Shown: positions 1-64,000, numbered from the stretch's first letter. The stretch is DNA of 64,000 bases from Clostridia bacterium (GCA_017429985.1 JAFRNW010000010.1:5700-69699); one strand, 5' to 3'. Notes: generated by a model from the sequence alone, not told the origin. Numbers and translations: made by a program.

Positions 1-1596
1 TACCGTGCGGCCGGTCTGGACTTCTTCCCCGGCGATCGGCTGCTGCAGAATGATCGTGCCGTTCAGGTTCTTATCCGCGGTGGGATCATACTGGATCCGG
101 ATTTTCAAACTGTCTGTGGAATCCAGAAGTTTGACTGCTTCGGGCAGGGGGAAGAGGATGACGGAAGGCATCATGAACGTCGAGGTCGCGGTCGCGCTGA
201 TGCTGATGTTGACCTCGGAGCCTTCCGGGGATTCCATTCCCGCGGGGATGGACTGGGAACAGACGTAACCGATGGCGGTATCTGAGACCTGATAGGAAAC
301 CGTGCCCATCCGGAAGCCTGCGTTTTCAAGAGCGGAGACAGCTTCTTCATATGTGAGCCCGATCAGGTTCGGTATCGTCGGAACTTCCGGACCGGCACTG
401 ACCTTAATGGTTATAGCGGAGCCGGGCTTCGCATACTTCCCTGCGTCGGGCGACTGTGTCAGGACGGTTCCTGCCGGGTCGTTGCTTGATTCGTATTCCT
501 CTATGTCGACGGTAAAGCCGAAGTCTTCGGCTCTGTTCTGCGCGGATTCAAGCTTTTTGCCTACTAGGGACGGGACCACGTTCGCGGCTGTCGCGGCGGA
601 GGAATAAATATATCGGATACCGAAGAACATCCCCGTGAAGGCGACGATGAAAAGCCCGACGATGATCGCGATCTTGGCGACGGGGGGGATCGTATGGATC
701 GAGACGATCCGTGTGTCGCTGCTGTCGGATTCTTCCGAGAACAGATCCTGCGAGCTGTCCGCGGGAATGTAATCCCGTTTCTTCAGGGCGTTCAGAAGCG
801 CGCGCTTCATCCGCTCCGCGGTGCGGTAACGCGCGGAAGGATCTTTGGAAAGAGCCCGCATCACGACATAGTTGACCGATGGATAGACGTCCGGGTTGCG
901 CTCGATGGCGGGGACGGGGTTTTCATTGATATGCTTCAGCGCGACGGACACGGTGGTATCCGCCGTAAAGGGGACCGTGCCGGTCAGCATCTCATACAGA
1001 ACCACGCCGGCGGAATAGAGATCGCTCTCTTCTGTCACGGGTTTTCCCTGCGCCTGCTCCGGGGAGAGGTAGTGGGCGGAGCCCAGAACGGTGGAGCCGG
1101 CAAAGGTGACGGTGGTGGCCTGCGCGTCCCGCGCGATTCCGAAATCCGTCAGTTTGACTTTTCCGGACGGGGTAATGATGATGTTCTGCGGCTTGACATC
1201 CCTGTGAATGATGCCGGCGTCATGTGCCGCCGCCAGAGCGTTCAGCGTCTGGATGCAGTAGCTGACCGCCGTTTTCTGCGGCAGAGCGCCTTTTTCCTGA
1301 AGGATCGTTTTCAGGGTTTTCCCTTCCACATACTCCAGGACGATGAACGGGATCCCGTTGTATTCCCCGACGCCGTATGCGTGAACGATGTTCTCCTGGG
1401 TCAGGTGAAGGACCGTTTTTGCCTCCCGCTCAAATCTGCGGAGGAATTCGGGATTGTCGCGGTATTCCTCCTTGAGCATCTTGATGGCGACAGGACGGTG
1501 ATTGGCAAGGTTGACCGCACGGTAGACCTGCGCCATGCCGCCGGTCCCGATCAACTCCTGGATCTGGTATCTGTGGTTCAGTATGACGCCGATCAT
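1..1596 (-). CDS. prkC: Ser/Thr protein kinase with PASTA repeats (PrkC-like); C-terminal end runs off the left edge
   Basis: Hand translation of the minus strand from ATG at 1596 gives MIGVILNHRYQIQELIGTGGMAQVYRA (Gly loop), IIHRDVKPQNI (catalytic loop), a TM segment, then PASTA-like PNLIGLTYEEAVSALENAGF. ATGA overlap with the stp stop. Absent from the ORF track because there is no stop inside the window. Confidence 0.9.
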   Translation of the reverse strand, partial: MIGVILNHRYQIQELIGTGGMAQVYRAVNLANHRPVAIKMLKEEYRDNPEFLRRFEREAKTVLHLTQENIVHAYGVGEYNGIPFIVLEYVEGKTLKTILQEKGALPQKTAVSYCIQTLNALAAAHDAGIIHRDVKPQNIIITPSGKVKLTDFGIARDAQATTVTFAGSTVLGSAHYLSPEQAQGKPVTEESDLYSAGVVLYEMLTGTVPFTADTTVSVALKHINENPVPAIERNPDVYPSVNYVVMRALSKDPSARYRTAERMKRALLNALKKRDYIPADSSQDLFSEESDSSDTRIVSIHTIPPVAKIAIIVGLFIVAFTGMFFGIRYIYSSAATAANVVPSLVGKKLESAQNRAEDFGFTVDIEEYESSNDPAGTVLTQSPDAGKYAKPGSAITIKVSAGPEVPTIPNLIGLTYEEAVSALENAGFRMGTVSYQVSDTAIGYVCSQSIPAGMESPEGSEVNISISATATSTFMMPSVILFPLPEAVKLLDSTDSLKIRIQYDPTADKNLNGTIILQQPIAGEEVQTGRTV

Positions 1597-2330
1597 GCGG
1601 GCGCACCTCCTTCGCAGCGGACCAGGACAACGGATATGTTGTCCGCGCTGCCCGCTTCGGAGGCGGCGGCGACCAGTTCGTCGCACAGCTCCTCCGGCGG
1701 GAGGTCTTTGCCGAGGATGCCGGCGATGCGGTCGGATCCGAGAGCGCCGTGCAGACCGTCCGAACAGAGGAGAAGGATATCTCCCGCCGATAAGGTCCCG
1801 GTATAGAAATCGGGCGCAACCGTCAGGTCGATCCCGACAGCGCGCGTGATGATGTTCCGCATCGGGTGGATCATCGCCTGTTCTTCCGTAATAACGCCGG
1901 ATTTGACCAGCGACGCGACCAGGGAATGATCCTGCGTGATCCGGCTGAGACATCCGCCGCGGAACAGATAAAGACGGCTGTCTCCGACGTTGGCGGCGGT
2001 AAAAGAATCGGAAGATACGGCCGCGCAGACCAGCGTCGAACCCATGCCGCGGTAATCGGAATTATCTTGCGAAAGGCGGTAGACGGCCAGATTGGCCTCG
2101 CGGATGGCATTCCGCATCGTCTGTTCGGTATCCGAGCCGATCAGGGCGGGATCCAGTTCATCCATCAGGGCGCTGATGATCGTTCTGCTTGCGACCTCTC
2201 CGGCGACGGGACCGCCCATGCCGTCCGCAACGGCGGCAAACAGGATCCGGCCGCCGTCATAGGAGATCACGGCGACGCTGTCCTCGTTGTTGGAACGGAG
2301 TCCGGCAATACTCTTACTTGCGTAAATCAT
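1593..2330 (-). CDS. stp: PP2C-family Ser/Thr protein phosphatase
   Basis: 245-aa ORF with NEDS and AVADGMGG PP2C motifs. Sits immediately upstream of and overlaps prkC, the conserved stp-prkC pair. Confidence 0.9.
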   Translation of the reverse strand: MIYASKSIAGLRSNNEDSVAVISYDGGRILFAAVADGMGGPVAGEVASRTIISALMDELDPALIGSDTEQTMRNAIREANLAVYRLSQDNSDYRGMGSTLVCAAVSSDSFTAANVGDSRLYLFRGGCLSRITQDHSLVASLVKSGVITEEQAMIHPMRNIITRAVGIDLTVAPDFYTGTLSAGDILLLCSDGLHGALGSDRIAGILGKDLPPEELCDELVAAASEAGSADNISVVLVRCEGGAPA

Positions 2331-3357
2331 GGATCGTTTTTCTCCTCAGCTGTCCGCATGCGCCTTCGATGTCGGTTCCCATTTCGCGTCTTACCGTTGC
2401 GGAGATGTGCTTCTGTTCCAGCCAGTTCTGGAACTGATAGGCTTCTTTTCGGGTGCATCCCGAAAGATTCCGTTCGGGAACGGGATTCAGGGGGATCAGG
2501 TTGACGTGGCAGAGCATCCCCTTCAGTTTTGAAGCGAGGGCGGCCGCGTCGGCCTGTGACGCGTTGACTCCTCTGATCAGCGCATATTCGAAGACGACGC
2601 GTCTGCCGGTCTTTTCCGAATAGGCGGCCGCCGCTTTCAGCACATCGTCGATTGGATACCGGTTGTTGATCGGCATGATCCTGCTCCGCGTTTCGTTGTC
2701 GTGCGCGTGAAGGGATACGGAAAGTGTAACATGCGGAGCCTGTTCCATAAAGTCATAAATGCGCGGCACGATTCCGCAGGTGGATACGGAAATGTTTCTG
2801 GGGCTGATGCCCGCACCGTCCGGAGAGGTTACCAGCCTGAGGAACCGGACCACCTCGTCAAAGTTGTCCAGCGGTTCGCCGCTGCCCATCAGGACGAGGT
2901 TGGTGACGGCACGCCCGCCGTCTTCGCGCGGCGGCTCATCCTTTTCCGCGGCGGACACTTCGCCCAGCATTTCTCCGGCGGAAAGATTCCTGACGCGGCC
3001 TTCCAGCGTGGAGGCGCAGAACGCACAGCCCATCCGGCATCCGACCTGCGTGGAAAGACAGAGCGTGTTTCCGTAGCGGTAACGCATCAGAACGCCTTCC
3101 ACCATATTGCCGTCCTCCATGGAGAACAGATATTTGACGGTGCCGTCGCGCGCGGAGAGTCTTTTATCGAATATCTGAACGGATCCGTACGGTATTTCGG
3201 ATAATTTCGCACGAAGCGTTTTCGGAATGTTGGACATGTTTTCCGGAAGGACGCCTTTTGAAAGCCATGCGAAAATCTGTCCTGCGCGGAACGCGGGCTC
3301 ATTCCAGGAAGCAAGAAGCTGCTTCAGATCGTCGATTGAATAATCCGTCAGATACAT
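2314..3357 (-). CDS. rlmN: 23S rRNA/tRNA adenine-C2 methyltransferase RlmN (radical SAM)
   Basis: GCRMGCAFCAST radical-SAM CxxxCxxC motif. N-terminus MYLTDYSIDDLKQLL...FRAGQIF is typical of RlmN. Start moved to the ATG at 3357; the longer ORF overlaps rsmB. Confidence 0.9.
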   Translation of the reverse strand: MYLTDYSIDDLKQLLASWNEPAFRAGQIFAWLSKGVLPENMSNIPKTLRAKLSEIPYGSVQIFDKRLSARDGTVKYLFSMEDGNMVEGVLMRYRYGNTLCLSTQVGCRMGCAFCASTLEGRVRNLSAGEMLGEVSAAEKDEPPREDGGRAVTNLVLMGSGEPLDNFDEVVRFLRLVTSPDGAGISPRNISVSTCGIVPRIYDFMEQAPHVTLSVSLHAHDNETRSRIMPINNRYPIDDVLKAAAAYSEKTGRRVVFEYALIRGVNASQADAAALASKLKGMLCHVNLIPLNPVPERNLSGCTRKEAYQFQNWLEQKHISATVRREMGTDIEGACGQLRRKTIHDLRK

Positions 3358-4643
3358 TTTTTCAGCCTGGCCATAAAGAATCCGTCCGTTCCGTGAACAT
3401 GGGGCAGCAGCTGAAGCATGCTTCCCTTTGTAAAGGGAAGTCTGTCCGGAACGAAGTCGCGGTGGTTGTCCAAGAAGGCGCGGATCTGATCCTCGTTTTC
3501 CTTCAATGAGATCGTGCACGTCGCGTAGAGAAGGATGCCGCCGGGCTTGACATACCGGGAGCAGGTGTCGAGGATCTTCTTCTGCAGATCAGCAAGCGCG
3601 GCAACATCGGACTCGGTTTTCGCATACCGCAGGTCGGGTTTTTCATGAAACATGCCGAACCCGCTGCAGGGCACGTCCAGCAGGACAAGGTCAAACATTC
3701 CGTCAAACCGCTGATCCGGCACGGACGCGTCCCGTTCCTCTACCGTTCCGGGGACGTGGAGACGCCGCAGCGTTTTTCTCGTCAGTTCGACACGGTGGCG
3801 GTGGATCTCAAAGCAGGTCAGATCCAGACTGTTTCCGGAAAGAGAGGCGAGATAGGCCGCCTTTCCGCCCGGGGCGGAGCAGGCATCCAGAACCTTTTTC
3901 CCGGAGCAGTCCCCGGCAGCCCTGCAGATCAGCATGGAGCCTTCGGACTGGATGGTCATCCTTCCTTCCTGAAAAGCGGGGAAACCGGTGAAATCGAATC
4001 CTTTTTCCGCGATCAGCGCGTCCGGGTCGAAGGAACCGCGGTGTGTCGGGACCGGCAGTTCCGCCTGGAGCTGATCGGCGGTATAGGGGTACTGCGCGCG
4101 GAGCGTGGTTCCGGGCGTTCCGGAGGAGAGGAGTTTGGCGGCGGCCTCTCTGCCGTACATTCCGATCCACATGGATACGATCCATGGCGGGCAGCTGTAC
4201 TGGACGGAAAGCTGATCCACGGTGTCATCCGGGAGGGGCGGGAGCGTGCCCCGCTCGCGGTCAACCCGGCGGAGCACCGCATTGACAAAGCCGCGAAGTT
4301 CCGTCCGCCCGGCTTCCGCACACAGGGAAACGTATTCGGAGACCGCCGCGTGAGCGGGCGTTCTGAGAAACAGCAGCTCGGTCACGCCGAGGCGGAGGAT
4401 ATTTTTAACAAGAGGTTTCGGGTTTTTTTTGACGAAGCCGCTCAGAACGTGGTCCAGATACAGCAGACGGTCCAGCGCCGTATACACAAGCGCGCATACG
4501 AACCGGTAATCCGTGTCGTTCATCAGGGGACGGAGTTCTTTCAGACGGAGATTGCAATAGGAATGACTGGCAAGTACGTCCGAAAAGACATTCAGCGCGT
4601 AATGCCTGGGAGAAAGCTGGTTGTGGAGCTGCTGCCTGCTCAT
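3348..4643 (-). CDS. rsmB: 16S rRNA m5C967 methyltransferase RsmB/Sun
   Basis: DACSAPGGKA SAM-binding motif and DVPCSG catalytic Cys motif, with an N-terminal NusB-like region. Start at 4643 gives an ATGA overlap with the fmt stop. Confidence 0.85.
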   Translation of the reverse strand: MSRQQLHNQLSPRHYALNVFSDVLASHSYCNLRLKELRPLMNDTDYRFVCALVYTALDRLLYLDHVLSGFVKKNPKPLVKNILRLGVTELLFLRTPAHAAVSEYVSLCAEAGRTELRGFVNAVLRRVDRERGTLPPLPDDTVDQLSVQYSCPPWIVSMWIGMYGREAAAKLLSSGTPGTTLRAQYPYTADQLQAELPVPTHRGSFDPDALIAEKGFDFTGFPAFQEGRMTIQSEGSMLICRAAGDCSGKKVLDACSAPGGKAAYLASLSGNSLDLTCFEIHRHRVELTRKTLRRLHVPGTVEERDASVPDQRFDGMFDLVLLDVPCSGFGMFHEKPDLRYAKTESDVAALADLQKKILDTCSRYVKPGGILLYATCTISLKENEDQIRAFLDNHRDFVPDRLPFTKGSMLQLLPHVHGTDGFFMARLKKCI

Positions 4644-5566
4644 GTGAGGACGGAACCGCAGATGTTTCTGCCCCGCAGAAAAGTGACGGCGTCCAGACGC
4701 TTGCCGCCGGGCGCCTGAAGCTCCAGGATACGGACGGGGCGGTCGGCGCACTGCAGGAAAAGCCCTTCCTTTTCGCTTCCGAACAGCGTTCCCGGCACCG
4801 AACCGGACGGATCCCTGTCTGTGAGGGCGGTCTTCCATATCTTCAGCGGCTCCCCGTTCAGAAGCGCGTACGCCCCGGGCCACGGGTTGACGCCGCGGAC
4901 CAGGTTGTGGACGGCGGATGCGGTTCCGGAAGGATTGATTTTGCCGTGTTCCTTTTTCAGCATGGGGCACTTGGTGGCCAGCGCTTCGTCCTGGGGTGTC
5001 CGGACGAGCGTGCCCGCTTCCAGGGAGGCGATGGTCTTTTTCAGGAGTTCCGCGCCGATCAGGGACAGCCTTCCGTACAGCTCGCCTGCCGTTTCATCGG
5101 GCCCGATCTCGGTTTCTTCCTGCATCAGGATATCCCCGGTATCCATGCCGACATCGGTCTGCATGGTCGTGATGCCCGTGACCGTTTCCCCGTCAATGAC
5201 GGACCACTGGATCGGGGCAGCACCGCGGTATTTGGGAAGAAGGGAGCCGTGCACGTTGATGCATCCGTATTTCGGAACGGAAAGGTTTTCGGCGGAAAGG
5301 ATCTGGCCGAACGCGGCTGTCACCATAAGGTCGGGAGCGAAGTCTCTCAGCGCCTCCACGCCTTCGGGGCGCCGGATCTTTTCAAACTGGAAGACCGGGA
5401 TCCCGTGTTCCTGCGCCAGAAGCTTGACGGGGGGCGCATCAGGTGTTTTGTGGCGTCCGACCGGGCGGTCGGGCTGGGTAAAGACGGCCAGCTCGTGACC
5501 GCTTTCGATCAGCATCCGGAGCGAAGGAAGCGCAAATTCTGGCGTGCCGAGAAAAGCTATCCGCAT
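4640..5566 (-). CDS. fmt: methionyl-tRNA formyltransferase
   Basis: MRIAFLGTPEFA N-terminus and HGSLLPKYRGAAPIQ motif. Conserved def-fmt order. Confidence 0.95.
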   Translation of the reverse strand: MRIAFLGTPEFALPSLRMLIESGHELAVFTQPDRPVGRHKTPDAPPVKLLAQEHGIPVFQFEKIRRPEGVEALRDFAPDLMVTAAFGQILSAENLSVPKYGCINVHGSLLPKYRGAAPIQWSVIDGETVTGITTMQTDVGMDTGDILMQEETEIGPDETAGELYGRLSLIGAELLKKTIASLEAGTLVRTPQDEALATKCPMLKKEHGKINPSGTASAVHNLVRGVNPWPGAYALLNGEPLKIWKTALTDRDPSGSVPGTLFGSEKEGLFLQCADRPVRILELQAPGGKRLDAVTFLRGRNICGSVLT

Positions 5567-5569
5567 GGA

Positions 5570-6061
5570 TCAGACCTCCTCTTCTTCGGCATGATCGCGG
5601 AGATACTCTTCCGGAGGCTCCTTGACCAGACGCAGGTAGGTGAGCCCGTCCAGATGATCCACCTCATGTTGGATGGCGCGGGCGAACAGGCCGTGCGCTT
5701 CGTAGGCGTGCGGCTCTCCGTTCCGGTCCTGCGCGGTCACGACCACGTGCTCCGCGCGCTCGACGTATCCGGACCGTCCGGGGAAGGACAGGCATCCCTC
5801 CATGCCGCCCTGGATCCCGTCGCGGCTCAGGATGACGGGATTGACAAGTTCCACGCACTCGTTTTCCTCTCCGGTATCGATCACGCAGATCCGCCTCAGG
5901 ATCCCCACCTGCGGCGCGGCAAGGCCGACGCCGTCGGCGTCATACATGGTATCGAACATATCATCGATCAGTTCGCCCAGGGACGGACCGAATTTATCAA
6001 CAACCCTGCATTTTTTCGAGAGACAGGGCTCGTCATCTTTTCGGATATTGCGCAGTGCCAT
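5570..6061 (-). CDS. def: peptide deformylase
   Basis: GVGLAAPQVG, EGCLS and HEVDHLDG metal-binding motifs. AGGAGG Shine-Dalgarno (SD) sequence at 6071..6076 on the minus strand. Confidence 0.95.
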   Translation of the reverse strand: MALRNIRKDDEPCLSKKCRVVDKFGPSLGELIDDMFDTMYDADGVGLAAPQVGILRRICVIDTGEENECVELVNPVILSRDGIQGGMEGCLSFPGRSGYVERAEHVVVTAQDRNGEPHAYEAHGLFARAIQHEVDHLDGLTYLRLVKEPPEEYLRDHAEEEEV

Positions 6062-6161
6062 TCGTCAGAACCTCCTAATACACTTATTTTATTATAGCCT
6101 TCCAGCGGAAGGCTGTAAAGAAAGAGGGCTTTCCGGAAGCGTCGCAGTTCCCGGCGCGCGG

Positions 6162-6191
6162 TTGTGCAGAAACGGAGGAATCGTGTATAAT
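6162..6191 (+). promoter_or_regulatory. candidate sigma-A promoter for the 6228..7721 gene
   Basis: TTGTGC (6162..6167), 18-nt spacer, TATAAT (6186..6191). Read by eye only. Confidence 0.35.
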
Positions 6192-6227
6192 GAATCAGAT
6201 GTGTAAGATTTGGGGGCATATGGACAG

Positions 6228-7721
6228 ATGCGGCTGAAACAGAGGATACAGGACAGGAAATGGCTTCTTGCAGCGCTTGCGCTTTTCTGGATCCTTGTCT
6301 GCGCGGTAAAGCGCCAGCTGTTTATGAGCGCAGTCACCGCGGTGCCCGTTATCCTTTTCTGCTGCTGTTCTTTTCTCGTTACGCTTTTTCTCAGGGGAAT
6401 GTCCGAAAAGGACTTTCTCCTGATCGCCTGTTTCCTCGGCGTCTTTTTTATCGTGATCGCGCCGTTTGCCTGCATCATCGACGAACGGTATCACTTCGCC
6501 AGATCGTTCCTGCTGTCGGGGGGCAGTTTCTTCCATCAGAGCGTGAACGGAACGACGGGCTTTCTGCTTCCGGATGGTTTTGACATATATGCGCATCCAG
6601 CCGGATGGAACCCGTCCAACGTCTCGGAACTGCGGGACATATGGTTTTCTTCCGCGGAGAATCTCGCGTTTGTTCCTTATACGAGATCCGCTTCCTACCT
6701 TCCTCTGGACTATGTGTTCAGCGCGCTGGGGATGGCATTCGCGAGGCTTCTGCGCCTGCCGCTCGTCTTTGTCGTGCTGTTCGGGCGTCTGTTCAACTAT
6801 GCCGCATATGTTGCCGTCAGCTATTTTGCCATCCGGAAGGCGCGCTATTATAAATCGCTGTTCTTCCTGGTGGCGGTGCTTCCGAGCTGCCTGTATGCGG
6901 GAGCCGTGATCAGCATCGACGCGTGTCTCCTTTCGTTCTGCCTGCTGTACGTGTCGACTGCCCTGAATTACTGTCTGGATGACGATCTTTTCGAGATCAC
7001 GCCGGGCGACATGGCCGTGCTGCTGGTTTCCGCCACGTTCATTCTGTCGACCAAGTACTTCGGGTATTTCCCGATGCTGCTGCTGATCCTGTTTGCGGCG
7101 GGAAAACGGCTGAAGCGATACAGACAGACACTGATCGGTCTCGGCGCCGTGACAGCAGTGATGGCAGTATGGCAGATCTATATGGTCAGAATCGCGCCGG
7201 GGAGCATAGACGAAGGCGCTGTGTTCGAGGGCGTCAGCCTTGCCGGGCAGCTGGAGTGGATCTTTGCCCACAAAGGCAAGTTTCTGCAGCAGCTCGGGCA
7301 TCAGATGATTCTGGAGGCTCCGCAGCAGATCTATGCCTATTCCTATTCGGAAGAGCCCGCTTTCGCCGCGCTTTCCCTTCCGCTTAGATTTGTTCCTTTC
7401 CTGGCCGCCGCATGGTCCGAGGACAAGTATCCGATGGAACTGAAACAGAGACGCGGTCTGAATTTCTACTGGATCCTGTCCGCCTTCGTGATGATGGCGA
7501 TTTGCTATATCGGACTGTATCTGGCATGGACGCCGGTCGGGGCTCCCGCTGTGGAGGGCATGCAGTTCCGTTATGCCACGCCCTATATGATCTTTATCCT
7601 GCTTGCCGTTTCCACGATCCAGACGGTGAATACGGTCAGGGACCGCGAGAGGATTACCGCTTTCCTGATGGTGCTCCAGCTGGTGAACATGCTGACGGGC
7701 ACGGTCCTGCATTGGGGCTGA
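6228..7721 (+). CDS. polytopic membrane protein, DUF2142-like / GT-C-fold glycosyltransferase candidate
   Basis: Many hydrophobic helices. Acidic loop motif IIDERYHFARSF follows the third TM helix, as I recall for DUF2142/GT-C proteins. The antisense ORF 6195..7781 is Arg/His-rich junk. Start could be TTG 6210 or ATG 6228. Confidence 0.6.
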   Translation: MRLKQRIQDRKWLLAALALFWILVCAVKRQLFMSAVTAVPVILFCCCSFLVTLFLRGMSEKDFLLIACFLGVFFIVIAPFACIIDERYHFARSFLLSGGSFFHQSVNGTTGFLLPDGFDIYAHPAGWNPSNVSELRDIWFSSAENLAFVPYTRSASYLPLDYVFSALGMAFARLLRLPLVFVVLFGRLFNYAAYVAVSYFAIRKARYYKSLFFLVAVLPSCLYAGAVISIDACLLSFCLLYVSTALNYCLDDDLFEITPGDMAVLLVSATFILSTKYFGYFPMLLLILFAAGKRLKRYRQTLIGLGAVTAVMAVWQIYMVRIAPGSIDEGAVFEGVSLAGQLEWIFAHKGKFLQQLGHQMILEAPQQIYAYSYSEEPAFAALSLPLRFVPFLAAAWSEDKYPMELKQRRGLNFYWILSAFVMMAICYIGLYLAWTPVGAPAVEGMQFRYATPYMIFILLAVSTIQTVNTVRDRERITAFLMVLQLVNMLTGTVLHWG

Positions 7722-7768
7722 ACCGCTGCGATACCTGCCGAACGGAAGCTGACACAAAAGATAAAGAC

Positions 7769-7800
7769 ACAGTCCCGGCACTGCAGCGCGCCGGGACTGT
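7769..7800. terminator. bidirectional stem-loop between convergent genes
   Basis: ACAGTCCCGGC (7769..7779) pairs with GCCGGGACTGT (7790..7800), an 11-bp perfect stem. T-rich on the minus side (gtctttatctttt), weaker TTGCT on the plus side. Confidence 0.55.
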
Positions 7801-7830
7801 TTGCTATAGAGGGGAACCGGGAAGGAACAA

Positions 7831-8790
7831 TCAGTCGGAAGTGCTCCCGAGCCAGCTCCGGATGATATCGATCAGCTCGGATACATCTTTCTTGCCGTTT
7901 TCCTCCGAAGAGGCGTCAGAGGCTGCCGTATCGTCGGCGGTAAGTCCGGGCTGGACAGGGCCTGCGGCTTCCGGAACCGCATCGGGTTTTCCGACAGCCA
8001 TGTCGATCCCCGCATCCGCAAGCGCCTCGTTCAGCGCTTCTTCCGCGGAAGCGATTCCGTCGGACGATTCGCCGCTGACCGTGTCAGGCACTGTGGAGAG
8101 GGCGGATTCCAGTTCGTCGAGGAGGGAGGTCAGTCTGTCTTTTGCAGCCTGATCCTCGATGTTGTCGATGGAGGAACGGATCCGGGAAAACGGATCGGAT
8201 CCCATGCCTCTGCCCTTCGCTCTGCCGCGGAATCCGTCCTGAGGGATACCCTGCGGATCCTGCTGTCCAGGCTTGCCGACCTGAACGGTAAGTCCTGCAG
8301 CTTTCAGCGCCTCGTTCAGTGCCGTTTCTGCTTCTGTCAAAGCGCTGCTGTCCGTATTGCCGTTCGCTGTGCGTCCGGCTTCCAGCGCCTGTTTCCAGGC
8401 TTCGAACAGGCTGTTCAGATTCGTCTTTGTTTCTCCGTCTTCCAGTCCGTTGATGGCGGCGGAGATGTCATCAAAACACGTCCCCATTCCGTGCTTTCCG
8501 CCTGCTTTCTGTCCGTTTCTGCCCTGCTGGAAATCCCTGCCGCCTCTTCCGCCTGCAAAGATTCCGTTATTCTGTCCGGGTATGCCGGAATTGCCCGGAT
8601 TCGTCTGCGTGCCGGGAAGCTGGCCGGACGGCGGCATGAATGCCTGGCCCTGCTGGGCTGGCTGATCCGGGAAATGGGTCGAAGGGGTCTCCTGATCGGA
8701 TCCTTCTGCAAAAGCCGCAGCGGAAAGTGAGAGTACCAGAACAGCGGCAATCGCAGCTGTTAGAAAACGTTTGATTCTTCTGTTGTTCAT
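7831..8790 (-). CDS. secreted protein of unknown function with two internal ~74-aa repeats
   Basis: Signal peptide MNNRRIKRFLTAAIAAVLVLSLSAAAFA then EGS, a Gly/Gln/Pro-rich linker, two helical repeats and an acidic C-terminus. AAGGAGA SD sequence upstream of the ATG. Confidence 0.75.
   Translation of the reverse strand: MNNRRIKRFLTAAIAAVLVLSLSAAAFAEGSDQETPSTHFPDQPAQQGQAFMPPSGQLPGTQTNPGNSGIPGQNNGIFAGGRGGRDFQQGRNGQKAGGKHGMGTCFDDISAAINGLEDGETKTNLNSLFEAWKQALEAGRTANGNTDSSALTEAETALNEALKAAGLTVQVGKPGQQDPQGIPQDGFRGRAKGRGMGSDPFSRIRSSIDNIEDQAAKDRLTSLLDELESALSTVPDTVSGESSDGIASAEEALNEALADAGIDMAVGKPDAVPEAAGPVQPGLTADDTAASDASSEENGKKDVSELIDIIRSWLGSTSD
7987..8490 (-). repeat. intragenic tandem duplication (units 8269..8490 and 7987..8208)
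   Basis: Unit 1 runs GMGTCFDDISAAINGLEDGETKTNLNSL...AETALNEALKAAGLTVQVGKP. Unit 2 runs GMGSDPFSRIRSSIDNIEDQAAKDRLTSL...AEEALNEALADAGIDMAVGKP. Confidence 0.65.
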
Positions 8791-8840
8791 GTTCTTTGTC
8801 TCCTTTGTAATGGATTGGGTTATGACCCTTTGCCAAACAA

Positions 8841-8869
8841 TACGGAAGCCACGACATCAAAAATGGGGT
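8841..8869 (-). promoter_or_regulatory. candidate sigma-I-type promoter upstream of the secreted repeat protein
   Basis: Minus strand reads tgACCCCatttttgatgtcgtggcttcCGTAttg. ACCCC, 20 nt, CGTA: the same architecture and spacing as the site upstream of sigI. Confidence 0.45.
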
Positions 8870-8916
8870 CAGTGTGTAATTTTTATGTCCGAAGGATATG
8901 CCGACACGGTTTGCAC

Positions 8917-8943
8917 ACAAAAAACAGCGCTGTGCGCGCTGTT
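8917..8943 (-). terminator. rho-independent terminator after the rsgI-like gene
   Basis: Minus strand reads AACAGCGC-gcaca-GCGCTGTT followed by TTTTTGTGTG. Confidence 0.6.
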
Positions 8944-8982
8944 ATGTTCTCTGAAATTGTGCGAATCGGGACGGGTGCTGTA

Positions 8983-9627
8983 TCAGTGCTCGACTTCGGA
9001 GGAAGGATCCGCTGACATTTCGTTTTCTGTTCCGATGTCCATACGGGCGTCATTGGCGCGGCCGTGCCCCTTGGGACCGATCTTGCCGTCAAACTTGCCG
9101 CCCGGCTGGGAAAAACCGTCGAGCTTTTTCTGGAGTCTTTGTCTGTGGCGTCCGTTGCCGGCATCTGTGCTGATTTGAAAGGAATCAAACGACAGTCCGT
9201 TATGCTGCTGGTTGCCGAGCTTTTCGACGGTCGCAGAAATGGCTCTGTCGACGGGACGGTGGCGGAGTTCGCGTCTGTCCATTTCCAGAAGGAGCGTTTC
9301 ACCGGATTCATTGCCGCCCTTGACATCCAGTACGTAGTCGAAGCAGTTGATCGTATAGACGAGAGAGGAATCCGAGTCTGCATCCAGCGTAACCGTTCCG
9401 TAAGGCATGGCGTAAGCCGTTCCCGCGCCTGCCACAATGACCATTGCGGCAGCTACGGTTCCGGATATCGCGCGTTTCCAGGCTCGTGACATACCGGCGG
9501 TTTTCATTTCATGCAGATCGAGCTGCTGTCCGATCTCATAACCCTGATTACGAATCCGGACAACCGCGCCGTCTTCCCTGAGGGCTGCGGCATGGCGGCC
9601 CCGGATATCAACGATTACTGCGTTCAT
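8983..9627 (-). CDS. rsgI: anti-sigma-I factor, RsgI-like (short form)
   Basis: N-terminus MNAVIVDIRGRHAAALREDGAVVRIRNQGYEIGQ resembles the RsgI_N domain. One TM segment (ISGTVAAAMVIVAGAGTAYA). Juxtamembrane segment YGTVTLDADSDSSLVYTINCFDYVLDVKGGNESGETLL. ATGA overlap with the sigI stop. Confidence 0.7.
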   Translation of the reverse strand: MNAVIVDIRGRHAAALREDGAVVRIRNQGYEIGQQLDLHEMKTAGMSRAWKRAISGTVAAAMVIVAGAGTAYAMPYGTVTLDADSDSSLVYTINCFDYVLDVKGGNESGETLLLEMDRRELRHRPVDRAISATVEKLGNQQHNGLSFDSFQISTDAGNGRHRQRLQKKLDGFSQPGGKFDGKIGPKGHGRANDARMDIGTENEMSADPSSEVEH

Positions 9628-10394
9628 ACTGGCATTTCCTCTTTCATAAACTTCAAATACTCCTGAAGGAACGGATAGTCGCCGCTCAGAACCAGAACCG
9701 CCATAATGAGGTATTTGCGGTACCGGTCCAGGGTTTTGCGCGGGACGCCCGACGACGCGGAGAGCGATTTGATCGGGAGCTTGTGTGTTTTCTCCAGCTC
9801 AGACAGGAATTCGGGACGGGATAGCATATACCTGACGGCCGCGGCGCATTCCTGCTTGGTCTTCTCCTGCCTTGGCGAGCATTCCGTGAGATCGAAAAAG
9901 CGGAAACCGTATCCGCGCATCTTTTCATTCATGGAAAGGATCTCGTCCCGGAGGCTGCCGGAGGAACGTGCCTTGCTGGCCTCCATCACGGCAAGGTAGA
10001 CGCCTTCCGTGTCTTCGCCCGGCTCGCCGTTGCCTTCCAGAATGTGCGGCGCGACGGGAACTTCGCGCAGATCGTTTTTCCGCGACCGGAAATAGTCGAT
10101 CAGCGCGCGGCGGATCAGGATCTGCGAGAAGGGAAGGAAATCCCCCTTTTCTCCGTCATAGCTGTCAATGGCTTTGTTAAAGGCAGTGAGCGCGACCGAC
10201 CATTCGTCATCCTGTCTGGTAATATAGCGGTTGCACACCAAAGACGCTGTGCGCAGGATGGTTTGTTCCTGGCTCAGGATCAGATCCTCACGTATGCGGT
10301 CATCGGATGATGCCGCAAATGCGGTTGTATTGATGGAATCGCGCATGCTGAATGCTTCCGGATGAGCCTTCCGCCTTGTTTCCAACAGTTCCAT
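9624..10394 (-). CDS. sigI: RNA polymerase sigma-I-like factor
   Basis: Region 2-like DEWSVALTAFNKAIDSYDGEKGDFLPFSQILIRRALIDYFR and the SigI-type C-terminus GVPRKTLDRYRKYLIMAVLVLSGDYPFLQEYL. Start placed at the ATG at 10394 behind AAAGGCGGA; the TTG at 10412 is an alternative. Confidence 0.75.
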   Translation of the reverse strand: MELLETRRKAHPEAFSMRDSINTTAFAASSDDRIREDLILSQEQTILRTASLVCNRYITRQDDEWSVALTAFNKAIDSYDGEKGDFLPFSQILIRRALIDYFRSRKNDLREVPVAPHILEGNGEPGEDTEGVYLAVMEASKARSSGSLRDEILSMNEKMRGYGFRFFDLTECSPRQEKTKQECAAAVRYMLSRPEFLSELEKTHKLPIKSLSASSGVPRKTLDRYRKYLIMAVLVLSGDYPFLQEYLKFMKEEMPV

Positions 10395-10419
10395 ATGGGT
10401 TCCGCCTTTCAAATATCTA

Positions 10420-10448
10420 TACGAAAGAGGAGCCTCTGAAAAAGGGGT
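10420..10448 (-). promoter_or_regulatory. candidate autoregulatory sigma-I-type promoter upstream of sigI
   Basis: Minus strand reads cgACCCCtttttcagaggctcctctttCGTAtag. ACCCC, 20 nt, CGTA. The CGTA lies 25 nt upstream of the ATG at 10394. Confidence 0.5.
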
Positions 10449-10476
10449 CGGCCGATGCTTTTGCTGAAATAACTGC

Positions 10477-10500
10477 GGCAGGGGATGCGGAACCCCTGCC
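10477..10500 (-). terminator. stem-loop after the 10521..11858 gene (possible partial terminator)
   Basis: GGCAGGGG-ttccgcat-CCCCTGCC on the minus strand, followed by a weak T-containing tail (gcagttatttc). Confidence 0.4.
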
Positions 10501-10520
10501 GCGGGGAGAAGTCCTGCCGT

Positions 10521-11858
10521 TTACCGGGAGGAAGGGAATTCCTTCCGTTCTTCCGTTTCCCGGATGAAACCGACTGCCAGAAGGCTGAGCGCGGCAAGCA
10601 TAAAGAACGCCAGCACGTAGGTCGGGATAACGACCGCGTCAAACAGATAGGCGGCATGGCAGAGGAAGGACGCGATACAGACCAGAGCGGGGATATACCA
10701 GCGCTTCGGCTCGAAAAACAGAAATACGACGGCGACGGTGTCGGCAAGATAGAAGTATCGGTCATGCATCAGCGGGAGGAAGAACGGGATCATGACCGCG
10801 AAGATCAGGGAAGCTTTGACGAGATCCGGCGTGCCGAGACGGTCCCTTCTCCAGTACAGATAGAGGAGGAAGGCAAGCACAACCGTGCCCGCTATGAAAA
10901 TGCCGGCGGCCGTGACGGGGATGTTGGACTTGGTTCCCTGGGGGAGCCAGGCAAATACGTTCGGTGCGAGCATGGACAGTTCGGAATAGGAGTTTGCCTG
11001 ATTCCAGTAGACGGAGATGCAGCTGATCGGACTTCTTCCGGCGATCATGGCGGGGATCAGAAGTCCGACGAATACCGCGGCAAAGACCCAGACGTCCCGA
11101 AGGCGGATATCCTTTCTGAACAGGAATACGATCAGCATCGGCATCAAGAAGACCGTCTGAAGCTTAAAGGAAAGCGCAAGGGCGAAAAACGCCCAGCAGA
11201 GGCGGCTCTTTTTCTGCAGCCCGTAATACAGTCCGCCAAGCGCGAACGCGGAGAAAACGCTGTCGCACTGCCCCCACATGGCGCTGTTGACGATCACGCT
11301 CGGAACAAGCAGCGCGGCGAAGAACGCGACGATTCCCGTCATCCTGTTTTCCGTCTTCAGACCGATGAGCTTCATGACGTAGTATGCCAGGATAAAATCG
11401 AAAAGGACGGAAAAGATCTTCAGGGAGAACATGAAATACGCATACGGGACCAGTTTCGCTATGCCGAACAGGAGATACAGATACGGCATATTGTAATTGG
11501 CTATTTCCGCGGCAAGGGATTCCGCGCCCGGAAGTTCCAGCATATACTGCATCCAGATGTTGAGATAATCGCTGAAGTCATCCGTCACATGGGGCAGCAG
11601 GGAAACGCGGGTAAAAAGCGTCAGTCCGAGAAGGACCAGGATTGCGGTAAACGAAAGGATGGAAAGCGGCCGTTTCTTCTCGCCGATTCCCGTAAAGAGG
11701 AGCGCTGCCGCTGCAGCATAGATCAGCGCGACGGGGATGCCCGTACCGAAAGGAACCGGCTGCCGCGAGGTAAAGGACAGGACCGCCGGGGTGAGCAGCA
11801 GGCATACCAGGATGGCGGCGCCGAAAAGCAGATATTTGGGCAGAGTCTGTTTATTCAA
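10521..11858 (-). CDS. polytopic membrane protein, Gpi18/PIG-V-like (GT87/COG5542-type) mannosyltransferase candidate
   Basis: Ten or more hydrophobic helices. Early loop HVTDDFSDYLNIWMQYM, and ANYNMPYLYLLF, which resembles the YNYPPL motif I recall for this family. The antisense ORF was rejected. Confidence 0.6.
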   Translation of the reverse strand: MNKQTLPKYLLFGAAILVCLLLTPAVLSFTSRQPVPFGTGIPVALIYAAAAALLFTGIGEKKRPLSILSFTAILVLLGLTLFTRVSLLPHVTDDFSDYLNIWMQYMLELPGAESLAAEIANYNMPYLYLLFGIAKLVPYAYFMFSLKIFSVLFDFILAYYVMKLIGLKTENRMTGIVAFFAALLVPSVIVNSAMWGQCDSVFSAFALGGLYYGLQKKSRLCWAFFALALSFKLQTVFLMPMLIVFLFRKDIRLRDVWVFAAVFVGLLIPAMIAGRSPISCISVYWNQANSYSELSMLAPNVFAWLPQGTKSNIPVTAAGIFIAGTVVLAFLLYLYWRRDRLGTPDLVKASLIFAVMIPFFLPLMHDRYFYLADTVAVVFLFFEPKRWYIPALVCIASFLCHAAYLFDAVVIPTYVLAFFMLAALSLLAVGFIRETEERKEFPSSR

Positions 11859-11870
11859 GGCAAATCCTCC

Positions 11871-13349
11871 TTACTGCTGCGGCATGTCTTTCGACGTACC
11901 GCCAACACGGACCGAATTGAGGTTGAAGTACATGGCGTAGACCTCGTTCCTCCAGTTGTATCTGGACGGCCCAAGGTCGTTCTGGATCAGAAGCTCCGGC
12001 ATATTGCTTAGAGGAGCGAGCACAACGTCCCGGCCGGCTGCGTCCTGACAGGTTTTCCAGCGTTCGCTCTGCTCTGCATAATAAACGGACGCAGTCCCGT
12101 TCAGGAGGTCTCTTCCGGCCTTGAAGGACGTGAAGGAACTGTAGCTACCGACGCATACGATCAATGTCATTATACAGTAGCCGAGCAGAAACATGCGTAT
12201 TGTTTTTGCTTCGAACAGCGTGCCGGGATTCTGCCGGATTTTCCGGAAGAGCCATCCGGTCAGATAGAAGACGTTCGCAAAGAGCAGCAGAACATACAGG
12301 AAGAACTGGATGTCGAGCAGCCTCCCCGATCCCGTGTAGTCCTGCGTGTAAAGCGTCGGGACATAGCCCGCTGCGATCAGGAACAGAGAGGCGAACATAA
12401 CGAGCAGGGGAAACCGGAAACGGAAGTCTGATCTGCCCGCGAAACCGACTGCCGCAGGAACTGCCGCGAACGAAAGGAGCAGTACGGGAAGCGTCGACCA
12501 TTCCGCGACAGAGGCGGCGGTCTTCATGACCGCCTTGACGCCTGCGCGCAGGAAGGCGGTGAACCCCGAATAAAACTGCCGCCCGGCGTTGGCGGGACTC
12601 TTGATGCTGATCAGGAACATGACCAGGAAAAGGAGAAACGTGGCAAGAGGAAGCGGATTCTTCTCTCCGGCGCGGAACTCCAGAATAACGACGGCTGCCA
12701 GGATCATGAGCAGATGGAGCCCTGTCGTATAATTGCCCCCCGCAAGCAGGGCTGCGAGAAGCGGAAGCACGATATAGAAAACGATGTTTCCGCGCTTCCC
12801 TTTTGTTCTGCGGATAAAAGCAAGAAGAGCGGACAGAAAGATCAGTGCAAAACTGAAACAGAGACAGTAGTAGCAGGAACCGTTGAACCAGTAGAGCCCC
12901 TGAAGCGGATTCGGAAGAAACTGTGTGCAAAGGATCGAAACGAGCGCGAACAGAAGAAGCTGCGAGGCGGGTGGCAGACGCAGGACATGCTTTCCGACGG
13001 AATGCACGAGGCACCATAATCCGAGAAGCAGGAATCCCGTCATGATCACAAACGTCCAGAAATACGCGTGTATTCCGAAAATCCCGGGCTGCAGCGACAT
13101 GAGAAAAACGGCGGAATACGATCCCTGCCAGTGATAGTAGACATACTGTACCATGCGGAGCGCGGCCTTCAGAACCGGGGCAAGGCTATGCGTGGAATTC
13201 CAGACACGGGCAGTATTCTGACCGTACGTATAGTCATCATTGATCGGGACATCATATTTCGCGATCGCCAGCATCGGTGCAAGAAGAGCTGCAAGCAGGA
13301 CCAGCGCGGCAACCGCGGCAATTGTGATGATAAGAGGCGTTTTTTTCAT
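11871..13349 (-). CDS. polytopic membrane protein, possibly DUF6056-like / GT-C candidate
   Basis: TM1 is followed by KYDVPINDDYTYGQ (acidic loop), then more than 10 helices. A 12-nt gap to the downstream GT gene suggests an operon. Start at the ATG at 13349 (MKKTPLIIT). Confidence 0.55.
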   Translation of the reverse strand: MKKTPLIITIAAVAALVLLAALLAPMLAIAKYDVPINDDYTYGQNTARVWNSTHSLAPVLKAALRMVQYVYYHWQGSYSAVFLMSLQPGIFGIHAYFWTFVIMTGFLLLGLWCLVHSVGKHVLRLPPASQLLLFALVSILCTQFLPNPLQGLYWFNGSCYYCLCFSFALIFLSALLAFIRRTKGKRGNIVFYIVLPLLAALLAGGNYTTGLHLLMILAAVVILEFRAGEKNPLPLATFLLFLVMFLISIKSPANAGRQFYSGFTAFLRAGVKAVMKTAASVAEWSTLPVLLLSFAAVPAAVGFAGRSDFRFRFPLLVMFASLFLIAAGYVPTLYTQDYTGSGRLLDIQFFLYVLLLFANVFYLTGWLFRKIRQNPGTLFEAKTIRMFLLGYCIMTLIVCVGSYSSFTSFKAGRDLLNGTASVYYAEQSERWKTCQDAAGRDVVLAPLSNMPELLIQNDLGPSRYNWRNEVYAMYFNLNSVRVGGTSKDMPQQ

Positions 13350-13469
13350 AGCGGTACTCGTTTTTGCGGGGTTGCGTTTCTGTGGAATCAACCGTATAGG
13401 ATATCGTACCATGAAACGGCATGCCGGCGCAGCGCTGCCTGCGTTTTGTTTGCAGACTTGTTACAGAGT

Positions 13470-15728
13470 CTACAGCATGTCCTGCGGATTGATTTCAAGC
13501 GTGGCGAACAGCTCGTTCCGGTGTTCCGATTCGTAGTCGTAAATCAGATGCAGAATATCCGCGGTGCGTTTGGTGCGGAGAAGTTTGATGAGTACCTGAT
13601 ACCGGTAGTTGTTCATCTTTCGCTGGATCGGCGCGGGAGAGCAGGAAAGCATCAGGAGATCGTTTTTCCCCTCTTCGCCGAGATGCTCCAGGAGCACGGC
13701 TTCGAGATTCCTGCCGTACTGCTCGCCGGTCCTAAACAGGGCTTCTTCGTCGGGACCGGAGAAGAGCAGCCGGACGAACATGGAGAAAGGGGGGAACAGG
13801 GCATGCCTGCGCTGCGCGAGCTCGTACCGGTAAAAGCCCTTGTAATCGTGATCCTTCGCAAACACGATGGCGGGATGATTCGGAGAATAGGTCTGGATGA
13901 TGACTTTCCCCGGGGTCTCATCCCGGCCCGCTCTTCCGGAGATCTGCGTCAGGAGCTGGAACGTCCGCTCCGTGCTCCGGTAATCGGGGATGCAGAGAGA
14001 CGCGTCCGCGGCAACGACGCCGGCAAGCGTAACATTCGGAAAGTCATGGCCTTTTGCGATCATCTGCGTGCCGATCAGCACGCTGTACTCGCCGGAAGCA
14101 AACGCGGAAAGCGTCTGCTGGTATGCGTTTTTATGATGCATGGTGTCGGTATCCATGCGGAGGGAAGTGACACCGGGGAACAGGGCCTGGAGCTGTTCCT
14201 CCACCTGTTCCGTTCCGATGCCGAAAAACTTGATGAACGGTTTTCCGCAGTTCGGGCAGATTTCGGGAACCGGCCTGCTTGCCCCGCAGAAATGGCATTT
14301 CAGTCTGTTCCCGTGCTTGTGATAGGTCATGCTGATGTCGCAGTTGGGGCACTGGATGACGGTTCCGCAGGACCGGCAGGAAACGAAGGTGGAATAGCCG
14401 CGCCGGTTGAGGAACAGCATGGCCTGATGTCCGCCGTCCAGACACTCCCGAAGCAGCGACTGCATCTTTCTTGAAAAGATCCCGTTGTTGCCCGCAAGGA
14501 ACTCCTCGCGCATATCGACGGTTTCGACCTCCGGCATCGGCCGGTGCATGACCCGTTCCGGCATTTCAAGCAGCCTGTATCTCCCGGACTGCGCACGGAA
14601 ATAGGAGAGAAGGGAGGGGGTGGCACTTCCGAGAAGGACCGGTATGCGGAAGGACCGGGAACGGTGCGCGGCGATTTCGGCCGCATGATAGCGGGGAGCG
14701 CTTTCGCTCTGGTAACTGGATTCGTGCTCTTCGTCGATGATGATCAGACCGAGATTGGAAAAGGGAGCGAATACGGCGCTGCGGGCTCCGACGACGACAC
14801 GAGCCCGGCCGAGGCGGATGCGCCGCCACTCGTCGAACCGCTCTCCTGCGCTGAGACGGCTGTGGAGGACCGCGACATCGTCATCGAAGCGCGCGCGGAA
14901 GAGCCCGACGGTCTGCGGGGTCAGTGAGATCTCCGGCACCAGCACGATGGCTTCCCTGCCTGATTTCAGGCAACGGTCGATGCACCGCATGTAGACTTCC
15001 GTTTTTCCGCTTCCGGTCACCCCGTGCAGGAGAAAGGTTTCCGCGGACTGCTGCACGACGGCTTCCGAAACCGCGTCCACGGCATTCTGCTGCGCTGCGT
15101 TCAGCACAACGGGCGTGTCCGCCCGCCTGCAGGAATAGTCCGGCCGACGGAACGTGACGTGTTCGTTTTCCAGAATAAATCCCTTCCGGATGAGCGCGCT
15201 GATGGCGGAAGCGGCTCCGGGCAGATACGCACGGATGTCCGCCACGGACATTTCCAGTCCGGTATTATGGAGGAGACTGACGACTTCCAGCTGTTTCGGC
15301 GCAAGCGCCTTCCCGCCGGAGGTCCGGAGAGCGGCGAGCATCTCCGCGTACGGGATCTCCCCAGAGAGCACGACGGTCCGTTCGGATTTTTCACGGACCC
15401 GGCTGCCGCGCAGCCTTGCAGGGATCATGAGGCGCAGCGCCTCTACAAGAAGACAGTGGTAACTCCGGGATACCCATCCGGCAAGCTCGATCTGCTCTTC
15501 CGTCAGGACGGGATACGGTTCCATGACGCGGATGATATCCTTTACGGGGAAATCCGTGTCGAAGTCGCTCTTCACGGAAAGGACGAATCCCTCCTTCAGT
15601 GCGTTTCCGCTTCCGAACGGCACAAGGACATGCTGCCCGGCAGAGATATTCAAATGTTCGGGCACACGGTATGTGAACAGCCGGTCCACATTGGCGTGGG
15701 CGATATCGATAATGACTTCCGCAAACAT
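13470..15728 (-). CDS. priA: primosomal protein N' (replication restart helicase PriA)
   Basis: GVTGSGKTEVY Walker A, IIIDEEH Walker B and the Cys-rich Zn region CRSCG...CPNCD...CHFCG...CPNCG. Confidence 0.95.
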   Translation of the reverse strand: MFAEVIIDIAHANVDRLFTYRVPEHLNISAGQHVLVPFGSGNALKEGFVLSVKSDFDTDFPVKDIIRVMEPYPVLTEEQIELAGWVSRSYHCLLVEALRLMIPARLRGSRVREKSERTVVLSGEIPYAEMLAALRTSGGKALAPKQLEVVSLLHNTGLEMSVADIRAYLPGAASAISALIRKGFILENEHVTFRRPDYSCRRADTPVVLNAAQQNAVDAVSEAVVQQSAETFLLHGVTGSGKTEVYMRCIDRCLKSGREAIVLVPEISLTPQTVGLFRARFDDDVAVLHSRLSAGERFDEWRRIRLGRARVVVGARSAVFAPFSNLGLIIIDEEHESSYQSESAPRYHAAEIAAHRSRSFRIPVLLGSATPSLLSYFRAQSGRYRLLEMPERVMHRPMPEVETVDMREEFLAGNNGIFSRKMQSLLRECLDGGHQAMLFLNRRGYSTFVSCRSCGTVIQCPNCDISMTYHKHGNRLKCHFCGASRPVPEICPNCGKPFIKFFGIGTEQVEEQLQALFPGVTSLRMDTDTMHHKNAYQQTLSAFASGEYSVLIGTQMIAKGHDFPNVTLAGVVAADASLCIPDYRSTERTFQLLTQISGRAGRDETPGKVIIQTYSPNHPAIVFAKDHDYKGFYRYELAQRRHALFPPFSMFVRLLFSGPDEEALFRTGEQYGRNLEAVLLEHLGEEGKNDLLMLSCSPAPIQRKMNNYRYQVLIKLLRTKRTADILHLIYDYESEHRNELFATLEINPQDML

Positions 15729-15798
15729 AGAATGCTCCCGCGTCCGGTGTATAACCTAGAAAAGCCCGCGGATGCGGGCCTGATGTACAAAGACAGGA

Positions 15799-16008
15799 TT
15801 AATTCTGGCTCTGATAGTATTCTTTCGGGGGTTCGATCACAAGCTCGTCGCTGTACAGTTCTTCCACCGCTGCCGTCACGGGTTTGCGGCCCGCAAGGAC
15901 ATCCGGCTCGTTCTGCAGCTGGCGCGCACGTTTGGCGACCGCGGTCACAAGCATGTAGCGGCATCCGCCGGCTTTTTTAATGAGAGTGTTCAAAGGTTGA
16001 TTCATCAT
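15799..16008 (-). CDS. rpoZ: DNA-directed RNA polymerase subunit omega
   Basis: 69-aa ORF with RYMLVTAVAKRARQL. Sits downstream of gmk with a 4-nt overlap. Confidence 0.85.
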   Translation of the reverse strand: MMNQPLNTLIKKAGGCRYMLVTAVAKRARQLQNEPDVLAGRKPVTAAVEELYSDELVIEPPKEYYQSQN

Positions 16009-16631
16009 TTTTCAGATCCTCCTGACAGTTCGCTGATCAGAGCGCAGTTGCGGGAAATGCGGCTCTTTTCCGCTCCGATAATGTTTTCGACTTTGTTGAC
16101 GGCGATATCCAGGATATCGTTGACAACGACGTAATCATACTTTCCGGCCAGCTTCATTTCTTCAAAAGCGGTATTGAAGCGGCGCTCCACCTGTTCGGCG
16201 GTTTCCGTTCCCCTGCCGATCAGCCGCTCTTTCAGCTCGGACAGGGAAGGGGGAGCGATGAAGATAAGAACGGCATCCGGGAAGGAATCCTTGACCTTCA
16301 TGGCGCCCTGCACATCGATATCCAGAACGACATCGTTTCCCGCTTCCATCTCTTCCACGACAAACGAGCGGGGGGTTCCGTAAAAATGCGTGTTGAATAC
16401 ATGCATGTATTCCAGGAATTCATCCCTGTCGATCATGGACTGGAAGGTCGGTTCGTCAATGAAGAAGTAATGGACGCCGTCGACTTCACCGGGGCGCGGG
16501 CTTCGCGTGGTCGCGGAGACGGACAGTTTGATGTTTGAACGGCGTTCACGAAGAACGTTGATAATAGAGCCTTTTCCGACACCGGAAGGCCCGGAGATTA
16601 CGACCAAAAGGCCTTTATTGGATTCCCGCAT
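16005..16631 (-). CDS. gmk: guanylate kinase
   Basis: ISGPSGVGKGS P-loop, ATTRSPRPGE and VDGVHYFF motifs. Confidence 0.95.
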   Translation of the reverse strand: MRESNKGLLVVISGPSGVGKGSIINVLRERRSNIKLSVSATTRSPRPGEVDGVHYFFIDEPTFQSMIDRDEFLEYMHVFNTHFYGTPRSFVVEEMEAGNDVVLDIDVQGAMKVKDSFPDAVLIFIAPPSLSELKERLIGRGTETAEQVERRFNTAFEEMKLAGKYDYVVVNDILDIAVNKVENIIGAEKSRISRNCALISELSGGSEK

Positions 16632-16651
16632 TTGATTTCACCTCTTTCGGG

Positions 16652-17527
16652 TCATTCTATGTTCTGAACCTGTTCCCGGATCTTTTCGGTTTCCGTTTTT
16701 CCGGAGAGGACAAGGTTCGTCAGTTCCGTATCATTTGCTTTGCTTCCGATCGTGTTGAATTCCCGGTTGATCTCCTGCACAAGGAAATCAAGACGTTTTC
16801 CGACCGGATCGGGATCTTCGAGGAGAAGCTCCATCTGACGGACGTGGCTGTGCAGACGGACGACCTCTTCGTCAACCGCGGCGCGGTCGGCGAAGACGGC
16901 GACTTCCATCGCGAGGCGCGTTTCATCCACGTCGCCCGCTTCCAGCAGCTGGGAGATCTTGCTGCGGAGACGGTCACGGTAATCCGTCACGACGCCCGGG
17001 GCGCGGGCTTCGATCCTGTCGGCAAGAGCGGAGATCGTCTCCGCCTTTTTGGCAAGGTCGGCGTGAAGCCTTGCGCCTTCCAGCGCACGCATCCCGATCA
17101 GTTCCTTCAGCGCGGCTTCGACCGCGTCATGACAGAGGACGGCGACTGCGTCCTGATCTTCCTCCGCCTCGAGGACTTCCGTGACGCCGGGGAGGTTCAG
17201 AGCCGCCGCGAGACCGAAGTCGTCCGGAAGGTACAGCGATTCATTCGCTCCGCGCGCGGAATCGACGTACGAAACGAGAAGGGGGGTGTTGATAACCACC
17301 TGCTTTGCGTCGTTGCGCGTATTTCTGTAATTCAGGAAGACGTCGATGTGACCGCGGCTCAAAGCCCCGGAGATCTGCTTGCGGATGCGGTCCTCCAGAA
17401 AGAGGAGATGACGCGGAAGACGCATGGATACATCCAGGAAACGGTGATTCACGGACTTCAGCTCGATTGTTATTTCACGTCCGTCAGCCGAAACGATGCC
17501 GCGGCCGTATCCAGTCATACTTTGCAT
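16652..17527 (-). CDS. yicC: YicC-family stress-induced protein
   Basis: MQSMTGYGRG N-terminus and C-terminal EINREFNTIGSKAND...EKIREQVQNIE, both typical of YicC/DUF1732. Confidence 0.9.
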   Translation of the reverse strand: MQSMTGYGRGIVSADGREITIELKSVNHRFLDVSMRLPRHLLFLEDRIRKQISGALSRGHIDVFLNYRNTRNDAKQVVINTPLLVSYVDSARGANESLYLPDDFGLAAALNLPGVTEVLEAEEDQDAVAVLCHDAVEAALKELIGMRALEGARLHADLAKKAETISALADRIEARAPGVVTDYRDRLRSKISQLLEAGDVDETRLAMEVAVFADRAAVDEEVVRLHSHVRQMELLLEDPDPVGKRLDFLVQEINREFNTIGSKANDTELTNLVLSGKTETEKIREQVQNIE

Positions 17528-17601
17528 GAGAAACCTCGATTCAAATCATTATTATAGCACAACAATTGCGGAAGAGACAACTGCGGGCGGAAACGGGCAT
17601 G

Positions 17602-19563
<1,962 letters not shown>

Positions 19564-21843
19564 TCAATCCTCCAGAGGCGTAATGGGTGCCATGGATGCG
19601 GAAAATTTCTTGATTTGTCCGCCGTCAAAATCGATCTCAAGGATCTGTCCTCCGCCGGAGCCGCTCAGGCTCAGGATCGTTCCGGGGCCGTATTTTGCGT
19701 GGGAAACACGCTGCCCGGCGGCAAAGGTGAAGGCGGGCGCCTTGAGCTCGACCGGAACGGGCCGGACGGGCTTCTGACCTGCGGGCACGGTTTTTTTCAG
19801 CGCGTGTTTGTCTCCGGAAGAAGCGGGAGCATCCGGGAAAAGAGAAAAACCGGCACGCGGCTGGAACGCGGAACCGAAACCGTGCGTCTGCCCGCTGTTT
19901 TTCCGGCTGCCGGTCTGCTGAACAGGAAGAACGGGTTCAAGCTCCTCCAGAAACACGGATGGAACGGCGGGTTCGATCCTGCCGAAATTCATCCGCTCCC
20001 GCGCATAGCTGAGGTGAAGGGAATCCATGGCGCGGGTAATGCCGACATAGCAGAGCCGCCGCTCCTCCTCCATGCGCTCGGGATCGAAGCGGGATTTTTC
20101 CGACGGGAACAGTCCCTGCTCGAGTCCGCAGAGAAAAACGACGGGAAACTCCAGACCCTTCGCACTGTGGAGCGTCATCATGGTGATCTGGCCCGCGGCG
20201 CTGTCAAGTTCATCGGTTGAGGTGAACAGGGCGACGTTTTCCAGAAACGCCTGCAGGGGATCCGTCACTTCCCCGGACGGGAGGCTCTCTTCAAATTCCG
20301 CCATATAGCTGACGAGCTCGTTTACGATTTCGAGACGGGTCTCGTAGTTTTCCTTTTTATCGTCACGGAGATAATCCTCATACCGGATCTCGTTCAGCAG
20401 CCATTCCGTCAGCTCCGCCAGGGAGGAACCTCCGAGCATGCCCAGCGCGCCGGTCAGGACCCCGCAGAACTGTCCGAGTCTGGCGGCATACCTTGAATTC
20501 TCGTGCTGCAGTTTCAGAGCCGCCGCAAGAAGCGAGGAATTCATCTCGGCAGCCCTGGATTCGAGAAGTGACAGCGCTCCGTCGCCGAGCCCGCGCTTCG
20601 GGGTGTTGATGACCCGCCGGAAGGAGACGTCGTCATGCGGATTTTCGAGAAGGCGGAGATAGGCGATGATATCCTTGACTTCAGCGCGCTGGAAGAAGGA
20701 CACGCCGCCGTAGACACGGTAGGGGATGTCATAGCTTTTCAGATACATTTCAAGCACGCGGCTCTGGGCATGCGTTCTGTACAGAACGGCAAAGTCGGAG
20801 TAGGACCTGCCCCGGCGGACATCGCCGAGAATGATCCTGCAGATGTGCTGCGCCTCGTCCCGGTCATCCTGCGCGATGAACAGATCGACCGGGTCGCCGC
20901 CTTTCCGCTCGGTCCAGAGCGTTTTCGGCTTCCGTCCGCGGTTGTTGGAAATAACGAGGTTCGCCGCCTCCAGGATGTTTCCCGTCGAGCGGTAATTCTG
21001 CTCCAGGCGGATCACGCGGGCGCCCGGGAAGTCTTTTTCAAATTCGAGAATGTTCCGGATGTCCGCGCCCCTCCACCCGTAGATGCTCTGGTCGTCGTCG
21101 CCCACGACGCACAGGTTGCGGTGCTCGCCGGCGAGCAGGCGGACGATCTCGTACTGCGCCAGGTTGGTATCCTGGTATTCGTCGACCAGAATATACCGGA
21201 ACCGGAGCCGGTAGCTGTCCAGAACTTCCGGTTCGGTTCGGAACAGTTCGACCGTTTTCAGGAGCAGATCGTCAAAATCGAGGGCATTGTTTTTTTTCAG
21301 ATACTTTTCATATACCGAGAAGGCGTCCGAGACCTGCCGGATGGCGCCGGATTCGCGGAGGAACGCGGCGGGATCATGCGGCATGTGGTTTTTGGCGGCG
21401 CTGAACTGGGAAGCGAGCTGGCGCGGCGTGAACACCTTATCGTTGAGATTCAGATCCTTAATGACGTGCTTGATCAGCGTCTGCTGGTCGGTATCGTCAT
21501 AGATCACGAACTTCGGGTCATATCCGAGCCGGTCGATTTCGCGGCGGAGGACCCGGACGCAGAACGAATGGAAGGTCAGCACCCACATATCCCCGCTGCC
21601 GGAAGGACCGACCAGCCGCTCCACCCGTTCACGCATTTCCCCTGCGGCCTTGTTGGTGAACGTCAGCGCGAGAATATTCCACGGCATGACGTCTTTTTCG
21701 GAAATCAGGTACGCGATGCGGTGGGTCAGGACCCGGGTCTTTCCGCTGCCGGCGCCTGCAAGAACAAGAAGCGGGCCCTCCGTGCAGGTGACCGCCTGCA
21801 GCTGGGGACCATTCAGTTTTGACAAATCCATACAAGTATCCAT
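19564..21843 (-). CDS. pcrA: ATP-dependent DNA helicase PcrA/UvrD
   Basis: LAGAGSGKT Walker A, ILVDEYQDTN and VGDDDQSIYGWRGA motifs. The in-frame ATG at 21831 is an alternative start. Confidence 0.93.
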   Translation of the reverse strand: MDTCMDLSKLNGPQLQAVTCTEGPLLVLAGAGSGKTRVLTHRIAYLISEKDVMPWNILALTFTNKAAGEMRERVERLVGPSGSGDMWVLTFHSFCVRVLRREIDRLGYDPKFVIYDDTDQQTLIKHVIKDLNLNDKVFTPRQLASQFSAAKNHMPHDPAAFLRESGAIRQVSDAFSVYEKYLKKNNALDFDDLLLKTVELFRTEPEVLDSYRLRFRYILVDEYQDTNLAQYEIVRLLAGEHRNLCVVGDDDQSIYGWRGADIRNILEFEKDFPGARVIRLEQNYRSTGNILEAANLVISNNRGRKPKTLWTERKGGDPVDLFIAQDDRDEAQHICRIILGDVRRGRSYSDFAVLYRTHAQSRVLEMYLKSYDIPYRVYGGVSFFQRAEVKDIIAYLRLLENPHDDVSFRRVINTPKRGLGDGALSLLESRAAEMNSSLLAAALKLQHENSRYAARLGQFCGVLTGALGMLGGSSLAELTEWLLNEIRYEDYLRDDKKENYETRLEIVNELVSYMAEFEESLPSGEVTDPLQAFLENVALFTSTDELDSAAGQITMMTLHSAKGLEFPVVFLCGLEQGLFPSEKSRFDPERMEEERRLCYVGITRAMDSLHLSYARERMNFGRIEPAVPSVFLEELEPVLPVQQTGSRKNSGQTHGFGSAFQPRAGFSLFPDAPASSGDKHALKKTVPAGQKPVRPVPVELKAPAFTFAAGQRVSHAKYGPGTILSLSGSGGGQILEIDFDGGQIKKFSASMAPITPLED

Positions 21844-21849
21844 ATTAAA

Positions 21850-21885
21850 ATTATATCATACGGACGCGGGGGCCGTCTTTCGTTT
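21850..21885 (-). promoter_or_regulatory. candidate extended -10 promoter for pcrA
   Basis: Minus strand reads TGaTATAAT, with only tttaat (6 nt) before the ATG at 21843. Weak -35 (aagacg). Confidence 0.4.
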
Positions 21886-21982
21886 TTGGGCGGGGCCGTC
21901 CTGCTCGTTTTGCTTGTAAAAGAAGCGGCAGCGGGGATATAATTATCCTAGATAAATATATTCTGAACGGAGGGCTAAAGCT

Positions 21983-22405
21983 TTGATTGGAGTTGTGATT
22001 GGAGAAAAGGGAGCGGGAAAAACAAAGAAACTGTTGAATCATGCAAACAAAATGGCGGCGGAATCAAAAGGCAGCGTGGTATTTGTAGACGATGACAACA
22101 GTTATATGTTTGATCTTGCGACCAGCATCCGCTTTATCAATGCCAGTACTTACAACATTAAGAGCTCCAAAATGCTTTACGGATTCATCTGTGGCATCGC
22201 GGCGCAGGATTTTGACCTGGAGTACATCTATATTGACGGATTCAAGAACTTCATTCACCATACGCTTTACGAACTGCAGCCGTTTTTCACCAGCCTCGAC
22301 GAAGTCGCGAAGGCGAACAATCTGAATATTATTTTAAGCATCAGCGGAAGCGAGACGGATCTTCCCGAATATATCAAGGAAATGATCATGGAGATCCCGA
22401 ACTGA
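21983..22405 (+). CDS. small stand-alone P-loop NTPase-like protein (140 aa), family unknown
   Basis: Walker A GEKGAGKT at residues 7-14 and Walker B-like VVFVDDD. GGAGGG SD sequence 7 nt before a TTG start. Visibly lower G+C than its flanks. Confidence 0.55.
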   Translation: MIGVVIGEKGAGKTKKLLNHANKMAAESKGSVVFVDDDNSYMFDLATSIRFINASTYNIKSSKMLYGFICGIAAQDFDLEYIYIDGFKNFIHHTLYELQPFFTSLDEVAKANNLNIILSISGSETDLPEYIKEMIMEIPN

Positions 22406-22456
22406 CCGTATTCTGCGGAGCATCATTTTGTAATTAAAAAAAGGATCAGGAGTAAT

Positions 22457-23923
22457 ATGCGCTATCTGAGTACACGCGGCGGAGACGCGGTTTCCGCGGC
22501 GCAGGCAATTGTTATGGGCATCAGTCCTTCCGGAGGGCTGTTCGTGCCCGAGAGTTTTCCGAAACTGGATCCGGCATCGCTCAGCGGAAACTACCGCGAC
22601 GACGCCTTCCGGGTCATGTCCCTGTATCTCACGGAAACTGAGCCGGAAAAGCTGAAGGATATCATCGACAGGGCATACGACCGGTTTGACACGAAAGCCG
22701 TGGCGCCCGTTGTCGGGCTGACCGAGACCGAAAGCGTGCTGGAACTCTGGCACGGGCCGACGATGGCGTTCAAGGACGTGGCGCTGCAGATCCTGCCGTA
22801 TCTGATGAAGGAATCCCTTGTCCAGACGGGCGAGGACCAGACGGTCTACATTCTCGTGGCGACGTCCGGGGATACCGGAAAGGCCGCGCTCGAGGGCTTC
22901 CGGGACGTGGAAGGAACCAGGGTGCTGGTATTCTATCCGTACGGGGGCGTATCCAGGATGCAGCGTCTTCAGATGGTCACGCAGGAAGGCGCGAACATGG
23001 ATGTCTGCGCGGTCCGGGGAAACTTTGACGACGCTCAGACAGGCGTCAAGCAGATTTTTGCCTCCGAGGAGATGAAGCGCGAGCTGGGCGAGGCGGGGTA
23101 CCGGCTTTCCAGCGCAAACTCCATTAATTTCGGCCGTCTTCTGCCTCAGATCGTCTACTATTTCACCTCCTACCATGCGCTGGTCGAGAACGGAAGGATC
23201 TCCGAAGGCGATCCGGTCAATTTCTGCGTTCCGACCGGAAACTTCGGCGACATCCTCGCGGGATACTATGCAGTCAGGATGGGGCTGCCGGTGCGCAAGC
23301 TGATCTGCGCGTCCAACCGGAACAATGTCCTGACCGATTTTTTCCGCCGCGGGATCTATAACGCCAACCGTCCGTTCTACAAGAGCATGAGCTGCTCGAT
23401 CGATATCCTGGTCTCAAGCAACCTGGAGCGGCTTCTGTATGAGATCATCGAAAGGGATACCGAAACGGTCACGGAATGGATGCGCGCCCTGAAGGAAGAG
23501 GGGACCTATTCCATTCCGGAAGCGCAGCGCGCAGCGCTTTCCGATCTCTTTGAAGCGGACTGGTGCTCCGAAGAGGATACGCTGCAGACGATCCGCCGCG
23601 TGTTCGGAAGCAGGGGGTATCTGATGGATCCCCATACCGCTGTCGCGCAGACGGTATACGAAAGATATGTGGAGCGGACGGGAGACGAGACCCAGACGAT
23701 TCTGCTCTCAACTGCGAATCCGTATAAATTCGCCAGTGATGTCCTTTCCATTTTCGAGACGCCCGGCGAGGACGATTTCGAAAACGCAGAGCGCCTGAGA
23801 CAGATCACAGGCAAGGGGATCCCGGCAAACCTGAGGGAACTCTGCAGGAAACCCGAGCTTCATACGGACGTCTGCAATCTGGATGAAATGCCGGAACGTG
23901 TCAGATTCGGGGTGAGCAAATGA
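22457..23923 (+). CDS. thrC: threonine synthase
   Basis: MRYLSTRG N-terminus and the PLP-lysine motif GPTMAFKDVALQ. Length 488 aa. Confidence 0.93.
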   Translation: MRYLSTRGGDAVSAAQAIVMGISPSGGLFVPESFPKLDPASLSGNYRDDAFRVMSLYLTETEPEKLKDIIDRAYDRFDTKAVAPVVGLTETESVLELWHGPTMAFKDVALQILPYLMKESLVQTGEDQTVYILVATSGDTGKAALEGFRDVEGTRVLVFYPYGGVSRMQRLQMVTQEGANMDVCAVRGNFDDAQTGVKQIFASEEMKRELGEAGYRLSSANSINFGRLLPQIVYYFTSYHALVENGRISEGDPVNFCVPTGNFGDILAGYYAVRMGLPVRKLICASNRNNVLTDFFRRGIYNANRPFYKSMSCSIDILVSSNLERLLYEIIERDTETVTEWMRALKEEGTYSIPEAQRAALSDLFEADWCSEEDTLQTIRRVFGSRGYLMDPHTAVAQTVYERYVERTGDETQTILLSTANPYKFASDVLSIFETPGEDDFENAERLRQITGKGIPANLRELCRKPELHTDVCNLDEMPERVRFGVSK

Positions 23924-25128
23924 ATCCGGACCGCAAGTACAGCTTGATTGTGACCGTTCTCTGCGTGCTGCTTCTGATCGCACTGTGCGGCTTGTATTTC
24001 CTCGGGCTCCAGCAGTACAAACTGAAACAGTATCTCCCCATCATGCAGGCTGTCGGGATCATAAAGGACAATTACTTTTATTACGACGAAAGCGTGCACG
24101 GGAGCACGCTGGTCGACAACGCCATCGACGGCCTCGTATCCGGCACCGGGGACAAATACGCGGAATATTATACCGAGGAGGAATACAAGGAGCTTCTGAA
24201 GGACCAGTCCAACACGTTTGTCGGAATCGGTATTTCCATTGCTGCACCGGACGACACGGGGGCGCAGATCATCAAGGTCTTTGAGGGAAGCACCATGGAA
24301 CAGGCCGGCGCGGTCCCGGGAGACATCGTGCTCAAGATCAACGGGAAAGATACTGCGGGGCTGACGATGGAACAGATGCTCGCTCTTTTCTCAAAGGACG
24401 AAAAGGCAACGGATACGCTGCTGCTCCGGCGCGGGTCGGAGACATTTGCCGTCACGGTCGGCAAATCGGAAGTGTATGCGCCGTATGTATCCTATGAGAT
24501 GCTGACGGATTCGGTCGGGTATATCAAGATCGACGGCTTTTTCGGCAAAGTCGTTTCCGAAACGAAAACCGCGATGGAGAAGCTTCTCGAACAGGGAATG
24601 CAGTCGGTGATCATCGACGTCAGGGACAACCCGGGCGGCGGACTGAACGAGTCGGTGGGGGTGTCCAGACTGTTTCTGCACCGAGGAGACCTGATCGTGA
24701 CGATCATGGCCCGGAATGAGCAGGAGGAAAGCTATTCCGCAAAGGCGGACGGATACGATCTGCCGGTCACGATCCTGGTGAACGGGGAATCCGCGTCCGG
24801 ATCCGAGCTGTTCACGGCGGCGCTGCGGGACAACGGCCGCGCCGTGGTGGTCGGAAAGAAGACCTACGGAAAGGGAATCGTCCAGTCATTCTTCAAGATC
24901 CGCGCGAACGGAGGATACGTGAAGATCACGACGGATGCGTATTTTACGCCGAAAGGCGTCAACATCCATCATACCGGCATCACGCCCGACATCGAGGTGG
25001 ACCTGCCGGAGGAGTACAAGGACGCCCTTGTGGACGCCGTGCCCAGGGAGCAGGATACGCAGCTTGATACCGCGATCCGTGCTGCCGAGTATCAGATTGA
25101 GATGAACAGCGTGGAGGATGCCGCATGA
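23920..25128 (+). CDS. S41-family C-terminal processing peptidase with PDZ domain
   Basis: N-terminal TM segment, PDZ-like region (GDIVLKINGKDTAG), catalytic NGESASGSE and TYGKG motifs. ATGA overlap with thrC. Confidence 0.85.
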   Translation: MNPDRKYSLIVTVLCVLLLIALCGLYFLGLQQYKLKQYLPIMQAVGIIKDNYFYYDESVHGSTLVDNAIDGLVSGTGDKYAEYYTEEEYKELLKDQSNTFVGIGISIAAPDDTGAQIIKVFEGSTMEQAGAVPGDIVLKINGKDTAGLTMEQMLALFSKDEKATDTLLLRRGSETFAVTVGKSEVYAPYVSYEMLTDSVGYIKIDGFFGKVVSETKTAMEKLLEQGMQSVIIDVRDNPGGGLNESVGVSRLFLHRGDLIVTIMARNEQEESYSAKADGYDLPVTILVNGESASGSELFTAALRDNGRAVVVGKKTYGKGIVQSFFKIRANGGYVKITTDAYFTPKGVNIHHTGITPDIEVDLPEEYKDALVDAVPREQDTQLDTAIRAAEYQIEMNSVEDAA

Positions 25129-26369
25129 GCAGTGCAAGTATCATCCGGGACAGTTCGCTGGCGCCTTCCGGCGCGGATAAAATCGCATGGGTATGGAACA
25201 ACATGCCCCTTCTCAGGGCTGTCTGCGCGGATTTTGAAAAAGACCGTCCGCTTACGGGTCTGAAAGTCGCGCTTTCGGTACATCTCGAGGCAAAGACCGC
25301 ATGCCTTTGCAGGACCCTTGCCGCGGGCGGAGCGGAAGTATTCGCGACCGGAAGCAACCCGCTGTCCACACAGGACGACGTGGCCGCGGAGCTGGCACGG
25401 CTTGGCGTGCATGTTTACGCGACGCACGGCTGCTCGCAGGAAGAGTACGATCTGTATATCCGCAAAGTGATCGAGCCGGGACCGGACATCATCGTGGATG
25501 ACGGGGGCGATATCGTCCAAATGATCCGCACCCGGTTTCCCGAACTGGAAAAGAACGTCATCGGGGGATGCGAGGAAACGACAACGGGGATCGCGAGACT
25601 CAGAAAGCTGGAGAGGAACGGTGCGCTGCATTTTCCGATGATCGCGGTCAACGACGCTGACTGCAAGCACCTGTTTGACAACCGCTACGGTACCGGCCAG
25701 TCCGTTTTCGACGGGATCGACCGTACGACGAATCTGATCGTTGCCGGAAAGAAGGTCGTGGTCGCGGGATACGGATGGTGCGGAAAAGGTGTGTCGATGC
25801 GCGCGAAAGGGCTCGGCGCAAGGGTGATCGTGACGGAAGTGGACCCTGTCAAAGCGCTGGAAGCGCATATGGACGGATTTACCGTGATGTCTATGGACGA
25901 AGCGGCGGAACAGGGGGATCTGTTCATCACGGTGACCGGCAACTGCAAAGTGATCACGGAGGAGCATTTCCTGAAGATGAAGAACGGAGCGATCCTCTGC
26001 AACGCCGGTCATTTCGACGTGGAAGTGGATACGGCGTGCCTGAACAGGATCGCTGCGGAGCAGAAGCAGATGAAGCCGAATATCCGCGGCTACCTCCTTC
26101 CGAACGGGACATGGATCTATCTTCTTGCGGAGGGAAGGCTTGTAAACCTGGCGGCAGGCGACGGGCATCCCGCCGAGATCATGGATATGAGCTTTGCGAT
26201 CCAGGCGCTCTCCTGCAGCTACCTGGCGGGACACAGGGGAATGCTGGAACCGAGGCTGATTCCCGTGCCTCGCGAGATCGATAACGCAGTCGCTTCCAAA
26301 AAGCTGGAAACGCTGGGCATCCGGATCGATGCGCTGACGCCGGAGCAGCGGGAGTATATCGGGCTGTAA
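25125..26369 (+). CDS. ahcY: adenosylhomocysteinase
   Basis: Glycine-rich NAD-fold motif VAGYGWCGKG, plus NIGHFDVE-like AGHFDVEVD. ATGA overlap with the peptidase gene. Confidence 0.93.
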   Translation: MSSASIIRDSSLAPSGADKIAWVWNNMPLLRAVCADFEKDRPLTGLKVALSVHLEAKTACLCRTLAAGGAEVFATGSNPLSTQDDVAAELARLGVHVYATHGCSQEEYDLYIRKVIEPGPDIIVDDGGDIVQMIRTRFPELEKNVIGGCEETTTGIARLRKLERNGALHFPMIAVNDADCKHLFDNRYGTGQSVFDGIDRTTNLIVAGKKVVVAGYGWCGKGVSMRAKGLGARVIVTEVDPVKALEAHMDGFTVMSMDEAAEQGDLFITVTGNCKVITEEHFLKMKNGAILCNAGHFDVEVDTACLNRIAAEQKQMKPNIRGYLLPNGTWIYLLAEGRLVNLAAGDGHPAEIMDMSFAIQALSCSYLAGHRGMLEPRLIPVPREIDNAVASKKLETLGIRIDALTPEQREYIGL

Positions 26370-26499
26370 AATGCCGGGTTGCCTTTTTTATGCTGAACTG
26401 TTATTATAAAATTTGACTGAAAATCGGGTATTCTGGTCTTTAACGGAACAGATCCCGCGATGAATAGATTATTTAAACATATTTTAGGGGGTTTTGGTA

Positions 26500-28572
26500 A
26501 TGAAAGACTATTCCGCGAAGGACATTCGCAACATCGGCATTTTCGGGCACGGCGGAGAAGGAAAGACGTCGCTGACAGAAGCAATGCTTTACAATGCCGG
26601 TCTGGTTGACAGAATCGGCTCCGTGCAGAACGGAACAACGACGACGGACTTCGATCCCGAAGAAACGAAACGTCACATCTCCATCAACGTTTCCTTTGCG
26701 CCGCTGGAGTGGAAAAACACAAAAATCAACATTATCGATGCTCCTGGATTTTTTGATTTTTACGGTGAAGTAGCTGCCGCAATGGCGCTCGCTGACAGCG
26801 CTGTTATCGTTGTCGGCGCGGTTTCCGGACCGGTCGTCGGCGCGGAGAAAGCCATGGCGATGTGCAAAAAGCTCGGCAAGGCCCGCATGATGGTCATCAA
26901 CCAGATGGACCGCGAGAACGCGAACTTTGAAAAGACGATGGAAGCCATCAACGAGAAATTCGGACCTTCCGTCGTTCCGATCCAGCTTCCCATTATGGAA
27001 GGCGGCGTGTTCAAGGGATATGTCGATATCGTTCACATGAAAGCCAAACTGTTCGACGGGAAAGGCGAAAAGGACGCGGACATCCCCGCTTCGCTCGCTT
27101 CCGAGGCGCAGGAACTGTATGAGAAACTGACGGAAGCGGCCGCCGAGACCGACGAGGAACTCATGGAGAAATACTTCGATCAGGGAGAACTCTCCAGGGA
27201 AGAGATCATCCAGGGCCTTTCGAACGGTGTCCGCGAAGGCATCGTGACGCCGGTCTGCTGCACGGCAGGTCTTTCCAATATCGGCGTTGCCACGCTCCTT
27301 GACAACATGGTGCATTATCTGCCGTCCGCCGATCAGGTCAAGCCGCGCAAGGCGGTCGACGCCAAGACCGGAGAGCCTGTGGAGATCAAGCCGGACGGAA
27401 AATTCGCCGCACAGGTCATGAAGACCGTCATCGATCAGTTCGGCAAGTACTCCATCGTGAAAGTGTTCAGCGGATCGCTTGACGTGAACACTCCGCTTTA
27501 CAACAGCGTGGCAGAGAAGGCCGAGAAGCCCACGGCTCCGGTCCTGCTCCGCGGAAAGAAGAACGAGAGTGTTTCCAAGCTGAACGCCGGCGACATCGGC
27601 GCGATCCCGAAGCTCCAGTACACCGCCACGAACGATACGCTGTGCGATCCTGCTCAGCCTGTTGTATTTGAGAAGATCGACTTCCCGAAGCCGTGCATCA
27701 ATCTCGCAGTCAGCGCAAAGAAGCAGGGCGAGGATGACAAGGTCATCGCCGGTCTGAACAGGATCATGGAAGAAGATCCGACGATCGTGATCGAAAAGAA
27801 CGCGGAAACCGGCGACGTCCTGATCTGCGGCCTCGGTGAAATGCATATCGACGTTGTCTGCAGCAAGCTGAAGAACAAGTCGAACGTGGAAGCGTCGCTT
27901 GCAGATCCCCGCATTCCCTACCGCGAGACGATCCGTTCCATGGCGGAAGCCGAAGGAAAACACAAGAAACAGTCCGGCGGCAGCGGCCAGTTCGGTGTTG
28001 TTCAGATGCGGTTTGAGCCTGCGGCGGAAGGCACGGATTACGAGTTCGTCAATGCGATCGTCGGCGGTGTTGTTCCGAAGGAATTCATCCCTGCGGTTGA
28101 AAAGGGTCTCCGCGAAGCGATGCTGCACGGTGTTCTTGCCGGTTATCCGATGGTAGGCCTGAAAGCCACGCTGTACGACGGCAAATATCATCCGGTCGAT
28201 TCCAAGGAAGTTGCGTTCAAATCCGCTGCGCGCCTTTCCTACAAGGCTGCATGCGCGAAGGCTTCCCCGACGCTGATCGAGCCCATTTATCATTACTCCA
28301 TCCGCGTTCCGAGCGAGTACGTCGGCGACATCATCGGCGACCTCAACCGCCGCCGCGGCCGTATGCTGGGCATGAACCCCGTTGACGGCGAAACGGTAGT
28401 GGAAGCGGAAGCGCCTCTTTCCGAGATGTTCAAATACGCGACGGACCTCAGATCCATGACACAGGCCCGCGGTTCCTTCACATCCGAGTTTGTCCGTTAT
28501 GAGGATGTCCCGGGCAATATCGCCCAGAAGATCATCGAGCAGGCGAAGATCGAAGAGGAAGACGAGGACTGA
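26500..28572 (+). CDS. fusA: elongation factor G paralog (EF-G2-like translational GTPase)
   Basis: G1 GHGGEGKTS, G3 DAPGFFDF, G4 NQMD, and domain IV/V strings such as HKKQSGGSGQFG. Not located in an str operon. Confidence 0.9.
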   Translation: MKDYSAKDIRNIGIFGHGGEGKTSLTEAMLYNAGLVDRIGSVQNGTTTTDFDPEETKRHISINVSFAPLEWKNTKINIIDAPGFFDFYGEVAAAMALADSAVIVVGAVSGPVVGAEKAMAMCKKLGKARMMVINQMDRENANFEKTMEAINEKFGPSVVPIQLPIMEGGVFKGYVDIVHMKAKLFDGKGEKDADIPASLASEAQELYEKLTEAAAETDEELMEKYFDQGELSREEIIQGLSNGVREGIVTPVCCTAGLSNIGVATLLDNMVHYLPSADQVKPRKAVDAKTGEPVEIKPDGKFAAQVMKTVIDQFGKYSIVKVFSGSLDVNTPLYNSVAEKAEKPTAPVLLRGKKNESVSKLNAGDIGAIPKLQYTATNDTLCDPAQPVVFEKIDFPKPCINLAVSAKKQGEDDKVIAGLNRIMEEDPTIVIEKNAETGDVLICGLGEMHIDVVCSKLKNKSNVEASLADPRIPYRETIRSMAEAEGKHKKQSGGSGQFGVVQMRFEPAAEGTDYEFVNAIVGGVVPKEFIPAVEKGLREAMLHGVLAGYPMVGLKATLYDGKYHPVDSKEVAFKSAARLSYKAACAKASPTLIEPIYHYSIRVPSEYVGDIIGDLNRRRGRMLGMNPVDGETVVEAEAPLSEMFKYATDLRSMTQARGSFTSEFVRYEDVPGNIAQKIIEQAKIEEEDED

Positions 28573-28605
28573 TTCTGACGGGATCCTTCAGATCGATAAA
28601 ACAAT

Positions 28606-28642
28606 CAGCGCGGGCGGGAAATCGGCACCGCGCTTTTTGTTT
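28606..28642 (+). terminator. rho-independent terminator after the EF-G paralog
   Basis: CAGCGCGG ... CCGCGCT stem followed by TTTTTGTTT. Confidence 0.6.
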
Positions 28643-28685
28643 CGGAAATTGTCAGAAGCCGCCCACTGCCTTGACGTGCGGGCGA

Positions 28686-30509
28686 TCAGTGAAAGAATTG
28701 ATAGACCGCTTCGGCGGAAGACCGGGTCATGTCGGGAACAGCGGCCAGGGTATCGATATCCGCGGAGCGGATCGCATCCAGTGTGGTAAAGGCGTCGAAA
28801 AGCGCACGTTTCCGCTTTTCGCCGATTCCCGGTATTTCATCCAGCACGGAAAAGAGGGCTCTCTTCTGCCTGAGACTTCTGTGATAGGTGATGGCGAACC
28901 GGTGCGCCTCGTCCCGGATGCGTTCAAGGACATGGAGCGGGGCGCTGTTCCTCGGAAGAACGACGGGCTCTTCCTCTCCGGGGACGTAGATGACTTCGTG
29001 AGATTCCGCGAGGCCGATGGCGGGAATGTAGGAAAGGCCGAATTCAGACAGCACTTCCAGAGCAACGTTCAGCTGGGTGGCGCCGCCGTCGACGATCAGA
29101 AGATCGGGAAGCTCCGAAAACCCGGGATCGCAGTCCCGTGCCCGCTCGAACCGGCGTGAAAGGACTTCGCGCATGGCGACCAGATCGTCGCCGCCTGCTT
29201 CCGCCTGGATTTTGAATCTCCGGTATGCTTTTTTGTCGGGTTCGCCTTCCGTGAAGACGACCATGGACGCAACCGTATCGCGTCCCTGCATGTGGGAGTT
29301 GTCAAAGCATTCGAGACGCCGCGGAACGGAATCCAGACCAAGAACGGAAGAGAGCTGCGCAAGCGCGCCTTCGCCGCGGTCCCAGGCGCGTTTCTGCAGT
29401 TCCGCGTCTTTTTCCAGAGCATCCATGCAGTTGCTGTAGCAGAGATCGGTCAGTTTTCGCTTGTCGCCGCGTTCCGGCCGGTGGAGGCGCACTTTTCTTC
29501 CCGCCTGTTCGGACAGCCAGGACGCCAGGGCTTCCGGATCTTCCGGCAGGGTGTGGACCAGGATCTCCCGCGGTACCGGGATGTCCTCCCCGTAGTACTG
29601 CTTCAGGAACGCTTCCATGATATCCGCATCCTGTTCGTCGGAAGCGTCCATCGCGAATTTCTCCGTGCCGATGACCTTTCCGTCGCGCACGTAAAGAGCG
29701 AACACGAGGACAGCGCCGTTCAGCCTGCCCATGGCAAACACGTCCGATTCCGCATGTCCAGTTCCGATCACGACCTGATTCATTTCGAGGGACTCAATTG
29801 CGCGGATCCGGTCCCGGAGATATGCTGCTTTTTCAAAATTCAGTCCGTCCGACGCCTGCTGCATCTGATCGCGCAGTTTTGCGAGGACCGGCTTTGTGTC
29901 TCCGTTCAGGAAAGACATGACCTCCTGCAGCATTTCGTGATAATACGTCCGGGAAACCTTCCCCGAGCAGGGTGCGCAGCATTTCCCGACATGATACATG
30001 AGGCAGGGCCGCTCTCTGCGCGCGATGGCTTTGGAAAGGTCTTTTTTGCAGTGCCTGACGGGATAATAGTCCCGGACAACGTTCATGCTTTCGCGCAGAG
30101 CGGATGCGGAGAGATAGGGGCCGAGGTACCTCGCGCCGTCCTTCTTCAGCCTTCGGACGATCTCGATCCGGGGATAATCCTGCTTGAGATCGATCCGGAT
30201 ATAGGGGAAATGCTTGTCATCCTTCAGGAGTACGTTGTATTTCGGCCGGTACTGCTTGATAAGGTTGCTCTCGAGGGAAAGCGCCTCCGCTTCGCTGCGG
30301 ACCTGGACCGTTTCGAAATCAGCGATATGCTGCACCATCGCGATGACTTTCGCGCTGTGATTCTTGCTGCTCTGAAAATACTGGCGGACCCTGTTTTTCA
30401 GAGAGATCGCCTTGCCGACATAAATGACCTCCCCTTCGGCGTTGTACATCCTGTATACGCCGGGGGCGGACGGCAACAGCTTCAGTTTTTCCTCAATGAT
30501 CTCATTCAT
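28686..30509 (-). CDS. uvrC: excinuclease ABC subunit C
   Basis: GIY-YIG domain (GVYRMYNAEGEVIYVGKA), UvrBC domain and C-terminal HhH (IPGIGEKRKRAL). Confidence 0.95.
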   Translation of the reverse strand: MNEIIEEKLKLLPSAPGVYRMYNAEGEVIYVGKAISLKNRVRQYFQSSKNHSAKVIAMVQHIADFETVQVRSEAEALSLESNLIKQYRPKYNVLLKDDKHFPYIRIDLKQDYPRIEIVRRLKKDGARYLGPYLSASALRESMNVVRDYYPVRHCKKDLSKAIARRERPCLMYHVGKCCAPCSGKVSRTYYHEMLQEVMSFLNGDTKPVLAKLRDQMQQASDGLNFEKAAYLRDRIRAIESLEMNQVVIGTGHAESDVFAMGRLNGAVLVFALYVRDGKVIGTEKFAMDASDEQDADIMEAFLKQYYGEDIPVPREILVHTLPEDPEALASWLSEQAGRKVRLHRPERGDKRKLTDLCYSNCMDALEKDAELQKRAWDRGEGALAQLSSVLGLDSVPRRLECFDNSHMQGRDTVASMVVFTEGEPDKKAYRRFKIQAEAGGDDLVAMREVLSRRFERARDCDPGFSELPDLLIVDGGATQLNVALEVLSEFGLSYIPAIGLAESHEVIYVPGEEEPVVLPRNSAPLHVLERIRDEAHRFAITYHRSLRQKRALFSVLDEIPGIGEKRKRALFDAFTTLDAIRSADIDTLAAVPDMTRSSAEAVYQFFH

Positions 30510-31089
30510 GGGGGAGAACGGTGCCCGGGCCGATCACGCGGGCTTTGCGGAGCATTCGGTAGAGCAGGTGGACCGGAAGGCCGACCACATTGAAATAATC
30601 ACCGTCGATCGCGGAGATGAACAGGCCGGCGGGGCCCTGTATTCCGTACGCGCCCGCTTTTTCCAGAGGATCGCCCGAGGCCACGTACCAGTCGATCTCC
30701 TCCTCCGACATCGGCGCGAAGGTGACGGATGTCTTTTCCACATCGACGGCGGTGACGCCTCTGGCCGAGACGGCGAGGCCGGTGTAGACCAGATGCTTCC
30801 TTCCCTGCATGGCGGAAAGGAACGCTTTTGCGTTTTCGGGGGTATGCGGCTTTCCGAGGATCCTCCCGTCAAGATCGACGACCGTATCCGCACCGATCAC
30901 GCACGCTTCCGGATACGCGGCGGCGACGGATTCTGCCTTCTGCCGCGCGAGCGTCATAACATACTCCGCAGTTGAAAGACCGGGGGCCACATTTTCACAG
31001 ACGTTGCTGACGACCACGGAAAAGGGGAGCCCGATCCTTTCCAGGAGCTCTTTCCGGTTCGGGGAGGCGGAGGCGAGGATGATATGCAT
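30502..31089 (-). CDS. maf: Maf-family nucleoside triphosphate pyrophosphatase
   Basis: MHIILASASPNRKELL N-terminus and GAYGIQG motif. Start at the ATG at 31089, just after the xth stop. Confidence 0.9.
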   Translation of the reverse strand: MHIILASASPNRKELLERIGLPFSVVVSNVCENVAPGLSTAEYVMTLARQKAESVAAAYPEACVIGADTVVDLDGRILGKPHTPENAKAFLSAMQGRKHLVYTGLAVSARGVTAVDVEKTSVTFAPMSEEEIDWYVASGDPLEKAGAYGIQGPAGLFISAIDGDYFNVVGLPVHLLYRMLRKARVIGPGTVLPHE

Positions 31090-31093
31090 GCGT

Positions 31094-31849
31094 TCAGACC
31101 TCCAGAACAAGTCCGACGGGACAGTGATCGCTGCCCATGACCGTATCGAGTATCAGACTGTCCTGCACGGCGGGCATGAGGCGTTCCGAAACGATAAAAT
31201 AGTCGATCCGCCACCCTGCGTTCCGCTGTCTCGCGGAGAACCGGTAGCTCCACCAGGAGTAGCGGCCGGTCGCGTCCGGATACAGGACGCGAAAACTGTC
31301 GGAAAAACCGGAGGCAAGAAGGCGGGTCATTTTCTCCCGTTCCTGAAGGGAGAAACCGGCGTGTTCCCGGTTCTGGTCGGGATTTTTCAGATCGATCTCC
31401 TCGTGCGCCACATTCAGATCGCCGCAGAGGATAACGGGTTTTTTCGCGTCCAGCTCCATCAGATAGGAGCGCAGCGCATCGTCGTATTCCATCCGGTAGC
31501 CGATCCGTTTCAGACCGTCCTGGGAATTGGGCGTATAGGATGTCACGAAGAAAAAGGGGTCGAATTCCAGCGTGATGACTCTGCCTTCCGAGTCGAATTT
31601 CGGCTGATCCAGCCCGTAACACACTGCGAGAGGGGCAAGGCGTGAAAACACCGCGGTCCCGGAGTATCCCTTCTTCTCCGCACTGTTCCAGTACTGCGTA
31701 TAACCGGGTGTCAGGATTTCCGCCTGATCCGGCTGCATCTTCGTTTCCTGCAGCGCGATGATATCGGGCGATTCCGTTTCCAGGAAGGAAGAGAAGCCCT
31801 TTTCCATGCAGGCGCGCAGCCCGTTTACGTTCCAAGATACCAGTTTCAT
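31094..31849 (-). CDS. xth: exodeoxyribonuclease III
   Basis: MKLVSWNVNGLRA, LQETK and SDHCPV motifs. Confidence 0.9.
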   Translation of the reverse strand: MKLVSWNVNGLRACMEKGFSSFLETESPDIIALQETKMQPDQAEILTPGYTQYWNSAEKKGYSGTAVFSRLAPLAVCYGLDQPKFDSEGRVITLEFDPFFFVTSYTPNSQDGLKRIGYRMEYDDALRSYLMELDAKKPVILCGDLNVAHEEIDLKNPDQNREHAGFSLQEREKMTRLLASGFSDSFRVLYPDATGRYSWWSYRFSARQRNAGWRIDYFIVSERLMPAVQDSLILDTVMGSDHCPVGLVLEV

Positions 31850-32086
31850 GGTTCGATTCCCCTCATGCGTGTCCTGAATACTGTCCGTTGATATTTGCAT
31901 TAATCATACATTCAAAGAAAAGCATCGTCAACAAACCGCGCATGCGGCCGGGACGGCGCAAATCCGCACGGTCCGACGGGATTTCCGGCCCCGGAAGGCC
32001 CGCCTGCCCGCTCAGGCAATTACGTTGTGGACGAAATCGCCCGGGAGTGCTATACTTCTTATATCTGTAATATGGGGGTGTAGGCT

Positions 32087-33022
32087 GTGAAAATCACCGT
32101 TAAGGAAAAGTATTTCCCTTCTTCCACCGGGAACTGCAGGATCCGTTACTGCATGTGGATTCCCGATGAAGTGCGTGCTGCCGTTCAGCTGACCCACGGT
32201 ATGGCGGAGCATATCGACCGTTATGCCGGATTTGCAAGGCGCCTTGCCGAAAACGGGTTCCTTGTCTACGGCATGGATCTTGCCGGACACGGGAAGAGTA
32301 TCGGAGAGGATGCGCCGAAGGGCTATTTCTGCGAGAAGAACGGCTGGGATGCCCTGATCCAGGATATGCGCACGCTGTACGATACCGTGAAGAAGGATTA
32401 CCCCGGTGTTCCGTTCATTCTGTTCGGCCATTCCATGGGATCGTTTCTGGCAAGAACGTACGCAGGCCGTGACGGAAAAGATTTTGACGGATTTGTATTC
32501 AGCGGAACCGCGGGCGCAAACCCCGCCCTTCCGGTGGCAAAATTCATAGCCAGACGCGAGATCAAGAAGCACGGCGGGAAAGTCCCCTCGGATCTTCTGA
32601 ACGGTCTTGCGTTCGGACCCTACAATAAACCGTTTGAACACAGAACGGATTTTGACTGGCTGTCCGTAAACCGTGAGAACGTGGACAGGTATATTGCTGA
32701 CGAGTTCTGCGGCTTTCCGTTCACCGCATCCGCCATGCTGGACCTGTTTACGGGGCTGACGGAGGTATCCGGGAAAAAATGGGCCGAACGGGTTCCGGAC
32801 CGCCCGATCCTTCTGGTCGCAGGCGACCAGGACCCTGTCGGAAGCATGGGAAAAGGCGTGAAGCAGGTCTACGGCTGGCTTTGCGCGACCGGTCACAAAC
32901 CGGAAATGATCCTGTATTCCGGAATGCGCCACGAGGTTCTGAACGAAGACATCGGCCCGAAAGTCGAGAAGGATATCCAGCTGTTTATTGAAACGGTTGC
33001 CGAGGCAGGGGGCAGAGAATGA
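32087..33022 (+). CDS. alpha/beta hydrolase (lysophospholipase / monoacylglycerol lipase-like)
   Basis: HGMAEH and the nucleophile elbow GHSMGS, with a C-terminal His region (GMRHEVLNE). Confidence 0.8.
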   Translation: MKITVKEKYFPSSTGNCRIRYCMWIPDEVRAAVQLTHGMAEHIDRYAGFARRLAENGFLVYGMDLAGHGKSIGEDAPKGYFCEKNGWDALIQDMRTLYDTVKKDYPGVPFILFGHSMGSFLARTYAGRDGKDFDGFVFSGTAGANPALPVAKFIARREIKKHGGKVPSDLLNGLAFGPYNKPFEHRTDFDWLSVNRENVDRYIADEFCGFPFTASAMLDLFTGLTEVSGKKWAERVPDRPILLVAGDQDPVGSMGKGVKQVYGWLCATGHKPEMILYSGMRHEVLNEDIGPKVEKDIQLFIETVAEAGGRE

Positions 33023-33687
33023 GCATTCTGGTTTACAAGGATAAAACGCTCGCAGGCGCGGCCGCGTCTACGCTGCTGGCGGCGCAGATCATTGAGAAGC
33101 CGGCCTGTACACTTGGGCTGGACTTTGCGGACGAACTGCTCCCGACGTACCGCGCGCTTGCGAGAATGAGCAGGGACGGGCTGCTGGACTGGAGCGATGT
33201 CCGCGTGTTCGGACTGTCCGAACGCGTACGCGCGGACGAGCAGAACTCCATCGAGTCTCAGCTGGACGCGGTCCTGCTTTCCCAGGTGAACCTGGAAAAG
33301 GGAAACAAGCTCATGCCGGACGCCGACGCCAGCGACTGGAGCGTTGTGTGCAGCGGGTATGAAGACGAGATCCTGGACGCGGGCGGACTGGACTGCGTCA
33401 TACTGAACATTGCCTCGGACGGCAGCGTCGCGTTTAATATCGGGGCACAGGAGATCGCCCCGGTCACCCATGTGGAACGGACAGCCGGAGGCCGCGTTGT
33501 GACCGCAGGCATCGCCACCATCATGGCGGCCAAAAAGATCATCGCGCTGATCACGGGAGAGGACAAGGCGGATATCGCCTGTTCCATCTTCCACGGGCCG
33601 GTCACCCCGCTGGTTCCCGCCAGCTATCTGCAGCTTCATGCGAACGCCGTTTTTCTTCTGGATGACGATGCGGCGAAGCTGATCTGA
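33019..33687 (+). CDS. NagB/6-phosphogluconolactonase-superfamily protein, probably non-catalytic
   Basis: Overall NagB-like layout (LGLD...TY..L, VRVFGLSERV, DGSVAFNIG). The positions that align by eye with the NagB catalytic Asp/His/Glu are Ser/Ser/Ile. Confidence 0.6.
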   Translation: MSILVYKDKTLAGAAASTLLAAQIIEKPACTLGLDFADELLPTYRALARMSRDGLLDWSDVRVFGLSERVRADEQNSIESQLDAVLLSQVNLEKGNKLMPDADASDWSVVCSGYEDEILDAGGLDCVILNIASDGSVAFNIGAQEIAPVTHVERTAGGRVVTAGIATIMAAKKIIALITGEDKADIACSIFHGPVTPLVPASYLQLHANAVFLLDDDAAKLI

Positions 33688-33692
33688 CGGCA

Positions 33693-34253
33693 GTGGAACG
33701 GGATCCGTTTGAGAGACTGAACGACGCCGTGACGGACTGCACGAGGTGCAGGCTGGCCGGAACGAGAACCCGCACCGTTTTCGGCGAGGGGAATGTTCAC
33801 GCGCAGGTCATGCTGGTCGGGGAAGGTCCCGGGCACGACGAAGACCTGCAGGGAAGGCCTTTTGTCGGACGCGCGGGGCAGCTTCTGGACCGGATGCTGG
33901 AATCGATCGGCCTGGACAGATCGGACGTCTATATAGCCAACGTGGTGAAATGCCGTCCGCCGGGGAACAGGAACCCGGAGCCGGACGAGGCGGAAGCCTG
34001 TCTTCCCTATCTCAGGCTCCAGTATGCGCTGGTCCGGCCGCGCATCATCGTTTGTCTCGGAGCGGTGGCAGCCCGGTATCTGATCGGGCCCGATATCCGG
34101 ATCACGCGGGACAGGGGGAAGTGGACCGAGAAGGGCGGCGTATGGTTTCTGCCGACCTATCATCCCGCGGCACTTCTGAGAGATGAGAGCAAAAAACGGG
34201 AAGCATGGCAGGATCTGCAGGCGCTTTCCGAAAGAATAAAGCAGTTAAGCTGA
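33693..34253 (+). CDS. uracil-DNA glycosylase, family 4
   Basis: CTRCRL, GEGPGHDEDLQGRPFVGRAGQLL and HPAALLR motifs. GTG start. Confidence 0.88.
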   Translation: MERDPFERLNDAVTDCTRCRLAGTRTRTVFGEGNVHAQVMLVGEGPGHDEDLQGRPFVGRAGQLLDRMLESIGLDRSDVYIANVVKCRPPGNRNPEPDEAEACLPYLRLQYALVRPRIIVCLGAVAARYLIGPDIRITRDRGKWTEKGGVWFLPTYHPAALLRDESKKREAWQDLQALSERIKQLS

Positions 34254-34278
34254 ATGAGATATATTGGCAGGAGGTTTT

Positions 34279-35019
34279 ATGTCAGGACATTCCAAATGGG
34301 CAAACATTAAGAACAAGAAGGAAAAAACAGACGCACAGCGCGGCAAGGTGTTTACGAAAATCGGCCGTGAGATCGCTATCGCAGTAAAGGAAGGCGGCGG
34401 GCCGGATCCCGTGAACAATTCCAAGCTGCGCGACGTGATCGCAAAGGCGAAAGCGGCCAACATGCCGAATGACAATATCAACAGATCCATCAAAAAAGCG
34501 GCGGGCGAAGGCAGCTCCGTCAACTACGAGGAAATCACGTACGAGGGATACGGACCGGGAAACATGGCCGTCATCGTGCAGGTGCTGACGGACAACCGCA
34601 ACCGGATCGCTGCGGAGATGAGGCACATCTTTGATAAGAGCGGCGGCAATCTCGGCGCCTCCGGCTGTGTCGGCTGGATGTTCGACAAGAAGGGCCTGAT
34701 CGTAATCGAGCGCGGCGCGCTGATGGATGAGGACGAGGTCATGATGGCGGCGCTGGATGCTGGCGCGGAAGACTTTGTCGCGCAGGACGACGCTTTTGAA
34801 GTCTACACGTCCCCGAGCGATTTCTCAGCGGTGCGCGAATCGCTGGAAAACGCCGGATACACTTTTTTCTCCGCGGAAGTGCAGATGATCCCGCAGAACA
34901 CGGTGAATATCAGCGATAAGGAAACCGCGGAAAAGGTGGAGCGATTCCTGGACAATCTGGACGATAATGACGATGTTCAGGAAGTGTTCCATAATGCTGT
35001 CCTGCCGGAAGATGACTGA
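34279..35019 (+). CDS. yebC: YebC/PmpR-family transcriptional regulator
   Basis: [15 protein letters not shown]-terminus. GGAGG SD sequence before the ATG at 34279. Confidence 0.93.
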
Positions 35020-35043
35020 TCACAATACGAAGGAGGTTGCATC

Positions 35044-35397
35044 ATGGAAGCGGAATTGAATACGGAATATGGAAAAATCGTTATTCCGGAAGAAATCATT
35101 GCCAACATTGCCGGATATGCCGCCGTGGAAAACTACGGTATCGTCGGCATGAAGGGAAAGTCTGGGAACAGCGGGCTGATCGCACTGTTTGTTAAGGATA
35201 ATCTCCGCCGCGGAGTCAAGATAACGAAGGTGGACGATGCCTCGGTCGGCGTTGACCTGTATGTAACGCTGGAATACGGCGTATCGCTTCCGGCTGTTGC
35301 CAAGAACGCGAGGGACAACGTGAAATACCGGGTGGAGAATCTGTTGGATCTAAAGGTTCAGTTCGTCAATATCCATGTGGAAGGCGTTCGTACCTGA
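35044..35397 (+). CDS. Asp23/Gls24-family alkaline shock protein
   Basis: 117 aa with IPEEIIANIAGYAA...GVDLYVTLEYG. Conserved position upstream of DAK2-recG. Confidence 0.88.
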   Translation: MEAELNTEYGKIVIPEEIIANIAGYAAVENYGIVGMKGKSGNSGLIALFVKDNLRRGVKITKVDDASVGVDLYVTLEYGVSLPAVAKNARDNVKYRVENLLDLKVQFVNIHVEGVRT

Positions 35398-35430
35398 GTT
35401 GTCAGCATGGATAAAGGAGACGAAAGAAAG

Positions 35431-37059
35431 ATGGATGAGTTAACTTTAACAGGTGCACAGTTCCGCGATATGTTTGCATCAGGCGCGGCGCTGCTTGAAA
35501 AAAACAGAGCGGCGATCGATGCGCTGAACGTTTTTCCGGTCCCGGACGGGGATACCGGCGCGAACATGTGCATGACGATGCAGAGCGCGATGCGGGAACT
35601 TCAGAAGATCCCCGCTGACGCGAACGTCTCAAAAGTCGCCGACACGATCAGCATGGGAGCGCTGCGCGGTGCGAGGGGAAACTCCGGCGTCATTCTGTCG
35701 CAGCTGCTCAGAGGCTTCTCCAAAGCGCTCAAAGGCGCCACGGTCATGGATTCCAGGCTGTTTTCGGAAGCGCTGAAAACCGGGACGGAAGCCGCGTACA
35801 AGGCCGTTATGCGGCCGAAGGAGGGCACGATCCTGACCGTTTCCAGAATGATTTCGGAAGCGGTCGCCGAGGAGTATGAAAAAGGCGCGAACGTATATAA
35901 ACTGCTGGATACGGCATGCGCGGAAGGCGCGCGCGCCCTCGCCAAGACGCCGGACCTGCTGCCCGTCCTGAAGGAAGCCGGCGTTGTGGATTCCGGCGGA
36001 AAAGGACTGCTGACCATTTACCGCGGGTTCAAGATGTATCTGGACGGCGTGGAAGTGTCGGACTATGAGGAAGAGCCCGAAGAACCGGCGATGGCGGACG
36101 ACGCGGAAGTCGCGGAGAACATCACGTACGGTTACTGCACGGAGTTCTTTATCATTCACCTGAATCCCTCGTTCAGGGAGGAGGACCTGGTTTCGTTCCG
36201 AGAGCATCTGAACAGGATCGGCGATTCCGTTGTGGCGGCGTATGATGAGGACACGATCAAGGTCCACGTCCATTCTGACGCGCCGGGCAAAGTGCTCCAG
36301 ATGGCGCTGCGCTTCGGCGAACTGGACAGGCTGAAAATCGAAAACATGCGCGAGCAGAACCGCGCGCTGGTGGCGGACAGGAAGAGCAAGGAGAAGGAGT
36401 ACGCCATGATCGCGGTCAGTGCCGGCGCAGGCATCGACGAACTGTTCTCCGAACTCGGAGTCGATCATGTGATCCCGGGCGGACAGACCATGAATCCCAG
36501 CATCGAGAGCATCTCCAAGGCGATCTATCAGGTGAACGCCCGGAACGTGTTCATCCTTCCGAACAACAGCAACATCATCATGGCTGCGGAACAGGCCGCG
36601 AACATTGCCAAGTGCAACGCCGTCGTGATTCCGTCCAAGAGCATTCCGCAGGGGATCATAGCCGCGATGAACTTCAACACCGCTGCGTCCGTTGAGGACA
36701 ACCGGGAGACCATGACGGAAGCGCTCGGACAGATCGTGTCCGGCTCCGTCACCTACGCTGTCCGGAACACGAAGTTCCACGGACGCGACATAGCGAAGGG
36801 CGATATCATCGGTATGCTGGACGGCGACCTGTGCGTTGTCGGACAGTCTGTCCAGGATTCTTCCATGGAACTCGTGGACAAGATGGTGGAGAAGATGGGC
36901 TTCAATGACTGTACGATCACGCTGCTGTACGGGGCGGACGTTTCACCCGAAGAGGCGGACAGATTCCTTTCAGCCGTTCAGGAGAAATATCCGGATGCGG
37001 AATGCATCATGCAGAACGGCGGACAGTCTCTCTATTACTATTACATGTTTACCGACTGA
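35431..37059 (+). CDS. DAK2 domain-containing protein (YloV-like)
   Basis: DALNVFPVPDGDTGANM DhaL motif. AAGGAGA SD sequence before the ATG at 35431. Confidence 0.88.
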   Translation: MDELTLTGAQFRDMFASGAALLEKNRAAIDALNVFPVPDGDTGANMCMTMQSAMRELQKIPADANVSKVADTISMGALRGARGNSGVILSQLLRGFSKALKGATVMDSRLFSEALKTGTEAAYKAVMRPKEGTILTVSRMISEAVAEEYEKGANVYKLLDTACAEGARALAKTPDLLPVLKEAGVVDSGGKGLLTIYRGFKMYLDGVEVSDYEEEPEEPAMADDAEVAENITYGYCTEFFIIHLNPSFREEDLVSFREHLNRIGDSVVAAYDEDTIKVHVHSDAPGKVLQMALRFGELDRLKIENMREQNRALVADRKSKEKEYAMIAVSAGAGIDELFSELGVDHVIPGGQTMNPSIESISKAIYQVNARNVFILPNNSNIIMAAEQAANIAKCNAVVIPSKSIPQGIIAAMNFNTAASVEDNRETMTEALGQIVSGSVTYAVRNTKFHGRDIAKGDIIGMLDGDLCVVGQSVQDSSMELVDKMVEKMGFNDCTITLLYGADVSPEEADRFLSAVQEKYPDAECIMQNGGQSLYYYYMFTD

Positions 37060-37080
37060 CAGGCGGAAACACGGACGATT

Positions 37081-37103
37081 AGCGGAGCCTTGGCTCCGCT
37101 TTT
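37081..37103 (+). terminator. short stem-loop between the DAK2 gene and recG (possible attenuator)
   Basis: AGCGGAGCC-tt-GGCTCCGCT followed by only TTT, so weak as a terminator. Confidence 0.3.
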
Positions 37104-37118
37104 CCAATATTCAGGAAC

Positions 37119-39125
37119 ATGACAGACAGCTCTCTGACCGTATTGAAGGGAATAGGCGAGAAAAGGGCGGAACTGCTCGGCCAGCTCGGGATCCGGACGG
37201 TTTCCGACCTGCTGTATTACCTTCCGCGCTCGTACCGTGATTATTCGAAAACTGTGCCCGTGTCAGAGATGCAGCACGGCGATTATGTCGCGGCATCGGT
37301 CCGGATCCTGTCCGATCCGCGTACTGTCAGGGTAAAAGGGATGACGATCGTTTCCGCTCGTGCGACAGACGGCGTTTCCAATGTGCAGCTGTCCTGGTTC
37401 AACCAGCCGTACAGGCGCGGACAGGTGTCCGCCGGGGAGATCCGGACGGTGTGCGGAAGGGTCAGCAGAAAGAAAGGGACCACGATCCTGAATCCTTCCG
37501 TTTATGACGGACTCCCGGGGCTCATCCCCGAATACCCTCTCTGCAGGGGTCTGTCCCAGAGGAACATCCGGGAAGCGCTGAAGGCTGCCGTTCAGAAGCC
37601 GGAGCTTTTTCCGGAGGAAACGCTGCCTTCGGAGATCCGGACCCGCCACGGGCTGTGCGCTCTGGACGAGGCGTTCCGGATGGTCCATTTCCCGAGGGAC
37701 AGATCGGAACTGGAGCGGGGAAGGAAACGCCTTTCCTTTGAAAACCTGCTGTCCTATATGCTCGCGGTTGAAATGCAGCGGCAGGAAAGGACGAAGCAGA
37801 ACGGGTTTGCATTCCGCACGGACGGCATTCTTGAAAAATATGAAAGGAAGATCCCGTTCGCGCTGACGGGAGCCCAGAAAAGAGTGGCGACCGAAATCTG
37901 CGCGGACATGGAGAAGCCCTTTCCGATGAACCGCCTTGTGCAGGGGGACGTCGGCTCCGGGAAAACCGCGGTCGCGGTATTCGCTGCGTGCGTGGCGGCG
38001 GCCAACGGAAAACAGTGCGCCATTCTTGTGCCGACCGCCATATTGGCGGAGCAGCATTACAGGGTGCTTCAGCCTCTGTTCGGCAGTTCAGCCTGCCTGC
38101 TGACGGGGGGCATGAAAAAGAATGAACGGGCGGAAACACTGGAACGGCTGCGAAATGGCTCCGCGTCCGTGGCGGTAGGAACACACGCCCTTCTGGAACA
38201 GGATGTGCATTTTCAAGATCTCGGGCTTGTCATCACAGATGAACAGCACAGGTTCGGCGTCCGTCAGCGTGCGGACATGGAGCGGAAAGGCATACGTCCG
38301 GACGTGATCGTCATGAGCGCGACGCCTATCCCGAGGACGCTTGCCATGCTGATGTACGGCGACCTTGATGTTTCACTGATCGACGAAATGCCTCCGGGAA
38401 GAAAAACGATCAAGACCAGCTTTATCGCCGAAAGCAGCCGTGATAAGATGTACGATTATATCGCGGAGGAGGCCGGGCACGGAAACCAGACCTATGTGGT
38501 ATGCCCGTTCATCGATCCGCCGGAGGAACTGGAGGGACCGTCCGCGACGGAAGTTTATCAGGAACTGACGTCCAGATATCCCGGGGTCCGGATCGATCTC
38601 CTTCACGGAAGAATGCCCCAGCAGAAGAAGGATGAGGTCATGGAACGGTTCAGGACCGGCGAGACGTCTGTTCTGGTCACGACCACGGTGATCGAAGTCG
38701 GCGTGCATGTCGATGATGCCGTCATCATGGTCCTGGAGGGGGCGGACCGTTTCGGCCTCGCGCAGATGCACCAGCTCAGGGGCAGAGTGGGCCGCGGAAG
38801 CCGCCAGGCGTACTGCTTCCTGCTTTCGGATAACCGCAGCGAATCCGTACACGAGCGGTTCGCCGCCCTGGTCCGGAACAGCGACGGATTCAAGATCGCC
38901 GAAGAGGATCTGTCCCAGCGCGGGCCGGGCGATTTTCTCGGGACCAGGCAGCACGGAGAGGGGGATGCCGAGCTTCTGCGCGCGACCGCGAGCATGGAGA
39001 TGATCGTGGAGGCTAAGGAAACCGCGCAGGAGATCATCGACATTCCCAACGTGACGAACAACGCCATCCTGCAGAACGCGCTTGACAGGTTCAGCAGGCA
39101 GATGGATGTCATTACCATGAATTAA
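37119..39125 (+). CDS. recG: ATP-dependent DNA helicase RecG
   Basis: GDVGSGKT Walker A, ITDEQHRFG Walker B, QLRGRVGRG, and an N-terminal wedge domain. Confidence 0.95.
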   Translation: MTDSSLTVLKGIGEKRAELLGQLGIRTVSDLLYYLPRSYRDYSKTVPVSEMQHGDYVAASVRILSDPRTVRVKGMTIVSARATDGVSNVQLSWFNQPYRRGQVSAGEIRTVCGRVSRKKGTTILNPSVYDGLPGLIPEYPLCRGLSQRNIREALKAAVQKPELFPEETLPSEIRTRHGLCALDEAFRMVHFPRDRSELERGRKRLSFENLLSYMLAVEMQRQERTKQNGFAFRTDGILEKYERKIPFALTGAQKRVATEICADMEKPFPMNRLVQGDVGSGKTAVAVFAACVAAANGKQCAILVPTAILAEQHYRVLQPLFGSSACLLTGGMKKNERAETLERLRNGSASVAVGTHALLEQDVHFQDLGLVITDEQHRFGVRQRADMERKGIRPDVIVMSATPIPRTLAMLMYGDLDVSLIDEMPPGRKTIKTSFIAESSRDKMYDYIAEEAGHGNQTYVVCPFIDPPEELEGPSATEVYQELTSRYPGVRIDLLHGRMPQQKKDEVMERFRTGETSVLVTTTVIEVGVHVDDAVIMVLEGADRFGLAQMHQLRGRVGRGSRQAYCFLLSDNRSESVHERFAALVRNSDGFKIAEEDLSQRGPGDFLGTRQHGEGDAELLRATASMEMIVEAKETAQEIIDIPNVTNNAILQNALDRFSRQMDVITMN

Positions 39126-39171
39126 TGGTACAATACCTTTGATAAAACCAGAATCGGGAGATGGAACCGTG

Positions 39172-41049
39172 ATGGCACTGATTTTGATATTTTTGATATT
39201 GTCAGCCGGCGGCCTGCTTTATGCGGCGGTGCTCGGCCGCAGATATGAGGAGGCGCTTCCGCTGACCTGCACGGTCCTCGTGCTGATCCTTCTGGTGGCA
39301 GGCGTAGCAGGTTTCCTGCCTGCCGGCGTCTATGCGGTTTATCTTGCCGCATCCGCCGCTTACGTCGTCAGCATCTGCGCACTGGTGCGCAGGCATTCGT
39401 GGAAGGAGACGGCGACCAACCTGTTTACTCCCGGGTTTGTCATTTTTACCGTTGCGTTCGCGTTGTTTGCCGTATGCAACAAGGGCAAGCTGGTGCATGA
39501 AATGGACGCATTCTCCCACTGGGGGGATGTCGTGAAATCGATGACGCTCCTCGATGATTTCGGGACCAACGCAGCGTCGCTGACCGAATTCAAATCCTAT
39601 CCCCCGGGGATATCCCTGTTCCAGTATTTCTATGAGAAAACCGGTTCTCTGCTTCATGGCGGGACCCGTTACACGGAATGGTTTTTATATCATGCGTATC
39701 AGGTCATGCTGGCTGCGTTTGTCGCTCCCGTTTTCTCCAGGCTGAGCCACCGGAAGCCTGCGACCGCCCTGATCTGTTCGATCTGTGTTTTTGCCGCTCC
39801 GCTGGTCATGTATTACAACACATACGACAGTCTGTATGTGGACTCGCTCCTGGGGATCCTTTCCGGGTGCGCGATGGCCATGATGGTCTTCTGTGAGCGG
39901 GATGATACGGCAGGATATCTGAGCATACTGTCCGCGATCGTGATGATGGTTCTGATCAAGGATGCAGGCATGCTGTTCGCCGCGTTCGCGGTGGCTTCCC
40001 TGCTTGTGAGGCAGATGACGGCGGGAAACCGCTCCGCGGGGAAGGCCCTTCTCCTGTCGGCAGGAGGGATCGGGGCGGCTGCCGTTCCGAAACTGCTCTG
40101 GGAACTGGAACTCCATACTTCGGGAGCGCCGAGACAGTTCGCGGGCAGATTCGACGCCGGCCAGTTCCTGAACGTGATCCTTCACAGGGACGGCACTTAC
40201 CGCGAAACGGTTTTCAAACGCTACGTGGAGGATCTGATCCTCAAGAACGTAGAGTTCCGGAATCTCGGGGTGAACATGACCTATCTTGCACTGCTGCTGG
40301 CCTTGTTTATCGCGCTGTACTATCTGGCGGTTTATTCAAGGAAACCGAAACAGGAAGGTCAGGGTTACAGGACCTGGTGGCTCTGGATACAGGTGGCGGA
40401 AATGGCCGTATACCTGATAGGCCTCTGCGCGGCATATATGTTCAAGTTTACGGAATTCGAGGCGCTGAAACTGGACTCCTTTGACCGGTATCTGAGGATC
40501 GGTTTCCAGGCGGTCTGGATGACGATGATCCTGATCCTGGCATGGAAAACCCAGGAAAGCGAAAAGCTCGCCTACCGGCTCATTATGGCTGGCGTGGTGA
40601 TCGCATCCGTTCCGATCGGTCCCGCCGTTACCTTCCTGACGAGGGACAACGTGTCGAACTCCATCGAGGAACGCGCGGAATTTATCCCCATGACACAGAA
40701 GATCGAAAAATACGCCGGAGAAGACAGGCCGGTGTTCATCATTGAAGCCAGGCATGACTTCGGATACGCGTACCGCGGTCTCCGCTACATCATCCGGCCG
40801 ATTCCCACCCAGTCCAAAAACATCACCATCTGGTGCCTGGGCGGACCGAACAACAGCGAAGTAGGGGAGTACTCCGCGGAGGAGTGGCAGAAGGAACTTC
40901 TGTCCTACTATGATTATGTCGCGGTATACGCGACAGACGATTATTTCATGGAGAACTATTCGGAGTTGTTCTCGGATCCGGCAGGGCCGGAAGACGGCGC
41001 GATTTATGCGGTCAACCGGACGACGGGACTTCTCGACAAGTGTGAATAA
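39172..41049 (+). CDS. polytopic membrane protein, GT-C-like candidate; native-G+C paralog of 52455..54383
   Basis: More than 12 hydrophobic helices, loop motif HEMDAFSHWGDVV, FKSYPPGISLFQYF, LIKDAGMLFAAF, and a soluble C-terminal domain ending YDYVAVYATDDYFMENYSELF. Confidence 0.6.
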   Translation: MALILIFLILSAGGLLYAAVLGRRYEEALPLTCTVLVLILLVAGVAGFLPAGVYAVYLAASAAYVVSICALVRRHSWKETATNLFTPGFVIFTVAFALFAVCNKGKLVHEMDAFSHWGDVVKSMTLLDDFGTNAASLTEFKSYPPGISLFQYFYEKTGSLLHGGTRYTEWFLYHAYQVMLAAFVAPVFSRLSHRKPATALICSICVFAAPLVMYYNTYDSLYVDSLLGILSGCAMAMMVFCERDDTAGYLSILSAIVMMVLIKDAGMLFAAFAVASLLVRQMTAGNRSAGKALLLSAGGIGAAAVPKLLWELELHTSGAPRQFAGRFDAGQFLNVILHRDGTYRETVFKRYVEDLILKNVEFRNLGVNMTYLALLLALFIALYYLAVYSRKPKQEGQGYRTWWLWIQVAEMAVYLIGLCAAYMFKFTEFEALKLDSFDRYLRIGFQAVWMTMILILAWKTQESEKLAYRLIMAGVVIASVPIGPAVTFLTRDNVSNSIEERAEFIPMTQKIEKYAGEDRPVFIIEARHDFGYAYRGLRYIIRPIPTQSKNITIWCLGGPNNSEVGEYSAEEWQKELLSYYDYVAVYATDDYFMENYSELFSDPAGPEDGAIYAVNRTTGLLDKCE

Positions 41050-41054
41050 GCTGT

Positions 41055-41090
41055 AATGCCCCGGCGGATGCGGTCCTCCGGGGCATTGTT
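41055..41090 (+). terminator. rho-independent terminator
   Basis: AATGCCCCGG (41055..41064) pairs with CCGGGGCATT (41078..41087), then GTT. The T-tail is short. Confidence 0.55.
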
Positions 41091-41100
41091 ATAACCTGCC

Positions 41101-41153
41101 GTAACCTATGCGCTGCCTGCCGACTATTGACAATAGGTTACACATAGGTTACA
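41101..41153 (+). promoter_or_regulatory. three exact copies of the 9-mer ATAGGTTAC (one inverted, two direct): operator-like
   Basis: GTAACCTAT at 41101..41109. ATAGGTTAC at 41134..41142 and 41145..41153. The two direct copies fill the promoter spacer and overlap the -10. Confidence 0.5.
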
Positions 41154-41155
41154 AT
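41127..41155 (+). promoter_or_regulatory. near-consensus sigma-A promoter
   Basis: TTGACA (41127..41132), 17-nt spacer, TACAAT (41150..41155). AGGAGGAGG SD sequence, then the ATG at 41181. Confidence 0.65.
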
Positions 41156-41180
41156 TCGTGAAAAGCAGGAGGAGGCTCTG

Positions 41181-42692
41181 ATGGAAAAGGTTTATCAAAC
41201 GAGAGAACAGCTGGAAGAGGAAATCAGCAGACTTCCTGCGGGCTATATTTCCAAAAAGCATATCAACGGAGCGGACCGCTATTATCTGCAGTGGACGGAA
41301 GAGGGAAAGCTGAAAAGCAAATATATCAAGGCGACGGAACTGGAAGAAAAAAGACGGGCGGTGGAACGCCGCAGGGAACTGACCGCAGCGCTGAAATCCA
41401 TGCAGCCCGGAAGCGGAAGCCCGGCTCCCGGATCGAAGGAAACAAAACCGGAGGGAAAAAAGACGATGAGAACTTTTCAAAAATCAAACAAACTGGATCA
41501 CGTGCTGTATGACGTGCGCGGACCGGTCGTGGATGAAGCGGCCAGGATGGAGGAGGCGGGGCTGAAGATCCTGAAGCTGAACATCGGGAATCCCGCTCCG
41601 TTCGGTTTTACCGCGCCGGATGAAGTCATCACGGATATGAGGGATTCCATTTCCGGCTCTCAGGGTTATTCGGAGTCGAGGGGCATTTTCGCCGCCAGAA
41701 AAGCGATCATGCAGTACGCGCAGATCAAGAACATTCCCAATGTCTCCATGAAGGATATCTATACGGGAAACGGCGCGAGCGAGCTGATCCAGCTTTCGCT
41801 CCATGCGCTTCTGAACAACGGCGATGAAGTGCTGATCCCCTCTCCCGATTACCCGCTCTGGACCGCCTGCACGAACCTCGCGGGAGGGAAGGCCGTCCAT
41901 TATATCTGTGACGAGCAGTCGGGATGGCTCCCGGATCCGGACGATATCCGGAAAAAGGTCACGGACAGGACCAAGGCGATCGTTATCATCAACCCGAACA
42001 ATCCGACCGGCGCGCTCTATCCGCAGGAACTGCTGCAGGAGATCGTTGAAATCGCAAGGGAGCACGAGCTGATCATATTCTCGGACGAGATCTACGACCG
42101 TCTGGTCATGGACGGGGAGAAGCATGTCTCGATCGCTTCCCTGGCTCCCGACCTGTTCTGCGTAACCTTCAGCGGTCTTTCCAAGTCCCATATGGTCTGC
42201 GGCTTCCGCGTGGGCTGGATGATCCTCAGCGGCAACAAGAAGATCGCAAAAGACTATATCGCGGGCGTCAACATGCTTTCCAACATGCGACTCTGCTCCA
42301 ACGTTCCGGGGCAGTCCATCATCCAGACCGCCCTCGGCGGATATCAGAGCGTCAACGAGTACATCGTTCCGGGCGGAAGGATCTACGAGCAGAGGGAATA
42401 CATCTATAAGGCGCTCAACGACATTCCGGGCATCTCGGCGGTGAAGCCGAAGGCCGCGTTCTATATATTCCCGAAAATCGACGTCAAGAAGTTCAATATC
42501 ACAAACGACACGCAGTTTGCCCTGGACTTCCTGCGGGAGAAACGGGTACTGATCGTTCCGGGAAGCGGATTCAACTGGAAGGAGCCAGATCATTTCAGGG
42601 TCGTGTATCTCCCGAGGCTCGATGTGCTGACGGAAACGATGGAAAAGCTGAAGGATTTCCTGAGTTACTACCGACAGCAGCCGGCCGATTGA
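41181..42692 (+). CDS. class I/II PLP-dependent aminotransferase (AlaA-like) with a 95-aa N-terminal extension
   Basis: From residue 96 it reads MRTFQKSNKLDHVLYDVRGPV...LNIGNPAPFGF and SGLSKSH (PLP Lys region), typical of AlaA-type enzymes. The upstream 95 codons are in frame behind a strong promoter and SD sequence. Confidence 0.85.
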   Translation: MEKVYQTREQLEEEISRLPAGYISKKHINGADRYYLQWTEEGKLKSKYIKATELEEKRRAVERRRELTAALKSMQPGSGSPAPGSKETKPEGKKTMRTFQKSNKLDHVLYDVRGPVVDEAARMEEAGLKILKLNIGNPAPFGFTAPDEVITDMRDSISGSQGYSESRGIFAARKAIMQYAQIKNIPNVSMKDIYTGNGASELIQLSLHALLNNGDEVLIPSPDYPLWTACTNLAGGKAVHYICDEQSGWLPDPDDIRKKVTDRTKAIVIINPNNPTGALYPQELLQEIVEIAREHELIIFSDEIYDRLVMDGEKHVSIASLAPDLFCVTFSGLSKSHMVCGFRVGWMILSGNKKIAKDYIAGVNMLSNMRLCSNVPGQSIIQTALGGYQSVNEYIVPGGRIYEQREYIYKALNDIPGISAVKPKAAFYIFPKIDVKKFNITNDTQFALDFLREKRVLIVPGSGFNWKEPDHFRVVYLPRLDVLTETMEKLKDFLSYYRQQPAD

Positions 42693-42770
42693 AAAAAGAA
42701 CACAAACAGGATACAATTTCCCTGTCGCAGATCTGCGCGGCAGGGAATTTGCATATTCGGAGGGGAAGCC

Positions 42771-45134
42771 TTGAATACCAGAGCTCTTCAGACGCTGGAA
42801 TTCAACAAGATCCAGCAAATGCTGTACGAACATACAGCGTCCAACATGGGCAGGACGGAAGCCGAGAAGCTCCGGCCTTCTTCTGACATGGAGGACGTGA
42901 ACCGCATGCTTACGGAAACCGAAGAGGCGGTCATGATCCTCAGGTCGACGGGAAGAACGCCTGTGGACGGATTTCCCGATATCCGCGACATGCTTCAGCG
43001 GATCCACGCGACGCTTGCGCTTTCCGCAAGAGAGCTGCTGCAGGTCGCGCAGTGCCTCCGCGTCTGCAGGAACGCGGGTGACGTGCTGCGGGATTCCGCC
43101 AGCGCCATGCTGCTGAAACAGCTGGCGGAGAGGCTTCCGTCGCACAGGATGGTGGAAGAGAAGATCCAGTCCTGCATTCTTTCAGAGGATGAAATCGCGG
43201 ACAACGCTTCTTCCGAGCTGGCAAGAATCAGGCGGCAGATGAAGCTTGCAAACGAAAAGGTCCGGGAAAAACTGAATCAGATGATCCGGAGCGCCGCGTT
43301 CCAGAAATACCTGCAGGAACCGATCATCACCGTCCGGGACGGGAGATATGCGCTCCCCGTCAAGGCGGAATACCGGGCGCAGGTCCCGGGTCTCATCCAT
43401 GATACGAGCGGAAGCGGCGCTACGCTGTTTATCGAGCCTTCCGTCGCGGTGGATCTGGGAAACGAGTACAAGCGTCTCCAGGGCGAGGAGGCCCGCGAGA
43501 TCGAGCGGATCCTTGCCAATCTGACCGCCTATGTGGATCCGGTGGCGCCGGATCTGATAACGGGTCTGGAGGTTCTGGCCAAGCTTGACCTGGTGTTCGC
43601 GAAAGCATACCTTGCGGGTGAGATGAACGGCGTCCGGCCGAACGTGAACGAGGACGGAAAGGTCTCCATTCTGAAAGGGATCCATCCGCTTTTGAACCGA
43701 GATACCGCCGTTCCGGTGGATATCTGGCTCGGGGAAGAATTTAGCACGCTGATCATCACCGGCCCGAACACGGGCGGGAAAACCGTTACGCTGAAAACGC
43801 TCGGCCTTCTCACGCTCATGACGATGTCCGGCATGTTTATTCCTGCTGAGACGGGGTCGAAGGTTTCCCTGTTTGAAGAAGTGTACGCGGACATCGGTGA
43901 CGAGCAGTCCATCGAGCAGTCGCTTTCGACGTTTTCCTCCCATATGAAGAACACGGTCCATATCCTGAAGAACGCTGACAGCCGGTCCCTGGTTCTTCTG
44001 GACGAGCTCGGCGCGGGGACGGATCCTGTGGAAGGTGCGGCGCTCGCGCAGGCGATTCTGGAAAAGCTCTATAACTGCGGGGCAAAAACAGTTGCCACGA
44101 CCCATTACAGCGAGATCAAGGCGTTCGCCATGACGCATTCCGGCATGCAGAACGCCAGCATGGAGTTCGACGTCGACAGGCTGTGCCCGACCTACCACCT
44201 GCATATCGGGATTCCCGGAAAGTCCAACGCGTTTGAGATTTCCAGAAGGCTCGGGCTTGACGCCGCCGTGATCGAGCGCGCAAATGAGTATCTCCGGAAG
44301 CAGGACATCGCGTTCGAAAACGTGATAGCCGGAGCGGAGGCTGCGCGCCGGGAAGCGGAGGAGTACAGGGAGAAAGCAAGACTCACGCACGAGGAAGCGG
44401 AAAAGATCCGGAACGCGGCAGAAAAAGAAAGAGAAAAACTGATCAGGGAGCGGGACAAATGGCGCGATCAGGCAAAGGAAGAGTCACGGCGCCTGATCCG
44501 GGACACCAAACGGGAGATGGAAACGGTGATCGCACAGCTCAGAACGGCCGGAAAGGGCAGCGCGGCGGTGGAGCGCGCGATTCAGAACGCCCGCGACGCT
44601 GTCAGAGAGCGTGAGGGCATTCTCGCCATGGGAGAAAAAGCGCTGGATCAGGATACGGGAAGCGTACCTTCCTCGGTCCTGCCCGGGCAGGAAGTGCTGG
44701 TCGCGTCTGTCAATCAGGACGCGACGGTTCTGAAGGAGCCGGATGCAAAAGGGGAAGTGCTGGTCCAGGCGGGAATGATCAAACTGAAAGTGCCGATGAG
44801 CGATCTCAGGATCATCGAGACGCAGAAGCAGAACAGGAAATCGACTTCCTCCTCCTTTAAAACGGCGCTGCACGACTCGGAAAGAAGTTTTCTGGAACTT
44901 GACCTCAGGGGAAAGACCGTGGACGAGGCGATCGTGGAGATCGACCGGTTTATCGACGACGCGGAGATGGCGGGAATCGGACAGATATCCCTGATACACG
45001 GGAAGGGAACCGGCGCGCTGCGCGCCGGCGTCCAGACATACCTCAAGAGCCATCCTCGGGTGAAAACGTACCGGATCGGAGCGTACGGGGAAGGCGACGC
45101 TGGGGTGACCGTCGTGACGCTCAAACAGAAATAG
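42771..45134 (+). CDS. mutS2: endonuclease MutS2 (Smr domain)
   Basis: ITGPNTGGKT Walker A, LLDELGAGTDP and C-terminal Smr LIHGKGTGALR. TTG start behind GGAGGGG. Confidence 0.93.
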   Translation: MNTRALQTLEFNKIQQMLYEHTASNMGRTEAEKLRPSSDMEDVNRMLTETEEAVMILRSTGRTPVDGFPDIRDMLQRIHATLALSARELLQVAQCLRVCRNAGDVLRDSASAMLLKQLAERLPSHRMVEEKIQSCILSEDEIADNASSELARIRRQMKLANEKVREKLNQMIRSAAFQKYLQEPIITVRDGRYALPVKAEYRAQVPGLIHDTSGSGATLFIEPSVAVDLGNEYKRLQGEEAREIERILANLTAYVDPVAPDLITGLEVLAKLDLVFAKAYLAGEMNGVRPNVNEDGKVSILKGIHPLLNRDTAVPVDIWLGEEFSTLIITGPNTGGKTVTLKTLGLLTLMTMSGMFIPAETGSKVSLFEEVYADIGDEQSIEQSLSTFSSHMKNTVHILKNADSRSLVLLDELGAGTDPVEGAALAQAILEKLYNCGAKTVATTHYSEIKAFAMTHSGMQNASMEFDVDRLCPTYHLHIGIPGKSNAFEISRRLGLDAAVIERANEYLRKQDIAFENVIAGAEAARREAEEYREKARLTHEEAEKIRNAAEKEREKLIRERDKWRDQAKEESRRLIRDTKREMETVIAQLRTAGKGSAAVERAIQNARDAVREREGILAMGEKALDQDTGSVPSSVLPGQEVLVASVNQDATVLKEPDAKGEVLVQAGMIKLKVPMSDLRIIETQKQNRKSTSSSFKTALHDSERSFLELDLRGKTVDEAIVEIDRFIDDAEMAGIGQISLIHGKGTGALRAGVQTYLKSHPRVKTYRIGAYGEGDAGVTVVTLKQK

Positions 45135-45168
45135 TGACGCAGAGTTCTGCGTATCCGCTTCTGATTGG

Positions 45169-45197
45169 TTGACACGGATGACATCGGCTGATAATAG
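45169..45197 (+). promoter_or_regulatory. candidate sigma-A promoter for the Cys-rich peptide gene
   Basis: TTGACA (45169..45174), 17-nt spacer, TAATAG (45192..45197), preceded by TGa. Confidence 0.45.
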
Positions 45198-45272
45198 GGT
45201 TAAGAAGTATATGTGTGAAACTGATGATTTGCAGGATGTTATTTGTTCAGCATAGTTTAGGAGATAACGATT

Positions 45273-45479
45273 ATGAAGAAACATTACGAAGAACTGGAAC
45301 TCAGGGTGATCCGCTTTGCGTCGGAGGATGTCATTACCGCGAGCGGAGAGGAAGAGTGCCTGAGATTGATTTGCACGGGAATAGAGTGTTTTAGACTCGA
45401 TTCCTGCATAGAGAAGGCGATCTGCATAAATTTAGGCGGGGGAGATTGTCCCAGGTTGGAAGTCCCGTGCTTCAAGTAA
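45273..45479 (+). CDS. 68-aa Cys-rich peptide (acidic Cys-free N-terminal half, 7 Cys in the C-terminal 40 aa)
   Basis: AGGAGA SD sequence 7 nt before the ATG, with its own promoter and terminator candidates. Sequence: MKKHYEELELRVIRFASEDVITASGEEECLRLICTGIECFRLDSCIEKAICINLGGGDCPRLEVPCFK. Local G+C is low. Confidence 0.5.
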   Translation: MKKHYEELELRVIRFASEDVITASGEEECLRLICTGIECFRLDSCIEKAICINLGGGDCPRLEVPCFK

Positions 45480-45579
45480 AGCCAGAGTGCGTCAAGGAAG
45501 CAGGAGTTTTGCTGGTAATGGCGCGGCCATAAATAATAGAACGGTCCGCATATTTAGACTATCAGATGTGGATTCATGA

Positions 45580-45622
45580 CCCGGGAAGCGGTTCGCACTG
45601 CTTTCCGGGCCGCTTTTGTTTT
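45580..45622 (+). terminator. candidate rho-independent terminator downstream of the peptide gene
   Basis: CCCGGGAAGC ... GCTTTCCGGG (one mismatch) followed by ccgcTTTTGTTTT. Confidence 0.45.
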
Positions 45623-45642
45623 ACGGGCCGATACAGGGAAGT

Positions 45643-45671
45643 TTTACAAATAATCCTTCATGTGTTATAAT
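45643..45671 (+). promoter_or_regulatory. candidate sigma-A promoter for the two-component operon
   Basis: TTTACA (45643..45648), 17-nt spacer, TGtTATAAT with TATAAT at 45666..45671. Confidence 0.5.
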
Positions 45672-45726
45672 ATACCGTCAGAAATAGGCATTAACACAAA
45701 TGTCCGCATTTGAAAGGTGGATTTTT

Positions 45727-46419
45727 ATGGAAAGTAATGCAAATGTGAACAATACGATTCTCGTGATCGACGATGACCGGAACATTCTTGCCATTATCGA
45801 GTTATACCTGAAAAAAGCAGGCTTCACTGTGCACACCTGCGCGGACGGGAATACTGCGCTGGCCATGTTCCATGAAATCCGTCCCGCGCTGGTCGTCCTC
45901 GATGTCATGCTGCCCGGCAAGGACGGCTGGGAAGTTCTGCATGATATCCGGAAGGAAAGCGAGACTCCCGTTATTATGCTGACTGCGAAAGGGGAGACAG
46001 GCGACCGCGTCCAGGGCCTTGAACTCGGTGCCGACGATTATATTCCGAAGCCGTTTGACGCGAAGGAACTGATCGCACGCATTAAGGCGGTCCTGCGCAG
46101 AAGCACGCCGGTCGATCCGGAGCGTTCCATCTCGATGCCCGGTCTTTCCGTATCGCTCGAGAACTATTCCGTGGTGTTGGACGGAAGGCAGCTCGAAATG
46201 CCGCCCAAGGAGATCGAACTGCTGTACTTCCTCGCTTCTCATGAGGGGAAAGTCTTTACGAGAGAGCAGCTTCTTGAGCAGGTTTGGGGATTCGACTTCT
46301 TCGGAGACTCCAGAACCGTGGATGTTCATGTGAAGAGAATCCGCGAGAAGATCGGCGAGAACCATGTCTGGCAGCTGAAAACTGTCTGGGGTGTTGGCTA
46401 TAAATTCGAACTGGAATAA
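45727..46419 (+). CDS. OmpR-family response regulator
   Basis: Receiver domain (ILVIDDD ... LDVMLPGKDG ... MLTAK) plus a winged-helix output domain (TVDVHVKRIREKI...WGVGYKF). AAAGGTGGA SD sequence before the ATG at 45727. Confidence 0.9.
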   Translation: MESNANVNNTILVIDDDRNILAIIELYLKKAGFTVHTCADGNTALAMFHEIRPALVVLDVMLPGKDGWEVLHDIRKESETPVIMLTAKGETGDRVQGLELGADDYIPKPFDAKELIARIKAVLRRSTPVDPERSISMPGLSVSLENYSVVLDGRQLEMPPKEIELLYFLASHEGKVFTREQLLEQVWGFDFFGDSRTVDVHVKRIREKIGENHVWQLKTVWGVGYKFELE

Positions 46420-46434
46420 GGGGCAGCACCTTCT

Positions 46435-47931
46435 ATGCGTCACAGGGATCTACTTCGGACATTATTCTCCAGAATGCTAGTGGTATACATGACCGTTATA
46501 TTCAGCTTGATCGTCTTGCTGGGTGTGGCGGTTATTGTTATTATCCGCGGGCAGACCTACGGAGAAAGACAGAACCTGGCGCGCATGGAAACGGTCGAGG
46601 TTCTGAACATCGAAAAGCAGAGGATTTCCGGAGCGATGTCCGAAGCGGATGCGGTGCAGAGGCTGTATGCGCTCGCGGTCGGAAACAATCTGCTGGTTGA
46701 GATATATCCAACGGGAGACGAACCGGAGCATTACTATGGAAGCGGCAACTGGTCGTCTGCCGCGGCCTATGAACCGGATGAGGAACACAGGCAGCAGCTG
46801 ATCGCGGAAGCGGCTGCGGGCAATACGGAAACGAAGCAGTACTATAAAGGCGTCAGCGATATGGAAACCCTGACGGAAATCGCGACGCTTCCCGATTCCG
46901 GAACCGTTACGCACCTGATTCTGGTCCACGCGGACATGTCCGGGATCTCGGCGGGCCTGAAGGATCTGATCCTGATGGTGATCCTTGTTCTGCTCGTCGG
47001 CCTGCTGATCGGCCTGATTGCCGTATACAGCACAACGTCGGCTGTCATCAAGCCGTTCCGCGAAGTAAACGACATCGTCCAGCAGTATTCGATGGGCGAT
47101 TATAACGCCAGGATCCCCATTTCGGGAACGGAGGAAACGATCCAGCTGGGGCTGAGCTTCAACAATATGGCGGATCAGCTGGAAGATCTTGAGGCGACGC
47201 GGCAGAGCTTTGTGGCAAACGTCAGTCACGAGCTCCGGTCCCCGCTGACTTCCATGAAGGGGTTCCTCGAAGCGATGCACGACGGAACGATCGTGAAGGA
47301 AGAGTACGATCAGTATATCGACATCGTGCTGACCGAAACGAAGAGAATGGCCTCCATGGTCAACGACCTGCTGGACCTTGCGAGAATCGAATCGGGGAAA
47401 ACCGTTCTGAAGCTGGAGGTATTCGATATCAACGAGCTGATCCGGAGGATCCTGATCACCTTCGAAGCCCGTATTTACGAGCGGAAGATGGATGTGGAGA
47501 TCCGGTTTGCCCAGGAGCAGTTCTTCGTGGAAGCGGACAGCACCCAGATCTCGCAGGTTATCAGGAACCTGATCGACAACGCTATCAAGTATTCCCCCGA
47601 GGGGTCAAAGCTCCGTATCGCGACATACGCCATGCGGAAAGAGGTATATATCAGCATTCAGGACTTCGGCCAGGGGATCCCGGAAGAGGATGTGCCGCAC
47701 GTCTTTGACCGGTTCTATAAAGTAGAAAAAGCGCATACCCCGTCCAAACAGAGCGGCACGGGACTGGGGCTTTCCATCGTAAAAAGGATCATCGACCAGC
47801 ACGGCCAGAAGATCACGCTCAAGAGCGCAAGGGGAAAGGGAAGCACATTCACATTCACACTGAAGCGTGCGGCTGCGCCGAAAAGAAACCAGCAAGACCA
47901 GAACGGAGGCATAATACATGGGCAGTACTAA
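46435..47931 (+). CDS. sensor histidine kinase (two TM segments, HAMP, HisKA, HATPase_c)
   Basis: H-box SHELRSPLTS, N-box NLIDNAIKYS, and G-boxes DFGQGI and GTGLGLSIVK. Confidence 0.9.
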   Translation: MRHRDLLRTLFSRMLVVYMTVIFSLIVLLGVAVIVIIRGQTYGERQNLARMETVEVLNIEKQRISGAMSEADAVQRLYALAVGNNLLVEIYPTGDEPEHYYGSGNWSSAAAYEPDEEHRQQLIAEAAAGNTETKQYYKGVSDMETLTEIATLPDSGTVTHLILVHADMSGISAGLKDLILMVILVLLVGLLIGLIAVYSTTSAVIKPFREVNDIVQQYSMGDYNARIPISGTEETIQLGLSFNNMADQLEDLEATRQSFVANVSHELRSPLTSMKGFLEAMHDGTIVKEEYDQYIDIVLTETKRMASMVNDLLDLARIESGKTVLKLEVFDINELIRRILITFEARIYERKMDVEIRFAQEQFFVEADSTQISQVIRNLIDNAIKYSPEGSKLRIATYAMRKEVYISIQDFGQGIPEEDVPHVFDRFYKVEKAHTPSKQSGTGLGLSIVKRIIDQHGQKITLKSARGKGSTFTFTLKRAAAPKRNQQDQNGGIIHGQY

Positions 47932-49195
47932 AAGAAAAAAGGGGAGCGGAGCTTTCGGAGTCGTTGTGATTGTTCTGGTTGTCCTGCTTCTCGCGTCCTG
48001 TGTCACCGGCTTTTTCCTGCTCAGGAAATCAGGTGAGGCGATTTTCAACAGCGTTTCCGGCTTCGTATCCGGGAATGACGGAAAGCAGCAGAGCATCAAA
48101 CCCGCGGAAAGCGGGGTAACGACGCCCACGCCGGCTCCGACTGCAGCGCCGACGGAAAGCGACCGCGAAATGCCCGAACTGGACGGCGCGGTTCCTTCGA
48201 TCGGCTCGGATTCGGGGAATCCCATTCCGACCATTTTTGAGAACGTGTCTCCGTCTGTCGTTGGCGTGGTGCAGTACAGGACGATGGACGGGATCCTGTC
48301 CGTTTACGGGTCAGGCACCGGATTCATCGTATCTTCCAAAGGTTACATCCTGACGAACGCACACGTTGTGGAAGGGGCGGAACTGGTAACGGTAATGCTT
48401 CCCGACGGAGAGGAAATCGACGCGAAAGTCATCGGGATCGACAGCGATACGGACGTGGGAGTCCTGAAGGTCGAGCATGAAGGGCTGAAAGCGCTTGCAA
48501 TCGGGAACTCCGACGATGTCCGGGTCGGGGAATTCGTCCTGGCGATCGGAAACCCCCTGGACATGAAACGCCTTGCTAACACTTTGACCTTCGGCATCAT
48601 CAGCGCGAAAAGCCGTGAGATCACGATCGAGGGGCAGACAAACAGTTACCTTCAGACGGACGCGGCGATCAATTACGGGAACAGCGGCGGGCCGCTGCTG
48701 AACATGCGCGGGGAAGTGATCGGGATCAACAGTGCCAAGTCGATCACTGCGGGATACGATTCCTTCGGCAACCCGATCAGCGCGGAGGGGATCGGATTTG
48801 CGCTCCCGATCAATACTTCCGTCGAGATCATGCGGATCCTGATTGAAAAAGGCACCGTGGAACGGCCCGCGGTCGGCATCACGGTCTATACCCTGACGGA
48901 AGCGCAGGCCGCCAAGCTGAATGTCGAAAAAGGCGTTTACGTGGAGAGCGTGGTCAAGGACGGGCCGGCTTTCAAGGCGGGCGTCAAGGCAGGTGACATC
49001 ATTATCAAGGTGAACGGCAGCGAGCTGGCGGATCAGTCGGAACTGGTCAAGGTGATCAATTCCTGCAAGATCGGGGATTCCATCGATCTGGTCCTGCTGC
49101 GGAACGGAGAGGAGATTTCCTGTACGATCCAGCTCGGGAACAAGACAGAAATGAACTTCAAAGACGCGGAAAAAGAAACGCTTCCCGACAACTGA
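47918..49195 (+). CDS. htrA: HtrA/DegP-family serine protease with PDZ domain
   Basis: N-terminal TM segment and the catalytic triad context TNAHVV, DVGVLKV, GNSGGPL. C-terminal PDZ domain. Overlaps the HK stop by 14 nt. Confidence 0.9.
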   Translation: MGSTKRKKGSGAFGVVVIVLVVLLLASCVTGFFLLRKSGEAIFNSVSGFVSGNDGKQQSIKPAESGVTTPTPAPTAAPTESDREMPELDGAVPSIGSDSGNPIPTIFENVSPSVVGVVQYRTMDGILSVYGSGTGFIVSSKGYILTNAHVVEGAELVTVMLPDGEEIDAKVIGIDSDTDVGVLKVEHEGLKALAIGNSDDVRVGEFVLAIGNPLDMKRLANTLTFGIISAKSREITIEGQTNSYLQTDAAINYGNSGGPLLNMRGEVIGINSAKSITAGYDSFGNPISAEGIGFALPINTSVEIMRILIEKGTVERPAVGITVYTLTEAQAAKLNVEKGVYVESVVKDGPAFKAGVKAGDIIIKVNGSELADQSELVKVINSCKIGDSIDLVLLRNGEEISCTIQLGNKTEMNFKDAEKETLPDN

Positions 49196-49232
49196 CAGCC
49201 GGGATTCCGCTAGAAGACAGCCGAAAAAACGG

Positions 49233-49267
49233 GCAGCGCCGGATACAAACCGTGCGCTGCTTTTCTT
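49233..49267 (+). terminator. rho-independent terminator between convergent htrA and ppx-like genes
   Basis: GCAGCGC (49233..49239) pairs with GCGCTGC (49254..49260), followed by TTTTCTT. Confidence 0.6.
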
Positions 49268-49294
49268 ATACTTTGCGTATGAGAGGATCCGGTC

Positions 49295-50164
49295 TCAGGA
49301 AGCGCTTTCCGTCAGTTTCCGGACCGCGTATCCTTCCAGTCCGTCTCTGTCGCTGATCCGCAGGGAACGGATCCCGATGCGCTGCATCAGATAGTGGAGA
49401 AGATATCCGCCTCCCATGATGATATTGTGGCGGCGGGCAAGGAGAGGGATTTCCGCCCTTCCGCTGTCCCCCATGCTTTCAAGCACATGAAGCAGCAGCA
49501 GAAGCGCCTCATCATACAGAACTACACTGCCTACGCGGGCTGGATCATACTGTTCCAGATTCAGCGCCAAAGCGCCGAGCGTGGTCGCCGTGCCGCCGAC
49601 AGCGGTCCATTCCATTTCGGGAAAAGGCGGAAGATCGTAAGTTTTGTCAAATAACGGTATGAGGGAATCGAGATCGTAAAGCGTCTGGGACGGGCACCAG
49701 TCGCGGATCCTGACGGCGCCGATCGGAAAACTTGCACGGAAGGATTCCGTGATGACCTGGGAGCTCCCGCCTCCGATATCGATCAGACCTCCGCCGTTTC
49801 CTGCGCCTGCATAGGCGAGGGCAGCCTCCTCTTCACCGGGCAGGATGTCCACGGGCAGGGACGTCTGCTCCGCGATCCTGCTGATGAACTCTTCGCGGTT
49901 TGCCGCGTCCCGGACCGCGCTTGTCGCATAGCAGAAACACGGCAGGTTCCGCTTGCCTGCGCGGTCTGCGAGCTGCTTCAGTACGGCGAGAGACTTTTCA
50001 ACTGACCCACCGGACAGAAGTCCCGAGGCAGCCAGACCCTCCGCAAGCCGCGTGGTATAGGTTTCTTTCTTAGAAAAAGAAAAACCGGAATCGGTTTTCT
50101 CTGCTTCCATATAGCGGATGGAGTTGCTTCCGATGTCGATAACGGCGATCTGCATAGGCATCAA
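49295..50164 (-). CDS. Ppx/GppA-family phosphatase (short form)
   Basis: IAVIDIGSNSIRY N-terminal ASKHA-fold motif and IDIGGGSSQ second phosphate motif. Confidence 0.85.
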   Translation of the reverse strand: MMPMQIAVIDIGSNSIRYMEAEKTDSGFSFSKKETYTTRLAEGLAASGLLSGGSVEKSLAVLKQLADRAGKRNLPCFCYATSAVRDAANREEFISRIAEQTSLPVDILPGEEEAALAYAGAGNGGGLIDIGGGSSQVITESFRASFPIGAVRIRDWCPSQTLYDLDSLIPLFDKTYDLPPFPEMEWTAVGGTATTLGALALNLEQYDPARVGSVVLYDEALLLLLHVLESMGDSGRAEIPLLARRHNIIMGGGYLLHYLMQRIGIRSLRISDRDGLEGYAVRKLTESAS

Positions 50165-50445
50165 TCAACAAATTTCAGGTCGTTGCTGTAAACATATCCG
50201 AGCTTTTCACGGGCATACTGAAGCAGATAGTCATTGGTGCCCATGTATTCAAGGGTCCGTTCCAGACGTTCTTCCTCCACTTTCAGCTTGTCAAGCTCGT
50301 TTTGAAGCGAGGCTTTTTCCTCTGCGATTGTTTTAATGCGCGTTTCCTGGGACAGATAAACGCCGCCCAGTATGCAGACAAGCAGCAGAAATGCCAGGAT
50401 GACGTATCCGGCGCGGAGTCTGAATTTTTTCTTCTTCTTTGCCAT
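50161..50445 (-). CDS. septum formation initiator (FtsB/DivIC family)
   Basis: 94 aa: basic N-terminus, one TM segment, a coiled coil (ASLQNELDKLKVEEERLE) and a C-terminal YAREKLGYV motif. Confidence 0.8.
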   Translation of the reverse strand: MAKKKKKFRLRAGYVILAFLLLVCILGGVYLSQETRIKTIAEEKASLQNELDKLKVEEERLERTLEYMGTNDYLLQYAREKLGYVYSNDLKFVD

Positions 50446-50538
50446 ACTGGTAAGTATACCACAGTTCGTCCCGGCGGATTGTAAACTCCTTATAAAAAAT
50501 GCGTTCCGGGGATCGGAACGGAATGCGGTTTTTTGTTC

Positions 50539-50568
50539 TTGACACAGGTTTTTGTTTGTCGGTATGAT
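50539..50568 (+). promoter_or_regulatory. candidate sigma-A promoter for rho
   Basis: TTGACA (50539..50544), 18-nt spacer, TATGAT (50563..50568). Leader of roughly 90 nt. Confidence 0.45.
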
Positions 50569-50660
50569 TAAGGTACTTATTAGATCCAGTATTCATTTCT
50601 GACTGTCTGAGATTTTTTCCATTACAAAAACCATATTTGCCCCACAGGAAGGAGCCCCCC

Positions 50661-52349
50661 TTGAATCAGGAACAATTAGAGATCAAGTCTATCAGCGACT
50701 TGCGTGAAATCGCGAAGCTGCAGGGTGTTAAGAGCGCAGGCAAATACCGGAAGACCGAGCTTGTTGAGATCATCATGAACGGCGGGGTCGTACCGGACCA
50801 TATTGCCGAAAGATACGGCGCGGTCAAGAAACCGGAAACCGTGCAGGAGGAAGAGACTCCGGCGACGCTTCAGACGGAGCCCGAACAGCTGGAGGGTTCG
50901 GAACCGGCAGCGGAAGAAACGAAGGAAGCGCATCCTGCTCAGAGACAGCAGCGAAAATATCCGCAGAACGGCGGTTATGCACGTAACGGCCGGAGGCAGC
51001 CGTCCGCTAGGCGGGAGCCTTTCCAGCGAAAAGGAGCGGAACAGGCTGCTCAGCCTGCGGACGCCAGAGACGATTCTGCGCAGGAAGAAGAGAAGAAAAG
51101 TGCAGGACGGCCGACCGAATACTACAACAGGGATTACGGGACAAGCAATCCTGCCGTTCCGGAGATGCTGGAAGCTGGGGAGTGCGGCGACGCGGAAGGC
51201 GTGCTCGAGGTGTTGCCGGACGGGTACGGCTTCCTGAGATCGGATAATTATCTTTCCGGACAGCGCGACGTATATGTTTCTATCGCGCAGATCCGCAGGT
51301 TCGGATTGAGAACAGGTGATTTTGTAAAGGGAAAAACCCGCCCTGCAAAAGAAGGCGAGCGTTTTCTCGCACTGCTGTACATCATTTCCGTCAACGGGGA
51401 AGCGCCTGAAAAGCTGCTTGAGAGGAAGCCGTTTGAAGAACTGATCCCGATCTTCCCGGAGGAACGGTACACGCTGGAGATTCCGGGGCAGAGGAACAAT
51501 CTTGCGACACGCCTGATCGATCTGATCGCACCGATTGGAAAAGGACAGCGCGCTATGATCGTTTCCCAGCCGAAAGCCGGAAAAACGACCCTGCTGAAGA
51601 ATATCGCAAAAGGCATTTCGACCAACTATCCGGATTCTCATCTGATCGTGCTTCTGATCGATGAGCGCCCGGAGGAGGTAACGGACATGCAGCGGTCAAT
51701 CGACGGCGAAGTGCTCTATTCCACGTTCGATGAGCTGCCTGAACATCATACCCGCGTTGCGGAAATGGTGCTGGAACGGTCCATGCGCCTGGTCGAATAC
51801 GGCAAGGACGTGGTCGTGCTGATGGACAGCCTTACGAGGCTGACAAGGGCTTACAACCTGACGATACCGCCGACCGGAAGGACTTTGTCCGGCGGCATGG
51901 ACCCCGGAGCGCTCCACAAACCGAAGCGGTTCTTCGGTGCGGCAAGAAACATTGAGAACGGCGGCAGCCTGACAGTGATCGCTACCGCCCTGGCGGAGAC
52001 CGGAAGCCGCATGGACGATATCGTATATGAGGAATTCAAAGGGACTGGCAATATGGAGATCCATCTGGACCGCCGTCTTTCCGAACGCAGGATCTTCCCC
52101 GCCATCGATATCTATAAATCCGGAACAAGAAGGGAAGAACTGCTGCTTTCCAGGGAGGAGCTGGAAGGAACCCGTACGATCCGCAGACTGCTCAGCGGGT
52201 CGAATCCGATGGAAGTTACGGAACAGCTCGTTTCCATGCTTGACAAGACTTCAACCAATGCCGAATTCCTTGCGAGGCTGAAGGAATGGGTCAGCATTTA
52301 TGAAAAAGACGGGTACACCATGGCGTCCCAGAACCGGTACGGGAAATAG
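50661..52349 (+). CDS. rho: transcription termination factor Rho with a long N-terminal insertion
   Basis: Rho_N helix bundle ([25 protein letters not shown]), CSD-like [14 protein letters not shown], Walker [20 protein letters not shown] start at 50661 behind AGGAAGGAG. Confidence 0.93.
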
Positions 52350-52454
52350 CAAAGAGGAAAAGGTGCTTTACGTTTCTCCTGTAGAAATGATATTGTAATG
52401 AAATTTCAATTATAATCCCATAATAAGACAAATACCCGTTTTAGGAGTTTTATA

Positions 52455-54383
52455 ATGCTTTTTGTGCAGGCATTTCTGCTGTTGATTATCTTATCCATTA
52501 GTATGTTTGGTGCAGTTTTCTTCGAAACGAGATTTGAAGATACTTTTCCTATAACATGCATGACAATCGTATTTATTCTTTTCTGTGCCGGTCTAATCAA
52601 CAATCTTCTGATTGGCGTTTATTTGGTTTATTTGTTATGTGCTTTAAGTATTGTTGCTAGTACTGTAAAAATCATACATAACTGTAAAAAATCCGGCGTT
52701 CGGTCGGTTCGTTGGATCGTGACAAGCGTTTTTACTCCTGCTTTTTTTATCTTCCTCTTTATTTTTGCGATCATCACTTTTTGCAATTATAGGCATCGGG
52801 TTATTGGCTGGGATGAACTGACACATTGGGCTACAGTTGTTAAACACATGGTGTCGGCAAACACTTTCGGATGTGATATGCACGCCGATTTTGTCGTATT
52901 TAAATCATATCCGCCGGCAGTTTCATTGTTTCAGTATTTTGTTGAGAAAACAGCGTTATTGTTCAATAGAAATCTGGAATTCTGTGACTGGCTGTTATAC
53001 TTCGCATACCAACTGTTCAGTTTATCTTTTGTCCTTCCATTTATAGGAAAGCTGAATTATAAACGCATCTCGTCATATATCGTTTTGATATGTTCTTTTT
53101 TATCTTTTACTTTGATTTATTCAAATGCCCTCAACACTGTTTATGTCGATCCTTTTATCGGACTTGTTTCCGGTTCTGGTCTTGCGATGACTTTTATGGC
53201 TTCCAAAGAAAGGGATAAAAAGGTATACCGACTCACGGTTATTATGGAAATCGCCCTATTGGTTCTGATTAAAGACGTTGGCATTCTGTTTTCTGCATTT
53301 CTTGCACTTACATACGTTTTTGTGCTAGCACTCCCGTTTCGGAGTATTTCTGTAAAGAGAGTCATTATGGAATCTTCAGCTATTGCTTGCGCGGTTGTCG
53401 TACCAAAAGCGCTTTGGAAGATCTGTATTTATAGAAACGATGCCGGCACATTGTTTGGAGCACCGATCGACTTCAACTCGCTTGTTGATATACTCCAAGG
53501 AAAAGAAAACTCTTATAGGATCGATGTAATCAAGAATTACCTGAATTACTGGTTTTCAAGATCGTATCCTGTTAAGTTTTTTGGTGTGAACGTTCCGGTC
53601 ATGTTTCTGCTCGTATTACTCTTATCCGGCGCATATTTGATTTACCGTCTTTACGTCAGACTGCTTCGTGCAGACCGAAATACGTTAAAACTGGGATTAA
53701 TGAGCATCATATTTCAGTCGGTTACCTTTTCTGCGGGGATGTTGATCGTATACATGTATAAATTTCCCTACTATGAAGCTGTTGAACTTGCGTCAGTTGA
53801 TAGATATTTAGGAATACTTTATAATTCAATTTGGTTCTTTTTTATATTGTCTATGGTTTATCTTATCCAGTACAGTCGAAAAAATGCCACCGCTATTTCG
53901 CTGGTGCTACTTTGTTTATCCTTGTCTACTGGTCAAGTGTCAGAGGCAGGTAATTATCTGCAAAGGATTCCAGCAAGCAATTCAATCAGCGATTATAATG
54001 CTTACAGAGGGTTCTTTGAAACCGTGCAATCAAAGACGGAATCAGACAGCAGGATTTATTTTGTATCCCAGTGGACTACAGGCTACGATTATTGGATCAC
54101 AAAATACTATCTTTTCCCGAGAAGAATAAATCCGGGATGTACACCTCTGTCACCGACATGGAGTATCGGAATTCCTAAAAACGACAATGATGTATGGACA
54201 ATGATGCTAACAGCAGAACAGTGGAGGGACATTTTGGTCCGGGAATATGATTATGTCGCGGTATACAAACTAAACGACTATTTTCTGGAAGAGTATTCTG
54301 AACTGTTCATGAATTCAGAAGAAATAGGCGAACAAAAACTGTATATAGTTGATAAAATGTTGGGCAGACTGATTCTTCAGTAA
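52455..54383 (+). CDS. polytopic membrane protein, GT-C-like candidate; AT-rich paralog of 39172..41049
   Basis: Aligns by eye with the 39172 protein: GWDELTHWATVV, FKSYPPAVSLFQYF, LIKDVGILFSAF, YDYVAVYKLNDYFLEEYSELF. AT-rich codon usage unlike its neighbours. Confidence 0.65.
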   Translation: MLFVQAFLLLIILSISMFGAVFFETRFEDTFPITCMTIVFILFCAGLINNLLIGVYLVYLLCALSIVASTVKIIHNCKKSGVRSVRWIVTSVFTPAFFIFLFIFAIITFCNYRHRVIGWDELTHWATVVKHMVSANTFGCDMHADFVVFKSYPPAVSLFQYFVEKTALLFNRNLEFCDWLLYFAYQLFSLSFVLPFIGKLNYKRISSYIVLICSFLSFTLIYSNALNTVYVDPFIGLVSGSGLAMTFMASKERDKKVYRLTVIMEIALLVLIKDVGILFSAFLALTYVFVLALPFRSISVKRVIMESSAIACAVVVPKALWKICIYRNDAGTLFGAPIDFNSLVDILQGKENSYRIDVIKNYLNYWFSRSYPVKFFGVNVPVMFLLVLLLSGAYLIYRLYVRLLRADRNTLKLGLMSIIFQSVTFSAGMLIVYMYKFPYYEAVELASVDRYLGILYNSIWFFFILSMVYLIQYSRKNATAISLVLLCLSLSTGQVSEAGNYLQRIPASNSISDYNAYRGFFETVQSKTESDSRIYFVSQWTTGYDYWITKYYLFPRRINPGCTPLSPTWSIGIPKNDNDVWTMMLTAEQWRDILVREYDYVAVYKLNDYFLEEYSELFMNSEEIGEQKLYIVDKMLGRLILQ

Positions 54384-54477
54384 ACTGTAGACGAGAAGCC
54401 ATACTCATTCCGTTATTGGATTAGTAAATTACAAGAAAAAGGGTTAAAGATTTCTTTTGAATTTATTAATAAATGTC

Positions 54478-54506
54478 TTGCTTTATCTGGAACTGCTGAG
54501 TATAAT
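54478..54506 (+). promoter_or_regulatory. candidate sigma-A promoter for rpmE
   Basis: TTGCTT (54478..54483), 17-nt spacer, TATAAT (54501..54506). Confidence 0.5.
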
Positions 54507-54541
54507 TATTTCCGCTAGCGTTATAAAAGGAGTTGAGTCTC

Positions 54542-54739
54542 ATGAAGAAGGATATCCATCCGAAATACGGAAAAGCAATCGTGCGTTGTGCCTGCGGAGA
54601 AACATTCACCACCGGCTCTACACGCGGCGAACTTTCCGTTGAAATTTGCAGCAAGTGCCATCCGTTCTATACTGGACGTCAGAAGCTTGTTGACAGTGGC
54701 GGACGCGTAGATCGTTTCAAAAAACGTTATGGTCTGTAA
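54542..54739 (+). CDS. rpmE: 50S ribosomal protein L31 (Zn-ribbon type)
   Basis: [10 protein letters not shown]-terminus, and CxC plus [19 protein letters not shown] sequence. Confidence 0.93.
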
Positions 54740-54768
54740 TTCCCGATTGTTTTGTGCAACGAAGAGGG

Positions 54769-54813
54769 GCTGTTTCAAAAGCAAACGAAAAGAGCTTTTG
54801 AGGCAGCTTTTTT
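54769..54813 (+). terminator. rho-independent terminator after rpmE
   Basis: GCTGTTTCAAAAGC ... GCTTTTGAGGCAGC (8+4 bp with a 2-nt internal mismatch) followed by TTTTTT. Confidence 0.6.
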
Positions 54814-54936
54814 CATTTATACCGAAAATCAGGCATTTGTTGGATGGATCGTATTTGAGTCGAACCGCCCCGGAATTGCTTCTGATTGGTTTTGGGGCAC
54901 AGCAAACAAGCCTTCGAAAGGCAGGATAACGTATAA

Positions 54937-56267
54937 TATTTTTCGCAAATTAAAAAGGCAATAAGATAGGCATGTCTATCCCCACTCGGAAAAATTTGAG
55001 TTACCACACACAAAACAACCGGGGAGGAACTAGTCCATGTCTGACAACATCATACAATTAAATGAGGCAGCCATAAAGGATGAATTGAGAGATCTTGTGA
55101 AAAACAGTGTGGAAGAGACACTGAACGCCCTGCTGGGACATGAAGCGGAGGAACTGGTGAATGCGGAACGGTACGAACGGTCAGGAGACCGTAAGGGATA
55201 CCGGCCCGGGCACTATGACAGGATCTTCACAATGACATCCGGCGATGTAACGCTGCACATACCGAAACGGAAGGGGATCCGTTCCGAGACTGCAATCGTT
55301 GAGAGATACCGGCGCAGAGAGACGTCGATAGAGGAAGCCCTGACAGAGATGTATCTGGCAGGCGTGTCGGTATGCAGTGTCGAGGATATAACAGAAGCTC
55401 TGTGGGGCACGAAAGTGTCTCCCGGAACGATCAGCAACCTGAATCAGAAAGTATACGAGAACATAGAGAAATGGCGCTGCCGTCCGAGGTAAACACGCTT
55501 ATGTTTATGTCGATGGGGTCTATCTGAAACGGAGCTGGGGCGGCGAGGTACAGAACGTGTCCATACTTGTTGCAACTGGTGTAGATCAGTGCGGATACCG
55601 CGAGATACTTGGTGCTGCAGAGGGCATGAAAGAAGACTGTGAAAGCTGGAAAAACTTCTTTATCTGGCTGAAAGAAAGAGGTCTGAGCGGCGTAAAACTG
55701 ATCGTAGGAGGCAGGGATCTCGGGATGCTGGAAACAATTGCAGAAGTGTTTCCCGAAGCCGGATACCAGCGCTGTGAGGTTATCTTCTACCGTAATGTAT
55801 GTCTCTGTGATCCCAAACGGAAAGATCAGAGAAGTATCCAGAATGCTCATGGCGATCCACGCTTAGGAGAGTCTGGAATCTGCCAGGATAAAGGCGTCCC
55901 AGGTTAATGAGAAACTGCATCGGATGAAACTCAGCGCGGCTGCATGAAAGGTCGGGGATGGGATAGAAGAAACGCTGACTTACATGCGTTTTCCCAGCCA
56001 GCACTGGACCAGGATTCGGACCAACAACACTCTGGAACGGCTGAACAGAGAGATCAAGCGCCGGATAAAGGCTGTCGGGGCTTCCCCGGCTGGGAACAGC
56101 GCGCTGATGCTCGTTTGCGTACTCCTATGACATGTCGCAGGCACACAATGGGGCGTGAAGAGATATATGAACATGGATCATCTTCTGGAAATCAAGGAAG
56201 ACTTCGATGACTCCATGATAGTATGACTAACGAAACCGAGTGGTTATTCTGGAATTTGCGAAACAAT
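54937..56267 (+). mobile_element. decayed IS256-family insertion sequence (about 1.3 kb)
   Basis: Contains the broken IS256-type transposase. TTTCGCAAATT (54941..54951) and its exact reverse complement AATTTGCGAAA (56253..56263) bracket it as short inverted repeats. Exact ends and target duplication were not resolved. Confidence 0.6.
55037..56225 (+). pseudogene. IS256-family (mutator-type) transposase, inactivated by frameshifts and in-frame stops
   Basis: Pieces in different frames: LNALLGHEAEELVNAERYERS, YVYVDGVYLKRSWGGEVQNVSILVATGVDQCGYREILG, FPEAGYQRC, FPSQHWTRIRTNNTLERLNREIKRR. There is at least one frameshift near 55490 and TGA stops near 55945 and 56127. Confidence 0.8.
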
Positions 56268-56269
56268 CG

Positions 56270-56632
56270 TGACATCATTAATGGCGGATCTGTGTTTTGT
56301 GTTCAGGCTGTTTCTTTATGTTTTCCGGAACCGGTTCACCTTATTGTGATTCGACACCGACTGTCCCTGCAAAAGATAACGGTACCTATGTTGTACCGGA
56401 ACGCTTCTTCGATCTTCCGGTTCGACCATTTCTCTCGTCGGAATATGCCAGCACCATAATCGTGAACAACGTTACAGGCTCCACGGTGCTGTTTCCTCCT
56501 TTGTCTGAGTTCGTCAAGTATAATCTCTGTAGTTCATTTCCTTCAGTACCTGATCCAGCACCCTCATCTTCGCGTCTTTCGGAATGAGATGCTCCATTTC
56601 TAGCGGCAATACCAGTTGCCTTTTGCAGTCAT
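56270..56632 (-). pseudogene. N-terminal fragment of an IS1182/DUF772-type transposase, frameshifted and truncated at the IS256-like element
   Basis: Minus-strand hand translation gives QLVLPLEMEHLIPKDAKMRVLDQVLKEMNY, VEPVTLFTIMVLAYS, SRKIEEAFRYNI and QGQSVSNHNKVNRFRK in shifting frames. This resembles the conserved IS1182 transposase N-terminus as I recall it. Confidence 0.45.
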
Positions 56633-56672
56633 TTTTGGTATATTCACTAAGCAATTTGTTCACAACATAATT

Positions 56673-56713
56673 ATACCAAAGGGCAGAATCCTCTGATTCT
56701 GCTCCTTTGGTAT
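56673..56713. repeat. 18-bp-stem inverted repeat
   Basis: ATACCAAAGGGCAGAATC-ctct-GATTCTGCtCCTTTGGTAT (one bulged base). Lies between the IS1182-like fragment and the acyltransferase stop. Could be an IS end or a terminator. Confidence 0.5.
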
Positions 56714-56798
56714 TATACCCCCTTTTCCACTCAAAAAGACTGCTTCAATACGTTTCCGCTTTGAGGCAGCCCCGTTTTGTTTACCCGAAATGATCCTA

Positions 56799-57899
56799 TT
56801 ATTCCGGATCCGTCTTTGAGGAAACCGCGAGACAGAACAGGCTGCTCAGCTTTCTTTCCAGAAATGAACAGAACTGACGTGCGTGTGCCATGTTGAAAAG
56901 AAGGAGCCGCAGATAATCCGCGGAGGCGCAAACTGCAAACACGGCGACAGCGCAGAGAATGACCGCCAGCGCCATGACCGGCGCGGGGAGAGAGGCGAGA
57001 CCTATAAAAAGGTCCTTGAAGAGATTCCCGAAGATAAGGGGATGCACATGCAGAAGGTATACGCCCAGCACAAGGGGACAGGTGAATGAGATCCATCCGG
57101 CACGCTTTGGCTTGATCTTTGAAAAGAAAGCGAGGAGGAAAATCGACGCGATTACCGTTGTGACGGCCGTATAGGAAACCATGTACTCATGATAGACATA
57201 CTTGTTCAGGAAACCGATGTCTGCCAGTTCGATCCCGCGTTTGACCGCCCAGGTAATCGCTGCACAGGCGAAAAAGCCGACGAGAGAAGCAACGGGGCTG
57301 ATTTTGCTCAGTACGGGATACTTTCTGCATGCCGCGCCGATGCCGTACATGACAGCGAGCCATAGTGGCGCATAGCCGCGGCCGGTGTGAAACAGATCCC
57401 CGCCCGTGATCGAAGGAAACACGGAAAACAGGATCAAAGACGAAGCAATCAAATACACGGTGAATCTGGAGCTTGCATTCCTGACCAGCGCGTTGATCGC
57501 GGGCATGAAGAAGAAAAGACAGAAATAGGCAGTGATATACCAGTACTGCCGGAACAGCACGGGTAACGCCGAGGTCAGCACCGCGTTGCCGTTTACCTGC
57601 CCGGGGGTTATGAAATGGAAAATAACCGTTATGAGAACGGAGTAGAAGAATGTTTCAAGCCAGAAATAAAGGATATTGGCGGGCTTGAACCTGGCACCGT
57701 ATCCGACATATCCGGAAATGAGAGCGAAGCAGTCTACGCAGCACACGAAGATGATATCCAGGAACCTCGCGGTTTCATAAGTCAGGGAATGTTTGACGGC
57801 TGCGCCCAGGACGCCGCCCTGCCCGACGATATGCACGCCGACAGCAAAAATCATGGCAATGATTCGGAACAAATCGATTCCCCGATTGCGCTCTGACAT
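56799..57899 (-). CDS. acyltransferase family 3 (O-acyl/acetyltransferase) membrane protein
   Basis: N-terminus RNRGIDLFRIIAMIFAVGVHI is typical of acyltransferase_3, with about 10 TM helices. AGGAGG SD sequence lies directly after the upstream gene's stop. Confidence 0.85.
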   Translation of the reverse strand: MSERNRGIDLFRIIAMIFAVGVHIVGQGGVLGAAVKHSLTYETARFLDIIFVCCVDCFALISGYVGYGARFKPANILYFWLETFFYSVLITVIFHFITPGQVNGNAVLTSALPVLFRQYWYITAYFCLFFFMPAINALVRNASSRFTVYLIASSLILFSVFPSITGGDLFHTGRGYAPLWLAVMYGIGAACRKYPVLSKISPVASLVGFFACAAITWAVKRGIELADIGFLNKYVYHEYMVSYTAVTTVIASIFLLAFFSKIKPKRAGWISFTCPLVLGVYLLHVHPLIFGNLFKDLFIGLASLPAPVMALAVILCAVAVFAVCASADYLRLLLFNMAHARQFCSFLERKLSSLFCLAVSSKTDPE

Positions 57900-57911
57900 G
57901 TTAACCTCCTA

Positions 57912-59603
57912 TCACCCGTTGCCTTTTAGCAGGATGTTCCCCGATTCCAGATAAGAGAGGGAATAATCGAACATCTCGCAGAAATCATTGGCAAACTTCA
58001 TTTTTTCCTGCTCCACATATACCGCATCGGGCAGCTTGTGCCCGAACATTTCATAATATTTTTTCAGATCCGGAAGGGTGTGCTCTTTCAGCCCGTAAAG
58101 CCAGGCGGAGTAGGAACAGATTCCGAGATCCGGCATATCAAGATACATCCAGACCGAATTGCCCAGACAGAGGACATCGGAAACGGAAGGATCGGCGCAG
58201 ATCTCCCTTGCATCCTGGAGCGAAACCATGTATCGGTCGCTCCGTGCTTTTGAAACGATCAGCCCTTTTTCGGCACCGGACTCCAGAAGGACCGTCTGTT
58301 CCTTCATGGATTTTTCCCAGAATACGCTCTCATACCGGACGATGCCCATGAAAGCTGTCTGAAGGAGAAGGAGAAGCGCGGTCAGGATTACCGCAGCGGG
58401 TCCGAATGCTTTGTGACTGCGGGATTCCGAGGACGCCGTCATGACCAGCATCATGACGGAGCCCGGCAGCGCGGCAGCGGATGCGGACGATATTGCGTAC
58501 AGCTCCTGATTGGAAGAACAGTACTGCAGGAACGAGAACACCATGCCGGGAAGCCAGAGATGGAAAAACAGTTTCCTTACGTCCTTCCGGTCGGTATACA
58601 GGAACAGAACGGCAGCCTGCATATTCAGCGGCAGGAGAAGAAAATTCAGATAGCGGTTCGTAAGAAACAGAGAAACGAGATAAGCCGCTGTAAGCAGGAA
58701 CGAAAAAACGAGCAGGAACCGGGAAGCACGGGGCAGTTTCTTTTTAAACAGGAGTCCTGCAAGACAGACAACATATCCGAGGAAGATGTATTTGGATATC
58801 CGGCTGCTGAACAGAATCGCCCTGAGATAACCGGTGACGATCGCACGGAAGCTTCTGACAGGATGTTCGGGGTCCCTGACGATATCGGACAGCAGGGAGA
58901 TCAGAGAACCCGGCGTGCCGGTGCGGAGAAGCAGGGCGACGACGATCAGAGCGGGGACGGCGATGCCTGCCGTGAGGTACAGCCAGCGCCGCAGCTCCCC
59001 GTGCAGTCTGCGGTTCAGCAGGAGCGCGGCCGCGGTATACAGGGCGTACAGAAAGGCGAGGTAGGGGGAACAGAGCACTGATAAGGCAAAAAGCACGCCG
59101 GAGAAAAAACAGTGCGGGAATGACATCGTGCCGCGGCCGTTCAGATACAGGATCAGCGAATCCGTCAGGCAGATGATGCCGAGAGAGTTGTAGGATCCTG
59201 CCATGATGCCGAAGGGTGTATACAGCGTGAACAGGAGTGCGGAGAAGAAGGCGCCGGTCAGGCTGTACCGCTTCAGGGCGAAAAAGATAAAAAAGCCTGT
59301 GGCGATCTGTATGACGGTGTAGAAATAGCGGAAAGCCAGGAGGATTCCCGTATTATCCGGGGCGAAAATGCGGGAGATCCAGACGGGCGGAAGGAGCAGA
59401 AGGGAGGAAAACTGCGTGACGTTCCATTCGTCGATGATCAGGCGGTCGCCTTTGAGAAGGCGGAGAGGAATCGTGAGGTAGAACGATTCGTCCGAATTGG
59501 CAAAGCCGTATCTGGCTTTCCAAAACAGAAAACCGCAGCAAAGGACCGCGGCTGCGGCCATCAGAACATATGCTGTTTTCCGGTTTTTTCTGACAAAAAG
59601 CAT
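57912..59603 (-). CDS. polytopic membrane protein, GT-C-like candidate
   Basis: TM1, then GFANSDESFYLTIPLRLLKGD (acidic DE loop motif), more than 12 helices and a soluble C-terminal domain. A 12-nt gap to the acyltransferase gene. Confidence 0.6.
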   Translation of the reverse strand: MLFVRKNRKTAYVLMAAAAVLCCGFLFWKARYGFANSDESFYLTIPLRLLKGDRLIIDEWNVTQFSSLLLLPPVWISRIFAPDNTGILLAFRYFYTVIQIATGFFIFFALKRYSLTGAFFSALLFTLYTPFGIMAGSYNSLGIICLTDSLILYLNGRGTMSFPHCFFSGVLFALSVLCSPYLAFLYALYTAAALLLNRRLHGELRRWLYLTAGIAVPALIVVALLLRTGTPGSLISLLSDIVRDPEHPVRSFRAIVTGYLRAILFSSRISKYIFLGYVVCLAGLLFKKKLPRASRFLLVFSFLLTAAYLVSLFLTNRYLNFLLLPLNMQAAVLFLYTDRKDVRKLFFHLWLPGMVFSFLQYCSSNQELYAISSASAAALPGSVMMLVMTASSESRSHKAFGPAAVILTALLLLLQTAFMGIVRYESVFWEKSMKEQTVLLESGAEKGLIVSKARSDRYMVSLQDAREICADPSVSDVLCLGNSVWMYLDMPDLGICSYSAWLYGLKEHTLPDLKKYYEMFGHKLPDAVYVEQEKMKFANDFCEMFDYSLSYLESGNILLKGNG

Positions 59604-59717
59604 TTCCCGGATCCCTCAGGCTCCTTATATGAAAATTGCTGGTTCGAGTATATCGGATTCGGCAAACGAGGTCAAGAAACCGGCCCGTTCGCAGGGAGGA
59701 CGGGACGGCGGAATGGA

Positions 59718-59746
59718 TTGAGGGTAGCCGGCAAATGTGATATTAT
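59718..59746 (+). promoter_or_regulatory. candidate sigma-A promoter for the DUF1385-prmC-capA-prfA operon
   Basis: TTGAGG (59718..59723), 17-nt spacer, TGaTATTAT with TATTAT at 59741..59746. Confidence 0.4.
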
Positions 59747-59788
59747 TAAAAATTAGGAATCAGTTATCACATCTTGCGGAGGAAGCGT

Positions 59789-60766
59789 ATGAAACGGTGC
59801 ACGGTTGGGGGACAGGCAGTACTAGAAGGCGTCATGATGAAGACGCCCGCGGGAGGTATTGCGCTTGCCGTCCGGAAAAGCGACGGGAGCATCGTGCGGG
59901 AATTCCGCAATGTGCAGACAAGGGCGAAGAAGGGCACTTTCCTGGGGGCTCCGGTCGTGCGGGGCGTCGTCATTTTCATAGAGTCGCTCGTGACCGGAAT
60001 GAAAATCACAACGCGGTCTGCAGAGATCTACGGGGAAGCCGTCGAAGAGGAACCGACCCGATTCGAGAAATGGCTTGCGGAAAAACTCGGCAAGTCCGCG
60101 ATGGACATCGCGCTCGCGGTCGCGGTCATTCTTGCCTGCGCGCTTGCGATCGGGCTGTTTGTGTTCATCCCCACCTTTGTCGTGCAGCTGATCCCGTGGA
60201 GACCCGAAACGGCGAACATATGGAAGTCTCTTTCGGAAGGTATTGTCCGTCTTGTTATTTTCCTTCTTTACATTTTCGGGATCGGTTTCATGAAGGATAT
60301 CGGCAGGCTTTACCAGTATCACGGCGCCGAGCACAAGGTGATCGACTGTTATGAGCATGACGCGGAGGTCACGCCTGAAAACGCGAAGCGGTATTCCAGG
60401 TTTCACCCGAGATGCGGAACGAACTATCTGTTCCTTGTCATGGCGATATCCATTCTGTTTTTTGCGGCGCTCCCCTACTCGACCAGCTTTCCGGTCCGGT
60501 TCCTGACCAGACTTGTTTTTCTGCCCGTGGTAGCGGGGATCTCGTACGAGGTTCTCCGGGCTGCTGCAGCGAGTGACGGCTGGCTTGCGCGGGCTGTCCG
60601 CGCGCCGGGCCTTGCACTGCAGCGCCTGACGACCAGGGAGCCCGATCTCGAAATGCTGGAGGTTGCCATCGCTGCTTTCGATCTGGCGATGGATCCGCCC
60701 GATCATGAAATCATTCTGGATCTTTCCGGGAAACAGGAAAGCGAGAAAAAGAAAGAGGACGCATGA
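59789..60766 (+). CDS. DUF1385 (YqhQ-like) membrane protein
   Basis: VGGQAVLEGVMMK N-terminus and YHGAEHKVI motif. Conserved position upstream of prmC. Confidence 0.85.
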   Translation: MKRCTVGGQAVLEGVMMKTPAGGIALAVRKSDGSIVREFRNVQTRAKKGTFLGAPVVRGVVIFIESLVTGMKITTRSAEIYGEAVEEEPTRFEKWLAEKLGKSAMDIALAVAVILACALAIGLFVFIPTFVVQLIPWRPETANIWKSLSEGIVRLVIFLLYIFGIGFMKDIGRLYQYHGAEHKVIDCYEHDAEVTPENAKRYSRFHPRCGTNYLFLVMAISILFFAALPYSTSFPVRFLTRLVFLPVVAGISYEVLRAAAASDGWLARAVRAPGLALQRLTTREPDLEMLEVAIAAFDLAMDPPDHEIILDLSGKQESEKKKEDA

Positions 60767-61578
60767 CACTTTGGCAGCTGCGGCGAAAAGCGGCGGAACG
60801 GCTGAAAAGCATTTCGGGCGATTCCGCAGGGTTTGAAGCGGACCAGATCATCCGGTTCGTGTTCCCCGGGGATGCCCTGAAGCGGGCGGAACATACGGAT
60901 GCGGACGAGGAAGCGGCCGCAAGAGTGGATGAGATCGTTTCCAGAAGAGAAGCGGGCGAACCCCTGCAGTACATTTTCGGCGAGTGGGAATTCATGGGGC
61001 TTCCCTTCACCGTCCGGCCGGGCGTGCTGATTCCCCGCGCGGATACGGAGATCCTCTGCGAGAAGGCGCTTTCCCTGATCCGTTCCGGGCCGTACCGGAC
61101 TGTTCTGGATCTTTGCTGCGGCAGCGGATGCATCGGCGTTTCGCTGCGGAAGTATTCGGACGCAGAAGTGACATGCGCGGACATCGATGAAAACTGCCTG
61201 GCGCTCGCGAAAGAAAACGCCGGGCGGAACGGGGTGGATGTTGCCCTCCTGCAGGGGGATCTTTTTGACGCCGTTGCCGGCAGACGGTTTGACCTGATCT
61301 GCTGCAATCCGCCGTACCTGTCGGAAGCGGACATGGATTCTCTTCAGACAGAGGTGCGGCACGAGCCTGCGCTTGCCCTGTACGGCGGCAGGGACGGCCT
61401 GGATTATTACAGGCGTATCGCGAAGGATTACGAACGGTTTCTGAGCCCGGGAGGGACAATGCTTCTGGAGATCGGTTCCGCACAGGAGGCTCCGGTCAGG
61501 AGACTGTTCCCGAAAGCGGAAGTCATACATGATTATGCGGGGCTGCCTCGCGTGATAACTATTGGAGGATCTAAGTAA
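60763..61578 (+). CDS. prmC: release factor glutamine N5-methyltransferase
   Basis: DLCCGSGCIG SAM motif and CNPPY catalytic motif. ATGA overlap with the DUF1385 gene. Confidence 0.92.
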   Translation: MTLWQLRRKAAERLKSISGDSAGFEADQIIRFVFPGDALKRAEHTDADEEAAARVDEIVSRREAGEPLQYIFGEWEFMGLPFTVRPGVLIPRADTEILCEKALSLIRSGPYRTVLDLCCGSGCIGVSLRKYSDAEVTCADIDENCLALAKENAGRNGVDVALLQGDLFDAVAGRRFDLICCNPPYLSEADMDSLQTEVRHEPALALYGGRDGLDYYRRIAKDYERFLSPGGTMLLEIGSAQEAPVRRLFPKAEVIHDYAGLPRVITIGGSK

Positions 61579-61580
61579 TT

Positions 61581-63020
61581 ATGAAAACAGGTCAGATTGT
61601 TGTACTGGTGATACTGTTCTCGATTCTGCTCGGACTCGTGGCGATCGTGGTGGTGTCCCCCATGCTGACGGATCGTTATGAGGATGCGCCGGCGGTGGTA
61701 GCGGAACAGCCCCAGAACGTTCCGGCTGAGCCGGAAAACTACCCGGAACCGGAAGAACAGCCTTCAATGGAACCAGAGGCAGAGCCGGAGGAAGCCGGGG
61801 ACGGGGAAGCGGATGCCGAGCCACAGCCGGAGGAAGAACCGCTGCCTGCCGCGCAGGGGGAAGACGGCGTCATGACGCTCGCCGCGATCGGGGATATCAT
61901 GATCATGCCGAAGCAGCTGAGCGCCGCTTTCAACCCGAACAGCAACGCGTATGATTTTTCGAAGAGTTTCACGGCCGTGAAGAGCATGTTCTCCTCCGTC
62001 GATCTGATGTGCGGAAACTATGAGGGCACGATGGCGGGAGCCAAGTTCCCGTATTCCAACGGAAAGACCGACAGCGAAGGGAGGATCAAGTTCAATGCGC
62101 CGGATTCGCTCGCGCTGGATCTGAAGAATGTCGGATTCGACGTCATCACGACCGCGAACAACCACGCCGGCGATTACGGCGCGGAAGGCATTGCCAATAC
62201 GCTGGAAACCATTAAAGCCGCAGGCATGCTTCAGACCGGAACATACAAGGCTGCGTCGGACAGGTTCGTGCCGGTCATCGCGGAGTGTCACGGCATCAAG
62301 GTCGGCATCCTGTCTGCCACAAGCGTCATCAACGGGAACTCGGGCCTTTCTTCTTCCGACCGCAGGAAACTGTTTTCCCGCCTTCAGGACCTGGACGATA
62401 TCCAGGAGCAGATCAATGCATACCGCGACGCGGGGGCGGACTATATCGTGATGTTCGCGCATTGGGGAAAAGAGTACGAATCCAAGGCCGCAAAGGGCTC
62501 AACCTCCTATGCGAAAAGACTGTTCGCCATGGGCGTGGATCTCATCATCGGGGCGCATCCGCACGTGGTGCAGCCGTTTGAGAAGATCACGGTGAAACGG
62601 AGCGACGGTACTCTGTATACGGGGCTTGTCGCCTATTCCGTCGGGAATTTTCTCGCAAACATGTCCGGGGATTCGCAGTACGGCATGTATCTGCAGATCA
62701 CGCTGAAGCGGGACGAGAACGGCACCGTCGTGCTGGATGAGGCGTCCTACATGCCCACGCTCTGCTTCTCGAAGGATATCCGCGTTCCGATCCAGGGTGC
62801 GGAGCCGGAACTGAACGAAAACGGCGAGATGGAGATCCCGTCCCTGACGGCGACGCTGCATGAAGTCGTTCCCGCGCTTTCCAATCCGTCCCTGATCAAG
62901 TCCTACAGCGTTCTGGAGGACAGGGAGATCAAGATGATCCAGAACGCGCGCGCCCATGTCATCGGCGTGTGCGGCGAGGAGATCGTACCGGTAATGGAGG
63001 ATTCATGCTGGATAAGCTGA
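61581..63020 (+). CDS. CapA-family protein (metallophosphatase-like) with N-terminal TM segment and acidic linker
   Basis: TM segment, Glu/Pro-rich linker ([17 protein letters not shown]), then GDIM..., NHAGDYG and AHWGKEY motifs typical of the CapA/PGA_cap family. Confidence 0.85.
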
Positions 63021-64000
63021 AGCGGATCAGCGACCGGTATGATCAGCTGACGGAACAGATGGCGGCGCCGGACGCCATGAATGACAGAGACGCATGGCGA
63101 GAGATGGTGAAGGAACATTCCTCCCTGGAAGAGATCGTCTCCGCATACCACGCGTACGAGGAAACGCAGACTTCCCTCAAAGACTGCAGGGACATGCTTT
63201 CCGATCATCTGGATCCGGAAATGAAGGAACTCGTCCGGGAAGAAATAGCGGAACTCGAACAGAAATCCTCCGAACAGGAGGAAGCGCTGAAGGCGCTCCT
63301 TGCCCCGAAGGATCCGAACGACGACAAGAACGTCATTCTGGAGATCCGGGCAGGTACGGGAGGAGATGAGGCCGCCCTGTTCGGGGCGGATCTTCTGCGT
63401 ATGTATCTCCGGTACGCGGAGCGCCAGGGGTATCAGGTGGAGACGATCGACAGCAACGTGACCGAGATGGGCGGGGTAAAGGAAATGGTTCTTTCCTTCG
63501 CCGGCAGGCGCGGCGTTTACAGCAGGCTGAAATACGAAAGCGGCGTGCACCGGGTGCAGAGAGTGCCCGAGACCGAATCCCAGGGCAGGATCCACACGAG
63601 CGCGGCCACCGTCGCGGTTCTCCCGGAAGTGGACGACATCCAGGTCGAGATCAACGAGTCGGATATCCGGATCGATCTGTACCATTCCAGCGGCGCGGGC
63701 GGCCAGCATGTCAACAAGACGGAATCCGCCATACGCATCACGCATCTTCCGACGGGCATCGTGGTGCAGTGCCAGGACGAGCGTTCCCAGCTGAAGAACA
63801 AGGAAAAAGCGATGCGGGTGCTGAAAAGCAGGCTGTATGACTATTATCAGTCCAAACAGGAGGAAGCTCTTATCTCGACGAGGAGGAGCATGGTCGGGTC
63901 GGGAGACCGCAGCGAACGGATCCGGACGTACAATTTCCCGCAGAACCGCGTGACCGATCACCGGATCGGCCTGACCCTGTATAAGCTGGAGCAGTTCCTG
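63005..64000 (+). CDS. prfA: peptide chain release factor 1 (3' end beyond the window)
   Basis: Hand translation from the ATG at 63005 behind GGAGG gives [19 protein letters not shown]..., [21 protein letters not shown] and [19 protein letters not shown] (GGQ). Absent from the ORF track because there is no stop in the window. Confidence 0.93.

What the first reader, a model, noticed from the sequence alone, without database searches (positions are those of the whole stretch)
7831..10448. Sigma-I/RsgI-like pair with the same ACCCC-N20-CGTA motif upstream of sigI and of the neighbouring secreted-protein gene
sigI (9624..10394) and the rsgI-like gene (8983..9627) overlap by ATGA and end at a stem-loop/T-run terminator (8917..8943). 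The same element occurs on the minus strand upstream of sigI and upstream of the next gene (7831..8790). The two copies are cgACCCCtttttcagaggctcctctttCGTAtag (10448..10420) and tgACCCCatttttgatgtcgtggcttcCGTAttg (8869..8841). Both have ACCCC followed by a T-run and exactly 20 nt before CGTA. A C-rich -35 (ACCCC) and a CGWA -10 is the signature reported for sigma-I promoters in Bacillus subtilis and Clostridium thermocellum. This predicts an autoregulated sigI-rsgI operon with an adjacent target gene encoding an uncharacterised secreted repeat protein. I saw no third copy upstream of the other accessory genes I inspected.
Basis: partly seen in the sequence, partly recalled or inferred. Interest (0 to 1): 0.7.

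Follow-up and report, generated by a model that had tools for sequence, protein, structure and literature searches.

The report
Self-activating sigma-I switch with secreted partner
This is a real sigma-I/anti-sigma-I gene pair whose own promoter signature also sits in front of the neighbouring gene for an unknown secreted protein. The same three-gene unit recurs in many uncultured gut and rumen Clostridia, in a variant form that lacks several hallmarks of the textbook system.

Summary
On the minus strand, sigI (10394..9624) overlaps rsgI (9627..8983) by ATGA. Terminators isolate three transcription units. GACCCC-(n)TTTT…CGTAT, with exactly 20 nt between ACCCC and CGTA, precedes sigI and the secreted-protein gene "X" (8790..7831). 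The bare motif is not enriched: 2 found against about 5 expected. A weight matrix, however, scores these two sites at 45 and 42 bits, with the next best in 64 kb at 4.3.

In 62 related loci (279 kb) the motif gives 47 sense-strand hits and no antisense hits. Every hit lies directly upstream of sigI, of an X homologue, or of a Cthe_2159-type secreted protein. The spacing equals the published Bacillales sigma-I consensus (ACCCCC--AA-N15-CGAA).

Three features depart from the textbook system:
- A T-tract replaces the essential A-tract.
- The SigI histidine that reads the A-tract is glutamine (PKHRDSR becomes PRQEKTK).
- The RsgI SEAL-like domain lacks the Asn-Pro self-cleavage site (Asp-Ser here), as in the unexplained C. 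thermocellum RsgI8.

X is a rare, unannotated family: signal peptide, Gly/Gln-rich disordered region, 1–4 three-helix repeats and a C-terminal Trp helix. No transcription data exist, and the function of X and the inducing signal are unknown.

The parts
10475..10502 (-). Intrinsic terminator of the upstream membrane-protein gene (10521..11858). It insulates the sigI promoter from read-through.
   Evidence: 10-bp stem with 9 GC pairs, followed by a T-rich tail.
10409..10449 (-). Predicted sigma-I promoter of sigI-rsgI. GACCCC is at 10449..10444, the T-tract at 10443..10439, and CGTAT at 10423..10419. The predicted +1 is A at 10409, giving a 15-nt leader (AAAGGCGGAACCCAT) before the ATG.
   Evidence: (45.4 bits). 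The spacing equals the Bacillales consensus (PMC4711584). The start site is inferred from the C-14 G-13 W-12 A-11 numbering in PMC10575876.
9624..10394 (-). sigI, 256 aa. The helix-alpha4 -10 reader region is at aa 89-103 (10086..10130). The SigIC alpha9 minor-groove motif SPRQEKTK is at aa 173-180 (9855..9878); the canonical form is (S/T/V)PKHRDSR.
8983..9627 (-). rsgI-like anti-sigma factor, 214 aa. It has an RsgI_N domain (aa 1-37), a TM helix containing VAAA (aa 56-73, 9409..9462), a SEAL-like domain (aa 77-173) and a disordered tail of about 40 aa. The beta1-beta2 hairpin reads LDADSDSS (aa 81-88, 9364..9387) where canonical RsgIs have D(I/V)NPS.
8912..8943 (-). Intrinsic terminator after rsgI.
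   Evidence: 8-bp stem at 8943..8923, then TTTTTGTGTGC.
8830..8870 (-). Predicted sigma-I promoter of gene X. GACCCC is at 8870..8865, the T-tract at 8863..8859, and CGTAT at 8844..8840. The predicted +1 is A at 8830, giving a 40-nt leader with the Shine-Dalgarno sequence AAAGGAGA.
   Evidence: (42.4 bits).
7831..8790 (-). Gene X, a 319-aa secreted protein of a rare unannotated family. It has a signal peptide (aa 1-28), a Gly/Gln/Pro-rich disordered region (aa 29-104), helical repeat 1 (aa 106-171, 8278..8475), helical repeat 2 (aa 201-266, 7993..8190) and a C-terminal amphipathic Trp helix VSELIDIIRSWLG (aa 303-315, 7846..7884).
7759..7800 (-). Intrinsic terminator after gene X.
   Evidence: 13-bp stem with 9 GC pairs, followed by a T-rich tail.

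Best explanation
This is a positively autoregulated SigI/RsgI signalling module with one dedicated local target gene.

Proposed mechanism:
- RsgI is a single-pass membrane anti-sigma factor. Its cytoplasmic RsgI_N domain holds SigI inactive.
- An extracytoplasmic signal, probably a cell-envelope perturbation, destabilises the SEAL-like ectodomain of RsgI.
- This ectodomain lacks the Asn-Pro self-cleavage site. Release therefore probably needs unfolding and/or an external protease before the site-2 protease (RasP/RseP) cuts within the membrane.
- ClpXP then removes the remnant. The TM helix carries a VAA-type tag for this.
- Free SigI directs RNA polymerase to two promoters of the form GACCCC-n-TTTT-N14/15-CGTAT.
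- One promoter drives sigI-rsgI, giving positive feedback and resupply of the anti-sigma factor. The other drives X.
- X is exported by Sec. It is probably retained at the membrane or wall surface by its C-terminal amphipathic Trp helix, exposing three-helix repeats and a disordered Gly/Gln-rich segment.

Shown: the gene identities, the domain folds, the promoter-like elements, and their conservation and strand- and position-specificity across about 40 distinct sites.

Inferred: that SigI uses these elements, the start sites, the proteolytic cascade, the nature of the signal, and everything about what X does.
For: SigI family assignment.

RsgI domains: weak HMM hits, a confident model, and top-ranked fold matches to RsgI SEAL (8t9n, TM 0.66 on the target) and the RsgI1 N-domain (6ivs). 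Of 120 listed homologues, 111 carry a precomputed RsgI_M hit.

Operon layout: the ATGA overlap and three terminators define the units, and no sigma-70-type promoter is predicted in 7000..11500.

Motif: it equals the published consensus with identical spacing plus the downstream T (ACCCCC--AA-N15-CGAA----T; PMC4711584). There are only two high-scoring sites in 64 kb.

Footprint: GACCCC, the T-tract and CGTAT are the only invariant columns in 16 aligned sigI and X upstream regions drawn from 10 sources (the window and 9 loci). Those windows were centred on the motif, so the alignment is not an independent test; the point is that the motif blocks are invariant while the flanks and spacer vary.

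Specificity across loci: 47 PWM hits on the sense strand and 0 on the antisense strand in 279 kb. All precede sigI (about 21 distinct sites), X (about 17) or a Cthe_2159-family secreted protein (2).

Reader residues: the SigI residues that read C-14/G-13 and A-11 in the solved open complexes are conserved (R101, D105, R108, D84, K87, G88, F94 in SigI1 numbering). The W-12 contacts differ (E78 to K, Q97 to I), in line with the invariant CGTA.

X linkage: X homologues lie next to sigI/rsgI on the same strand in 27 of 62 loci, either downstream of rsgI or upstream of sigI, including a Christensenellaceae locus with only 42% SigI identity.

Precedent for signalling without cleavage: uncleavable B. 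subtilis RsgI-GGG still signals through unfolding, an unknown protease and RasP (bioRxiv 10.1101/2023.06.27.546760).
Against: No transcription data exist: no start sites, no expression data, and the organism is uncultured.

The bare motif is not statistically enriched in the window.

The loci are phylogenetically related, so 40 sites are not 40 independent events. The PWM columns for ACCCC, the T-tract and CGTA were conditioned on during site selection.

Three canonical features are missing: the A-tract, the minor-groove histidine whose mutation to Asn, Ser or Ala abolishes SigI6 activity, and the Asn-Pro site reported as essential for RsgI signalling in C. thermocellum. The mechanism therefore cannot simply be copied from the models.

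SigI scores below every NCBIfam equivalog cutoff. Both RsgI Pfam hits are below gathering thresholds.

The X model is unusable (pLDDT 38), so X's structure and role are guesses.

One lineage (L020, L021, L023) has no such motif upstream of sigI.
Confidence: 0.8

Rival explanations
1. X is not merely an output. It is the extracellular partner of the non-self-cleaving RsgI: a ligand, co-sensor or feedback modulator that binds the SEAL-like ectodomain or its tail, for example through X's conserved C-terminal Trp helix. SigI, RsgI and X would then form a three-component signalling loop. This extends the best explanation and does not exclude it.
For: - Linkage persists across large evolutionary distance even though the gene order changes. 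X lies downstream of rsgI in the window, L001-L007 and L029-L032. It lies upstream of sigI in L008, L033, L041, L043-L047 and L050-L052.
- In L022 a SigI-type promoter drives X followed directly by rsgI, with no sigI in between.
- RsgIs in this clade have no recognisable sensor domain and mostly lack Asn-Pro: only 8 of 121 sequences have NP. Some alternative trigger is therefore needed.
- The mechanism of the analogous RsgI8 is explicitly described as unidentified (PMC12203970).
- X-linked RsgIs are mostly non-NP.
Against: There is no interaction evidence of any kind. L008 has both an intact Asn-Pro and an X gene. Some loci with the same promoter carry a Cthe_2159-type protein in place of X, which looks more like an interchangeable output than an obligate partner. 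Many loci are too short to score X's absence. Adjacent target genes are also typical of ordinary ECF-like regulons.
Confidence: 0.25
2. The conserved element is used by a different sigma factor, such as an ECF sigma recognising a GAAC-like -35 and a CGT -10, or it is an operator for a transcription factor. Under this reading its association with sigI is only a matter of co-regulation.
For: ECF promoters also combine a C-containing -35, a T-rich segment after it and a CGT(A/C) -10. One example, from my own knowledge, is B. subtilis sigma-W: TGAAAC-N16-CGTA. PMC6056542 notes that T-tracts occupy this position in ECF promoters. The canonical SigI A-tract and its reading histidine are both absent here.
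Against: - Spacing: GACC to CGTA is 22 nt, far from the ECF spacing of 16-17 nt. ACCCC-N20-CGWA equals the Bacillales SigI consensus exactly.
- The element tracks sigI itself in about 21 distinct loci, and no other sigma gene is conserved alongside.
- The element is asymmetric, strictly on one strand, and at promoter-like distances from start codons, unlike a dyad operator.
- The CG- and A-11-reading residues of SigI are conserved.
Confidence: 0.07
3. The two motif copies in the window are a chance coincidence, and X is expressed independently of SigI.
For: The pattern ACCCC-N18-22-CGWA is expected about 5 times per 64 kb by chance and occurs only twice.
Against: Both copies have identical N20 spacing, lie on the coding strand, and sit within 25-50 nt of the two adjacent start codons. 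The extended match scores 42-45 bits against 4.3 for the next best site. Both sites are conserved in orthologues with 47-65% X identity while the spacer diverges. No antisense hits occur in 279 kb.
Confidence: 0.02

Closest known systems
Bacillus subtilis SigI-RsgI (cell-wall stress response)
   Same: - A sigI-rsgI operon with its own SigI promoter.
- The promoter geometry ACCCCC--AA-N15-CGAA----T is matched exactly in spacing, in the C-run and in the downstream T (PMC4711584).
- RsgI has the same layout: N-terminal anti-sigma domain, one TM helix, a SEAL domain and a disordered C-terminal tail with no carbohydrate-binding module. The best structural match of the ectodomain is B. subtilis RsgI SEAL (8t9n).
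   Different: - The -10 element is CGTA, not CGAA.
- A T-tract replaces the AA/A-tract.
- The SEAL hairpin DINPS, the autoproteolysis site, is LDADSDSS here.
- The disordered tail is only about 40 aa in the window protein, although it is 100-170 aa in most clade members.
- The known B. subtilis regulon (as I recall it: mreBH, lytE, bcrC) has no counterpart of X.
Clostridium thermocellum SigI8-RsgI8
   Same: The RsgI has Asp-Ala in place of Asn-Pro, does not self-cleave, has no recognised extracellular sensor domain and carries XAA tags in its TM helix. Its regulon and signal mechanism are unknown (PMC10328401, PMC12203970). In the clade studied here the site reads DS 58, DT 15, DA 12, ES 8, EP 8 and NP 8.
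   Different: The predicted sigI8 promoter has the usual A-tract and CGAA (actttcCgaatcAAA…CGaA). I could not obtain the RsgI8 or SigI8 sequences or their locus, so orthology and the presence of an X-like neighbour are untested.
Clostridium thermocellum SigI1-7/RsgI1-7 polysaccharide-sensing pairs, especially SigI3 (CCCYYAAA-N13/14-CGWA, which requires CGTA)
   Same: The sigma factor has the same fold, with full-length alignment to SigI1 (8i23) and SigI6 (8i24) at E 5e-24 and 4e-22. The pairs are autoregulated and also drive secreted-protein genes. The -35 region is C-rich and the -10 element is CGTA, as for SigI3. In some related loci the same promoter drives a Cthe_2159-family carbohydrate-binding protein.
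   Different: There is no CBM, GH or other sensor module on RsgI, and no Asn-Pro. The minor-groove motif PKHRDSR is PRQEKTK. A T-tract replaces the A-tract. The organism is an uncultured Oscillospiraceae-like bacterium, not a cellulosome producer as far as can be seen.
FIVAR/GA-type three-helix modules of Gram-positive surface proteins (compared with X only)
   Same: The units are about 70 aa long and tandemly repeated. They are predicted as three helices per unit and occur in a secreted protein.
   Different: The sequence similarity is only weak and sub-threshold: 7 of 30 repeats hit FIVAR, with a best E of 4.5e-4. There is no PDB match and no usable structure model. This is a lead, not a membership.

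Membership tests
SigI (sigma-I) family | Sigma-2-like N-domain plus the SigI-specific C-terminal domain (SigIC) in place of sigma-4 | tested here: met
   Full-length alignment to the solved SigI1 (residues 18-250 against 22-248, E 5.4e-24) and SigI6. Pfam finds only Sigma70_r2 and no r4. Ten NCBIfam SigI models are the top hits.
SigI (sigma-I) family | Score above the curated NCBIfam SigI cutoffs | tested here: not met
   The best model is TIGR02895 at 172.9 bits against a cutoff of 185. All other SigI models also fall below their cutoffs. The protein is a divergent member.
SigI (sigma-I) family | Residues that read C-14, G-13 and A-11 of the CGWA -10 element | tested here: met
   R101, D105, R108, D84, K87, G88 and F94 (SigI1 numbering) are conserved. 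R102 is Ala. The W-12 contacts E78 and Q97 are Lys and Ile.
SigI (sigma-I) family | Conserved minor-groove motif K-H-R-x-S in helix alpha9; the histidine is essential in SigI6 | tested here: not met
   PKHRDSR aligns without gaps to PRQEKTK. Of the 48 related loci where the motif could be read, 47 have Gln, Ala or Arg at the histidine position and one (L061) has His.
SigI-dependent promoter | C-rich -35 and CGWA -10 at the published spacing, with T four or five nt after the -10 element | tested here: met
   ACCCC-N20-CGTA equals ACCCCC--AA-N15-CGAA----T in register, and the T is present at the expected position in both copies.
SigI-dependent promoter | A-tract at the 3' end of the -35 element | tested here: not met
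   The position is occupied by TTTT(T) in both window copies. A T-rich tract is required by the selection of the 35 related sites, so it is not an independent finding there. It is seen again in the promoter alignment. The distant L008 and L046 loci keep an A-rich tract.
SigI-dependent promoter | Transcription actually initiated by SigI holoenzyme | not testable with these tools
   This needs in vitro transcription, a reporter assay or start-site mapping.
RsgI anti-sigma-I family | N-terminal RsgI_N domain, with the gene translationally coupled to sigI | tested here: met
   ATGA overlap. Pfam RsgI_N E 3.5e-4, below the gathering threshold. Model pLDDT is about 94 for aa 1-37, with a fold match to the RsgI1 N-domain 6ivs.
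RsgI anti-sigma-I family | Single TM helix with an XAA (ClpXP) tag | tested here: met
   The segment GTVAAAMVIVAGAGTAYA contains VAA(A). The motif is defined in PMC10328401 and PMC12203970.
RsgI anti-sigma-I family | Juxtamembrane SEAL / RsgI_M (periplasmic) domain | tested here: met
   Pfam RsgI_M E 6.8e-4, below threshold. Most homologues carry the hit. Model pLDDT is about 90. The top Foldseek hit is 8t9n at probability 1.0 and TM 0.66 on the target.
RsgI anti-sigma-I family | Asn-Pro autoproteolysis site in the beta1-beta2 hairpin | tested here: not met
   The hairpin reads LDADSD-SS. P1' aligns to the Pro that begins chain B of cleaved RsgI9 (8u9o). The clade tally is DS 58, DT 15, DA 12, ES 8, EP 8 and NP 8 of 121. 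Whether cleavage happens by another route cannot be tested here.
RsgI anti-sigma-I family | C-terminal sensor (CBM/GH module or long disordered region) | tested here: inconclusive
   The window protein has only a low-confidence tail of about 40 aa. Most clade members have Pro-rich tails of 100-170 aa.
ECF (group IV) sigma/anti-sigma pair (considered as a rival) | Sigma-2 plus sigma-4 architecture, and a promoter with an AAC-type -35 and a CGT -10 at 16-17 nt spacing | tested here: not met
   There is no sigma-4 hit. The ECF model scores only E 2.5e-6 against 1e-50 for SigI. The spacing is 22 nt if GACC is taken as the -35 element.

The most novel reading that the evidence does not exclude
SigI, a non-self-cleaving RsgI and the secreted protein X form a previously undescribed three-component signalling module in gut and rumen Clostridia. 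In this reading X, which is induced by SigI, binds or loads the RsgI ectodomain through its conserved C-terminal Trp helix. It supplies in trans the trigger or feedback that autoproteolysis plus a fused sensor domain provide in cis in canonical RsgIs. In the same clade SigI would have re-tuned its unique minor-groove -35 contact, His to Gln, to read a T-tract in place of an A-tract. If this is right, it offers a concrete, testable answer to how RsgI8-type anti-sigma factors generate their initial signal.
Probability: 0.2. Interest if true: 0.7.

Novelty: new variant of a known kind. Interest (0 to 1): 0.5.

Why it matters
SigI/RsgI is the model for autoproteolysis-primed, possibly force-driven transmembrane signalling in Gram-positive bacteria. 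Two of its reported essentials are the Asn-Pro self-cleavage in RsgI and the histidine/A-tract minor-groove contact in SigI.

This window belongs to a clade of more than 100 proteins, all from uncultured gut and rumen Clostridia, that naturally lacks both features yet keeps a strongly conserved, autoregulated promoter. That gives three things:
- A natural set of non-cleaving RsgIs beyond the single puzzling case of C. thermocellum RsgI8.
- A candidate co-variation between a sigma residue and promoter shape that can be tested by swapping Gln and His and swapping the T- and A-tracts.
- A new secreted protein family whose only known context is this switch.

For genome annotation, the extended motif cGACCCCnTTTT-N14/15-CGTAT is specific enough (0 antisense hits in 279 kb) to predict SigI regulons in these MAGs.

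Tried and rejected
- Bare-motif enrichment in the window: not enriched. I used position, PWM and comparative tests instead.
- Structure of X: the AlphaFold2 model from a 9-sequence alignment gave pLDDT 38. No fold search was attempted, and only the secondary structure is used.
- Remote homology of X: Pfam and NCBIfam on full-length proteins, a repeat profile against PDB and Pfam on the repeats gave nothing significant. FIVAR, GA and SlpA_D2 hits, and a CpxP-like Metal_resist hit, are all sub-threshold.
- The third homologue search, using the repeat profile at E 1e-5 or below, returned one protein. The word index limits short profiles, so this search was wasted.
- RsgI profile against PDB sequences: only a weak RsgI9 hit (E 0.27). 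I used it for alignment register only, and fold comparison gave the real support.
- Rfam scan of 7600..10700: no RNA family, so the leaders are not known riboswitches.
- Exact-motif hits inside coding sequence were rejected as coincidences. These were ACCCCGAAAAATA…CGAAG in the 3' end of sigI in low-GC loci, and GAAAACCCCGATGA… inside the Cthe_2159-like gene. They have no T-tract, and the sigI one encodes the conserved GVPRK..RYRKY peptide.
- His/Gln against A/T-tract co-variation: Gln-type SigIs with T-tracts form essentially one clade. Only two Ala-type loci show A-rich tracts, and the His-type locus L061 has a sigI7-like promoter. That is too few independent contrasts to call it established.
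- NP status against X presence: suggestive only. L008 is a counter-example, and many contigs are too short.

Full report
**1. Observation**

- On the minus strand, sigI (10394..9624, 256 aa) ends in TGA inside the ATG of an rsgI-like gene (9627..8983, 214 aa).
- A stem-loop with a T-run follows rsgI (8943..8923).
- The next gene (8790..7831, 319 aa) encodes a protein with a typical Sec signal peptide (…AAAFA|EG) and two internal repeats.
- Two further terminators, at 10502..10475 and 7800..7769, isolate the units. The layout is therefore terminator, promoter, sigI-rsgI, terminator, promoter, X, terminator.
- No sigma-70-type promoter is predicted in 7000..11500.
- ACCCC-N20-CGTA occurs at 10448..10420 and 8869..8841. 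These are the only matches to ACCCC-N18-22-CGWA in the window.

**2. Is it more than chance?**

The bare pattern is not enriched: about 5 matches are expected in shuffled sequence and 2 are found. The case rests on three other lines of evidence.

First, the literature. The published Bacillales consensus ACCCCC--AA-N15-CGAA----T (PMC4711584) puts exactly 20 nt between ACCCC and CGAA, with a T five positions after the tetrad. Both window copies fit this.

Second, a position weight matrix built from 35 distinct related sites. It scores the two window sites at 45.4 and 42.4 bits, and the next best position on either strand of the 64-kb window scores 4.3.

Third, conservation, described in section 4.

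**3. The proteins**

*SigI.*
- Ten NCBIfam SigI models are the top hits (E 7.5e-51 to 9e-25). The generic ECF model reaches only 2.5e-6. All SigI scores fall just under the curated cutoffs.
- The protein aligns end to end with the two SigI proteins solved in open complexes, SigI1 (8i23) and SigI6 (8i24), including the SigI-specific C-terminal domain.
- I read that alignment against the structural paper (PMC10575876). The residues that contact C-14 and G-13 and form the A-11 pocket are conserved. Two W-12 contacts differ (E78 to K, Q97 to I). That fits a clade in which the -10 element is invariably CGTA.
- The alpha9 motif PKHRDSR is PRQEKTK here, with no gaps in the alignment. In the model proteins its histidine inserts into the A-tract minor groove, and its replacement by Asn, Ser or Ala abolishes SigI6 activity.
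- Of the 48 related loci where this motif could be read, 47 have Gln, Ala or Arg at that position and one has His.

*RsgI.*
- The Pfam RsgI_N and RsgI_M hits are sub-threshold.
- Of 137 homologues found, 120 are listed, and 111 of those carry a precomputed RsgI_M hit.
- An AlphaFold2 model built on 33 sequences is confident in both domains.
- Its best PDB matches are the B. subtilis RsgI SEAL domain (8t9n) and the C. thermocellum RsgI1 N-domain (6ivs).
- The TM helix carries a VAA-type ClpXP tag.
- The beta1-beta2 hairpin reads DINPS in B. subtilis, and there it self-cleaves between Asn and Pro. Here it reads LDADSDSS. The register is fixed by the alignment to cleaved RsgI9, whose chain B starts at that Pro.
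- Across 121 clade members the two positions are DS 58, DT 15, DA 12, ES 8, EP 8 and NP only 8.
- The literature calls Asn-Pro cleavage essential in C. thermocellum and notes one exception. That exception is RsgI8, which has Asp-Ala, does not self-cleave, has no sensor domain, and has an unknown regulon and an "unidentified" signal mechanism (PMC10328401, PMC12203970).
- In B. subtilis an uncleavable RsgI still signals, through unfolding plus an unknown protease and RasP. A non-cleaving natural variant is therefore plausible.

**4. Comparative evidence**

*The closest relatives.* The secreted protein X has only 7 close relatives among 5.8 billion sequences, and 24 hits at E 1e-3 or better among 1.84 billion cluster representatives. 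The two relatives with enough contig on both sides (L001, L002) show the same synteny. The order is priA, DUF6056/GT_STM0557_N, a 445-aa membrane protein, sigI, rsgI, X, DUF2142 on the opposite strand, then def-fmt. The shorter contigs L003 and L004 cover part of the same order. Both promoters are present with N20 spacing in L001 and L002, while their spacers differ.

*Wider sampling.* A genome scan with SigI and a metagenome scan with an RsgI alignment added 56 loci.
- Across all 62 sources (279 kb), PWM hits of at least 12 bits number 47 on the sigI-sense strand and 0 on the antisense strand.
- The 47 hits represent 40 distinct sequences: about 21 directly upstream of sigI, about 17 upstream of an X homologue, and 2 upstream of a 662-aa Cthe_2159-family secreted protein.
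- In an alignment of 16 upstream regions, the only invariant columns are GACCCC, a T of the tract, and CGTAT.
- An A-rich UP-like stretch often precedes the motif, and a purine lies at the predicted +1.

*The X gene's position.* X homologues flank the pair on the same strand in 27 loci. They lie either downstream of rsgI with their own promoter, or upstream of sigI, apparently forming a P-X-sigI-rsgI operon. A Christensenellaceae locus (L008, SigI 42% identical) has X-sigI-rsgI with a canonical A-rich promoter, ACCCCaaatatt-…-CGAA. In L022 the promoter drives X and then rsgI, with no sigI between them.

**5. What X is**

- A signal peptide.
- A Gly/Gln/Pro-rich disordered stretch of about 75 aa.
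- One to four repeats of about 70 aa each, with the pattern I..AI.AL.D...K..L..LL..Y..AL…AL..AL..AGI. I extracted 79 repeat units.
- A C-terminal amphipathic helix with an invariant Trp. It reads IRSWLG in the window, and FLEWLK or NWF..LF elsewhere.

The model is unreliable (pLDDT 38) but predicts three helices per repeat. No Pfam, NCBIfam or PDB match is significant. The only recurring weak signal is FIVAR/GA-type three-helix surface modules. The function of X is unknown. I propose it is an envelope-located output of the switch, with a lesser probability that it also acts on RsgI.

**6. Mechanism**

*Shown:* the gene identities, the domain folds, the two promoter-like elements, and their specificity and conservation.

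*Inferred:*
- RsgI sequesters SigI.
- An envelope signal unfolds the non-cleaving SEAL-like domain.
- A site-1 activity and/or RasP/RseP, followed by ClpXP, releases SigI.
- SigI then transcribes sigI-rsgI from about 10409 and X from about 8830.

The start sites follow from the C-14 G-13 W-12 A-11 numbering. It also excludes the upstream TTG at 10412 as the sigI start codon.

**7. Rivals**

- An ECF-type promoter or an operator is unlikely. The spacing does not fit, the element is strictly strand-specific, it tracks sigI across loci, and the SigI -10 reader residues are conserved.
- Pure chance is excluded by the comparative data.
- The idea that X is a signalling partner of RsgI is compatible with the data but unsupported by any direct evidence. 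L008 (NP plus X) and the loci that carry a Cthe_2159 protein instead argue against an obligate role.

**8. Novelty and score**

What is new is the subtype. It has a T-tract promoter paired with a Gln-for-His SigI. It has a whole clade of naturally non-self-cleaving RsgIs. It has a conserved, unannotated secreted partner family.

I found no paper describing any of these. I rate it a new variant of a known kind, with interest 0.5. The prediction is solid and ordinary in outline, with specialist-level surprises that bear on an explicitly open question: how RsgI8-type factors signal. All of it is in uncultured organisms, with no expression data.

Noticed in passing
L022:808-2873: A SigI-type promoter (808) drives an X homologue (884..1642), followed directly by an rsgI (1839..2873) with no sigI gene in between. 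The upstream gene is unrelated. This is an orphan X-rsgI pair.
   Followed up: partly
L009:1083-3141; L013:390-2448; L014:424-: In these loci the same promoter precedes a 662-aa secreted Cthe_2159-family (PF14262, E 6e-67) carbohydrate-binding beta-helix protein located upstream of sigI. It is a second type of SigI target in this clade.
   Followed up: partly
L061:3120-3240: This locus is the only one whose SigI keeps the canonical SPKH motif. The region upstream of its sigI (GATTCGACTAATGTTTATAATTTATGTCGAACTATG) closely resembles the published C. thermocellum sigI7 promoter (attcgaCtgatgttAtt-taaatttgtgtCGaAct).
   Followed up: no
L020:1950-2070 (also L021, L023): This lineage has no SigI-type motif upstream of sigI. 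A sigma-A-like TTGTCG-N17-TAGAAT is present instead, so autoregulation may have been lost there.
   Followed up: no
L008:6567-6595; L046:3884; L054-L059: There are exact ACCCC-N20-CGWA matches inside the 3' end of sigI in low-GC relatives. They encode the conserved GVPRK..RYRKY peptide, lack a T-tract, and look like coding coincidences. L008's sigI also appears frameshifted in the assembly.
   Followed up: partly
window 6210..13412: sigI-rsgI-X sits together with three multi-pass membrane proteins between priA (13470..15728) and def-fmt (6061..4640). The three are DUF2142 (6210..7721, + strand), a 445-aa protein (10521..11858) and DUF6056/GT_STM0557_N (11871..13412). From my own knowledge, priA and def-fmt are usually adjacent in Firmicutes. 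The same six-gene block is present in L001 and L002. None of the membrane-protein genes has the SigI motif.
   Followed up: partly
window 52000..57900: This is a low-GC island (GC 0.40-0.50, against about 0.57 elsewhere) just downstream of rho (50637..52349). It holds a 642-aa ORF with no Pfam hit (52455..54383), a truncated Mutator-family transposase (55037..55492, 151 of about 379 positions) and an acyltransferase_3 gene (56799..57899). It is probably acquired DNA.
   Followed up: partly
window 10450..10475 and 8871..8895; alignment A4: An A-rich, UP-element-like stretch lies about 8-20 nt upstream of GACCCC in most sigI and X promoters of the clade.
   Followed up: no
window 1..64000: No tRNA or tmRNA genes are present in the whole 64-kb window.
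   Followed up: yes
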